Notes under the pieces: generated by a model
What the model saw: only the letters and a program-made list of their open reading frames with translations
What the model was told of the DNA's origin: nothing
The model's database searches: none
Assembly: GCA_032718475.1 (NCBI GenBank)
Contig: JAUCBJ010008852.1
Span: 28,720 to 92,719 of the forward strand
Direction: 5' to 3'
Length of the DNA stretch: 64,000 nt
DNA from: Nemertoderma westbladi
Taxonomy: Eukaryota > Animalia > Xenacoelomorpha
Made by a program: the position numbers and the translations under genes
Shown here: positions 1 through 64,000 of the stretch, one piece after another
How the letters are laid out: the number at the start of each line of letters is the position of its first letter
Position numbering within the stretch: the stretch's first letter is position 1

Positions 1-3000
1 TTGGTTCTTTGTTTTGTACAGAGGGTCCTGGGTCTTTGTTTTGTACAGAGGGTCCTTGGGTCTATGTTTTGTACAGAGGGTCCTTGGGTCTTTGTTTTGT
101 ACAGAGGGTCCTGGGTCTTTGTTTTGTACAGAGGGTCCTTGGGTCTTTGTTTTGTACTGAGGGTCCTTGGGTCTTTGTTTTGTACAGAGGGTCCTTGGGT
201 CTTTGTTTTGTACTGAGGGTCTTGGTTCTTTGTTTTGTACAGAGGGTCCTGGGTCTTTGTTTTGTACAGAGGGTCCTTGGGTCTTTGTTTTGTACAGAGG
301 GTCCTGGGTCTTTGTTTTGTACAGAGGGTCCTTGGGTCTTTGTTTTGTACTGAGGGTCTTGGTTCTTTGTTTTGTACATACTGTCTTGGGTCTTTGTTTT
401 GTACAGAGGGTCTTGGTTCTTTGTTTTGTACAGAGTGTCTTGGGTCTTTGTTTTGTACAGAGGGTCCTTGGGTCTTTGTTTTGAACATAGTGTCTTGGGT
501 CTTTGTTTTGTACAGAGGGTCCTGGGTCTTTGTTTTGTACAGAGGGTCCCTGGGTCTTTGTTTTGTACAGAGGGTCCTGGGTCTTTGTTTTGTACAGAGG
601 GTCCTTGGGTCTTTGTTTTGTACAGAGGGTCCTGGGTCTTTGTTTTGTACAGAGGGTCCTTGGGTCTTTGTTTTGTACAGAGGGTCCTTGGGTCTTTGTT
701 TTGAACATAGTGTCTTGGGTCTTTGTTTTGTACAGAGGGTCCCTGGGTCTTTGTTTTGTACAGAGGGTCTTGGGTCTTTGTTTTGTACAGAGGGTCCCTG
801 GGTCTTTGTTTTGTACAGAGGGTCTTGGGTCTTTGTTTTGTACAGAGGGTCCTTTGGTCTTTGTTTTGAACATAGTGTCTTGGGTCTTTGTTTTGTACAG
901 AGGGTCCTGGGTCTTTGTTTTGTACAGAGGGTCCTTGGGTCTATGTTTTGAACATAGTGTCTTGGGTCTTTGTTTTGTACAGAGGGTCCTTGGGTCTATG
1001 TTTTGTACAGAGGGTCCTTGGGTCTATGTTTTGTACAGAGGGTCCTTTGGTCTTTGTTTTGAACATAGTGTCTTGGGTCTTTGTTTTGTACAGAGGGTCC
1101 TTGGGTCTATGTTTTGTACAGAGGGTCCTTGGGTCTATGTTTTGTACAGAGGGTCCTTGGGTCTATGTTTTGAACATAGTGTCTTGGGTCTTTGTTTTGT
1201 ACAGAGGGTCCTTGGGTCTATGTTTTGTACAGAGGGTCCTTGGGTCTATGTTTTGTACAGAGGGTCCTTGGGTCTTTGTTTTGTACAGAGGGTCCCTGGG
1301 TCTTTGTTTTGTACAGAGGGTCTTGGGTCTTTGTTTTGTACAGAGGGTCCTTTGGTCTTTGTTTTGAACATAGTGTCTTGGGTCTTTGTTTTGTACAGAG
1401 GGTCCTGGGTCTTTGTTTTGTACAGAGGGTCCCTGGGTCTTTGTTTTGTACAGAGGGTCCTGGGTCTTTGTTTTGTACAGAGGGTCTTGGTTCTTTGTTT
1501 TGTACAGAGGGTCTTGGGTCTTTGTTTTGTACAGAGGGTATTGGGTCTTTGTTTTGTACAGAGGGTCTTGGGTCTTTGTTTTGTACAGAGGGTCTTGGGT
1601 CTTTGTTTTGTACAGAGGGTCCTGGGTCTTTGTTTTGAACATAGTGTCTTGGGTCTTTGTTTTGTACAGAGGGTCCTTGGGTCTTTGTTTTGTACAGAGG
1701 GTCCTTTGGTCTTTGTTTTGAACATAGTGTCTTGGGTCTTTGTTTTGTACAGAGGGTCCTTGGGTCTATGTTTTGTACAGAGGGTCCTTGGGTCTATGTT
1801 TTGTACAGAGGGTCCTTGGGTCTTTGTTTTGTACAGAGGGTCCCTGGGTCTTTGTTTTGTACAGAGGGTCTTGGGTCTTTGTTTTGTACAGAGGGTCCTT
1901 TGGTCTTTGTTTTGAACATAGTGTCTTGGGTCTTTGTTTTGTACAGAGGGTATTGGGTCTATGTTTTGTACAGAGGGTCCTTGGGTCTATGTTTTGTACA
2001 GAGGGTCCTTGGGTCTTTGTTTTGTACAGAGGGTCCCTGGGTCTTTGTTTTGTACAGAGGGTCCTTGGGTCTATGTTTTGTACAGAGGGTCCCTGGGTCT
2101 TTGTTTTGTACAGAGGGTCCCTGGGTCTTTGTTTTGTACAGAGGGTCCTTGGGTCTTTGTTTTGTACAGAGGGTCCTTGGGTCTATGTTTTGTACAGAGG
2201 GTCCTGGGTCTTTGTTTTGTACAGAGGGTCCCTGGGTCTTTGTTTTGTACAGAGGGTCCTGGGTCTTTGTTTTGTACAGAGGGTCCCTGGGTCTTTGTTT
2301 TGTACAGAGGGTCCTGGGTCTTTGTTTTGTACAGAGGGTCCCTGGGTCTTTGTTTTGTACAGAGGGTCCTTGGGTCTTTGTTTTGTACAGAGGGTCCTTG
2401 GGTCTTTGTTTTGTACAGAGGGTCCTTGGGTCTTTGTTTTGTACAGAGGGTCCTGGGTCTTTGTTTTGTACAGAGGGTCCCTGGGTCTTTGTTTTGTACA
2501 GAGGGTCCTGGGTCTTTGTTTTGTACAGAGGGTCCTGGGTCTTTGTTTTGTACAGAGGGTCCTGGGTCTTTGTTTTGTACAGAGGGTCCTGGGTCTTTGT
2601 TTTGTACAGAGGGTCCTGGGTCTTTGTTTTGTACAGAGGGTCCTTGGGTCTTTGTTTTGTACAGAGGGTCCTTGGGTCTTTGTTTTGAACATAGTGTCTT
2701 GGGTCTTTGTTTTGTACAGAGGGTCCTTGGGTCTTTGTTTTGTACAGAGGGTCCTTGGGTCTTTGTTTTGTACAGAGGGTCCTTGGGTCTTTGTTTTGTA
2801 CAGAGGGTCCTTGGGTCTTTGTTTTGTACAGAGGGTCCTGGGTCTTTGTTTTGTACAGAGGGTCCTTGGGTCTTTGTTTTGTACAGAGGGTCCTGGGTCT
2901 TTGTTTTGTACATAGGGTCTTGGGTCTTTGTTTTGTACAGAGGGTCCTTGGGTCTTTGTTTTGTACAGAGGGTCCTTGGGTCTTTGTTTTGTACAGAGGG

Positions 3001-6000
3001 TCCTTGGGTCTTTGTTTTGAACATAGTGTCTTGGGTCTTTGTTTTGTACAGAGGGTCCTGGGTCTTTGTTTTGTACAGAGGGTCCTTGGGTCTTTGTTTT
3101 GTACAGAGGGTCCTGGGTCTTTGTTTTGTACAGAGGGTCCTGGGTCTTTGTTTTGTACAGAGGGTCCTGGGTCTTTGTTTTGTACAGAGGGTCCTGGGTC
3201 TTTGTTTTGTACAGAGGGTCCCTGGGTCTTTGTTTTGTACAGAGGGTCCTGGGTCTTTGTTTTGTACAGAGGGTCCTGGGTCTTTGTTTTGTACAGAGGG
3301 TCCTGGGTCTTTGTTTTGTACAGAGGGTCCTTGGGTCTTTGTTTTGTACAGAGGGTCCTTGGGTCTTTGTTTTGTACAGAGGGTCTTGGGTCTTTGTTTT
3401 GTACAGAGGGTCCTGGGTCTTTGTTTTGTACAGAGGGTCCTTGGGTCTTTGTTTTGTACAGAGGGTATTGGGTCTTATGTTTTGTACAGAGGGTCCTTGG
3501 GTTTTTGTTTGGTACAAAGGGTCCCTGGGTCTTTGTTTTGTACAGAGGGTCCTTGGGTCTTTGTTTTGTACAGAGGGTCTTGGTTCTTTGTTTTGTACAG
3601 AGGGTCCTGGGTCTTTGTTTTGTACAGAGGGTCCTTGGGTCTTTGTTTTGTACAGAGGGTCCTTGGGTCTTTGTTTTGTACAGAGGGTCCTGGGTCTTTG
3701 TTTTGTACAGAGGGTCCTTGGGTCTTTGTTTTGTACAGAGGGTCCTTGGGTCTTTGTTTTGTACAGAGGGTCCTTGGGTCTTTGTTTTGTACAGAGGGTC
3801 TTGGGTCTTTGTTTTGTACAGAGGGTCCTGGGTCTTTGTTTTGTACAGAGGGTCCTTGGGTCTTTGTTTTGTACAGAGGGTCCTGGGTCTTTGTTTTGTA
3901 CAGAGGGTCCTTGGGTCTTTGTTTTGTACAGAGGGTCTTGGGTCTTTGTTTTGTACATAGTGTCTTGGGTCTTTGTTTTGTACAGAGGGTCCTTGGGTCT
4001 TTGTTTTGTACAGAGTGTCTTGGGTCTTTGTTTTGTACAGAGGGTCCTGGGTCTTTGTTTTGTACAGAGGGTCCTGGGTCTTTGTTTTGTACAGAGGGTC
4101 CTTGGGTCTTTGTTTTGTACAGAGGGTCCTGGGTCTTTGTTTTGTACAGAGGGTCCTTGGGTCTTTGTTTTGTACAGAGGGTCCTTGGGTCTTTGTTTTG
4201 AACATAGTGTCTTGGGTCTTTGTTTTGTACAGAGGGTCCTTGGGTCTTTGTTTTGTACAGAGGGTCCTGGGTCTTTGTTTTGTACAGAGGGTCCTTGGGT
4301 CTTTGTTTTGTACAGAGGGTCCTGGGTCTTTGTTTTGTACAGAGGGTCTTGGGTCTTTGTTTTGTACAGAGGGTCCTTGGGTCTTTGTTTTGAACATAGT
4401 GTCTTGGGTCTTTGTTTTGTACAGAGGGTCCTGGGTCTTTGTTTTGTACAGAGGGTCCTGGGTCTTTGTTTTGTACAGAGGGTCCTTGGGTCTTTGTTTT
4501 GTACAGAGGGTCCTGGGTCTTTGTTTTGTACAGAGGGTCCTTGGGTCTTTGTTTTGTACAGAGGGTCCTTGGGTCTTTGTTTTGTACAGAGGGTCTTGGG
4601 TCTTTGTTTTGTACAGAGGGTCCTTGGGTCTTTGTTTTGTACAGAGGGTCCTGGGTCTTTGTTTTGTACAGAGGGTCCTTGGGTCTTTGTTTTGTACAGA
4701 GGGTCCTTGGGTCTTTGTTTTGTACAGAGGGTCTTGGGTCTTTGTTTTGTACAGAGGGTCCTTGGGTCTTTGTTTTGTACAGAGGGTCCTGGGTCTTTGT
4801 TTTGTACAGAGGGTCCTTGGGTCTTTGTTTTGTACAGAGGGTCCTTGGGTCTTTGTTTTGTACAGAGTGTCTTGGGTCTTTGTTTTGTACAGAGGGTCCT
4901 TGGGTCTTTGTTTTGTACAGAGGGTCTTGGGTCTTTGTTTTGTACAGAGGGTCCTTGGGTCTTTGTTTTGTACAGAGGGTCCTTGGGTCTTTGTTTTGTA
5001 CAGAGGGTCCTGGGTCTTTGTTTTGTACAGAGGGTCTTGGGTCTTTGTTTTGTACAGAGGGTCTTGGGTCTTTGTTTTGTACAGAGGGTCTTGGGTCTTT
5101 GTTTTGTACAGAGGGTCCTGGGTCTTTGTTTTGTACAGAGGGTCTTGGGTCTTTGTTTTGTACAGAGGGTCTTGGGTCTTTGTTTTGTACAGAGGGTCTT
5201 GGGTCTTTGTTTTGTACAGAGGGTCCTTGGGTCTTTGTTTTGTACAGAGGGTCCTTGGGTCTTTGTTTTGTACAGAGGGTCTTGGGTCTTTGTTTTGTAC
5301 AGAGGGTCTTGGGTCTTTGTTTTGTACAGAGGGTCCTTGGGTCTTTGTTTTGTACAGAGGGTCCTGGGTCTTTGTTTTGTACAGAGGGTATTGGGTCTTT
5401 GTTTTGTACAGAGGGTCTTGGTTCTTTGTTTTGTACAGAGGGTCTTGGGTCTTTGTTTTGTACAGAGGGTCCTTGGGTCTTTGTTTTGTACAGAGGGTCT
5501 TGGGTCTTTGTTTTGTACAGAGGGTCTTGGGTCTTTGTTTTGTACAGAGGGTCTTGGGTCTTTGTTTTGTACAGAGGGTCTTGGGTCTTTGTTTTGTACA
5601 GAGGGTCCTTGGGTCTTTGTTTTGTACAGAGGGTCTTGGGTCTTTGTTTTGTACAGAGGGTCCTTGGGTCTTTGTTTTGTACAGAGGGTCCTGGGTCTTT
5701 GTTTTGTACAGAGGGTCTTGGGTCTTTGTTTTGTACAGAGGGTCTTGGGTCTTTGTTTTGTACAGAGGGTCTTGGGTCTTTGTTTTGTACAGAGGGTCCT
5801 TGGGTCTTTGTTTTGTACAGAGGGTCTTGGGTCTTTGTTTTGTACAGAGGGTCTTGGGTCTTTGTTTTGTACAGAGGGTCTTGGGTCTTTGTTTTGTACA
5901 GAGGGTCTTGGGTCTTTGTTTTGTACAGAGGGTCCTTGGGTCTTTGTTTTGTACAGAGGGTCTTGGGTCTTTGTTTTGTACAGAGGGTCCTTGGGTCTTT

Positions 6001-9000
6001 GTTTTGTACAGAGGGTCCTTGGGTCTTTGTTTTGTACAGAGGGTCCTTGGGTCTTTGTTTTGTACAGAGGGTCCTTGGGTCTTTGTTTTGTACAGAGGGT
6101 CTTGGGTCTTTGTTTTGTACAGAGGGTCTTGGGTCTTTGTTTTGTACAGAGGGTCTTGGGTCTTTGTTTTGTACAGAGGGTCTTGGGTCTTTGTTTTGTA
6201 CAGAGGGTCCTTGGGTCTTTGTTTTGTACAGAGGGTCCTGGGTCTTTGTTTTGTACAGAGGGTCTTGGGTCTTTGTTTTGTACAGAGGGTCCTTGGGTCT
6301 TTGTTTTGTACAGAGGGTCTTGGGTCTTTGTTTTGTACAGAGGGTCCTTGGGTCTTTGTTTTGTACAGAGGGTCCTGGGTCTTTGTTTTGTACAGAGGGT
6401 CCTTGGGTCTTTGTTTTGTACAGAGGGTCCTTGGGTCTTTGTTTTGTACAGAGGGTCTTGGGTCTTTGTTTTGTACAGAGGGTCCTTGGGTCTTTGTTTT
6501 GTACAGAGGGTCCTTGGGTCTTTGTTTTGTACAGAGGGTCTTGGGTCTTTGTTTTGTACAGAGGGTCCTTGGGTCTTTGTTTTGTACAGAGGGTCTTGGG
6601 TCTTTGTTTTGTACAGAGGGTCTTGGGTCTTTGTTTTGTACAGAGGGTCCTTGGGTCTTTGTTTTGTACAGAGGGTCTTGGGTCTTTGTTTTGTACAGAG
6701 GGTCCTTGGGTCTTTGTTTTGTACAGAGGGTCCTTGGGTCTTTGTTTTGTACAGAGGGTCTTGGGTCTTTGTTTTGTACAGAGGGTCCTTGGGTCTTTGT
6801 TTTGTACAGAGGGTCTTGGGTCTTTGTTTTGTACAGAGGGTCTTGGGTCTTTGTTTTGTACAGAGGGTCTTGGGTCTTTGTTTTGTACAGAGGGTCTTGG
6901 GTCTTTGTTTTGTACAGAGGGTCCTTGGGTCTTTGTTTTGTACAGAGGGTCTTGGGTCTTTGTTTTGTACAGAGGGTCCTTGGGTCTTTGTTTTGTACAG
7001 AGGGTCCTTGGGTCTTTGTTTTGTACAGAGGGTCCTTGGGTCTTTGTTTTGTACAGAGGGTCCTTGGGTCTTTGTTTTGTACAGAGGGTCTTGGGTCTTT
7101 GTTTTGTACAGAGGGTCCTTGGGTCTTTGTTTTGTACAGAGGGTCTTGGGTCTTTGTTTTGTACAGAGGGTCTTGGGTCTTTGTTTTGTACAGAGGGTCC
7201 TTGGGTCTTTGTTTTGTACAGAGGGTCCTTGGGTCTTTGTTTTGTACAGAGGGTCTTGGGTCTTTGTTTTGTACAGAGGGTCTTGGGTCTTTGTTTTGTA
7301 CAGAGGGTCTTGGGTCTTTGTTTTGTACAGAGGGTCCTTGGGTCTTTGTTTTGTACAGAGGGTCTTGGGTCTTTGTTTTGTACAGAGGGTCCTTGGGTCT
7401 TTGTTTTGTACAGAGGGTCCTGGGTCTTTGTTTTGTACAGAGGGTCCTTGGGTCTTTGTTTTGTACAGAGGGTCTTGGGTCTTTGTTTTGTACAGAGGGT
7501 CTTGGGTCTTTGTTTTGTACAGAGGGTCTTGGGTCTTTGTTTTGTACAGAGGGTCCTTGGGTCTTTGTTTTGTACAGAGGGTCCTTGGGTCTTTGTTTTG
7601 TACAGAGGGTCTTGGGTCTTTGTTTTGTACAGAGGGTCCTTGGGTCTTTGTTTTGTACAGAGGGTCCTGGGTCTTTGTTTTGTACAGAGGGTCCTTGGGT
7701 CTTTGTTTTGTACAGAGGGTCTTGGGTCTTTGTTTTGTACAGAGGGTCTTGGGTCTTTGTTTTGTACAGAGGGTCCTTGGGTCTTTGTTTTGTACAGAGG
7801 GTCCTTGGGTCTTTGTTTTGTACAGAGGGTCCTTGGGTCTTTGTTTTGTACAGAGGGTCTTGGGTCTTTGTTTTGTACAGAGGGTCCTTGGGTCTTTGTT
7901 TTGTACAGAGGGTCCTGGGTCTTTGTTTTGTACAGAGGGTCTTGGGTCTTTGTTTTGTACAGAGGGTCCTTGGGTCTTTGTTTTGTACAGAGGGTCCTTG
8001 GGTCTTTGTTTTGTACAGAGGGTCCTGGGTCTTTGTTTTGTACAGAGGGTCCTTGGGTCTTTGTTTTGTACAGAGGGTCCTTGGGTCTTTGTTTTGTACA
8101 GAGGGTCCTTGGGTCTTTGTTTTGTACAGAGGGTCCTTGGGTCTTTGTTTTGTACAGAGGGTCTTGGGTCTTTGTTTTGTACAGAGGGTCCTTGGGTCTT
8201 TGTTTTGTACAGAGGGTCTTGGGTCTTTGTTTTGTACAGAGGGTCCTTGGGTCTTTGTTTTGTACAGAGGGTCCTTGGGTCTTTGTTTTGTACAGAGGGT
8301 CCTTGGGTCTTTGTTTTGTACAGAGGGTCCTTGGGTCTTTGTTTTGTACAGAGGGTCCTTGGGTCTTTGTTTTGTACAGAGGGTCCTTGGGTCTTTGTTT
8401 TGTACAGAGGGTCCTTGGGTCTTTGTTTTGTACAGAGGGTCTTGGGTCTTTGTTTTGTACAGAGGGTCCTTGGGTCTTTGTTTTGTACAGAGGGTCCTGG
8501 GTCTTTGTTTTGTACAGAGGGTCCTTGGGTCTTTGTTTTGTACAGAGGGTCCTTGGGTCTTTGTTTTGTACAGAGGGTCCTTGGGTCTTTGTTTTGTACA
8601 GAGGGTCCTTGGGTCTTTGTTTTGTACAGAGGGTCCTTGGGTCTTTGTTTTGTACAGAGGGTCCTTGGGTCTTTGTTTTGTACAGAGGGTCCTTGGGTCT
8701 TTGTTTTGTACAGAGGGTCCTTGGGTCTTTGTTTTGTACAGAGGGTCCTTGGGTCTTTGTTTTGTACAGAGGGTCCTTGGGTCTTTGTTTTGTACAGAGG
8801 GTCCTTGGGTCTTTGTTTTGTACAGAGGGTCTTGGGTCTTTGTTTTGTACAGAGGGTCCTTGGGTCTTTGTTTTGTACAGAGGGTCCTTGGGTCTTTGTT
8901 TTGTACAGAGGGTCCTGGGTCTTTGTTTTGTACAGAGGGTCTTGGGTCTTTGTTTTGTACAGAGGGTCCTTGGGTCTTTGTTTTGTACAGAGGGTCCTTG

Positions 9001-12000
9001 GGTCTTTGTTTTGTACAGAGGGTCCTGGGTCTTTGTTTTGTACAGAGGGTCCTTGGGTCTTTGTTTTGTACAGAGGGTCCTTGGGTCTTTGTTTTGTACA
9101 GAGGGTCCTTGGGTCTTTGTTTTGTACAGAGGGTCCTTGGGTCTTTGTTTTGTACAGAGGGTCTTGGGTCTTTGTTTTGTACAGAGGGTCCTTGGGTCTT
9201 TGTTTTGTACAGAGGGTCCTGGGTCTTTGTTTTGTACAGAGGGTCCTTGGGTCTTTGTTTTGTACAGAGGGTCTTGGGTCTTTGTTTTGTACAGAGGGTC
9301 TTGGGTCTTTGTTTTGTACAGAGGGTCCTTGGGTCTTTGTTTTGTACAGAGGGTCCTTGGGTCTTTGTTTTGTACAGAGGGTCCTTGGGTCTTTGTTTTG
9401 TACAGAGGGTCCTTGGGTCTTTGTTTTGTACAGAGGGTCCTTGGGTCTTTGTTTTGTACAGAGGGTCCTTGGGTCTTTGTTTTGTACAGAGGGTCCTTGG
9501 GTCTTTGTTTTGTACAGAGGGTCCTTGGGTCTTTGTTTTGTACAGAGGGTCCTTGGGTCTTTGTTTTGTACAGAGGGTCCTTGGGTCTTTGTTTTGTACA
9601 GAGGGTCTTGGGTCTTTGTTTTGTACAGAGGGTCCTTGGGTCTTTGTTTTGTACAGAGGGTCCTTGGGTCTTTGTTTTGTACAGAGGGTCCTTGGGTCTT
9701 TGTTTTGTACAGAGGGTCCTTGGGTCTTTGTTTTGTACAGAGGGTCTTGGGTCTTTGTTTTGTACAGAGGGTCCTTGGGTCTTTGTTTTGTACAGAGGGT
9801 CTTGGGTCTTTGTTTTGTACAGAGGGTCCTTGGGTCTTTGTTTTGTACAGAGGGTCTTGGGTCTTTGTTTTGTACAGAGGGTCCTTGGGTCTTTGTTTTG
9901 TACAGAGGGTCCTTGGGTCTTTGTTTTGTACAGAGGGTCCTTGGGTCTTTGTTTTGTACAGAGGGTCCTTGGGTCTTTGTTTTGTACAGAGGGTCCTTGG
10001 GTCTTTGTTTTGTACAGAGGGTCTTGGGTCTTTGTTTTGTACAGAGGGTCCTTGGGTCTTTGTTTTGTACAGAGGGTCCTTGGGTCTTTGTTTTGTACAG
10101 AGGGTCCTTGGGTCTTTGTTTTGTACAGAGGGTCCTTGGGTCTTTGTTTTGTACAGAGGGTCCTTGGGTCTTTGTTTTGTACAGAGGGTCCTTGGGTCTT
10201 TGTTTTGTACAGAGGGTCCTTGGGTCTTTGTTTTGTACAGAGGGTCTTGGGTCTTTGTTTTGTACAGAGGGTCCTGGGTCTTTGTTTTGTACAGAGGGTC
10301 CTTGGGTCTTTGTTTTGTACAGAGGGTCCTTGGGTCTTTGTTTTGTACAGAGGGTCCTTGGGTCTTTGTTTTGTACAGAGGGTCCTGGGTCTTTGTTTTG
10401 TACAGAGGGTCCTTGGGTCTTTGTTTTGTACAGAGGGTCCTTGGGTCTTTGTTTTGTACAGAGGGTCCTGGGTCTTTGTTTTGTACAGAGGGTCCTGGGT
10501 CTTTGTTTTGTACAGAGGGTCCTTGGGTCTTTGTTTTGTACAGAGGGTCCTTGGGTCTTTGTTTTGTACAGAGGGTCCTTGGGTCTTTGTTTTGTACAGA
10601 GGGTCCTTGGGTCTTTGTTTTGTACAGAGGGTCTTGGGTCTTTGTTTTGTACAGAGGGTCCTTGGGTCTTTGTTTTGTACAGAGGGTCCTGGGTCTTTGT
10701 TTTGTACAGAGGGTCCTTGGGTCTTTGTTTTGTACAGAGGGTCCTTGGGTCTTTGTTTTGTACAGAGGGTCTTGGGTCTTTGTTTTGTACAGAGGGTCCT
10801 TGGGTCTTTGTTTTGTACAGAGGGTCCTGGGTCTTTGTTTTGTACAGAGGGTCCTGGGTCTTTGTTTTGTACAGAGGGTCCTTGGGTCTTTGTTTTGTAC
10901 AGAGGGTCTTGGGTCTTTGTTTTGTACAGAGGGTCCTTGGGTCTTTGTTTTGTACAGAGGGTCCTTGGGTCTTTGTTTTGTACAGAGGGTCCTTGGGTCT
11001 TTGTTTTGTACAGAGGGTCCTGGGTCTTTGTTTTGTACAGAGGGTCCTGGGTCTTTGTTTTGTACAGAGGGTCCTTGGGTCTTTGTTTTGTACAGAGGGT
11101 CTTGGGTCTTTGTTTTGTACAGAGGGTCTTGGGTCTTTGTTTTGTACAGAGGGTCCTGGGTCTTTGTTTTGTACAGAGGGTCCTGGGTCTTTGTTTTGTA
11201 CAGAGGGTCCTTGGGTCTTTGTTTTGTACAGAGGGTCCTGGGTCTTTGTTTTGTACAGAGGGTCCTGGGTCTTTGTTTTGTACAGAGGGTCCTTGGGTCT
11301 TTGTTTTGTACAGAGGGTCCTGGGTCTTTGTTTTGTACAGAGGGTCCTGGGTCTTTGTTTTGTACAGAGGGTCCTGGGTCTTTGTTTTGTACAGAGGGTC
11401 CTGGGTCTTTGTTTTGTACAGAGGGTCTTGGGTCTTTGTTTTGTACAGAGGGTCTTGGGTCTTTGTTTTGTACAGAGGGTCCTTGGGTCTTTGTTTTGTA
11501 CAGAGGGTCCTGGGTCTTTGTTTTGTACAGAGGGTCTTGGGTCTTTGTTTTGTACAGAGGGTCCTTGGGTCTTTGTTTTGTACAGAGGGTCCTGGGTCTT
11601 TGTTTTGTACAGAGGGTCCTGGGTCTTTGTTTTGTACAGAGGGTCCTGGGTCTTTGTTTTGTACAGAGGGTCCTTGGGTCTTTGTTTTGTACAGAGGGTC
11701 CTTGGGTCTTTGTTTTGTACAGAGGGTCCTGGGTCTTTGTTTTGTACAGAGGGTCCTTGGGTCTTTGTTTTGTACAGAGGGTCCTTGGGTCTTTGTTTTG
11801 TACAGAGGGTCCTGGGTCTTTGTTTTGTACAGAGGGTCCCTGGGTCTTTGTTTTGTACAGAGGGTCCTGGGTCTTTGTTTTGTACAGAGGGTCTTGGGTC
11901 TTTGTTTTGTACAGAGGGTCCTTGGGTCTTTGTTTTGAACATAGTGTCTTGGGTCTTTGTTTTGTACAGAGGGTCCTGGGTCTTTGTTTTGTACAGAGGG

Positions 12001-15000
12001 TCCCTGGGTCTTTGTTTTGTACAGAGGGTCCTGGGTCTTTGTTTTGTACAGAGGGTCCTTGGGTCTTTGTTTTGTACAGAGGGTCCTTGGGTCTTTGTTT
12101 TGTACAGAGGGTCCTGGGTCTTTGTTTTGTACAGAGGGTCCCTGGGTCTTTGTTTTGTACAGAGGGTCCTGGGTCTTTGTTTTGTACAGAGGGTATTGGG
12201 TCTTTGTTTTGTACAGAGGGTCCTTGGGTCTTTGTTTTGAACATAGTGTCTTGGGTCTTTGTTTTGTACAGAGGGTCCTGGGTCTTTGTTTTGTACAGAG
12301 GGTCCCTGGGTCTTTGTTTTGTACAGAGGGTCCTGGGTCTTTGTTTTGTACAGAGGGTCTTGGTTCTTTGTTTTGTACAGAGGGTCTTGGGTCTTTGTTT
12401 TGTACAGAGGGTCTTGGGTCTTTGTTTTGTACAGAGGGTCTTGGGTCTTTGTTTTGTACAGAGGGTCTTGGGTCTTTGTTTTGTACAGAGGGTCCTGGGT
12501 CTTTGTTTTGTACAGAGGGTCCCTGGGTCTTTGTTTTGTACAGAGGGTCCTGGGTCTTTGTTTTGTACAGAGGGTCCCTGGGTCTTTGTTTTGTACAGAG
12601 GGTCCTGGGTCTTTGTTTTGTACAGAGGGTATTGGGTCTTTGTTTTGTACAGAGGGTCCTTGGGTCTTTGTTTTGAACATAGTGTCTTGGGTCTTTGTTT
12701 TGTACAGAGGGTCTTGGGTCTTTGTTTTGTACAGAGGGTATTGGGTCTTTGTTTTGTACTGAGGGTCTTGGGTCTTTGTTTTGTACAGAGGGTCCTTGGG
12801 TCTTTGTTTTGTACAGAGGGTCCTTGGGTCTTTGTTTTGTACAGAGGGTCCTTGGGTCTTTGTTTTGTACAGAGGGTCCTGGGTCTTTGTTTTGTACAGA
12901 GGGTCCTTGGGTCTTTGTTTTGTACAGAGGGTCCTTGGGTCTTTGTTTTGTACAGAGGGTCTTGGGTCTTTGTTTTGTACAGAGGGTCTTGGGTCTTTGT
13001 TTTGTACAGAGGGTCCTTGGGTCTTTGTTTTGTACAGAGGGTCCTGGGTCTTTGTTTTGTACAGAGGGTCCTGGGTCTTTGTTTTGTACAGAGGGTCTTG
13101 GGTCTTTGTTTTGTACAGAGGGTCTTGGGTCTTTGTTTTGTACAGAGGGTCTTGGGTCTTTGTTTTGTACAGAGGGTCTTGGTTCTTTGTTTTGTACAGA
13201 GGGTATTGGGTCTTTGTTTTGTACTGAGGGTCTTGGGTCTTTGTTTTGTACAGAGGGTCTTGGGTCTTTGTTTTGTACAGAGGGTCCTGGGTCTTTGTTT
13301 TGTACAGAGGGTCCCTGGGTCTTTGTTTTGTACAGAGGGTCTTGGGTCTTTGTTTTGTACAGAGGGTCTTGGGTCTTTGTTTTGTACAGAGGGTCCTTGG
13401 GTCTTTGTTTTGTACAGAGGGTCTTGGTTCTTTGTTTTGTACAGAGGGTCTTGGGTCTTTGTTTTGTACAGAGGGTATTGGGTCTTTGTTTTGTACAGAG
13501 GGTCCTTGGGTCTTTGTTTTGTACAGAGGGTCCTTGGGTCTTTGTTTTGAACATAGTGTCTTGGGTCTTTGTTTTGTACAGAGGGTCCTGGGTCTTTGTT
13601 TTGTACAGAGGGTCCCTGGGTCTTTGTTTTGTACTGAGGGTCTTGGTTCTTTGTTTTGTACATACTGTCTTGGGTCTTTGTTTTGTACAGAGGGTCTTGG
13701 TTCTTTGTTTTGTACAGAGTGTCTTGGGTCTTTGTTTTGTACAGAGGGTCCTTGGGTCTTTGTTTTGAACATAGTGTCTTGGGTCTTTGTTTTGTACAGA
13801 GGGTCCTTGGGTCTTTGTTTTGAACATAGTGTCTTGGGTCTTTGTTTTGTACAGAGGGTCCTGGGTCTTTGTTTTGTACAGAGGGTCCTGGGTCTTTGTT
13901 TTGTACAGAGGGTCCCTGGGTCTTTGTTTTGTACAGAGGGTCCCTGGGTCTTTGTTTTGTACTGAGGGTCTTGGTTCTTTGTTTTGTACATACTGTCTTG
14001 GGTCTTTGTTTTGTACAGAGGGTCTTGGTTCTTTGTTTTGTACAGAGTGTCTTGGGTCTTTGTTTTGTACAGAGGGTCCTTGGGTCTTTGTTTTGAACAT
14101 AGTGTCTTGGGTCTTTGTTTTGTACAGAGGGTCCTTGTGTCTTTGTTTTGTACAGAGGGTCCCTGGGTCTTTGTTTTGTACAGAGGGTCCTTGGGTCTTT
14201 GTTTTTTACTGAGGGTCCTTGGGTCTTTGTTTTGTACAGAGGGTCCTGGGTCTTTGTTTTGTACAGAGGGTCCTTGGGTCTATGTTTTGTACAGAGGGTC
14301 CTGGGTCTTTGTTTTGTACAGAGGGTATTGGGTTTATGTTTTGTACAGAGGGTCCCTGGGTCTTTGTTTTGTACAGAGGGTCCTTGGGTCTTTGTTTTGA
14401 ACATAGTGTCTTGGGTCTTTGTTTTGTACAGAGGGTCCCTGGGTCTTTGTTTTGTACTGAGGGTCTTGGTTCTTTGCTTTGTACATACTGTCTTGGGTCT
14501 TTGTTTTGTACAGAGGGTCTTGGTTCTTTGTTTTGTACAGAGTGTCTTGGGTCTTTGTTTTGTACAGAGGGTCCTTGGGTCTTTGTTTTGAACATAGTGT
14601 CTTGGGTCTTTGTTTTGTACAGAGGGTCCCTGGGTCTTTGTTTTGTACTGAGGGTCCTTGGGTCTTTGTTTTGAACATAGTGTCTTGGGTCTTTGTTTTG
14701 TACAGAGGGTCCCTGGGTCTTTGTTTTGTACTGAGGGTCTTGGTTCTTTGTTTTGTACATACTGTCTTGGGTCTTTGTTTTGTACAGAGGGTCCTTGGGT
14801 CTATGTTTTGTACAGAGGGTCCTTGGGTCTTTGTTTTGTACAGAGGGTCCTTGGGTCTTTGTTTTGTACAGAGGGTCTTGGGTCTTTGTTTTGTACAGAG
14901 GGTCCTGGGTCTTTGTTTTGTACAGAGGGTCCTTGGGTCTTTGTTTTGTACAGAGGGTCCTTGGGTCTTTGTTTTGTACAGAGGGTCCTGGGTCTTTGTT

Positions 15001-18000
15001 TTGAACATAGTGTCTTGGGTCTTTGTTTTGTACAGAGGGTCCTTGGGTCTATGTTTTGTACAGAGGGTCCTTGGGTCTTTGTTTTGTACAGAGGGTCCTG
15101 GGTCTTTGTTTTGAACATAGTGTCTTGGGTCTTTGTTTTGTACAGAGGGTCCTTGGGTCTATGTTTTGTACAGAGGGTCCTTGGGTCTATGTTTTGTACA
15201 GAGGGTCCTTGGGTCTTTGTTTTGAACATAGTGTCTTGGGTCTTTGTTTTGTACAGAGGGTCCTTGGGTCTATGTTTTGTACAGAGGGTCCTTGGGTCTT
15301 TGTTTTGTACAGAGGGTCCTGGGTCTTTGTTTTGTACAGAGGGTCCTTGGGTCTTTGTTTTGTACAGAGGGTCTTGGGTCTTTGTTTTGTACAGAGGGTC
15401 CTGGGTCTTTGTTTTGTACAGAGGGTCCTTGGGTCTTTGTTTTGTACAGAGGGTCCTGGGTCTTTGTTTTGTACAGAGGGTCCTTGGGTCTATGTTTTGT
15501 ACAGAGGGTATTGGGTTTATGTTTTGTACAGAGGGTCCCTGGGTCTTTGTTTTGTACAGAGGGTCCTTCGGTCTTTGTTTTGAACATAGTGTCTTGGGTC
15601 TTTGTTTTGTACAGAGGGTCCCTGGGTCTTTGTTTTGTACTGAGGGTCTTGGTTCTTTGTTTTGTACATACTGTCTTGGGTCTTTGTTTTGTACAGAGGG
15701 TCTTGGTTCTTTGTTTTGTACAGAGTGTCTTGGGTCTTTGTTTTGTACAGAGGGTCCTTGGGTCTTTGTTTTGAACATAGTGTCTTGGGTCTTTGTTTTG
15801 TACAGAGGGTCCTTGGGTCTATGTTTTGTACAGAGGGTCCTGGGTCTTTGTTTTGTACAGAGGGTCCCTGGGTCTTTGTTTTGTACAGAGGGTCCTGGGT
15901 CTTTGTTTTGTACAGAGGGTCCTTGGGTCTATGTTTTGTACAGAGGGTCCTGGGTCTTTGTTTTGTACAGAGGGTATTGGGTTTATGTTTTGTACAGAGG
16001 GTCCCTGGGTCTTTGTTTTGTACAGAGGGTCCTTGGGTCTTTGTTTTGAACATAGTGTCTTGGGTCTTTGTTTTGTACAGAGGGTCCCTGGGTCTTTGTT
16101 TTGTACTGAGGGTCTTGGTTCTTTGTTTTGTACATACTGTCTTGGGTCTTTGTTTTGTACAGAGGGTCTTGGTTCTTTGTTTTGTACAGAGTGTCTTGGG
16201 TCTTTGTTTTGTACAGAGGGTCCTTGGGTCTTTGTTTTGAACATAGTGTCTTGGGTCTTTGTTTTGTACAGAGGGTCCTTGGGTCTATGTTTTGTACAGA
16301 GGGTCCTTGGGTCTTTGTTTTGTACAGAGGGTCCTTGGGTCTTTGTTTTGTACAGAGGGTCTTGGGTCTTTGTTTTGTACAGAGGGTCCTGGGTCTTTGT
16401 TTTGTACAGAGGGTCCTTGGGTCTTTGTTTTGTACAGAGGGTCCTTGGGTCTTTGTTTTGTACAGAGGGTCCTGGGTCTTTGTTTTGAACATAGTGTCTT
16501 GGGTCTTTGTTTTGTACAGAGGGTCCTTGGGTCTATGTTTTGTACAGAGGGTCCTTGGGTCTTTGTTTTGTACAGAGGGTCCTGGGTCTTTGTTTTGAAC
16601 ATAGTGTCTTGGGTCTTTGTTTTGTACAGAGGGTCCTTGGGTCTATGTTTTGTACAGAGGGTCCTTGGGTCTATGTTTTGTACAGAGGGTCCTTGGGTCT
16701 TTGTTTTGAACATAGTGTCTTGGGTCTTTGTTTTGTACAGAGGGTCCTTGGGTCTATGTTTTGTACAGAGGGTCCTTGGGTCTTTGTTTTGTACAGAGGG
16801 TCCTGGGTCTTTGTTTTGTACAGAGGGTCCTTGGGTCTTTGTTTTGTACAGAGGGTCTTGGGTCTTTGTTTTGTACAGAGGGTCCTGGGTCTTTGTTTTG
16901 TACAGAGGGTCCTTGGGTCTTTGTTTTGTACAGAGGGTCCTGGGTCTTTGTTTTGTACAGAGGGTCCCTGGGTCTTTGTTTTGTACTGAGGGTCTTGGTT
17001 CTTTGTTTTGTACATACTGTCTTGGGTCTTTGTTTTGTACAGAGGGTCTTGGTTCTTTGTTTTGTACAGAGTGTCTTGGGTCTTTGTTTTGTACAGAGGG
17101 TCCTTGGGTCTTTGTTTTGAACATAGTGTCTTGGGTCTTTGTTTTGTACAGAGGGTCCTTGGGTCTTTGTTTTGTACAGAGGGTATTGGGTCTTTGTTTT
17201 GTACAGAGGGTATTGGGTTTATGTTTTGTACAGAGGGTCCTTGGGTCTTTGTTTTGTACAGAGGGTCCTTGGGTCTATGTTTTGTACAGAGGGTATTGGG
17301 TTTATGTTTTGTACAGAGGGTCCTTGGGTCTTTGTTTTGTACAGAGGGTATTGGGTTTATGTTTTGTACAGAGGGTCCTTGGGTCTTTGTTTTGTACAGA
17401 GGGTATTGGGTCTTTGTTTTGTACAGAGGGTATTGGGTTTATGTTTTGTACAGAGGGTCCTTGGGTCTTTGTTTTGTACAGAGGGTCCTTGGGTCTTTGT
17501 TTTGTACAGAGGGTATTGGGTCTTTGTTTTGTACAGAGGGTATTGGGTTTATGTTTTGTACAGAGGGTCCTTGGGTCTTTGTTTTGTACAGAGGGTCCTT
17601 GGTTCTTTGTTTTGTACAGAGGGTATTGGGTTTATGTTTTGTACAGAGGGTCCTTGGGTCTTTGTTTTGTACAGAGGGTCCTTGGGTCTATGTTTTGTAC
17701 AGAGGGTCCTTGGGTCTATGTTTTGTACAGAGGGTCCTTGGGTCTTTGTTTTGTACAGAGGGTCCTTGGGTCTATGTTTTGTACAGAGGGTCCCTGGGTC
17801 TTTGTTTTGTACAGAGGGTCCTGGGTCTTTGTTTTGTACAGAGGGTCCCTGGGTCTTTGTTTTGTACAGAGGGTCCCTGGGTCTTTGTTTTGTACAGAGG
17901 GTCCTGGGTCTTTGTTTTTTACTGAGGGTCTTGGTTCTTTGTTTTGTACAGAGGGTCCTGGGTCTTTGTTTTGTACAGAGGGTCCTTGGGTCTTTGTTTT

Positions 18001-21000
18001 GTACAGAGGGTCCCTGGGTCTTTGTTTTGTACAGAGGGTCCCTGGGTCTTTGTTTTGTACAGAGGGTCCTGGGTCTTTGTTTTGTACAGAGGGTCCCTGG
18101 GTCTTTGTTTTGTACAGAGGGTCCCTGGGTCTTTGTTTTGTACAGAGGGTCCTGGGTCTTTGTTTTTTACTGAGGGTCTTGGTTCTTTGTTTTGTACAGA
18201 GGGTCCTGGGTCTTTGTTTTGTACAGAGGGTCCTGGGTCTTTGTTTTGTACAGAGGGTCCTTGGGTCTTTGTTTTGTACAGAGGGTCCCTGGGTCTTTGT
18301 TTTGTACAGAGGGTCCCTGGGTCTTTGTTTTGTACAGAGGGTCCTGGGTCTTTGTTTTTTACTGAGGGTCTTGGTTCTTTGTTTTGTACAGAGGGTCCTG
18401 GGTCTTTGTTTTGTACAGAGGGTCCCTGGGTCTTTGTTTTGTACAGAGGGTCCCTGGGTCTTTGTTTTGTACAGAGGGTCCTGGGTCTTTGTTTTTTACT
18501 GAGGGTCTTGGTTCTTTGTTTTGTACAGAGGGTCCTGGGTCTTTGTTTTGTACAGAGGGTCCTTGGGTCTTTGTTTTGAACATAGTGTCTTGGGTCTTTG
18601 TTTTGTACAGAGGGTCCCTGGGTCTTTGTTTTGTACAGAGGGTCCCTGGGTCTTTGTTTTGTACAGAGGGTCTTGGGTCTTTGTTTTGTACAGAGGGTCC
18701 TTGGGTCTTTGTTTTGTACAGAGGGTCCCTGGGTCTTTGTTTTGTACAGAGGGTCCTGGGTCTTTGTTTTGTACAGAGGGTCTTGGGTCTTTGTTTTGTA
18801 CAGAGGGTCCTGGGTCTTTGTTTTGTACAGAGGGTCCTGGGTCTTTGTTTTGTACAGAGGGTCCTTGGGTCTTTGTTTTGTACTGAGGGTCCTTGGGTTT
18901 TTGTTTTTTACAGAGGGTCCTGGGTCTTTGTTTTGTACAGAGGGTCCTTGGGTCTTTGTTTTGTACTGAGGGTCCTTGGGTCTTTGTTTTTTACAGAGGG
19001 TCTTGGGTCTTTGTTTTGTACAGAGGGTCCTGGGTCTTTGTTTTGTACAGAGGGTCCTGGGTCTTTGTTTTGTACAGAGGGTCCTTGGGTCTTTGTTTTG
19101 TACTGAGGGTCCTTGGGTCTTTGTTTTTTACAGAGTGTCTTGGGTCTTTGTTTTGTACAGAGGGTCTTGGGTCTATGTTTTGTACAGAGGGTATTTGGTC
19201 TATGTTTTGTACAGAGGGTCCTGGGTCTTTGTTTTGTACAGAGGGTCTTGGGTCTATGTTTTGTACAAAGGGTCTTGTGTCTTTGTTTTGTACAGAGGGT
19301 CCTGGGTCATTGTTTTGTACAGAGGGTCCCGGGAATTTGTTTTGTACAGAGGGTCCTTGTGTCTATGTTTTGTACAGAGGGTCCTTGGGTCTTTGTTTTG
19401 TACAGAGGGTCCTTGGGTCTTTGTTTTGTACAGAGGGTCCTTGGGTCTTTGTTTTGTACTGAGGGTCTTGGTTCTTTGTTTTGTACAGAGTGTCTTGGGT
19501 CTTTGTTTTGTACAGAGGGTCCCTGGGTCTTTGTTTTGTACCGAGGGTCCTGGGTCTTTGTTTTGTACAGAGGTTCCTTTGGTCTTTGTTTTGTACAGAG
19601 GGTCCTGGGTCTTTGTTTTGTACAGAGGGTATTGGGTTTATGTTTTGTACAGAGGGTCCTTGGGTCTTTGTTTTGTACAAAGGGTCCTTGGGTCTTTGTT
19701 TTGTACATAGTGTCTTGGGTCTTTGTTTTGTAAGAGGGTCCCTGGGTCTTTGTTTTGTACAGAGGGTCCTTGTGTCTTTGTTTTGTACAGAGGGTCCCTG
19801 GGTCTTTGTTTTGTACAGAGGGTCCTTGGGTCTTTGTTTTTTACAGAGTGTCTTGGGTCTTTGTTTTGTATAGAGGGTCTTGGGTCTATGTTTTGTACAG
19901 AGGGTATTTGGTCTATGTTTTGTACAGAGGGTCCTGGGTCTTTGTTTTGTACAGAGGGTCTTGGGTCTTTGTTTTGTACAAAGGGTCTTGGGTCTTTGTT
20001 TTGTACAGAGGGTCCTGGGTCATTGTTTTGTACAGAGGGTCCCGGGAATTTGTTTTGTACAGAGGGTCCTTGGGTCTATGTTTTGTACAGAGGGTCCTTG
20101 GGTCTTTGTTTTGTACAGAGGGTCCTGGGTCTTTGTTTTGTACAGAGGGTCCTTGGGTCTTTGTTTTGTACTGAGGGTCTTGGTTCTTTGTTTTGTACAG
20201 AGGGTCTTGGGTCTTTGTTTTGTACAGAGGGTATTGGGTCTATGTTTTGTACAGAGGGTATTGGGTCTTTGTTTTGTACTGAGGGTCTTGGGTCTTTGTT
20301 TTGTACAGAGGGTCCTTGGGTCTTTGTTTTGTACAGAGGGTCCTGGGTCTTTGTTTTGTACAGAGGGTCTTGGGTCTTTGTTTTGTACAGAGGGTCCTGG
20401 GTCTTTGTTTTGTACAGAGGGTCCTGGGTCTTTGTTTTGTACAGAGGGTCCTTGGGTCTTTGTTTTGTACTGAGGGTCTTGGTTCTTTGTTTTGTACAGA
20501 GTGTCTTGGGTCTTTGTTTTGTACAGAGGGTCCTGGGTCTTTGTTTTGTACAGAGGGTCTTGGGTCTTTGTTTTGTACAGAGGGTCTTGGGTCTTTGTTT
20601 TGTACAGAGGGTATTGGGTCCATGTTTTTTACAGAGGGTCCTTGGGTCTTTGTTTTGTACAGAAGGTCCTGGGTCTTTGTTTTGTACAGAGGGTCCTTGG
20701 GTCTTTGTTTTGTACTGAGGGTCTTGGTTCTTTGTTTTGTACAGAGTGTCTTGGGTCTTTGTTTTGTACAGAGTGTCTTGGGTCTTTGTTTTGTACAGAG
20801 GGTCCTGGGTCTTTGTTTTGTACAGAGTGTCTTGGGTCTTTGTTTTGTACAGAGGGTCTTGGGTCTATGTTTTGTACAGAGGGTATGGGGTCTTTGTTTT
20901 GTACAGAAGGTCCTGGGTCTTTGTTTTGTACAGAGGGTCCTTGGGTCTTTGTTTTGTACTGAGGGTCTTGGTTCTTTGTTTTGTACTGAGTGTCTTGGGT

Positions 21001-21230
21001 CTTTGTTTTGTACAGAGGGTCCCTGGGTCTTTGTTTTGTACAGAGGGTCCTTGGGTCTTTGTTTTTTACTGAGGGTCCTTGGGTCTTTGTTTTGTACAGA
21101 GGGTCCTGGGTCTTTGTTTTGTACAGAGGGTCCTTGGGTCTATGTTTTGTACAGAGGGTCCTTGGGTCTTTGTTTTGTACAGAGGGTCTTGGGTCTATGT
21201 TTTGTACAGAGGGTCATTGGGTCTATGTTT
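1..21230. repeat. Satellite array, 27/28-bp unit GGGTCTTTGTTTTGTACAGAGGGTC(C)(T/C)T, roughly 770 units, open at the window start
   Basis: Uninterrupted tandem repeat read directly. Homogeneous core at about 5.5-11.8 kb with more diverged flanks. Ends about 30 bp before the splice acceptor at 21259-21260. Confidence 0.99.
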
Positions 21231-21260
21231 GCCCTCAACCCAACAGTTTAAACTTTTCAG

Positions 21261-21398
21261 TTTTAATTGCCAACCAATCATTCAATCAATCGTCAACGAG
21301 ATTGACTATAGAACAACTTCATGTTGAAGATGCAGGCTATTACAAATGCTATGGAAACGACGACACTATTATTCATTCCACATATGTCTACGTCGATG
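21261..21398 (+). CDS. Exon of VEGFR/PDGFR-like Ig-domain gene (C-terminal half of an Ig domain)
   Basis: ttttcAG acceptor and G|GTAAGT donor. Translation VLIANQSFNQSSTRLTIEQLHVEDAGYYKCYGNDDTIIHSTYVYVD has the Ig LTI...DxGxYxC motif. Phase 1 at both ends. Confidence 0.9.
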
Positions 21399-22160
21399 GT
21401 AAGTCTAAACTTTTAACCAGGGTGCTACCGGTAGGCCTACTACTCTTCATTCAGGTACAGCTTTACTGCTGTTTATGCTACTTTTGTTTATTTATGGAAT
21501 AAACAAAATGTTCTAGAATATGATACAATTATTAAATAGAATAAATGGCCTGCATGGGCAGCCTTTTTATTGGTACCATAAAATAACTATAAGGCTGAAG
21601 AATGATTCCTGTAAATTATCGCTGGAGACACCTTTTTCAAAGAATGTAGCTAAAGAATAAAGCAAAAATAAATATTCTAGCTCATCCACGGAGGAGAAGG
21701 GAGGTGAACTATCTGTTTCATATTTCATGCAATCTCATTAAGATTTGTAGAAAAATTTGGGGGGGGGGGGGTCCAGGTACCTGAATAACGACACTATATT
21801 CCAGGACATGGTGTATACTACATAGGACTAACAGGCCATTTTAACTTGATTCAAACTTGATTTTTGTTAACGTACGACATTATTTACATACAACCGTATC
21901 TCCTAATCTTTGAGATTTAGCGGAACTTGAGCCCAAATCATTGGTTTTACTAAATCATCGAAAAAGTTGTAAATGCAACATATTCCTAGATTTAATTTAT
22001 TGTGCGTCCATTTTTATGACAAGTATAGCAATTAAATGGGTCTATATCTCACTGATCCAGCAATGTACTGTATGTAAAAAGTAAAGTAAAGTAAATTTTA
22101 CAGTTACTGTATCTGTGTCTGTACTGTATCTTACTAATCACAAACAATCTATGTTTATAG

Positions 22161-22345
22161 ACGAGAGTTCTGGATTCGTGCGTCCAAATCACTACGAGAA
22201 TTCGAAACCCATTGAACTAACATCTGAAGTCTCCGTCCTGGTTCCTTGCCGTAAGAAACGACCAACTGATAAACGATCCATAAGGTATTACAGACCCTCT
22301 CAAAAATACTCTCGCCCTTATGTATCATTCTTCCTAGAAGGCGTG
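22161..22345 (+). CDS. Exon of VEGFR/PDGFR-like gene (start of D2-like Ig domain)
   Basis: tttatAG acceptor and GTG|GTAAGT donor. DESSGFVRPNHYENSKPIELTSEVSVLVPCRKK... resembles the VEGFR D2 LVIPCR strand. Phase 1 in, phase 0 out. Confidence 0.8.
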
Positions 22346-22930
22346 GTAAGTTAACTCATGATTATAATTCTAATTGTAGATTTCCCACATTTCTAATATT
22401 TTGTAAATTTATATTTTGTAAAGTATTATGACAGAGTCAGCATGTTTATAGGCCTGGTACTTTGGTAGCAGTTGGTTACGATGTGATCTGTTAATGGCCA
22501 GACGCAGAACATGATCGATTTCCTATCATAGATCCATATCGTCGAGCTTTACAGTACTTAAATCGATTCGACCGCGGCTTAGGCTGCTGTAAGTTCGCAG
22601 CTGTTGCGACAGTTTGGCGCTGATATTTCCAATATTATCTGATTCAGTTGTGGCTGCGCTTAAACCCTAATATCAAGTGGAATGTAACCCATAATCTAAG
22701 CAAATGGACCAACGAATCCCAAACTAACAACGCTTACCAAAATAATAAATTATTGTTTTCTCTTTGATGAACACGAGTTGTTGACACGTGAACACCATAG
22801 TTCCCTATTTAATATATATTAATATTTTATTTAATCCAGGCCGTGTGGCCTGGATTAACAAGAACTTAAATTGGAAAAATTAACTGAAATTAACTTGGAA
22901 AAACAAACAAAAAAATACAAGAAAATATCA

Positions 22931-25210
22931 CAGTTACAGTTACAGTTACAGTTACAGTTACAGTTACAGTTACAGTTACAGTTACAGTTACAGTTACAGT
23001 TACAGTTACAGTTACAGTTACAGTTACAGTTACAGTTACAGTTACAGTTACAGTTACAGTTACAGTTACAGTTACAGTTACAGTTACAGTTACAGTTACA
23101 GTTACAGTTACAGTTACAGTTACAGTTACAGTTACAGTTACAGTTACAGTTACAGTTACAGTTACAGTTACAGTTACAGTTACAGTTACAGTTACAGTTA
23201 CAGTTACAGTTACAGTTACAGTTACAGTTACAGTTACAGTTACAGTTACAGTTACAGTTACAGTTACAGTTACAGTTACAGTTACAGTTACAGTTACAGT
23301 TACAGTTACAGTTACAGTTACAGTTACAGTTACAGTTACAGTTACAGTTACAGTTACAGTTACAGTTACAGTTACAGTTACAGTTACAGTTACAGTTACA
23401 GTTACAGTTACAGTTACAGTTACAGTTACAGTTACAGTTACAGTTACAGTTACAGTTACAGTTACAGTTACAGTTACAGTTACAGTTACAGTTACAGTTA
23501 CAGTTACAGTTACAGTTACAGTTACAGTTACAGTTACAGTTACAGTTACAGTTACAGTTACAGTTACAGTTACAGTTACAGTTACAGTTACAGTTACAGT
23601 TACAGTTACAGTTACAGTTACAGTTACAGTTACAGTTACAGTTACAGTTACAGTTACAGTTACAGTTACAGTTACAGTTACAGTTACAGTTACAGTTACA
23701 GTTACAGTTACAGTTACAGTTACAGTTACAGTTACAGTTACAGTTACAGTTACAGTTACAGTTACAGTTACAGTTACAGTTACAGTTACAGTTACAGTTA
23801 CAGTTACAGTTACAGTTACAGTTACAGTTACAGTTACAGTTACAGTTACAGTTACAGTTACAGTTACAGTTACAGTTACAGTTACAGTTACAGTTACAGT
23901 TACAGTTACAGTTACAGTTACAGTTACAGTTACAGTTACAGTTACAGTTACAGTTACAGTTACAGTTACAGTTACAGTTACAGTTACAGTTACAGTTACA
24001 GTTACAGTTACAGTTACAGTTACAGTTACAGTTACAGTTACAGTTACAGTTACAGTTACAGTTACAGTTACAGTTACAGTTACAGTTACAGTTACAGTTA
24101 CAGTTACAGTTACAGTTACAGTTACAGTTACAGTTACAGTTACAGTTACAGTTACAGTTACAGTTACAGTTACAGTTACAGTTACAGTTACAGTTACAGT
24201 TACAGTTACAGTTACAGTTACAGTTACAGTTACAGTTACAGTTACAGTTACAGTTACAGTTACAGTTACAGTTACAGTTACAGTTACAGTTACAGTTACA
24301 GTTACAGTTACAGTTACAGTTACAGTTACAGTTACAGTTACAGTTACAGTTACAGTTACAGTTACAGTTACAGTTACAGTTACAGTTACAGTTACAGTTA
24401 CAGTTACAGTTACAGTTACAGTTACAGTTACAGTTACAGTTACAGTTACAGTTACAGTTACAGTTACAGTTACAGTTACAGTTACAGTTACAGTTACAGT
24501 TACAGTTACAGTTACAGTTACAGTTACAGTTACAGTTACAGTTACAGTTACAGTTACAGTTACAGTTACAGTTACAGTTACAGTTACAGTTACAGTTACA
24601 GTTACAGTTACAGTTACAGTTACAGTTACAGTTACAGTTACAGTTACAGTTACAGTTACAGTTACAGTTACAGTTACAGTTACAGTTACAGTTACAGTTA
24701 CAGTTACAGTTACAGTTACAGTTACAGTTACAGTTACAGTTACAGTTACAGTTACAGTTACAGTTACAGTTACAGTTACAGTTACAGTTACAGTTACAGT
24801 TACAGTTACAGTTACAGTTACAGTTACAGTTACAGTTACAGTTACAGTTACAGTTACAGTTACAGTTACAGTTACAGTTACAGTTACAGTTACAGTTACA
24901 GTTACAGTTACAGTTACAGTTACAGTTACAGTTACAGTTACAGTTACAGTTACAGTTACAGTTACAGTTACAGTTACAGTTACAGTTACAGTTACAGTTA
25001 CAGTTACAGTTACAGTTACAGTTACAGTTACAGTTACAGTTACAGTTACAGTTACAGTTACAGTTACAGTTACAGTTACAGTTACAGTTACAGTTACAGT
25101 TACAGTTACAGTTACAGTTACAGTTACAGTTACAGTTACAGTTACAGTTACAGTTACAGTTACAGTTACAGTTACAGTTACAGTTACAGTTACAGTTACA
25201 GTTACAGTTA
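22931..25210. repeat. Perfect hexamer microsatellite (CAGTTA)380
   Basis: 2280 bp with no variant unit seen. Confidence 0.99.
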
Positions 25211-25604
25211 CACACATAGATGACCAAACAACCAAATAACGCAATAAATACTGTAGTGCCAATAATAATAAACAGAAATTCTACCACACTACGGGCTTGT
25301 TGTGTATTTCACACTTCCTGCGAGCACAGAAATGAGAAAAACACACAAACGGTACCGTTCCCTCGTTAATGAGGAGGGATTATCTTAAAATAAAATTGAT
25401 TATCTTATGTTACACGAAGGTACAATGCAATGGATTGATCGTTTATTAAATATAGTGAAATTATTATTTTTGCAGGCTGTTAACCTGTTTTGCCTTCTCT
25501 CCTACTCTCTCGCGAAATATTAGCGAAATATTTAAAGAGTCAATCTTCCATTGAAGGCGGTGTAGCTTAGTTAGTTGAGTGCCGGGCTTACAAATATCCG
25601 GCTC

Positions 25605-26952
25605 TGGGTCGCCACCAGCTTCAGGTTGCATTCGGCTTTGGGTCGCCTCTGCCTTCAGGTCGCCGCAGGCTTCTGGTCGCATCAGGCATCGGGTCGCCTC
25701 CAGCATCGGGTTGCCTCAGGCTTTGGGTCGCCTCTGGCATCGCGTTGCCTCCAGCATCGGGTCGCCTCAGGCTTCTTCGGGTCGCCTCAGGCATCCGGTC
25801 GCCTGAAGCATTGAGTCGCCTCAGGCTTCGGGTCGCCTCAGGCATCGGGTCTCATCAGGCTTCAGGTCGCCTCCGGCTTTGTCTCGCCTCAGGCATCGGG
25901 TCGCCTCAGGCTTCGGGTCGCCTCAGGCTTTGGGTCGCCTCAGGCTTCAGGTCACCTCAGGCTTCGGGTCTTCTCAGGCATCGGGTCGCCTCAGGCATTG
26001 GGTCGCCTCAGGCTTTGGGTCGCCTCAGGCTTCGGGTCACCTCAGGCTTCGGGTCGCCTCAGGCATCGGGTCGCCTCAGGCATCGGGTCGCCTCAGGCTT
26101 CGGGTCGCCTCAGGCTTTGGGTCGCCTCAGGCTTCAGGTCACCTCAGGCTTCGGGTCTTCTCAGGCATCGGGTCGCCTCAGGCATTGGGTCGCCTCAGGC
26201 TTTGGGTCGCCTCAGGCTTCGGGTCACCTCAGGCTTCGGGTCGCCTCAGGCATCGGGTCGCCTCAGGCATCGGGTCGCCTCAGGCTTCGGGTCACCTCAG
26301 GCTTCGGGTCGCCTCAGGCATCGGGTCGCCTCAGGCATCGGGTCGCCTCAGGCTTCAGGTTGCCTCAGGCATTGGGTTGCCTCAGGCATCGGGTCGCCTC
26401 AGGCTTCGGGTTGCCTCAGGCATCGGGTCGCCTCAGGCTTCGGGTCGCCTCAGGCATCGGGTCGACTCAGGCTTCGGATCGCCTCAGGCATCGGGTCGCC
26501 TCAGGCTTCGGGTCGCCTCAGGCTTTGGGTCGCCTCAGGCTTTGGGTCGCCTCAGGCTTCAGGTCACCTCAGGCTTCGGGTCTTCTCAGGCATCGGGTCG
26601 CCTCAGGCATTGGGTCGCCTCAGGCTTTGGGTCGCCTCAGGCTTCGGGTCACCTCAGGCTTCGGGTCGCCTCAGGCATCGGGTCGCCTCAGGCATCGGGT
26701 CGCCTCAGGCTTCGGGTCACCTCAGGCTTCGGGTCGCCTCAGGCATCGGGTCGCCTCAGGCATCGGGTCGCCTCAGGCTTCAGGTTGCCTCAGGCATTGG
26801 GTTGCCTCAGGCATCGGGTCGCCTCAGGCTTCGGGTTGCCTCAGGCATCGGGTCGCCTCAGGCTTCGGGTCGCCTCAGGCATCGGGTCGACTCAGGCTTC
26901 GGATCGCCTCAGGCATCGGGTTGCGCCAGGCTTTGGGTCGCCTCAGGCATTG
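25605..26952. repeat. 17-bp GC-rich minisatellite GGGTCGCCTCAGGC(A/T)TC, left arm
   Basis: Tandem units read directly. Each unit contains the palindrome GCCTCAGGC. Confidence 0.97.
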
Positions 26953-27532
26953 AGGACCTTCGAATACGTAAGGGAAAGGCATGGGCAGCCTTGAATAAGC
27001 TTTCCAGGATTTGGAAGTCACCTAGAATTAATCGGAAACTTAAGATTATTCAGAGCAGCAGTAGTTCCAGTACTCCTCTACGGGAGTCAATGCTGGGCTC
27101 TAACTGCTGAGGACACCAAATCTCTGGATGGCACATTCACAAGAATGCTACGCCGGGTACATTGTGTCAAGTACAATGCACACATCTCCAACCAGACACT
27201 ATATAACATTGGAGGTGTCTCATTGGTTCCCCCAAGCTTGACACTAGAACAAAATCGCCTCCGCTTTGCAGGACATTGCTTTCGCCGTGAGGACCAGCCA
27301 GTGCATAATCTTGTACTTTGGCAGCCTCATGGAGTGAATAAGCATGGTGGACAGCCCATGACTTTCTTGAGACGCATCTTAAAGGACACTGGCCTTAAAG
27401 ATGCGGATGATCTAGCAAATGTCATGGGTGATAGGGAGTTGTGGCGGTGCAATTTTGTTGACAAGCCGGCACAGCATTCTTAAAAATGCAGCTGCAATGC
27501 AGCATGCCGATCCTAGTAGTAGTAGTAGTAGT
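26953..27532 (+). mobile_element. 5'-truncated RTE-clade LINE 3' end, copy 1, with (TAG)n tail
   Basis: Reads EDLRIRKGKAWAAL...RLRFAGHCFR...; nearly identical to 27894-28467. Has a 5-bp deletion frameshift near 27046. Confidence 0.9.
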
Positions 27533-28467
27533 GGTTGACTATGTTCTACGCATGTCCTTAGATCATTATAATGATGATGGGGTGATGATAACTCCACCTA
27601 CTGGCTCCAAAAGTCGAGGAAATCCTGCCAAGTACCTAACTGATCTAGACTTTGCTGATGACTTAGGAGTACTCTCAGAATCATTAGAGGGAGCCCAATG
27701 GCTCCTCAGCTCATTAGAACATGCTGCTTCTAGTGTTGGTCTTTTTATTAACTCCAGAAAGACCAAAATTCTGACAGTTAACTTTGAAAGTCCTCAGCAA
27801 GTCTCTGATCGGATGAGCATAAGGTCAAAGGATGGTATGCTTGAGCATGTGGACGACTTCTGTTACCTGGGATCATGGATCCGGAAGTCAGGTGAGGACC
27901 TTCGAATACGCAAGGGAAAGGCATGGGCAGCCTTGAATAGGCTTTCCAGGATTTGGAAGTCACCGAGAATTAAACGGAAACTTAAGGTCCGATTATTTAG
28001 AGCAGCAGTAGTTCCAGTACACCTCTACGGGAGTCCATGCTGGGCTCTAACTGCTGAGGACACCAAATCTCTGGATGGCACATTCACAAGAATGCTACGC
28101 CGGGTTCATTGTGTCAAGTACAATGCCCACATCTCCAACGAGACACTATATAACATTGGAGGTGTCTCATTGGTTCCCCCAAGCTTGACACTAGAACAAA
28201 ATCGCCTCCGCTTTGCAGGACATTGCTTTCGCCGTGAGGACCAGCCAGTGCATAATCTTGTAATTTGGCAGCCTCATGGAGTGAATAAGCATGGAGGACA
28301 GCCCATGACTTTCTTGAGACGCATCTTAAAGGACACTGGCCTTAAAGATGCGGATGATCTAGCAAATGTCATGGGTGATAGGGAGTTGTGGCGGTGCAAT
28401 TTTGTTGACAAGCCGGCACAGCATTCTTAAAAATGCAGCTGCAATGCAGCATGCCGATCCTAGTAGT
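27533..28467 (+). mobile_element. 5'-truncated RTE-clade LINE, copy 2 (RT C-terminal half, LDFADD motif) with TAGTAGT tail
   Basis: ORF 27486-28430 contains DLDFADDL, GLFINSRKTK, FCYLGSWI and RLRFAGHC motifs typical of RTE-type RT. Confidence 0.92.
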
Positions 28468-30142
28468 GCCTCAGGCATTGGGTCGCCTCAGGCATCGGGT
28501 CACCTCAGGCTTCGGGTTGCCTCAGGCATCGGGTCACCTCAGGCTTCGGGTTGCCTCAGGCATCGGGTTGCCTCAGGCTTCGGGTCGTCTCAGGCATCGG
28601 GTCGCCTCAGGCATCGGGTCGCCTCAGGCTTCGGCTCTCCTCAGGCTTCGGGTCGCCTCGGGCATCGGGTCGAACCAGGCTTCGGGTCGCCTCTGCCTTC
28701 GGGTCGCCTCAGGCTTCGGGTCGCCTTAGGCTTCGGGTCGCCTCAGGCATCGGGTCGCCTCAGGCTTCGGCTCGCCTCAGGCTTCGGGTCGCCTCGGGCA
28801 TCGGGTCGAACCAGGGTTCGGGTCGCCTCTGCCTTCGGATTACCTCAGGCTTCGGGTCGCCTTAGGCTTCGGGTCGCCTCAGGCATCGGGTTGCCTCAGG
28901 CTTCGGGTCGCCTCTGCCCTTGGGTCGCCTCAGGGTTCGGGTCGCCTCAGGCTCCAGGTCGCCTCAGGCTTCGGCTCGCCTCAGGCTTCGGGTCGCCTCG
29001 GGCATCGGGTCGCCTCAGGCTTTGGGTCGCCTCTGCCTTCGAGTCGCCTCAGGCTTCGGGTTGCCTCAGGCTTCGGGTCGCCTCAGGCATCGGGTTGCCT
29101 CAGGCTTTGGGTCGCCTCTGCCTTCAGGTCGCCTCAGGCTTCGGGTTGCCTCAGGCATCGGGTCGCCCCAGGCTTCGGGTCGTCTCAGGCATCGGGTCGC
29201 CTCAGGCTTCGGGTCGCCTCAGGCATCGGGTCGCCTCAGGCTTCGGCTCGCTTCAGGCTTCGGGTCGCCTCGGGCATTGGGTCGAACCAGGCTTCGGGTC
29301 GCCTCTGCCTTCGGGTCGCCTCAGGCTTCGGGTCGCCTTAGGCTTCGGGTCACCTCAGGCATCGGGTTGCCTCAGGCTTCGGGTCGCTTCTGTCTTCGGG
29401 TTGCCTCAGGGTTCGGGTCGCCTCAGGCTTCGGGTCGCCTCGGGCATCGGGTTGCCTCAGGCTTCTGGTCGCCTCTGCCTTCGGGTCGCCTCAGGCTTCG
29501 GGTCGCCTCAGGCTTTGGGTTGCCTCAGGCATCGGGTTGCCTCAGGCTTCGGGTCGCCTCTGCCTTCAGGTCGCCTCAGGGTTCGGGTCGCCTCAGGCAT
29601 CGGGTCACCTCAGGCTTCGGGTCGCCTCAAGCATTGGGTGGCCTCAGGCTTCGGGTCGCCTCAGGCATCGGGTCGCCTCAGGCTTCGGGTCGCCTCTTCC
29701 TTCGGGTCACCTAAAGCTTTAGGTCGCCTCAGGCATCGGGTTGCCTCAGGCATCGGGTCGCCTCAGGCTTTGGGTTGCCTCAAGCTTCGGGTCGCCTCAG
29801 GCATCAGGTCGCCTCAGGCTTTGGGTTGCCTCAAGCTTCGGGTTGCCTCAGGCTTTGGGTCGCCTCAGGCTTCGGGTTTCCTCAGGCTTCGGGTCGCCTC
29901 AGGCTTCGGGTCGCCTCAGGCTTTGGGTCACCTCAGGCTTTGGGTCGCCTCAGGCTTCAGGTAGCCTCAGGCTTTGGGTCGCCTCTGGCTTTGGGTCGCC
30001 TCAGGCTTCAGGTCGTCTCAGGCTTTGGGTCGCCTCTGGCTTTGGGTTGCCTCTGGCTTCGGGTTGCCTCAGGCATCGGGTCGCCTCTGGCTTCGGGTCG
30101 CCTTAGGCATCGGGTCGCCTCCAGCTTCGGGTCGCCTCCAGC
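28468..30142. repeat. 17-bp minisatellite, right arm
   Basis: Same unit as 25605-26952; resumes immediately after the LINE tail. Confidence 0.97.
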
Positions 30143-30247
30143 TTTGGCCAACTGTTTGCTTTTGCAATCTTCCATAGAATAAGTTAGCCAAAAGTTAAAT
30201 TTGTGGAGTACTTTAAGCAACAATAATTATAAATAATTTACTTGCAG

Positions 30248-30392
30248 AAATGGTTGAGAGAAGGAGGAATAATTCATTGGGATTCGTTTATGCAAGCTTT
30301 GAAACATTTGGGTAGAAATCCAGTGACAATCTATTGCTCCATATATACAGCGTCTGTAAATGAAAGGTCTTATTACAAGCTCATCTATTCAG
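30248..30392 (+). CDS. Exon of VEGFR/PDGFR-like gene (rest of D2-like Ig domain)
   Basis: cttgcAG acceptor and G|GTATGA donor. KWLREGGIIHWDSFMQ...IYCSI resembles the VEGFR D2 'IIWDS' strand. Phase 0 in matches the previous exon. Confidence 0.78.
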
Positions 30393-30901
30393 GTATGAAT
30401 AAATATATTATTTATAAATTATTATAAATATATTTTGTTATAAACTAAATCATCTTAAATCCTCTCAAGATTCCTTGTAAAACTCATTTCTACACATCGT
30501 GTACATATCGTGTACAGTAGTTGATTCTCTTACCGCTAGTAGTGAGAGATAAAAGGTTGATCCTTGGCTTTGGCGGCATAAATAATTTATGTTGACAATT
30601 ACCCTAACTATTGCCGATAGTCCCGCTTGTTGAGTTAAAAAAGGGCCTTTCTGAAAGAATTGAATTGAGAGTATGACATTTTGAAAAAAAAAATACGTTT
30701 ATTGTTTTGATTAGAAAAGTCCATCAAAGTAATTTTACTTACAAATTATTTGTACTGGTAATACATTTTTTTTGCGAGGTGTAAATGAAACCCAAAAATC
30801 ATTCCCTATCATCCTTGCTTATCCCTTTGCTGCGGCAGCGAAAACCAACCACTATCAGGTTGTGGGGAATTAGCGCAACACGCATACACGTTCCAGGATT
30901 C

Positions 30902-30975
30902 TCTAAAGTGAAAACACCGAAATCTTTTTAACTGGCACATCACAGTTAAAAAGATTTTGGTGTTTTCACTTTAGA
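30902..30975. repeat. 33-bp inverted repeat with 8-nt loop (collapsed MITE or hairpin)
   Basis: TCTAAAGTGAAAACACCGAAATCTTTTTAACTG / CAGTTAAAAAGATTTTGGTGTTTTCACTTTAGA, with one G-T mismatch. Confidence 0.9.
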
Positions 30976-31019
30976 AAGACAGCCTCCAATCTTTCCGTCT
31001 ACTACTGTATACACGCGAT

Positions 31020-31220
31020 GCGCATTCGGGATACAATAGAACTTATCAATAAGCAGGTTGATGCCATTAACAATAGGCAATCAGCCCAGGCAGGACAAAC
31101 AGTAAACCTGCTCACTGGGAGGAAAAGCCAACCAACCAACCACCAAGGTTTAGACTAAATGCCTCAAAGGTTGGAAGGACCACTTTGAGAAGCTTCTAAA
31201 CATTGAAAGGCTTGCCTGAT
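31020..31220 (+). mobile_element. Degenerate LINE (RTE-like) EN-RT linker fragment
   Basis: Reads ...QTVNLLTGRK... and WKDHFEKLLN, a typical LINE linker motif, with frameshifts. Confidence 0.55.
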
Positions 31221-31527
31221 AACTTACTATAACTCTGATATTAATACGTAAACAAAATGTTCTAGATATGGTGTATCTATCAAATAGAATAATATAGCTT
31301 CGTGCAATTCAAAACCATGCAACTTTCCTTAAATAATGCTGAGATATGGGCATTCTTTCGAATGCCCTACCCTTATCTTAGCTATTTTCAAACGAAGCAC
31401 AGATTGTGTTTTATTTGGAATTCTTGCATGGTCGGCTATCCATTGCTACCAACAATTCACTGTAAGGTTGAAGACTAACTGCGGTGTATTCTGGCTCACC
31501 CAGAATAAACATATTTTTGTGTTACAG

Positions 31528-31691
31528 CAAACAGACTGACAGCCCAGCCACGTGCAACAGTAGACGAAGACATGCCATATCGTGTCAAAGGGGAATCCAT
31601 GACAATATCCTGCTCTGCAAAAGTTGAACAGTATACGGAGAGTGTGCAATGCTTATATTTGTTTTTCAACGGAAACCATCTCACCAAACGT
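31528..31691 (+). CDS. Exon of VEGFR/PDGFR-like gene (start of D3-like Ig domain); not in the ORF track
   Basis: gttacAG acceptor and CGT|GTTAGT donor. Translation ANRLTAQPRATVDEDMPYRVKGESMTISCSAKVEQYTESVQCLYLFFNGNHLTKR has the GESxTISC B-strand motif. Phase 1 in, phase 0 out. Confidence 0.85.
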
Positions 31692-31914
31692 GTTAGTTTA
31701 ATTAACACTAAATAGATTCACAATTTAAATCTAATTCATCAAAATGAATTTAGTAACATTGATCTGTTTTAGTAAGTAATACTGCCCAAAAATAAAAGGG
31801 AATAAAAAGTATAACAAATATAAAAATATAAAATAAAATAAAAAAGGGATTAAATAAATAATTTTCAAATGCATGCGAAAAAAACATGTTAGGAATGCGG
31901 GGATAGTAAATATT

Positions 31915-32490
31915 ACGACTTCCAGTACCCAGGATAATGGCTAGAGAGTAGCAAAAAGGACATAGAAGTTAGGAAAGCAAAGGCTTGGGTAGCTCTATCA
32001 AAAATGGATACCATCTGGAAATCAGATCTCTCCAGGCACCTGAAGACTAAGTTCTTTCGAGCCACAGTGGAAAGTGTATTTTTATACGGGGGTGAGACCT
32101 GGACACTGACTAAATCACTTGAACAACGAATTGATGGTTGCAACACAAGACTACTAAGGGCAGCCCTAAACATCAGCCTGAGACAACACATGACAAACGC
32201 CGAGCTTTATGGTACAATAACACCTGTATCAACCACCCTCCGTGAACGCAGATTAAGATTCAGTGGGCACTGCTGGCGAAGTAAAGACGAGGTCATACCA
32301 GATCTACTTTTCTGGCAACCAACTCATGGAAAGCGTAGTCATGGACGACCGGCCATAACATATAGAGATCAACTTGAAAGGGATACTGAACTTGGGAGAA
32401 ACGAAATTGCGACAACTATGGAGAATCGGGAAGCCTGGAAGGATCTCATTTCCACTGTCCGAGTTCGCTCGACCTAGTAGTAGTAGTAGA
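31915..32490 (+). mobile_element. 5'-truncated RTE-clade LINE 3' end (second family) with (TAG)n tail
   Basis: ORF 32004-32477 contains FLYGGETWTL, RRLRFSGHCWR and GRPAITY motifs; the tail TAGTAGTAGTAG overlaps the stop codon. Confidence 0.9.
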
Positions 32491-32826
32491 GTAAGTAGTG
32501 ATTTTTTCTTATTGGCTAGAGTAAGTAGCGTTTCATTCCCTGTAATAAAACTTTCACTTGTAAAAATTAAATATAATATGTCATTTTTTTAACATTATTT
32601 TTAATTTCATTAAATATTATAATAAGTATTATTTATCATAAATAATAATATTATAGAACAAATATTTAATTAATTAAATAAAAACTATGACAGGTGTAAC
32701 CATAGTAATGATTCGTTGACAATATCCGGAGTTGGATTGTTATCAAGGAAATGTTATTTAACATTTAAAATAAAATAAAATAAAAATTATTTCCAGTCTC
32801 TATTTCCCTTTCATATATTTCCATAG

Positions 32827-32995
32827 GAAACTCCAATAAGGTGGGACTCCTGGCCCGATCCCTCGCATACAACAACTCATGAGTCATGGCAACTCAACAC
32901 ATTAACAGCTGCTGATACTGGCGAATACAAATGTGTGTTAATGAACTGTTATACAGATGTAACTAAGAATGACTCCATCAATATCACTGTTTATG
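32827..32995 (+). CDS. Exon of VEGFR/PDGFR-like gene (end of D3-like Ig domain); not in the ORF track
   Basis: ccatAG acceptor and G|GTAAT donor. Translation ETPIRWDSWPDPSHTTTHESWQLNTLTAADTGEYKCVLMNCYTDVTKNDSINITVY has DTGEYKC. Phase 0 in, phase 1 out. Confidence 0.9.
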
Positions 32996-33305
32996 GTAAT
33001 TAATTAAATTATTTATTATTGTATTTAAATTATCTGAGGTTTCTAGACCAATTCTAGACCAAAGTTTCTAGACAATTTACTGTTTTGGTTAGAATTTTTA
33101 TACATATTGGGAGCTGTTTTTAAGAAATAATTCTGATATAATTTACTAATTTTCCAGGGCATTTAATATTAATGCGGAACAAGTAGTCAGAGCAGGTTAC
33201 AGGTGTAGGCTACATAAAGGATAACTTTATACGCCGCTTGTGAATATTGCGTGGGCTGACTATTAAATAATGTGAACAAACTGCAAATTGTAAAATGGGG
33301 TACTT

Positions 33306-33615
33306 AAAGTTGTGTGAATGCACTAAGTTGAGCAAGCTGAATATAAAGTTGAGTAAGCGGACAATAAAGTTGAGTAAGCGGACAATAAAGTTGTGTAAGA
33401 GGACAATAAAGTTGTGTAAGCGGACAATAAAGTTGTGTAAGTGAACTATAAAGTTGTGTAAGTGTACTATAAAGTTGTGTAAGTGAACTATAAGTTGTGT
33501 AAGTGAACTATAAGTTGTATAAGTGGACTATAAAGTTGTGTAAATGTACTATAAAGTTGTGTAAGTGAACTATAAGTTGTATAAGTGGACTATAAATTTG
33601 TGTGAACTATAAGTT
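33306..33615. repeat. 21/22-bp minisatellite AAGTTGTGTAAGTGGACTAT(A)A, left arm
   Basis: Tandem units that degenerate toward the left end. Confidence 0.93.
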
Positions 33616-36420
33616 CCGCGCGTCCGCATTGGCTACCAAGATTGAGGTATCGGCCATATTGTGCAGAATGGGTCGCCTTAGTGTCGATCTGCTTCCGCGA
33701 ACACACATTATTACTGAACGTAATAAAGCAAAGCTGATTTTGCGGCGAAGCCACTGAATTGCTTCATTGTAGCTGATCTCTCTCTTCACTGCTAACAAAT
33801 CAGCGAGACGTTTAGTGAAGATATGTGCACTCCAACCCATTCCTCCAGTAGCCGCTAGAATGAAGGGATAGAACGTTGACATTTCTACATCCCGAACTCT
33901 TTCTTCATATTGGGCCCTCTTTCGGTTCTCGTGATGGGTATAAGCTCTATCGACGCCCAAAGAGGAATTGGACGGTGCTAGGGGGTTAAATACAGAAACA
34001 TCAATCAACAGTTTCTCATAACGACCTCCCCAGAAACCACTGACAGATACATCTAACCGAGCACCCTCATCCCTTGTGGTTGTGGAGCGATGGAATGTTT
34101 CCCCAGTGATTGGTTGGAGTACAGGCTCGATTGAAATGTCATGAGCAACCTCGGTTAATGTGTTGGCGATGAAATCTCTGATTTCATTGTGACGGACTGA
34201 CGGAAATCCACCTGTGGGGCACGATAAAACGTGGTTTACTGTGAACCGCGCCCCACAGGCACATTCCGCTGGTGTCGCCTGCAACTGCCATCTGAACCTA
34301 AGCTGGATCGCATCCCTGAACTCTGACTTTGTGAGGTGATAGTTGTGCTGGGTTGATGGTCTGGTGTTGAGCCTTCTGTGAAGATAAGATTCGTAGTTGT
34401 TCCTGAACTGGGGATATTGCGACCTGTATACTTTGTATTTCTTCTGCGACCCTTATGTTTTGCTCCGATTTGATAGCTTTGGATGCTTCTTTCTGTTTTT
34501 CCCTGACATCGGCCATTGTATCTGTTGGAAGTCGCTCCATCAATGGCTCACTGATGGCTCTTGAGTTATTGTATTCCTTACTAAGATCTGATGGAATGGG
34601 TATGCCTAGTCCTCCCAATCTTGTTGGCAGCGCTATTAGTTTCTGTTCGGTTTCAGATAAGTTTACTCTGTTCCCCAGTTTCATTAGGAAAGTCTTAACT
34701 GCCTCGTCGAGTGGTGCCAATAGCAGCTCGATATTGGGGATTACCCGACAAATGAACCGCCACTTCGCAGAGAGTCCAAACGAAAGACAGGTAAATGCAC
34801 AATGCGGGTCAATGTCTGCGATCGGACTCAATCGCTCCACCTGTTGAACAAAAGACTCGACCTTATCAAGAACAAACTGCCGAATGGAATCGTCACTACC
34901 AACTGCACCGCCCAGGATCCTATGACCACCTGCAGATATCTGCACATTGGTTCCTGCAAACAGCATCCTCGCCTCTTCTAATAACTCGGGTTTTACTATT
35001 AACCAAGTTTTTGAGGCATTTGGAAAATACCCGTATTTAGGTCCCCATTCGACCAATTCTCCCCAATATTTTCTTAGTTGTTTTAGACGACTGCTAGCAT
35101 TGGCGTCATCAGCAAACCACTTCTGGGAAGTGGTGGTTACGGCGCCGAGACTATCAATGAGGGGAGTTATGCACAGTCCATATCCGGGCATTGCCACTGG
35201 ACATCCCTGAGTCATTCCTTCAGATGACATGATATATTCTCCATCTATAAACAATTTGGATGGTTTTTTATAGTAGTTAAGCATTGTCTTGTGCAAAGAG
35301 GGGCATATGTAATATATGTTATTTAGTGCAACATGTCTGTTCATTGCGTTAAATGCATTGGATGCATCGATCATCAATAGACCTTCACTGGTGTCAGACT
35401 TGAAATCATCCACCAAGCAGTGTATGGCAGCCTCAACCCCGGATTTTTGACCCAGACATAGCTGGTTTGTTCCCCCAATTTCCTGTAAATCACCTTGAAC
35501 ACAGTAAATAATTGCCTTTCCAACAATCCTTCTAACCACTTCACCAATCCCGATTGGCCTGACCCCTGGGCATTTGTCCAAAGCCAAGAGACGTGATGCT
35601 AAAAGAGGTTCAAGTGAGTCGTTTTCAAGCGACTCCTGCGCTACTCGTTTGGCCAACTGTGCTATGCTCATGCATAGTTCGGTGGACTGCCTGCGAAATT
35701 TCGTCATTATGTGCTTGTACCCATCTACGTCTAACCCCGAGGGACCTGCTGCAGAGCCGTGGATATTTAAGATAGATCTGAGGATAAGTTGTTCATCAAC
35801 TGCTTCAAAAATCACGTCATGATGGATTGGGGTATTTGGGCGAGGTTCCTGTAGTAACACTGAAACGTCGACTTCACCTGGGTTAGGATGCTTTTCCAAA
35901 ACTGCTGCACGTACAGGCTTCTTTGTCTCATTACCTAACGCGTCTGTCTCAATATAAGAGTCATTGATATTCAAAACCTTACCCCTTGAGTTTTCATCTA
36001 GTAGGCGAACGGCCGCTGAGGTGTTGCCGGTTAACATATAGCGAATGAAACGTCGACTTCACCTGGGTTAGGATGCTTTTCCAAAAGTGCTGCACGTACA
36101 GGCTTCTTTGTCTCATTACCTAACGCGTCTGTCTCAATATAAGAGTCATTGATATTCAAAACCTTACCCCTTGAGTTTTCATCTAGTAGGCGAACGGCCG
36201 CTGAGGTGTTGCCGGTTAACATATAGCGAATGAAAACCTTGTTTAGGTCTCCAGATCCAACTGTAGGGCGGGATTTATTTAGTTGGTGTTGAATAGCTCT
36301 ACCTTCTTTCAGAAACTCAGCAAAATCGGCTTGTTTCCATAGTAGCAGTCTTCGTTGTAGCACTAACCGGTGGGTATCTGTGGTAGAACTGCGGCAAGGC
36401 TTTTGGAGGAGGAGAGCAGG
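33607..36420 (-). mobile_element. 5'-truncated CRE-clade-like non-LTR retrotransposon (RT + CCHC + restriction-like endonuclease), frameshifted
   Basis: RT motifs GPSG, RPIGIGE, DASNAFN, QGCP and FADD. C-terminal CACG..H..SC, RHNEIRD, RLD, IDV and K..Y motifs of the RLE domain. A short deletion near 34373 and a 185-bp duplication disrupt the ORF. Confidence 0.88.
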
Positions 36421-36422
36421 AA

Positions 36423-37010
36423 AAAAGTTGTTATAAAAAGTTATAAGTTGTATAAGTGGACTATAAAGTTGTGTAAGTGGACTATAAAGTTGTAAAAGTG
36501 AATTATAAAGTTGTGTAAGTGGACTATAAAGTTGTGTAAGTGGACTATAAAGTTGTGTAAGTGGACTATAAGTTGTATAAGTGAACTATAAGTTGTATAA
36601 GTGGACTATAAAGTTGTGTAAGTGTACTATAAAGTTGTGTAAGTGGACTATAAAGTTGTGTAAGTGGACTATAAAGTTGTGTAAGTGGACTATAAAGTTG
36701 TGTAAGTGGACTATAAAGTTGTGTAAGTGGACTATAAAGTTGTGTAAGTGGACTATAAGTTGTATAAGTGAACTATAAGTTGTATAAGTGGACTATAAAG
36801 TTGTGTAAGTGGACTATAAAGTTGTGTAAGTGGACTATAAAGTTGTGTAAGTGTACTATAAAGTTGTGTAAGTGTACTATAAAGTTGTGTAAGTGGACTA
36901 TAAAGTTGTGTAAGTGTACTATAAAGTTGTGTAAGTAAACTATAAGTTGTATAAGTGGACTATAAAGTTGTGTAATTGGACTATAAAGTTAAGTGGACTA
37001 TAAAGTGTGT
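36423..37010. repeat. 21/22-bp minisatellite, right arm
   Basis: Same unit and orientation as 33306-33615. Confidence 0.95.
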
Positions 37011-37646
37011 GAGCGGAATATTACGTTGTGCAAGACGACTATAAAGAATATGCAAACAGGTTATGAAGGTGTGCAGAGTGATACTTACTTACTGCTCTTT
37101 GGGGCCGTTTCCATGGTTGCGGATAGGGATGATACATCGCCGCGCCCTAATTGTGATTTTAATTTGTCTGCTTATACGAGTGTTTATTACATTAGACGGG
37201 AGGCAGTTTGTTTGGTTGATGCAAGTCATTCTTGGTTTGCATCTTACAATCCCAATTGGAGTCTGTGTGATACATACTGGTTACGGCGGCGGCGACAGAA
37301 TCCATATACTGATAGGTCAGCCTCGGGCCCGCTCAGTATACGTGCAGGTTGGGGGTGCCGGCGGTACGCAAGTACACACCACCTTCATGCCATCTGGTCC
37401 GGGTATGGTCATTACGGTCTTGTGTTATAGAGAACGCTCAAGTTGACCACCACTGCTGTAATGCAGGACAAAGATGGGAGGGGGGGGGGGGGGGGCTCTG
37501 ATTTGTTTATCTTAATTGATTAATTGCGGGGTATTATCGAGTTATAATAATGTACTTAACATATTATATTCAAATGAAATTTAATTTAAAATCATTAAAT
37601 AAATTTATAAAATCTAAAATTACTATGTATGTTTCGTCCCCACTAG

Positions 37647-37766
37647 ATAGAGGCTTCGCAAATATAACCTGCAATGGCGACGTATTTGTTAAAGACTATG
37701 GAAAAGAAGGAATTATTAAATGTTATTACTCCGGTTACCCGTCACCAATAGTGGAAATATATAAAG
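37647..37766 (+). CDS. Exon of VEGFR/PDGFR-like gene (start of D4-like Ig domain)
   Basis: cactAG acceptor and G|GTCAGT donor. DRGFANITCNGDVFVKDYGKEGIIKCYYSGYPSPIVEIYK resembles the VEGFR D4 'GYPxPxIxWYK' motif. Phase 1 in matches the previous exon. Confidence 0.85.
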
Positions 37767-39440
37767 GTCAGTGGGATGTAGGTTTGCTCTACAGTAGATA
37801 CCACCATAGTTAGAGTGCACAACTCAATAAATGTGTAATTATTCAATTAATTGCAAATAATTGAAATCCGCCAATGAAACAATAGATAAGAGTGATTACT
37901 CAATATGCAAACTACGTGAATTCATAATTGAATTTTCTAATAATAAGTCACTCAAATTTAAATAAATAAAATTAATAATACATTTTGTATAAGTAATAAT
38001 TAAACAGGAATTTAAAAGAACAATACTTACAATTGCTATTGAATTGTTTTAAATTGTTTATGAAATATTATCAATAATAACATTGCGAATCCTATTTTTA
38101 TCAATAACAACAATTATTATTATATCTGCACATTTTCATCAGCAATATTTTTTTAATGTTACAATTAATTTTGGATTAAAATAATACATTATCACAATTA
38201 ACTTGGTAGATAAATTTTTGCAAAGCAATTATACTGTATTATAATCAGCGGCTTTTATTCGCACAACAAATTACTCGGGGCGTCTATCTCAATTAAAACA
38301 AAAAAAACTGAATCAATCATAAAAATTACAAAAATCAAACGTTCATACAAAATTAAATAGCACTTTTGACAAACAATTAATCATATTGATGCGCATGTTT
38401 ATACAACGTGGGTATACTGCAGTGGCTGGTTTAGCCAATTTAGTTTCCAGTTTTTAATGGTGATGAAATTCGTTTTAAACAAAAAAGAAAATGGAAAAAT
38501 AGATTCAAACTAATGTGGAAAATAAAAAAGTTTAAAAATTAAAGTAGGAAATGCCATATTAAGTGATCGCAGATTGCTGCTTTATTCAAATTCATTACTC
38601 AATCCCGATGATACCTAATTGAGTACAACCGGCCCCTCCCAGGTTTATTTTATTACATTAAAGTAATTATGTTTTTACTATTGTTTGATATCTTTATTTC
38701 CTAGGTCAGTAGGTAGCATATAGTCTACCGACATTAGTTTGTGGAAACTCTTTCTCCGTTTGCTTATGTTTAAAACAATTTTCTTCACCAATAAATTAAA
38801 TTGGCTTAAATCCGCCATCGTAAGGTACGGATTTATATTTACAATAATATCAAAATTGTTTAATATTTTGTAAATATAATTTTATCGATGAAAAAGAATG
38901 TTAAAAACACCCGAAGTTATATTAATTAAAGATTGTAGAAAATAAAAATATTTGTTGTGGAAATTTAAATCGTTTTATATCAAGAATGATATATTTATTT
39001 AATTTCTCTATACAATAAAAATTACGTGAATTTATTAATGCGCTATGGGCATTGTTAGCTGTGAACTACTTACGAAATGTATCAGTTTATATACAGTATC
39101 AGACCCTATCTGCCAAATCATTGGTGTTATACAAGGCGATAAACGAAGTTAGGAAAATTCGCCCCCGAACACCCCCCCCCCCCCCCCCGGACAGTTCCCC
39201 CCGGACACTTCCCCCCCAGTTAATCTAATCCAGTTGTATCTAGTCAAATTTTTTCAAAATTATAAAAGAAACATTTTTATAGTCAAATTTTGTTTGTTTT
39301 TCATTTAATTGGGGGCTGCCGCCCCCAAACCCCAGCATTTCCCTGAGTGCCCGTGGTGAAAGACTTTGAGACCGTTTTGAAATAATCAATTCATGTTTGT
39401 ATCATAAGATAATAAATTGACTAAGCCTAAAGTAGGAGCT

Positions 39441-40603
39441 TGTAAAAGCTTTTGTGGGATAACTGATTCGTTTGCCTTGTTAACCAGTTCCCCCCCAGGC
39501 GCTGAATACTCTAAAAGGGGATCTATAACTCGAATAGCACAAGTTACCGGCTGATTGGCTGATTCGCTGTGCGAAGGGATCTGGGCTACGTTTGATTGTC
39601 CAACCAGCTTGGGAAAGTATCTGCCAATAGGATTTGAGTTGATTTTGATTTCGACCTATCACAGATCTACTGAACTGAATTTCCTATCTGTATGCTCTTT
39701 CTCTGTGTTGGGTGGAAGCCTTTGTAAATAAGGTTATTCTTATCAGTTTTCAGTGTTGTTGGTCTTTCTTTCCTAAGCCAGGAGAGAACGGCTTGTAAAT
39801 ATTTTGTGCTTTTCTGTTTTAGTCCAACACTAGTAGGCTTAATTATAAAGGGCATATATCCGTTATCAAACCAACACTTAATATCAAACTAATGAACTTA
39901 ACACACACGGAATCACTGTGCATACTTATATATTGTTATACTGCTATTTACTGTCAGTTCTTCATAATATGGTTGATGAATTATTATATTTGGAATAACG
40001 ATAAATAACCCCGAAACCCAATATTCTTGATATACCGAAGGTAAGAGAGAAAGGTTACATATAACGATTGTGACTTATGTTAAAGTGGTTTGAAGTGAAT
40101 CTAATGTTATTTGATAGACCCTACATGAGTCAGTCCGTGTTCCTTTTATATATAACTAAAATCAGTGAAGATCGGCAGATCAGTGTGCAGTATTGTGCAG
40201 CATTGTGTATGAGTGAGCCTGATAACGAAGCATTTCCTAAAGAATGCGCCATATATGTGAATTATAACTAAGCCATATCGTTGTGAGTAGTTTAAGTCAT
40301 AACTCTGTTTATATAGATAGAGCGCCACGTCCTAAAGGAACTGTTAATATTTCCCGAAGGTGAATAATATTGTCAGAGATTATATAATACTGTCAGTCGA
40401 ATAATACATTAGGCTTACATAGCAATAAAATTAAGCCGTCGAACCCAATCTCCCGGGTATATCCAGCGGGTGAATGATCGTGCACAGATTGGTTTCGACT
40501 AGTGTAGTGAATTAAATACTTGTCATAGACTAAATGTGATTTATTATCTAGAAGACATCCTAATTTGGCGGGTTAAACTGCCAAAGGTCTAAAAGCGCGA
40601 ACA
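39441..40603 (+). repeat. 5' LTR (1163 bp)
   Basis: TGTAAAAG...GCGAACA. By eye it differs from the 3' LTR at about 3 substitutions and one 1-bp indel. AATAAA at 40424. Confidence 0.97.
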
Positions 40604-40615
40604 ATAACGGATATA
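40604..40615 (+). promoter_or_regulatory. Non-canonical primer-binding site ATAACGGATATA (complementary to LTR 39855-39866)
   Basis: Abuts the LTR end; no TGG nearby; 12/12 reverse complement of TATATCCGTTAT inside the LTR. Confidence 0.65.
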
Positions 40616-40669
40616 GCTTCTTTATTGCAGTAAGCAATAAAGTTGAAAGTACCGGTCAACCGGTAAACC

Positions 40670-40800
40670 TGAACGGTACTTCAGTAGGTCAGTAGGCCCA
40701 ACCGCCAGAACCGGTACTGCCGTAGGTCCGTAGGTCCAACTGCCAGAACCGGTACTTCTGTAGGTCCGTAGGCCCAACTGTCCTAACCGGTACTTCCGTA
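40670..40800. repeat. About 39-bp tandem repeat (about 3.5 copies) in the retroelement leader
   Basis: Units resemble ACCGGTACTTC(A/T/C)GTAGGTC(A/C)GTAGG(C/T)CCAAC. Confidence 0.8.
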
Positions 40801-40969
40801 TAAGTACATTAGTATTATTCGATTTGATTGTTGCATACCGGTAGGCTGTTTAAGAGATTAGGGACTGTACACCCCTTGTTTCTTTTGGAGCTTACTTATT
40901 TCTGTCAGTTTTATTTTATTTGTAGGCCAGTATTGAACAGAAGGCGTGTAAGCCTGATCAGATTGTGCA

Positions 40970-41540
40970 GACAATTTGTAGGCTGAGCTGTTGTCTGATT
41001 GCTGTTAGGTCTGAACGGATTGCAGTGTGTGTAGATCACCTGTCCGATAAAGAACGGTTAGGAAGTAGGGGCAGCCAATGCTGTAAGGTAAACCCCCAAC
41101 TAAAGAATAAGTCGTACTACTGGGTTAGAACGCATACTACCTAATCATTTCGGAGTCTGCATGTCCTGTAGTTTATTTAGGCTTGAGAGTAGTCTGCCAT
41201 CGTTTAGTCTGTACTTTGATTGTGTAAGTCTGTACGGGTAGCGTATAATATTTATTTAGATAATTTGTAGGCTGGATAGTTGTCTGGCTGTTATTAGGTC
41301 TGAACGGATTGTAGTGTGTGTAGAGCCCTTGTCCGATAAAGAACGGTTAGGAAGTAGGGGCAGCCAATGCTGTAAGGTAAACCCCCAACTAAAGAATAAG
41401 TCGTACTACTGGGTTAGAACGCATACTACCTAATCATTTCGGAGTCTGCATATACCGTAGTTTGTTTAGGCTTGATGGTAGTCTGTCAGTATTTGGTCTG
41501 CATTTTGTTTGAGTAGTTTGTACGCGTAGCGTAATATTTA
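40970..41540. repeat. 289-bp tandem duplication in the leader with an identical core of about 120 bp
   Basis: 41041-41162 matches 41330-41451 while the flanking parts are diverged. Confidence 0.9.
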
Positions 41541-42856
41541 TTATTCAGAGTTTATGCGATTATTCGCAACATTCATTCCCCAAGTTTGTTCCTACAGTAA
41601 TTGTGTTTGTTATACATACCGCTATAGTTAAATTAACCCCGGTACTACACGGGCTGCTTGGCGTAGGTAAAGACTGGTGAGTTGTGCATCGGTCACTCCA
41701 GCAGATGCCGTGGTTCTTTTAGCTGTTCAAGTATTTTTAACTACTGATTATCTGATTGTACAAGTACTCGTACCTAATTTAGGGTTTAGTGTACAGTGCT
41801 TTCCGAAAGTAATTAGTGTAGGCATTATATTTGTGTTGTAAACTGGTTGATAGGCACGTTCGATTAGCTCTATTAACTTCTAGGTAGGGACACTCCGTGA
41901 TACATAACGTAGTACCTATAGCGATACGGCTATAGGTCGTCAGGCGGTAGTATTTTCCTATCTGGACAACGCAGTGTATCTACTACTACTTATTATTTTC
42001 AAATACCGTAGTACCCTGTCCGTTGTAATTACCAGATTTCTAACCCTTTGTTAGGCTGGTTTGTAGACTTCTTGTAAAATTACCCTGAAAATTCGTATTT
42101 TGTGTTTTTTGTAAATTTTTGTGTTTATTTAGAGATTGTAATCTCACCCGAATTGTAAGTAATTTGTAGTATTAAGTAACTTAGGTAAATTAGTATTATT
42201 TGTTTTAGTGTCCTATAAGTAACACTTCACTGAAAGCGTACCGCTTTGTGTAGTGATTACCCCCAGAAATAATAACATTTATTTCAAACATTGACAAAAC
42301 CCATTAAAACGGGTATATATATATTATAAATCAAATCTAACGATTTATAAATCGTAGGCCTACCATACAACCATTAGGTCTCAATATCAGTTGGACTACT
42401 GCTCAAATAACGGTAATAAAGTAAGTAAAGTAACAAAGTAACCCTAAAATTCAGAAATTCAATTATTTAAAATAATTGATATACCGGTATTTACGATAGG
42501 CCTATTATCTTCATTTCTATAAATTTAGGCTGAAACTATACCGGTACTTGTAATTAATTCTATTCCAGAATTATAATTATATACTACAAAACTGTAAGCT
42601 GTATACCGGTATTCCCGATAGGCCTATTATATATTTATATATATTTGTGCTAAAATTATACCGGTATTCTGTGATAAACCTAGTCTGTAATAATAGTTAT
42701 ATATACTATAAGCATACCGGTATTCTAATATATTATATATCACGCTACACTGAGTAGCAGTACCGGTAATTAATTACTAGGCTATCAGTTAATACTGAGT
42801 TACTAGACTTGCTCAGACTGTAATACAGCAGTAGACATTCAACTGTATACATAAAC

Positions 42857-44866
42857 ATGTCTGATACTAAGCAGAACCTGTCAGACAGTTTATTAGATGT
42901 AACTATCTGCGACTCAGATAGAGGCGTAGAACCTTCTAGTCGTAAGTTCAGTTCACCTCCCACTGTGAGGAAAGTCATCCCTCCAGTAGTAATAAAAGAA
43001 CCTAGGCTGGTCCAACATCGTAGGTCTATCATAGGCACTCGAGCTCAGGTCAAGCGGGACCAAGAAGCAGCGGAACAGCAACAACCCGCGAGACAAGAAC
43101 TTACTTCTCAACGGCCCAACAGCTCCAGTAGTGAGGATACTGTAGAACTGACACCAGAACGCGGAGCAAAGATGATGGATGCGGTTTATTCGGATCCCCT
43201 TCTCATCCTTCCTGCAGCCGTACTCACTAGGTTATTGATCGCTGTGGAAGAACACCAGATCGATTGGGCGAGAAGCCAGCGTTCAACTAGAGATAGTTAT
43301 GCTGGATACACAAGGGAAGAACTGAAGTCCATGGTCGAGTCGCAATGGAACTTCCCCGGACCCGGACTCCCGTTTGATTTATCAGAAGCTGCCTGGGAAG
43401 ACATACACCGGATGGGAGTAGCCAAGGAAACCATCGATCCCGCTGTGTGGAAGAGGTCCGCAGCCGGATACGCACAGGGATTCTTCAGCTCTATGGAGCG
43501 AGTAAAAGGACAACTGTTTCAACAACCACAAGGACCTCAAGAGCAGGGACAACTGCTTTATCAAGTGAGAGAAAGAATTCTACGAATCAGGCTAATATTA
43601 TCGGCCTTTGAGGAGGCTTCTAAACGAAGGCAAGACACGTCGTTGCAAGTTGCCGTAAAGACTTGGTTTCAAAGGGTGAGTCTCCAGGTTCAAGGAACAG
43701 CTCAGTGGAAAGCTCAGCTGGAGGAGCGCTCAACCCATGGAGAATCAACAGACGCTACTTTTTCCCAAGTGGAAAGTGAAGCGACGGCAGAGAAACCGCA
43801 TAAGAGGGATGCCATTGACATCTATCTGTCAGACTATCAACGTTTTTTAGGTGATGACGAGTTGAGGAGAAGGTTAGAGGGACTTAGCCCTAATAGTGAA
43901 GGAACCAAGCTTGTGTTGGATGCCATCGATGTGGAAATGAGGGCTGCGAATCAGGCTAAATTTGATGAACAACTCCGCATCACACGAGTCCAGGAAGAAC
44001 AAGTAAAGAAAAAAAGTATAGAAGACAGAAAAGCAGCGGCAGTAGCAGCAGCAGTGGCAGCTGCAGAAGCAGAAACAAAAGCGGCAGCGGCAGTGGCAGC
44101 AGCAGAGGCAAAAGCGGCAGTAGCAGCAGCAAAGGCAGCGGCCGAAGCGGAAGGACGCAAGCGGGAGGCAGTGGCAGAAGCCGAACGGAGAGCGACTGAA
44201 GAAACCACCCAATTAGAATTGGAAAACATTCAGGAGAATCAAGACTGCATAAATAAACAGTTAACAGCTAGTAATATGCAGATGATGAATCGATCTACTC
44301 CCAAAAGACAGGGATATACATCATCTGAGGAAGGCGATACCACCGATACTGAAGGCAAGGGAAATAGATCTCGTCTAAGTAGACGTAAAAGAACATTCCA
44401 CCGTCAGAAATTGCCTGATTTGCCTCCAGCTGTTAGAAGGCAACTAAATAACACCAACTTAGGTAGTACAGAGCCCACAGACCAAATAATTAAAATAGAA
44501 AGACTCCCTACTATAGTAGATGAGCCTGAAATAATTAGGCCTGTTCTTGAAATCACCCCTTCTGTGATAGATACACCTGTGCTCCCTGAAACTACCTCTA
44601 AATTCCCTCTGCATAGCACTAAGCTACCTGTGCCCCGTAGAACTGCCCAGGAGACAGTTCAGGTCCTGGACCCCGAGCGAAATATTCCTGATTTGTCGCC
44701 CGTTGTCCCTCGTCCGCTCGCTGCAACATTGGCGACTCCCGCTTCGGCGGTCGAATGGGTGGACGAGAGACGGCGGGGGATGGATCTCCTGCTCGGGCAG
44801 ATGCAGGAGACTGTCCAGCAATTCAAGGGCACACGTTCGTGGGGCCTTCGCGCAGCACGAGGCCCA
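42857..44866 (+). CDS. N-terminal part of the Bel/Pao polyprotein (long Gag extension with Ala/Glu-rich coiled coil)
   Basis: ATG-initiated ORF of 670 codons up to the insertion; rejoins 46410 in frame (RGP|VRESRLE). Confidence 0.75.
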
Positions 44867-44868
44867 GT

Positions 44869-46407
44869 TATGAGAAACAAATTAAAATTGAGCGACTGTA
44901 TCACAAAATCAGGTTTTGAGAAATTTACCCACACCACCAATCAATCAAAGAAAGGGGGACAGTACGTGTTCACCCCTTTTAACCCCCCCCCCCCACCCTT
45001 CCCAACCACCAATACATAACCGCGACATCTACCACCCACGGAAGGGTAGCACGAACTTATTTCCAATCGCACGTTCAATATGCAAAGCCAGGTGGTTTAT
45101 AGGAATATAATAAACGCAGTACTCGTATTCATTATAAGCCTCGTTGCGTTCGTCCTGTTTTGTATTTAAATATATTTCTTAAACGCAGGCTAGGACGTTC
45201 TTTATAATAATAATAACTAGGGATGCGATCAATATGTGAAGCCAGGTGGTTTATATAATAATTTAGTCAACGCAGTACTCGTCTTCATTATATGCCTCGT
45301 TGCGCTCGTCACTTGTCCTGTTTTGTTATAAAATATTTTTCCTAAACGCAGACTGACGATCTTTATACAGTTATAACTATGCGAAGTTTCGAAACTGTGC
45401 GAGTAACTGTTGATACATCTATGTGGATATGTGTGATATGTGGAGATGTGTGATACAACGCCAACGCATCTTATGCCGATGTAGTAATATGGGTATTGAA
45501 ATAATATTAAATTAATGTACACTCTTAAAGCTGCAGCGAAAAAATGTAGCTAATTTCCTAGGTTACATATAAAATAATAATATTATTTTTAAGAACATTA
45601 ATTTTACTACTTTGCAAAAATTCAATTAAAAAATAACCAGACATATACATTGTGGAATAAACTATTTCAGAAGCCTACACAACAGCCATGCCATGGATAG
45701 TATTTATGTTATGATATCTGTCATTTACCTGAGATAGCAATACAACATTTATAGTGAATTTAAAGAATGCTGTCTGGGCTGGAATAGCAATACTGGTTGT
45801 CTATTACTATTCCTCTCTGGTTAGTCTTAGCAACAACTCCCAGCCAGCAGCAGAGACTTGACCAATAATCATTCCCAGCAACTGGGAATGACACACACAT
45901 CCCATCTATGTACCAGCATGTTGGCCAATAAATGAGCAGTATTTAATGAGAATAAATTTTTTTGCCGTTTTAATTACTTTAGATCAATTAAAGACACAAT
46001 TATTAAAGCAAATCACTTGAACTAATTAAAAACTATAATAGAATGGCGTATGGGGATTACATCTGTATAATTTTTAATTATAATTATTTAAATCTTATAC
46101 TGTAAAACAATTAATTTCCTTTAAAAGGCAGGTTGAAAATGGTGTTTTTACCGTAATAACTTAATTAACTAATTAACTGCTATTATCTTAGCTTCTCGAA
46201 GGCCACACTGAAATTCTACTTGGAAAATTTCTAAACTTTTGCCAAACAACATGTGTACCAAGTTTGGATAGATTTCATCAAAGATTGGCCGAGTTATTAA
46301 CGTTTAAAATTGAACACGACAGAACGACAGAACGACAGAACGACAGAACGACAGGTTGATTAATGGTACCACTACGCTAAGGCTCACTCACTTCGTGGCT
46401 CGCCCCA
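44869..46407. mobile_element. Nested AT-rich non-autonomous insertion (Helentron/DINE-1-like features), flanked by CAGT
   Basis: Interrupts the ORF. Contains a 154-bp internal tandem repeat (45075/45229), an (ACGACAGA)n microsatellite at 46316-46354, a GTGTACCAAGTTTGG core and a GGCTCACTCACTTCGTGGCTCGCCCC end. Family assignment is inferred. Confidence 0.7.
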
Positions 46408-46409
46408 CA

Positions 46410-49400
46410 GTAAGGGAAAGTAGGTTAGAGTTGCAAGAAGTGCAGCAAAGTATCGCGCTAGAACGCGATAAATTAGTAAATACACAAAGGGGTATACCAC
46501 CACCCTCGGTAACAATGTGTCAGCCTGTTAGGTCTGAAGTATCTCATGCGCAAGGTGTGGAGCCTACACGCATATATACTGCTAGCGAAGTAGAAACTCC
46601 TATAGTGAACCCTATTAAGGGTAATTATATACCTGTTGATAATGACATTCCCTATAGAGCTGATCATAATCCGAGAAATTTATATACCGATAACTCGATA
46701 TTAAATAACACGATGGCCCAAGAAAGTTTTACGCGCCAAATGGCTAGAACCAAAGCCCGGCAAGCGGTAAAGGTGGGAGAGATCGTCAAGTTCAATGGAG
46801 ATGAGATGAAATGGTTACCTTTTAATGAATATTACAAAGATAACATACAGAACTCTGTACTATCTAATGGAGAGAAACTTAGATTCCTCATAGAGTGCTT
46901 GGAAGGATCTCCCAAGTCAATGGCGTTAAAATTTATTGGACATCCAGACGGATTAAGACAAGTTTGGGACACACTAAACATCAGGTATGGTAATAGGAAT
47001 AATATCGCTAAGTATTTATATGCAAAATTAGTAGCGCCCAGAAAGTTCATCAGCAGTGGGATAATAGAGTTTTCCGATGAGATTCAAGAGATCTGTAGAC
47101 AATTAGATTGGTTAGGTAAGTCTCATGAATACCAAAGTTCTATGGTCATTGGAGCTGTGGCTTCTACTTTACCGAAAGGTGGGGTAGGCACACGCTGGGA
47201 TAAGAAAGTACTATATATGATGGAACAACAACGACGAGACCCTACCATGGCTGATCTCATGTCATTCCTAGATGGAGAAGTGAAATTACAGCTCCTGAAA
47301 CTGTCCAGAGAGAAGACACCGGAAAACAAGGTAAGTGAAAAACCCGTCTCTAGGAGAAAGGTAACACCAGTGTGTTATACAGATGACGGCGAAAGCCAGA
47401 CTTCTCAAGGAGAAGATAGCGGGAAAGACACTGAGAGATCTTATTATGTCAATAAAATGCCTAAAGATCAGGTAAGTAAATTCAAGTCTCGAGCAAATGA
47501 CAGGAGAGAACAGGTAAGAAAAACTCCTCCCACGTCTCCCAAGAGAATTCCGGTGAGAAAGCCCGAAGAAAAGGCAAGTGTACACAATGTGACTCAAAAT
47601 AAGGTAAGTAACATCAAACCGAAATGTGCGCTGTGTGACGGTACCCACCGTTTGAATATGTGTGATGAATTCCTGAAGAAGTCATTAACGGAGAGACGCG
47701 AAGTCATGTGGGATAAGCGGTTATGTTATAATTGCCTCAGACAAGGACACCAACGGCGTACCTGTTTCTCTGACATAAGGTGTGCAAAGTGTGGTGCGAA
47801 ACATCATATCTTGTTGCACACTGAATTCGAGCGAAATAGTCCGAATCAGGTAAGTGATTCCGAGCTACATGTCCAATTCAGTGATGTGAACGACACTGAT
47901 CAATCTGAGATGGAAGGATTCTATACAGACGAGTTCTCCGACGAAAACGAATCCTGTTACATGATAAATACCGCAGTGTATCGAGCACTCACATATGAAA
48001 AGGATACAGACAACGACTTCACTCTAACTACTTCTGAGCGACAACCATCTTGGAAAGAGCCATCTTCCAATGTAGGGATCCGAGAGTTTCCTGTGGTGCA
48101 AGTAAGGGTTCACGGACCTAAGAGGAGTTATGTAGTGAACGCCCTCCTTGACTCCGGTAGTACAGGAACATTCATCGACAAAGAGCTAGCCGAAGATATA
48201 TTTGCTGGACAACCCAAGTTCCAAACTAAGCTCAACATGTCCGGCATTATGCAAGTTTGGAAATCTACAATAACAGCAGATTATTATGTAGGAGCGTTGT
48301 CCACCCCCCAGGACGAACTAGGAGAACATAGCATAAGGTCAGTGAAAATGGTGGCTATAAAGAACTTCGCTACTACTCAAGCAGACCTTTATAATTGGGA
48401 CGAGGATGAGAGCATCCAACATCTTAACATACCTCGATTTCAGACTGATTATCCTGGAGTGCAAATACTCATCGGCCAAAACGCGCATGAGGCGCTAGAG
48501 ACATTAGAGAAACGGCCTGCTCAACCGCAGCCACTACAGACCTATGCGGTAAGAACTAGAGTAGGTTGGTACTTTACTGGCCCTTCCCGTAGAACACTCA
48601 GAGAAAGACTACCGCAAGAGCGCGTCTACCAGGTGAGTGAATGGGAAGATGATACTAGTGAGGGAGACGATTTAACTGAGGGAACCCCATACTCCTCAGA
48701 TAACGACGACATTCACCAGCTTTTTGATGAGGAGAATACCATCGATCTCCTTAAGGAAAACGAGGCTTGGCAAAACCAAGTGAACTTATGTCAACTTCTT
48801 TATCCATCTGAACGAGAAGCTTATAACGACGAGTTAAATGACGTCATTGAGCGTCATAATGCCAAGACTCGAGATGAACATGCCGTACGATTCTTTACGC
48901 AAGAGGCGGTAGAGCCCAATTCCTACGATAAAGCCTTGTCGGTGGAAGAGGAAAGGGCCAAGCAGATCCAAGAGACAACTACACGTTTCCTCAAAGATCA
49001 AGGTAGGTATGAAGTCGGTCTACCTTTCCGCAAGAAAGAACCGAAGTTCATCAATAACAGACCCTTGGCGGAAAAAAGAATCACGCAACTCCATCGACGC
49101 CTTACGGCTAATTCTTCAGCTAAAGCAATGTATCAAACACAGCTGGAGAAATTTATTAGTAAGGGATACGCGGAGAGAGTACCGGAAGAAACACCTGTGA
49201 CTGAAAGAACGTATTACTTAACTCACCATTACGTTCCTAAACTCGGTAAGCCACATGAAGTGAGAGTAGTGTTTGATGGCTCCGCTCTTTACATGGGTCA
49301 ATCCCTTAACTCTGAATTGTTACCCGGACCCAACTTGCTTCAATCTTTGTTGGGAATTCTTTTAAGATTGAGACAATATTCGATTGCTTTCGCCTCCGAT

Positions 49401-52400
49401 ATAGAAGGCATGTTCTTACAAGTCAAGGTGTTAGATAGGGATCGAGATAGTCTACGATTTCTGTGGTGGCCCGAAGGAGACCTCAACCAGAAACCGGTGG
49501 AGTACTGGATGACCATCCAGGCCTTTGGGATAATCTCAAGCCCTTCCAACGCCTGTTCGGTAGTGCGTACCACTGCAGAAGACAACCGAGAGGCCTTCTC
49601 TAAGGAAGTGATCGACAACATCAAGAGAGACATATACATGGACGACAATCTGAAGTCCCTTCCATCAGTTGAGGAAGCCATTGAGGTCGCTAAAGGAACG
49701 GTAGAGTGCTTAAAAAGAGGTGGGTTTCGATTAACAAAATTCACCAGCAACTCCCGTGAGTTTCTGGAGTCGATCCCTGCGGAAGATCGAGGGGCGAAAG
49801 ATCTAGATTTGATCAAAGATGATCTGCCAGAAACCAAGACACTCGGCTTGAAATGGGACACAGAGCGAGATATTCTGTTTTTCCAGCTAAAACAGCGAGA
49901 TAATCCAGTTCGAACCAAACGGATTTGCTTAAGTATACTGAGCACTTATTTCGATCCATTGGGATTTATTAGCCCAGTTATATTGATTGCTCGTAGTTTG
50001 GTACAACAAATGTGGCTTGAAAACCACTCATGGGACGATCCGCTTAAGGGAGAATTATTGAAGAAGTGGATGGAATGGGAAGATTCTCTGCCGGCTATCG
50101 AGGATTTTATAATTTCCCGTTCATATTTTGGTCATGTTCTCCCTACGTATTCCTATCAACTCCATGTGTTTGGAGACGCCAGCGATATGGGAATAGGTAT
50201 AGTAGCCTACCTAAGAGTGGAAACTCCGGATGGAATCAAAGTCGCCTTGGTTACTTCTAAGGCATTAATCAACAACAAGTTGAAAGTTCCTCGAGCGGAG
50301 TTAAAAGCGGCTCTATACGCTACAGCCATCGGCCGGAATGTAACAGAACAGATTGACTATCCATTAGAGAAAACGGTCTATTGGACCGACGCTTTACTCG
50401 TGTTAGAGTATATAACCAATGAAGTCTGTCAGTTCAGCATCTTCGTTACCAACAGGGTAGCCATCATACTTAGTCGCACGACGATGGACCAATGGAGACA
50501 TTGCCCCGGAACGATTAATCCAGCAGACATCGCTTCCCGAGGAGCGACTCCAAAGGAATTGGTAAATACTCCCGAATGGTTAGGAGGACCCGACTTTCTC
50601 TACAGAGAAGAAGAAGAATGGCCTCCCCATCTCACAACAGCAGAGATCAGACAGGCCAAGGGAGCAGAGAAAGTTAAACCCAAAACTCGAGCGAGTAAAT
50701 CGAAGTTGTTTAAACCTGCGGTTGATCTATCTGTATTATTTACTTCCGGAGATGATGCTTTGGATCAGAAACCCACCGCCACGACTAAAGAAGTCTTGGA
50801 AATCCGTGACAAGGATTGGAAATCTGGAATACCAGATATCGCACAAGGACTCTCACCCCTCTTGCAGAGAGCGATACGTCACTACAGTTCCTGGAATCGG
50901 CTCTGTAAAGCTGTCACCTATTTAAAACGATGTTTTCATCATCGTTACTCCGGGACAAAGACCCATAGTGATGATGCTCCATCAACATCTGCACGAGTCC
51001 ATGTTGTTAAAGACCTTCCCCAATACAAGATATCCGACAGGTTTCTAAAGGAGAAGATCAGTTACCAGGAGCATGATGAAACCAACAAACAGATGCTGAG
51101 ACTTCTACAATGTTATGAGGATTCCGATAAGTATTTCCTGTTGTTAAGAAATCCACAGATGCGCTTAAGGGATCGCTTCTCTAGTACCATGATAGATGGG
51201 TTAATACGTGTTGGAGGCAGGCTGACCAACGCCCCATTATCCTTTGACACTAAGTTTCCCATCCTCATTAGAAATCTTGACATACAAATCAAGATAATTG
51301 TAGATGTTCATAGCAAACTGTACCATGCTGGTAGAGAACGAGTTCTGAGCGAAATTCGCACTCGCTACTATTTTTATAAACCCCGTAGGGCTCTGAACCA
51401 AGTTCTTAGGAACTGCATACCCTGTAGGAAAGCATTCAGTAGGCCTTTAACACAGCGATAGGCAGAATTACCTAGGGAAAGAGTAAGCTTCTATGAACCA
51501 CCCTTTACTAATACCGGTATGGATTTATTTGGCCCTATTGAAGTATATCGTGCCCGGACTATAGTCAAGAGATGGTGTGTCATCTTCGTTTGTATGACTT
51601 GTAGAGCTATCCATCTCGATATGGTAAACGATCTATCCACCAACAGCTTCGTGTTGAGTTTACGACGACAGATCGCTCGTTTCGGAACCAGTAACACGAT
51701 GAGATCGGATAAGGGAACGAACTTCATTGGCGCCAACAACGAAATTCAAGCTTACGTAAAGGACTGGAACAAAAGACAGGTGGACGTTCAGCTAAAGATA
51801 ACAGCGTCTAGCTGGACCTTCAACGCCGCCGACGCCCCTTGGTGGGGAGGAAGTTGGGAGAGATTGATTAGGAGCGTGAAGACTGCGTTCCACTTTATTG
51901 TGCCTTGTCGCGCTTATCTCACCGACGAACTATTGCGGACGTTAATGGAGGAAATCGCCGCCTATCTCAACGAAAGACCGCTTATGCCAGTCTCTTCAAG
52001 TCCTGATTCCCTGGAAGCGCTAACACCCGCACACTTTCTACTGAAGAAACCCGTAGCCATGCTCCCACGATCGGAGATCACAGACGGAGACGAGTACTGC
52101 CGTCGAACCTGGCAACTTATGCAGTTGCTATCCCGTCGTTTCGCTGACCATTTCGAGAAACATTACCTGCCCACTCTACAACTTCGAACTAAGTGGTTTG
52201 CGCAGCAAGAAAACGTCAGCGCTGGAGACATGGTGCTTATTGTGGACCCCGATCTCCCACGTAAGCGATGGCAAACAGGACGTATCATCGAGACTCATAT
52301 CTCGAGCGATGGTTTGGTGCGATCAGTAGAGCTCGTCGTCATGCGTCGTAACTTTAAGAAACCAGGGATAGTCTTTGAGACTCAACAGCTCAATCGCCCA

Positions 52401-52520
52401 GTGGGTCGTTTATGTTTACTGGAAAGAGACAGAGAGCTCTCCGGAAACTATGGAAGGCAAGAAACTCTTCCCACGACCACTTCCCTAATCCAACCGACAT
52501 CTAGGGACTCCCCAACTTAA
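46410..52520 (+). CDS. Bel/Pao Gag-PR-RT-RNaseH-IN polyprotein with an in-frame TAG at 51459-51461
   Basis: Gag KFNGD..W..F; three zinc knuckles (CALCDGTHRLNMC, CYNCLRQGHQRRTC, CAKCGAKHHILLH); protease LLDSGS; RT YMDD; RNaseH LHVFGDAS; integrase HHCC, DLFGP, SDKGTNF and GGSWERL. ORF 51519-52520 is in the same frame as 46356-51461. Confidence 0.95.
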
Positions 52521-55500
52521 TATCGTTCGGAGTGGGCGTGTGACTCTATTATTTTATATTATTTTATTATTTTTATATTTATGTATGTATTACTATGTAA
52601 TTTTATTATAATCGTTTTATTTAATTTAGTAGAATATTATTTAGCGATTATTTTGTAGAATAGTGCAATATATTCGTGTTTATTGCGTACGTAATTACTT
52701 ATATTATATTTAGTGCGACGGCGAAAAATAATTCTTTTTCTCTTTCCTTACTGTCCGTATTATATTATAAATACGTAACTACAGTAAGATGAAATGTCCG
52801 TACTTATTAAAGTACAATAAAGCCACTACTATATTTAAGTATTATTGGTAGGCAGAGTATTAGGAATGCAAAGTTCAGATCCTCGTGTCTCGGCTAAACC
52901 AAGCTCTGGGTAGACCTTGGAAACGACTTGCCTCTTCACACTGACATTGCTTCGTGCGATATTGCTCTCATACCGTATATTAAATAATACATATAGTAGC
53001 GTGATGTCCCTTTAACAGTAGCGTATAACGCAAAATAAATCTGTTAAACCCTTTAACCATCTGTAATTCTAGTCTATTAAGATATCGCGGCACCCACCGA
53101 TATACTTGAAAGACAAATTCTAGAATCAGTGGTTAACGTCCCCAGACAAGTTCTGGAATAAATCGGTGCCCATCTCAAATATTAATTATTTAATATTTGC
53201 AAATCTAATAAGTCAAAATCTGTAAAATTCAGATCCTTCAACAATTCTAGTCAATTAAGATATCGTAGCATTTACCGATATTCTTAAAAGACAATTGTCA
53301 TAGAATTAAGGATCTTGTGTCCCCAGACATATTCTAGAATCAAAATATGTCCATTTAATTATCAAATAATAAAATTTCAGGGAATAATTTAAATTCATGC
53401 CTTTTAATGAATTTAATAAATTGCCATTTTTACGCAATTTATAACATTCCCAAAATTCCATTAATTAATAGATCAAGGGAGCGGAGATTTATCTTATTAT
53501 GCATATGAGTGTGCGAAAGTCTCCCAAACATAGTCAATAGCCGATAAAATTCATAAAGTCATGTATAAAACAGAACATTGACTATTAAAGAATACTATTA
53601 AATAACATCCCAGATCTGTATGCATTGGAATTACCCTAATTCTACCGCTAGCTTTGCATAATGTCACCATAGCAACAACCACGCTAGAATTAGAATTGAG
53701 TTAAAAGAACAATAGAAAGCTTGTCCCATTGAATAGCATAGGGAATAAATAGCGCACTACTAGTATCCAAGGATACATAATAATACAGTGACATTCTGGA
53801 AGGCATTGACTAACGGACAAATGGCCCGAATGTGCGTAGTTGTGACCAGTTGTGTGGTATTTGTGAGTTTATAGGTGAATGTTACTGCTAAAGTGTGTTT
53901 ACAGTAGCTAGTCGCAATCGTAAAAGTAACCTAACTCTCCAAGGAAAACCTGAAGTACATCTAAGCCTTTGGGACGGACAGTTGAGTGACTTGTGCCGGT
54001 TGTCGTTGTCGTTGTACGGCTATGTCGTTGGCGAAAGTACAGCGGCGACGACACATCGGCGCTGAGGATCTCGTACTGTCCGGGGGTTGATTGGGGTAGG
54101 CAGCGACGCCCGCTCGCCTAAATATAAACTCATTATAATATGGATAAACTCATATATAGCAGATATGACGGAGTTGATAGAAGATGGTCTTGGTATCGGG
54201 GAGCGATATACTCTACTTTTACAAGCGTTTGTTGATAGCTTAATACGCGTCGACGTTAGTCCAACTGCTGCGGAGGACGATGATCGTTATATCGAACCTC
54301 CAATGTCCCAAGAGCAGCTCGCGCGAGTTGGACTATAGAAAATTCGCTGCTCGATATACGCAGCGTAATGGTACGTATATGGGCTTCTTAACTACTGATC
54401 ATCCTATCGATTTACACAATACGGACTATGTCGACTATATATCCTGCCCAGCGGAGTCGGAACCATAAACTGAAATTCGAATGCGAAAATTCTATTCGAA
54501 ATCGGCTCGAAAGAAAAGACATTAAAGAAACAAATAAACGCGGTAACTCCAACATATATTTGGAATTCTTGACAGAAGCATTGTAACAACAAATAAATAT
54601 CATCCGCGTTTCCCCTACCAGACGTGCGTCTTTGGTATTATTACGGTAAATGCCCTAGACCCAGCCAATAGGCGGAGGGACATAAACATCAACGGAAACG
54701 TTGTGTTGAACACGGTTGTGTTCGTTGTATTTGCTGGAGTTTCGAGCAAAACTTGTTTGGCGTATCACCTATGCTCGCTCGGCTCTAGCGGTCCTAGAGT
54801 GAGCCTGCGATCGGAGTCCCGGAATACTCGGTCAAGCCTCCTCATTCCTTAGTTGGACCTCAGACCTGCGATCCTGGTGGTGTCGCGGATCCTCGCGGAC
54901 GGTATTCACTGTTCAAGATCTAGTGCTACCCTAACAATTAATCAGTAACACTCCGACAGTGATTTCTAGCTAGCCGCCCACCTTACCTAGCCGGATTATG
55001 ACGCAGACACCTAATATCACTATCCAACCGTATGGTCGTCCCGTTTAACGCAATACAACCCTTCATCAAGGTGAAGGAGAGCGTTGTACGAAGCGAGTTA
55101 AACGCTATTCTATAAAGATCAAAAAAGAAACCTGCGTTTGTTCAGATAAACGTAAGTTATAACAGTAAGTCCAATCGATAAACGAATTGGCCTTATCTCA
55201 GTTCGATTGGGAAATCTCGAATCTCAAAGAAGATATCAAGCTTAGAAAACCCTATTCTCTGCGAGAGTTTTGGACGAACGTATCCCATGACAAGCGGAGG
55301 AAAATCAGCTCGAGGAGAAGCATATCGAAATGGACGAGACACCGACCGTAAACCCAAACCTTCTAATGCAATCATATTGCACCCTTCACCCAGGAGTTAT
55401 GGCCCTCCTAGTAAAGTGGCTCCCCCCAAAGAGAAAAAGACTCTGGCTAACTTTAAAAAACTGCGTAAACGCCGTCCGCGCAAGAAAGACTAACTGTTTA

Positions 55501-55560
55501 GAGTATTTATGTATATTAGAAATTGTGATTTTGTATATTTTATAGACTTAAATCCCATTT

Positions 55561-55571
55561 TCTGGGAGCGG
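55561..55571 (+). promoter_or_regulatory. Short polypurine tract (TCTGGGAGCGG)
   Basis: G-rich tract directly before the 3' LTR. Confidence 0.6.
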
Positions 55572-56735
55572 TGTAAAAGCTTTTGTGGGATAACTGATTC
55601 GTTTGCCTTGTTAACCAGTTCCCCCCCAGGCGCTGAATACTCTAAAAGGGGATCTATAACTCGAATAGCACAAGCTACCGGCTGATTGGCTGATTCGCTG
55701 TGCGAAGGGATCTGGGCTACGTTTGATTGTCCAACCAGCTTGGGAAAGTATCTGCCAATAGGATTTGAGTTGATTTTGATTTCGACCTATCACAGATCTA
55801 CTGAACTGAATTTCCTATCTGTATGCTCTTTCTCTGTGTTGGGTGGAAGCCTTTGTAAATAAGGTTATTCTTATCAGTTTTCAGTGTTGTTGGTCTTTCT
55901 TTCCTAAGCCAGGAGAGAACGGCTTGTAAATATTTTGTGCTTTTCTGTTTTAGTCCAACACTAGTAGGCTTAATTATAAAGGGCATATATCCGTTATCAA
56001 ACCAACACTTAATATCAAACTAATGAACTTAACACACACGGAATCACTGTGCATACTTTTATATTGTTATACTGCTATTTACTGTCAGTTCTTCATAATA
56101 ATGGTTGATGAATTATTATATTTGGAATAACGATAAATAACCCCGAAACCCAATATTCTTGATATACCGAAGGTAAGAGAGAAAGGTTACATATAACGAT
56201 TGTGACTTATGTTAAAGTGGTTTGAAGTGAATCTAATGTTATTTGATAGACCCTACATGAGTCAGTCCGTGTTCCTTTTATATATAACTAAAATCAGTGA
56301 AGATCGGCAGATCAGTGTGCAGTATTGTGCAGCATTGTGTATGAGTGAGCCTGATAACGAAGCATTTCCTAAAGAATGCGCCATATATGTGAATTATAAC
56401 TAAGCCATATCGTTGTGAGTAGTTTAAGTCATAACTCTGTTTATATAGATAGAGCGCCACGTCCTAAAGGAACTGTTAATATTTCCCGAAGGTGAATAAT
56501 ATTGTCAGAGATTATATAATACTGTCAGTCGAATAATACATTAGGCTTACATAGCAATAAAATTAAGCCGTCGAACCCAATCTCCCGGGTATATCCAGCG
56601 GGTGAATGATCGCGCACAGATTGGTTTCGACTAGTGTAGTGAATTAAATACTTGTCATAGACTAAATGTGATTTATTATCTAGAAGACATCCTAATTTGG
56701 CGGGTTAAACTGCCAAAGGTCTAAAAGCGCGAACA
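55572..56735 (+). repeat. 3' LTR (1164 bp)
   Basis: Near-identical copy of 39441-40603, followed by the TSD GAGCT. Confidence 0.97.
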
Positions 56736-58047
56736 GAGCTGTATTGAATGTTAACCAATTTAATATATAAATTACTACAATATTATATAATTCAACAAAA
56801 TCATATTAAAAATATTGCAAGTAACCAGGAAATTTAATATGTAGTGTGTATAATATCTATATAGTATGTATAGTAGTAATATGTATATCAATATGTAATG
56901 CTGAACACAGAATACAGGTCGACGCATGTCGATTTTACCCTGGAGAAGTATAATTTTGATTGCAACAATAATATTCATCCCCATCTGCTACAATTTGAAG
57001 AAGACTATTACATAATAATACCTATAATTAGAACAATTAATTATTATAATTCTATAGTTAATAAAAACAGTATATCATTCGGGGGATGGAATTTATAGGT
57101 CATCTAATTAATTGTTTAAAGATTAGCAAACAATACAATGTAATTGCATTGATAAAACCCATAAATAAAACTTGGATATAAAATGTAAAATCGGGATGCA
57201 AAAGATAACTTACTGAGCTACGAAAGGAAAAAGGGGGGGTCGCCGTGCTCAAAGAGATATACTGCTTTGTAAAGGACAAAAAATATCCTTTGTTAACAAC
57301 TTTATTTACCTTTGTCTGGTGTTAACTACAAAGAATACCCCATCAGGACACTACGAACATCTACACAGACGTGGTATTTCATCATGTAAGCGGTTTGCAG
57401 CATCTGTCGATTTTGCTGCTGTTTCCCTTGAAACAGACAGAAAAAACTGTGGATGTTTGTAGTTCAACCAGCCACGGTTTGCCATGTCTTTTCCGACTCC
57501 CCACGTGAACAACTGCAGACAAAACTCCCACACGTTGTTAAAGTACGGGACTTCTTTTTCAAAGTACTGAGGGGAATCAGCAAAACTATACGGGTCTACT
57601 ATATTGCGAACAGTTGATTTTCCATGTAGTTCCACATTTAACCTTAAGGGGGGGGGGGGGGGGGGGGGGGGTACACCATTTTGGTACCCCCCCCTTAACG
57701 CCATTTCGAACGCCTACCACCACAAATTTTGCAATGACCAGAAATTCTGGCGGCCTCAGCCTAAATGCAGCTGCCGCTTTTGTGAGCGTGCAACAGTGGA
57801 CTATGACTACGCAATGAGGTGCCATGTCCGACTTAGTAAACTGCCTTTTATTATTTTAACAATTAATTTGTGTTATTTATATATTTTACTTAGCAAATTT
57901 TAAATTATATGTTTTTATCACGCTACACATGGAGTAATTTTACCTCAAATACTGTAGAAAAAAAATGGAAAAACATGGACTTTGCAAATAAATACAAAAT
58001 AATAATTATTATTTTAATTAATTATAATTATAATAAAACTTGAATTA

Positions 58048-58679
58048 TTAAATTGTGTTAGTTAATTTGAGAGTAAATAAAATTATAACAAAAGAAGTAA
58101 ATATTGAAAACAGAATACCCCAAAGCCTTTCGCAGACTATGGCGGCCTGTTTCCACTCCAATGATATCATTTCTTGGTGTTCCCTCTCTGCAAAATATCC
58201 TCCTATCTTCCTCGTCAGATCTTCTAGTTCCGTGGCGAGTTTCCTCAGATCCCGGCGGATTAAACCCGCCGATTGCGCCGAGGAATCCCTCGAGTTTATC
58301 CCGTCGAGGAACTCGGCAACGTGGTTCCCGTTCGCAGAAGTGTTCCGCCTCGGAGCCCGATGGTACCGTTTCGCCTCGGTCCACGTCAGCGCGTCCTCCG
58401 CCGTCGTGTCGTTCAGCGCGATCCGTTCCCCTAACGATTCGCGACGCAACGACGAACATCGACTCGATAAGTTGGACCGTCGCCGGGTCACGCTGGCGGT
58501 TCGCGAGATCCGGTAGTTGCTTGTGATTCCGCCGACGAGTTTAGGAAGAGCTTTCAGGAAGAGGAATCTCATCCAGTCTGGTATCGGACGTCGGACGCCG
58601 CCGTGATGGACGTAGAGAATAAAAACAGTCAACATTACTGACATCATTACTAGGGATAAGTTGGCGATAAAGTAGTAAC
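58048..58679 (-). CDS. Last exon of nicotinic acetylcholine receptor-like (Cys-loop) subunit: M3, intracellular loop, M4
   Basis: GYYFIANLSLVMMSVMLTVFILYVHH...PDWMRFLFL...EWKQAAIVCERL; tttcctAG acceptor, phase 1. Confidence 0.93.
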
Positions 58680-60579
58680 CTAGGAAACAAAACAAAAATA
58701 CGTTAATGTTTAATGTTTAATGTAAATAGGACGTGAGGAAGCAAATGCTTTTAAAGCCCGTACACACAATAAATAAAATTAACGGAGACATATGTAAAAT
58801 ATATATATGAAATTGAACTGTACACATAAATAAAATATTGACTGGGTTAAAACACAGGGTTTTAGGTAAAACTGAACGTAATCGGGACCGCACAAAGTAG
58901 TATGATAATAGGCTGGGAAAAAAAGCGTTAGTTCAAATTAGTATTAAAATTTTTATTAAAATTCCCGGTCAGGATAGTCCATCGGCATGTATATAAGTTT
59001 ATAAATTAATCTCAATACCGGGTCCGGGTGTATCAGCTTCATCAGGCCAAATTACAAAATTATAATATGGTATAGTTGCTAATAGTTGCTGGTAATTAAG
59101 GTAGTTGCTATATTATATAAACTCTGTATACAGAGTATTACATTACCATGCGTTTTTGATATACCATGGAATATTAAATAAACAGTAAAATATATGTGTA
59201 ATATATTTATAATAGATATATTTGGTATTCAATTGATAAACCTTCAAAAGACAAGGAGGAGTCATGAGGGGAAATTGGCTATGACCGGAAGACATTTCAT
59301 ATGGTGGATAATTTTGATGATTATGTGAAAGTAACAGAACTCAGTAGGCCTACAACTGTACATCAGCATGACAGAGACAGAACCACAATATTATACATTA
59401 ATATTTAGAACAGGACCGGCCATGCTGATATACAAACTTATGTGTTTCTTATTACATTAATTACTAAATTTAATTAGAAACAAATCAATCGTTTTCTTTT
59501 TCACATTGGTCGGTTGAACTGTCTGTCTGTCTGACTGCAGCCTCACTTAATATATATCTGACAAGTTTCAGCTGAAAATGTTTAAATTATAGAAATAGAA
59601 GGACGATTAGACATTACGACCTCTAGCGGGACAATGTTGAGATGATTTCTTAGGGTCTGGGAAAATGAAACAAACTTATTCGCCCACCCCATGCACTTAA
59701 CACTATTTACTATAGGCTTATTGCCTCCCTACTGTGTAGCTTGCCCAACAAATTTAATAAAATATTTGTGTTCCATTTTTTAGTTACTACATAATAATTT
59801 CACTTCTATAAATTCACATTAAAAAATTGCTCAAATTAATTATTTTAAAAAATATATATATACAGTATATTATTATAAGACTAAAATCTGATCCATTTCA
59901 GAAATATTCAATAAATATTAATAATAAGATTCACCTTCAAGGGAAGAAATAAATAGGAAATTACGACAAATTGATGTACTACAATATAAAAACCAAATGT
60001 ATGGCTTGGCTGGGCCGGTCTCTTACTAAGATATATTAATAGGTATACTGAATGTACTGTTACTTCATACAATAATTATCATCCAACATTATTCAAATTC
60101 ATTATTGAAGCAACATGTATGATGCTCTTGCATATGAGGCGACAGATACTGTAGACCAAGGCGAGGAATATACTGTACTGCCTTTAAAGAAGCAGTTAAA
60201 GCAGCAGTACTGTAAACCCTTAAAGCAGAAAAAGGCACCCCGGACAGACCATAGAATTCGGAAGTGCAGAAACGATCTCACAAAGGCAAAGAAAGACTCA
60301 CGTCTCAAACAGAACACACAGCAGCAAATAACGCAGTTAAATATACTTTGGGACTCTTACATTTTGCCGTGTTATTATACAGTAGCAAGTTTTTGATATA
60401 ATAAATTAATACTTTTAATCATTCTTAACAAAATAACATAATTATAGTATAAATTTTAATTTTGTTTTCTATAAAAATTTTGTTCTAGAACAAATATATT
60501 TACATCTAAATATAAATATTTTACATAAATTACATCTAAATATAATTGTTTACTTCTACATCATCACTGAAAAAGATGA

Positions 60580-61912
60580 TAATCTGATGTCAAGCATGGG
60601 AGTAGATGGTGTCCCCCTGGGGTCTTAAGATTCCGAGTATTAGGGACTTATTCACACCATCATAATAGACATGTACCGAACAACAAGAGTCCCACAAGAA
60701 ATGAAAGCAAATAAGTTGGTGCCAGTTCCCAAGATGGGCAACATAACCCTCAATGGACCTTATCGTGGAAACTCGATTGCTGCTAAGCTATACAATATAA
60801 TTAAATCGCATCAGGATCCCATTGAGAGACTGCTACGTGGAAATCAGAATGGGTTCCGTAAAGGTCGATTTGGCACTTAGAAAGATAATTCATGAGTTAT
60901 CAGAATTGATGAGTTATTTATCCAGCGAGACAGGGCTGGAGACTGGACACAAATCCCGCCTCAATGTTAAATTCTCAATTTAGGGAAAGGGGCAGATTAC
61001 TGTGGCACGTTATTTCAACCAAAACAATAAACTAAACACAACAGAACAGGTTACAGTTTTATTTCTGAGAGTATTCAGCAGTAATTTTCTTCGAATTTCC
61101 CCTGGAGAGGGATGAATAATTATTGTGTCCAGTTTCTAGCCCTATCTGGAAAATTGACGCTAATAACAGCTGATTACTCCCAATATTAAAACTGTTAGAA
61201 TAATGTGCCACTGTAACCTGCTCCTTTCCTTTAATTGAGATTTAATGTAATACAGTAGTATGAATTTATGATGAGTTAAGTTACTTATTTATATAAGTTG
61301 AATCATCGTTGGGTTTATTAGATAATGCAGCAACAGGAAGTGTAGTCCTATGAATAATTTAGTGTGGATTCACAAACAGGTAGGGTAAACACTGAATCTC
61401 TTGGGTTCTCAGTATTCATTTAAAAACGCAATAGGAAAGTAAATTCACAGAATGTAAACCGAACGGTTTTACGGTAAAAACGAAATGAATGTGTAAGCTT
61501 AGTAAACAACAATTGGTTACTCTTGTGTAACACAATTCCTGCAAAATTACTTATTATTGCTGCAAAGCAATACAATATAATTATATCGCATCAGGGATCC
61601 CATTGAGAGACTGCTACGTGAATTAGAATGGGTTCCGTAAAGGTCGTTTTGGCCCTTAGAAGGATCGTTTATGATTCATCAAAATTGATGAGTTATCCTG
61701 CCAAGTACCTAACTGATCTAGAACTCTCAGAATCACTAAAGGGAGCCCAACATGTAGTCGTAGTGTTGGTCTTATTGTTAACACCAAAACAGTAAACTCT
61801 GAAAGTCCTCAGGAAATGTCTGAACGTTTTATGAACATGTGCTCCAAGGATGGTGTGCTTGAGCATGTGGATGACTTTTGCTTCATGGCGTCATGGATAC
61901 GGAAGTCAGGTA
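60580..61912 (+). mobile_element. Decayed RTE LINE fragments with a duplicated block of about 135 bp and an intervening inverted-repeat element
   Basis: LVPVPKMG, YRG and NQNGFRKGR RT motifs. 60780-60916 resembles 61560-61697, and 61697-61912 resembles 27624-27893. Confidence 0.7.
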
Positions 61913-62116
61913 AATAATAATTAATTATTTACAACAAATACATAATTAACCCATAATAAATAATAAATGTACTTCACTAATATGATATAAAATCTCACAC
62001 TATCTTTAGAATACAGATTTAAATAAACATAGTATTCCAAATACATTTTTCAAAACGAACCCAAGTCAATAATAAATTAATACATAAAGAAGTGCCTCTT
62101 TTGGCTAGTTCCTAAC

Positions 62117-62321
62117 CTATGAGTGGGTAGTGGAGACTTGTGGGTGGCATCATGTCACCTATACTCAGCTGATTTACAGACTGTGCGAATAGAATTGTGA
62201 CACCCAATGTTATTTTTTCTCCACTTTCACTGGGCAATACGAATAGAACAATATTGAGCATAGAAACCAGCATTGAGGGAAGAATCATTTGCATTATGTA
62301 AAAATCTGGCCGTCTTTCTAT
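62117..62321 (-). CDS. Penultimate exon of nAChR-like subunit: M1-M2-linker
   Basis: IERRPDFYIMQMILPSMLVSMLNIVLFVLPSESGEKITLGVTILFAQSVNQLSIGDMMPPTSLHYPLIG; ctctAG acceptor and G|GTTAGG donor; phase 1 matches the last exon. Confidence 0.93.
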
Positions 62322-62448
62322 CTAGAGATAAAATACAAGGAACATTATAATAAAATTATAATAATTATATTTACTAGAATATATTATTAAATAACTAATA
62401 ACTGAATTCTAAAATATGAATGGGAGAATCTTTTAGGCTCGTTAAACC

Positions 62449-62968
62449 AAGGAATGCCTGTTCACCGCCGACCATGGGTGATCTTCCCCAGTAAACCCTT
62501 TAATAATAATAATAATAATATTGGTTATTTATATAGCGCTTTTCTACGCTCAGCATACTCAAAGCGCTTTTATTATCATTACCCCAGCAAAGCCAGGTTC
62601 CCATTATACCGCTGGGTTGGCGTAGGCACTAATGTCTAAAGTGTCTTGCCTAGGGACACAACAGTGCGAAATTTCTACAGCCTTTAGTCGGATTCGAACC
62701 TGCGCCACCAAACACTATCGTGTAAGCAGTTCAGGCGCCGTATCCACTTGGACACTGCGACTTTAACACTGTTTCCCAAAGGAATGCCTGTTCACCACCA
62801 TGGGTAATCTTCCACAGTAAACCCTTCCACTCTGTTTCCCAAAGGAATACCTGTTCATCACCATTGGTAATCTTCCACAGTAAACCCTTCCACTCTGTTT
62901 CCCAAAGGAATGCCTGTTCACCACCATGGGTGATCTTCCACTGTAAACCCTTCCACTCATTTTCCCAA
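62449..62968. repeat. 63-bp minisatellite (about 4 units) interrupted by the SINE
   Basis: AAGGAATGCCTGTTCACC...AGTAAACCCTT units at 62449, 62779, 62842 and 62905. Confidence 0.85.
62502..62762 (-). mobile_element. tRNA-derived SINE with L2-like tail and (ATT)n end
   Basis: Minus strand shows box A-like AGTGTCCAAGTGG, box B GGTTCGAATCC, a GTGTCCCTAGGCAAGACACT core and an AAAGCGCT...AAAAGCGCTATATAA tail. Confidence 0.82.
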
Positions 62969-62974
62969 GTTGCC

Positions 62975-63133
62975 TTGGTTCCCATTTATCGACCAGTTAA
63001 GGATTAAATCCAGGGTTAGGTTAGGCTGCAGCATTTAAAGCACTGTGCCCAAACAGTGCAGCCCCATCTAGGGATCGAACCAGGGCCTCCTGATTTGGAG
63101 TCCGGGCATGTCACCACTAGACCACGCTGCTGC
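62975..63133 (-). mobile_element. Second tRNA-derived SINE fragment
   Basis: Minus strand GCAGCGTGGTCTAGTGGT (box A) ... GGTTCGATCCC (box B), with no intact acceptor stem. Confidence 0.7.
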
Positions 63134-63299
63134 TATTTCTAAAATAATAAATTATAATAAAAACCTGTGCGTTAGTCCATTTTAAGAATTCAGCAAGCGG
63201 TTACACCACCCACACCACCCTCCACCCCCCCCCCCCCCCATCCCCACACCATTATATTCCCTATACCACTCAATCCCCACATCCCAAACACTCACTCCC

Positions 63300-64000
63300 C
63301 ACATCACCTGCCAGCAGAGGTACAGGGCATGACCCAGCAGATGAGCTGCACAGCCAATGGTGGGTCATGTGCGCCAGAGTAGGTATGGGTGATGGGCCTC
63401 ATATCGGACTTCACTGCGACACCCACAATGTGGAATGGCAAACCAGGGTGTGGTATTTGCCCCGAGAGCTGACTCGGCAAAAAAGCACCCCCCAAACCCC
63501 ACTATGGATTACATTAGTAATACGGAGGTCCGTCCACTAGAGGCCAGTGGAATTACGGGACACAATCGGCCTCACAGGCGTTAGTTATCTCCTGACCGGC
63601 TGCCTGTCTCACCCCCTACTGGGGAGAGAGCAGCCAACAATTCTTTGAGTCCCTTTCCTGATGGCCCAAACCCTGGCTCACCAGGGAGACCAGATTGTGA
63701 GGGGGAGAGGGATTCTGGAGTTGGAGGCTACTCTCATGTTCCACCCCGACCAACAAAGCCATTGGTGAATCTGAGGCAAGTCACTAGACTAGCCAGAGTA
63801 AACACCCTAACACTCGTGCCCCCGATGCGACAAGGTGCGCTGACTGCCTTGGCAGATAAGCTTTCTCTTAGCGCAATGGGTGTTCAAGAGCACCGAATGC
63901 AGACTGGACAGACTGACGAGGTTCTGATAAAGGACATGGGCGCGGTTGGCGACTCGCCCTCGCGTCAGCAGATGATAGTGGCAATGGTGGTATTGGTCTA
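63300..64000 (+). mobile_element. 5' part of a degenerate APE-type LINE (UTR plus start of endonuclease)
   Basis: AMGVQEHR and, after a frameshift, GWRLALASADDSGNGGIGL, both APE endonuclease motifs. The 5' boundary is uncertain. Confidence 0.6.

What the first reader, a model, noticed from the sequence alone, without database searches (positions are those of the whole stretch)
39855..40615. Bel/Pao retrotransposon with an apparent self-priming (tRNA-independent) PBS
Seen: the 5' LTR ends at 40603 (fixed by the 3' LTR and TSD) and is followed with no spacer by ATAACGGATATA. There is no TGG for a tRNA CCA end. The exact reverse complement TATATCCGTTAT lies inside the LTR at 39855-39866 (also in the 3' LTR), and two more G-C pairs follow a 1-nt bulge. 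Paired this way, the 3' end of the LTR 12-mer sits on the base next to the LTR edge, where minus-strand synthesis must start. A U5 hairpin (TTTGGCGG/CTGCCAAA, 40564-40585) precedes the site. Known: S. pombe Tf1 and related chromoviruses self-prime, with the first 11 nt of the mRNA annealing to the PBS and being cleaved by RNase H. From memory the Tf1 PBS also starts ATAAC (to be verified). I know of no such report for Bel/Pao. Inference: this is an independent or acquired self-priming system in an animal Bel/Pao lineage. Caveat: a TATAAA at 39844 would predict a start site downstream of the 12-mer.
Basis: partly seen in the sequence, partly recalled or inferred. Interest (0 to 1): 0.9.

Follow-up and report, generated by a model that had tools for sequence, protein, structure and literature searches.

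The report
Self-primer site in BEL/Pao retrotransposon
A young BEL/Pao jumping gene has, where a host tRNA normally lands to start DNA copying, 12 letters that pair exactly with a stretch of its own terminal repeat, and most of its readable relatives carry the same kind of match split by a predicted intron, so the group likely starts copying itself with a piece of its own RNA.

Summary
Observation confirmed. A 17.3-kb BEL/Pao element (LTRs 39441-40603 and 55572-56735, 99.5% alike, TSD GAGCT) has no tRNA-type PBS. The 12 bases abutting the 5' LTR are the exact complement of 39855-39866 (6 of 20,000 shuffles reach 12). Among related elements with data-defined LTR ends, 11 of 14 without a tRNA PBS have an exact 11-15-nt complement that appears only when a GT-AG intron in the LTR is removed, and 2 have a contiguous 10-nt one; 0 of 206 swapped pairs and 0 of 5 tRNA-primed elements do. 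The window element groups with these (97/94 support). Self-priming therefore looks inherited within a BEL/Pao branch, not acquired by this element, which is an intron-less form. The Tf1 PBS does start ATAAC, probably by coincidence. Not shown: start site, cleavage, priming, co-variation within this family; the TATAAA caveat stands, and the 737-nt primer-to-PBS loop is unusually long. I found no report for BEL/Pao in print; this scan noted the same thing before on other DNA (8 notes, at least 3 genomes), and the splice idea came from those notes.

The parts
39436..39440 (+). left target-site duplication GAGCT
39441..40603 (+). 5' LTR (1163 nt)
   Evidence: self-alignment and flanks
39801..39822 (+). 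splice-acceptor-like tract ending TTTTAG, 32 nt upstream of the 12-mer (use not shown)
   Evidence: top score in the LTR under my own ad hoc score; contigs of three runs diverge just upstream of 39817
39844..39849 (+). TATAAA: possible TATA box, or part of the extended primer duplex
   Evidence: sequence; 1 of 5 TATAWA words in the LTR; 39846-39849 pair in duplexfold
39855..39866 (+). predicted self-primer, TATATCCGTTAT
   Evidence: exact complement of 40604-40615
40424..40429 (+). AATAAA, candidate poly(A) signal (ATTAAA also at 40511)
40564..40585 (+). U5 hairpin
   Evidence: present in predicted folds, z -1.6
40604..40615 (+). primer-binding site ATAACGGATATA, abutting the LTR, not tRNA-3'-end type
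40620..40642 (+). 9-bp leader hairpin right behind the PBS; competes with the extended primer pairing
   Evidence: 40604-40660: z -3.2, 1 of 200 shuffles
42857..45019 (+). ORF of 720 aa upstream of gag-pol, no family, no homologue found
46314..51461 (+). Gag (DUF1759, zinc knuckles), protease (LLDSGS), RT (YMDD), RNase H / Peptidase_A17, integrase zinc finger; ends at an in-frame TAG
51462..52520 (+). integrase core and DUF5641, same frame
55564..55571 (+). short polypurine tract GGGAGCGG
   Evidence: like the PPTs of relatives
55572..56735 (+). 3' LTR, with the second copy of the 12-mer at 55986-55997
56736..56740 (+). right target-site duplication GAGCT

Best explanation
This BEL/Pao element has a PBS that is the exact complement of a 12-mer in its own LTR, and it likely primes minus-strand DNA synthesis with that piece of its own RNA instead of a tRNA. 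Inferred steps: transcription starts upstream of 39855; the 12-mer pairs with 40604-40615; the RNA is cut behind 39866, by analogy with Tf1 probably by the element's RNase H; RT extends the new 3' end into U5; strong-stop DNA jumps to the 3' R copy. The trait is likely inherited within one BEL/Pao branch, where most members would build the primer by splicing out an LTR intron; this copy carries it unsplit, most simply after intron loss.
For: Shown: exact 12-nt complement at offset 0 (6 of 20,000 shuffles; 2 of 2,196 leader positions; other elements' PBSs reach at most 8 on this LTR, 19 tested). No TGG. Relatives with both LTR ends fixed by data: 11 of 14 non-tRNA elements have an exact 11-15-nt complement across a GT-AG junction, 2 of 14 a contiguous 10-nt one; swaps 0 of 206 reach 11 spliced or 10 contiguous; tRNA-type 0 of 5. 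The primers differ between families; sisters L088/L090 change 2 of 11 pairs on both sides. Blind-end set: 7 of 13 reach 11 or more, swaps 1 of 156. The window element lies on the self-primer side of a 97/94 split; tRNA-type PBSs were found only on the other side. Intron-less L043 and L047 are nested among spliced forms. A[AT]TAAA lies downstream of the primer in 12 of 13 relatives and in the window. Contigs of three runs share the block from 39817 while diverging upstream, one diverges right behind 39867, and summed depth is high at 39847 and low at 39909. Tf1 mechanism: PMC7175516, PMC10085805 (passages).
Against: No start site, RNA, cleavage or cDNA data. TATAAA at 39844 with a YYANWYY-like word at 39866-39872 could put the start just behind the 12-mer. 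Primer-to-LTR-end distance is 737 nt against 44-203 in the 13 relatives. Predicted pairing is 0.77-1.0 for RNAs starting at 39823, 39845, 39850 or 39855, 0.28 from 39835, and 0.03 or less from 39441-39800, so an unspliced upstream start does not favour the duplex in the model. No compensatory change was seen within this family. The window element is a long branch (0.91) whose place inside the branch is weakly supported (85/65). One relative (L083) fits neither form. The splice rule was set after looking. A spurious contiguous 12-mer turned up in the blind search (L086). Host tRNAs could not be searched.
Confidence: 0.7

Rival explanations
1. Self-priming, but from the 3' LTR copy or a separate LTR transcript: TATAAA at 39844 is the real TATA box, the start lies near 39868-39875, the 12-mer is in U3 and reaches the PBS only from the RNA's 3' end or from the second packaged RNA.
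For: TATAAAGGGC looks like a TATA box and lies in the shared block; unspliced upstream starts do not favour the 5' duplex in folding models.
Against: The LTR is AT-rich with 5 TATAWA words; one contig diverges right behind 39867, across the would-be initiator (a single contig); a cut in the 3' copy would remove R from that RNA; 12 of 13 relatives show no TATA-like word just upstream of the primer.
Confidence: 0.13
2. The pairing is structural (RNA circularisation or a switch that hides the site) and another RNA, such as a tRNA fragment or small RNA, is the primer.
For: Half-tRNA priming exists in copia lineages (PMC6317226, passages); host tRNAs were not searchable; a strong hairpin behind the PBS offers an alternative fold.
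Against: The complement ends on the base next to the LTR edge; relatives have many different PBS sequences, each matched by its own LTR, which no single host RNA explains; GTT or CGT read as an anticodon in the complement lack the usual U33/purine-37 context (recalled tRNA rule); no Rfam match.
Confidence: 0.1
3. In this element the match is chance or a relic, and the copy's real primer system is lost or elsewhere.
For: Thousands of LTR elements are read in a scan; a chance 12-mer occurred in L086 and at 42694; PBS does not begin with GT like most relatives; long loop.
Against: p about 3e-4 at the one position where theory and the relatives predict a match; LTRs 99.5% alike show recent copying through this PBS; L047 and L078 also have PBS cores starting AT.
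Confidence: 0.07

Closest known systems
Tf1/Tf2 (S. pombe), Tj1, Tosmo and the Tf1/sushi group of Ty3/gypsy chromoviruses
   Same: No tRNA PBS; PBS abuts the LTR's terminal CA and is complementary to about 11 nt of the LTR; Tf1's PBS also starts ATAAC (PMC11042837); RNase H cut behind the primer (PMC7175516).
   Different: This is BEL/Pao. In Tf1 the primer is the first 11 nt of the RNA within a three-duplex 'pretzel' (PMC10085805); here no start site is mapped, the loop is 737 nt, flanking pretzel duplexes were not found, and relatives' primers are split by predicted introns.
Plant TAR (Houba, Osr-1) Ty1/copia and Tcn1 lineages
   Same: Self-priming predicted from sequence in a lineage outside or beside Tf1/sushi (PMC6317226, passages), so independent origins are already proposed.
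   Different: Other superfamilies, plants; no intron-split primer mentioned in the passages read.
tRNA-primed BEL/Pao elements (TGG-type PBS)
   Same: Same domain order, TG...CA LTRs, 5-bp TSD.
   Different: They carry TGGTCCTTCGAGCCGGAT-type or similar PBSs and no LTR complement (0 of 5), and lie on the other side of the 97/94 split.

Membership tests
BEL/Pao LTR retrotransposon (Belpaoviridae) | Gag DUF1759, protease, RT, Peptidase_A17/RNase H, integrase, DUF5641 in that order | tested here: met
BEL/Pao LTR retrotransposon (Belpaoviridae) | TG...CA LTRs, PPT, short TSD | tested here: met
BEL/Pao LTR retrotransposon (Belpaoviridae) | RT-RNase H nearest to BEL/Pao proteins | tested here: met
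   all 120 listed hits carry PF05380, best 39-43% identity
Named BEL/Pao clade (Sinbad, Sparrow, Surcouf, Suzu, Bel, Pao, Tas) | groups with reference elements of the clade | not testable with these tools
   no named reference sequences in the trees
Tf1/sushi group | Ty3/gypsy chromovirus Pol with chromodomain | tested here: not met
   BEL/Pao domains, no chromodomain hit
Tf1-type self-priming | no tRNA-3'-end PBS | tested here: met
   first TGG at 40886
Tf1-type self-priming | PBS complementary to about 11 nt of own LTR, ending at the LTR edge | tested here: met
   12 nt, offset 0
Tf1-type self-priming | primer is the 5' end of the RNA | not testable with these tools
   needs CAGE or 5' RACE; sequence signs point both ways
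Tf1-type self-priming | three-duplex pretzel around the PBS | tested here: inconclusive
   U5 hairpin and leader hairpin seen, no duplex of PBS flanks with LTR sequence behind the primer among inverted repeats of 9 nt or more
Tf1-type self-priming | RNase H cleavage behind the primer and priming from it | not testable with these tools
   experiment needed
Half-tRNA priming (copia type) | PBS complementary to an internal tRNA segment | not testable with these tools
   no host genome or tRNA set held; no tRNA gene in the window
Splice-built primer type (earlier scan notes) | primer split by an LTR intron | tested here: not met
   window: contiguous 12, spliced 0; met in 11 of 14 relatives

The most novel reading that the evidence does not exclude
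A whole branch of animal BEL/Pao elements self-primes with an internal 10-15-nt RNA primer that host splicing normally assembles across an LTR intron, and this element is a natural intron-loss form showing that only the joined sequence matters.
Probability: 0.55. Interest if true: 0.85.

Novelty: new variant of a known kind. Interest (0 to 1): 0.7.

Why it matters
Self-priming is described for the Tf1/sushi gypsy group and predicted for some plant copia lineages; my searches found no report for BEL/Pao. It would be a further origin of tRNA-independent priming, explain why a large set of marine-animal BEL/Pao elements has no recognisable PBS (which PBS-based annotation would miss), and take these elements out of reach of tRNA-fragment silencing. 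In the relatives it would tie reverse transcription to host splicing. The unsplit primer here gives the simplest substrate for a biochemical test.

Tried and rejected
No host genome is held, so no tRNA search and no copy-by-copy comparison. The look-up of sequencing runs: no RNA holder listed; X4 is only guessed to be RNA and showed no splice joint among the 15 of 21 joints shown. A closer look at variation within 39855-39866 across runs is missing; none of the 40 shown of 261 variant rows lies in either 12-mer, which proves nothing. Viral contigs: no relative. Rfam on 39300-42900: one chance hit, E 0.43. A spliced alternative in the window (donor inside the 12-mer, 11 nt) was rejected: weak donor, purine-rich acceptor. 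An acceptor-like tract just upstream of the primer looked general in relatives but is only weakly enriched (mean rank 0.32). L086's contiguous 12-mer was rejected because the repeat runs on past the supposed LTR end. L034, L054, L091, L096 were dropped from the fixed-end set for unclear LTR ends. Acquisition from Tf1 rejected: only 5 shared letters, and the element groups with BEL/Pao. ORF 42857-45019: no homologue among 7,994 candidates of 396-1260 aa; no Atlas answer. Levin 1995, Lin and Levin 1998 and Esnault and Levin 2015 are not held. No supplements were read.

Full report
Element. Self-alignment gives two LTRs 99.5% alike; their ends and the TSD GAGCT fix them at 39441-40603 and 55572-56735. 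The long frame 46314-52520 carries DUF1759, protease, RT (YMDD), Peptidase_A17, an integrase zinc finger and DUF5641, with one in-frame TAG at 51459; all 120 listed protein hits carry PF05380 and the named ones are from marine invertebrates or a spider. It is a recently copied BEL/Pao element of 17.3 kb with a 2.2-kb leader, an unassigned 720-aa ORF and 3 kb of non-coding DNA before the 3' LTR.

Observation. ATAACGGATATA starts on the base after the LTR; the first TGG is 282 nt further on. Its exact complement is at 39855-39866 and in the 3' LTR. 6 of 20,000 dinucleotide shuffles of the LTR give 12 nt at that offset; 2 of 2,196 leader positions have a 12-nt LTR complement, the LTR edge being one; PBSs of 19 other elements reach at most 8 nt on this LTR. 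The duplex can extend to 39846 through two bulges, but 40620-40628 can instead form a 9-bp hairpin. The U5 hairpin is real but unremarkable (11 of 200 shuffles).

Other copies. Logan contigs of four runs from four studies (one may be the window's own source) cover the stretch densely with many variants. Loose ends in X3 (4 contigs), X4 (2) and X5 (3) start just upstream of 39817, one X5 contig leaves right behind 39867, and summed depth in X1 is 397,427 at 39847 against 5,761 at 39909. This hints that 39817-39866, ending with the 12-mer, is a kept block. It is a weak hint: summed contig depth is no copy number, 585 loose ends and 221 variant rows were not shown, and the upstream loose ends could come from another repeat.

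Relatives. Earlier notes of this scan suggested that BEL/Pao primers are split by an LTR intron; I tested that on independent DNA. An alignment of the window's RT-RNase H with 32 hits fetched 80 metagenome and 53 genome-bin loci. 23 of 133 had an LTR 3' end fixed by two copies diverging; 4 were dropped for unclear ends, and the ends of L009, L105 and L110 were shifted 1-3 nt by hand. Of the 19 left, 5 have a TGG-type PBS and 14 do not. Under one rule (donor GTRAG or GTAHGT, pyrimidine-rich YAG acceptor, intron 50-800 nt, exact pairing, offset 0-5; set), 11 of 14 have an 11-15-nt complement across an exon junction, 2 (L043, L047) a contiguous 10-nt one, and L083 neither; tRNA-type 0 of 5; swapped PBS/LTR pairs 0 of 206 reach 11 spliced or 10 contiguous. 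The 14 include two sister pairs; in L088/L090 two pairs change on both sides. In 13 further loci whose LTR end had to be searched for, 7 reach 11 or more and 2 reach 10, against 1 of 156 swaps; two of the 7 repeat families already counted, and one contiguous 12-mer (L086) was spurious.

Placement. In an IQ-TREE tree of 44 of the 114 rows, the window element falls with all 14 non-tRNA elements, split 97/94 from the tRNA-type ones; its place between L127 and the rest has 85/65. A motif search found tRNA-type PBSs in 9 loci, which with L110 all lie on the other side. The root is the midpoint, the loci were fetched with the window's own hits, and no named reference is in the tree. L043 and L047 are nested among spliced forms, so unsplit primers arise repeatedly.

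Mechanism. Shown: the complement, its position, the absence of a tRNA-type PBS, and the same match with other letters across the branch. Inferred, by analogy with Tf1 (11-nt primer, RNase H cut; PMC7175516): pairing, a cut behind 39866, extension into U5. Everything upstream of the cut would be copied from the 3' LTR copy of the RNA, which explains how an intron there can persist, and how it is lost when that copy is spliced; a poly(A)-like signal lies behind the primer in 12 of 13 relatives and here, leaving R sequence for the jump.

Against. The start site is unknown. TATAAA at 39844 could place it behind the 12-mer. No TATA-like word lies 20-45 nt upstream of the primer here or in 12 of 13 relatives, so the primer is probably not the RNA's first bases as in Tf1. 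The loop is 737 nt against 44-203. Folding favours the duplex only for RNAs starting at or after about 39823, which fits use of the acceptor-like site at 39822 but is a long-range prediction of low reliability; the only upstream donor candidates are weak GTAAAT words at 39724 and 39795. No within-family co-variation, RNA or tRNA test was possible.

Literature. Nine full-text searches listed no paper on self-priming or intron-split primers in BEL/Pao. Passages read: PMC6317226 (self-priming predicted for Tcn1 and TAR copia), PMC10085805 (pretzel), PMC4600332 (Tj1), PMC11042837 (Tf1 PBS begins ATAAC), PMC7175516, PMC5443660, PMC6934838, PMC3601003, PMC6238403. Term searches in PMC554778 (Sinbad), PMC3118150 and PMC6238403 found no mention of a PBS. 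Subscription papers, Repbase notes and supplements were not seen, so prior mention is not excluded. The tRNA loop rule and the CRE label are recalled.

Verdict. A real, probably functional self-primer site in an intron-less member of a BEL/Pao branch that likely self-primes. New variant of a known kind; seen before by this scan on other genomes; untested at the bench. Interest 0.7.

Noticed in passing
window 42857-45019: 720-aa ORF inside the element, with an Ala/Glu-rich stretch, no Pfam family and no homologue; separated from gag-pol by an AT-rich 1.3-kb stretch that may be an insertion in one long frame.
   Followed up: partly
window 40041: Strong donor-like site AAG|GTAAGAG 175 nt behind the primer; an intron inside the LTR here would be lost on copying, so it may serve a subgenomic gag-pol RNA.
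   Followed up: no
window 40668-40800, 40969-41542, 42480-42706: Several sets of direct repeats in the 2.2-kb leader, many built on ACCGGT words.
   Followed up: no
window 52521-55563: 3 kb without an ORF above about 100 aa between integrase and PPT; possibly a decayed extra gene.
   Followed up: no
window 51459-51461: In-frame TAG between the integrase zinc finger and core.
   Followed up: no
window 33607-36585, minus strand: Non-LTR retrotransposon in pieces (RVT_1, zinc knuckle, nuclease-like end; CRE-like by recall), flanked on both sides by a 21-bp satellite (33279-33615, 36424-37046), with a 190-nt duplication.
   Followed up: no
window 1-21500 and 25640-30200: Long G/T-skewed tandem array with stop-free frames over 4,000 codons, and a 17-bp satellite with more than 160 copies.
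   Followed up: no
L081-L133: 53 loci in bacterial and archaeal genome bins match animal-type BEL/Pao Pol, several with both LTRs and a TSD; most likely host DNA left in the bins.
   Followed up: partly
L003, L009, L010, L016, L031, L060, L071, L088, L090, L127 LTRs: A T-rich tract ending in AG often lies 7-23 nt upstream of the primer's 5' half, suggesting a very short internal exon; only weakly enriched over other LTR windows.
   Followed up: partly
L031 and L127 LTR ends: LTRs end in TA or AA rather than CA, yet both show the split-primer match.
   Followed up: no
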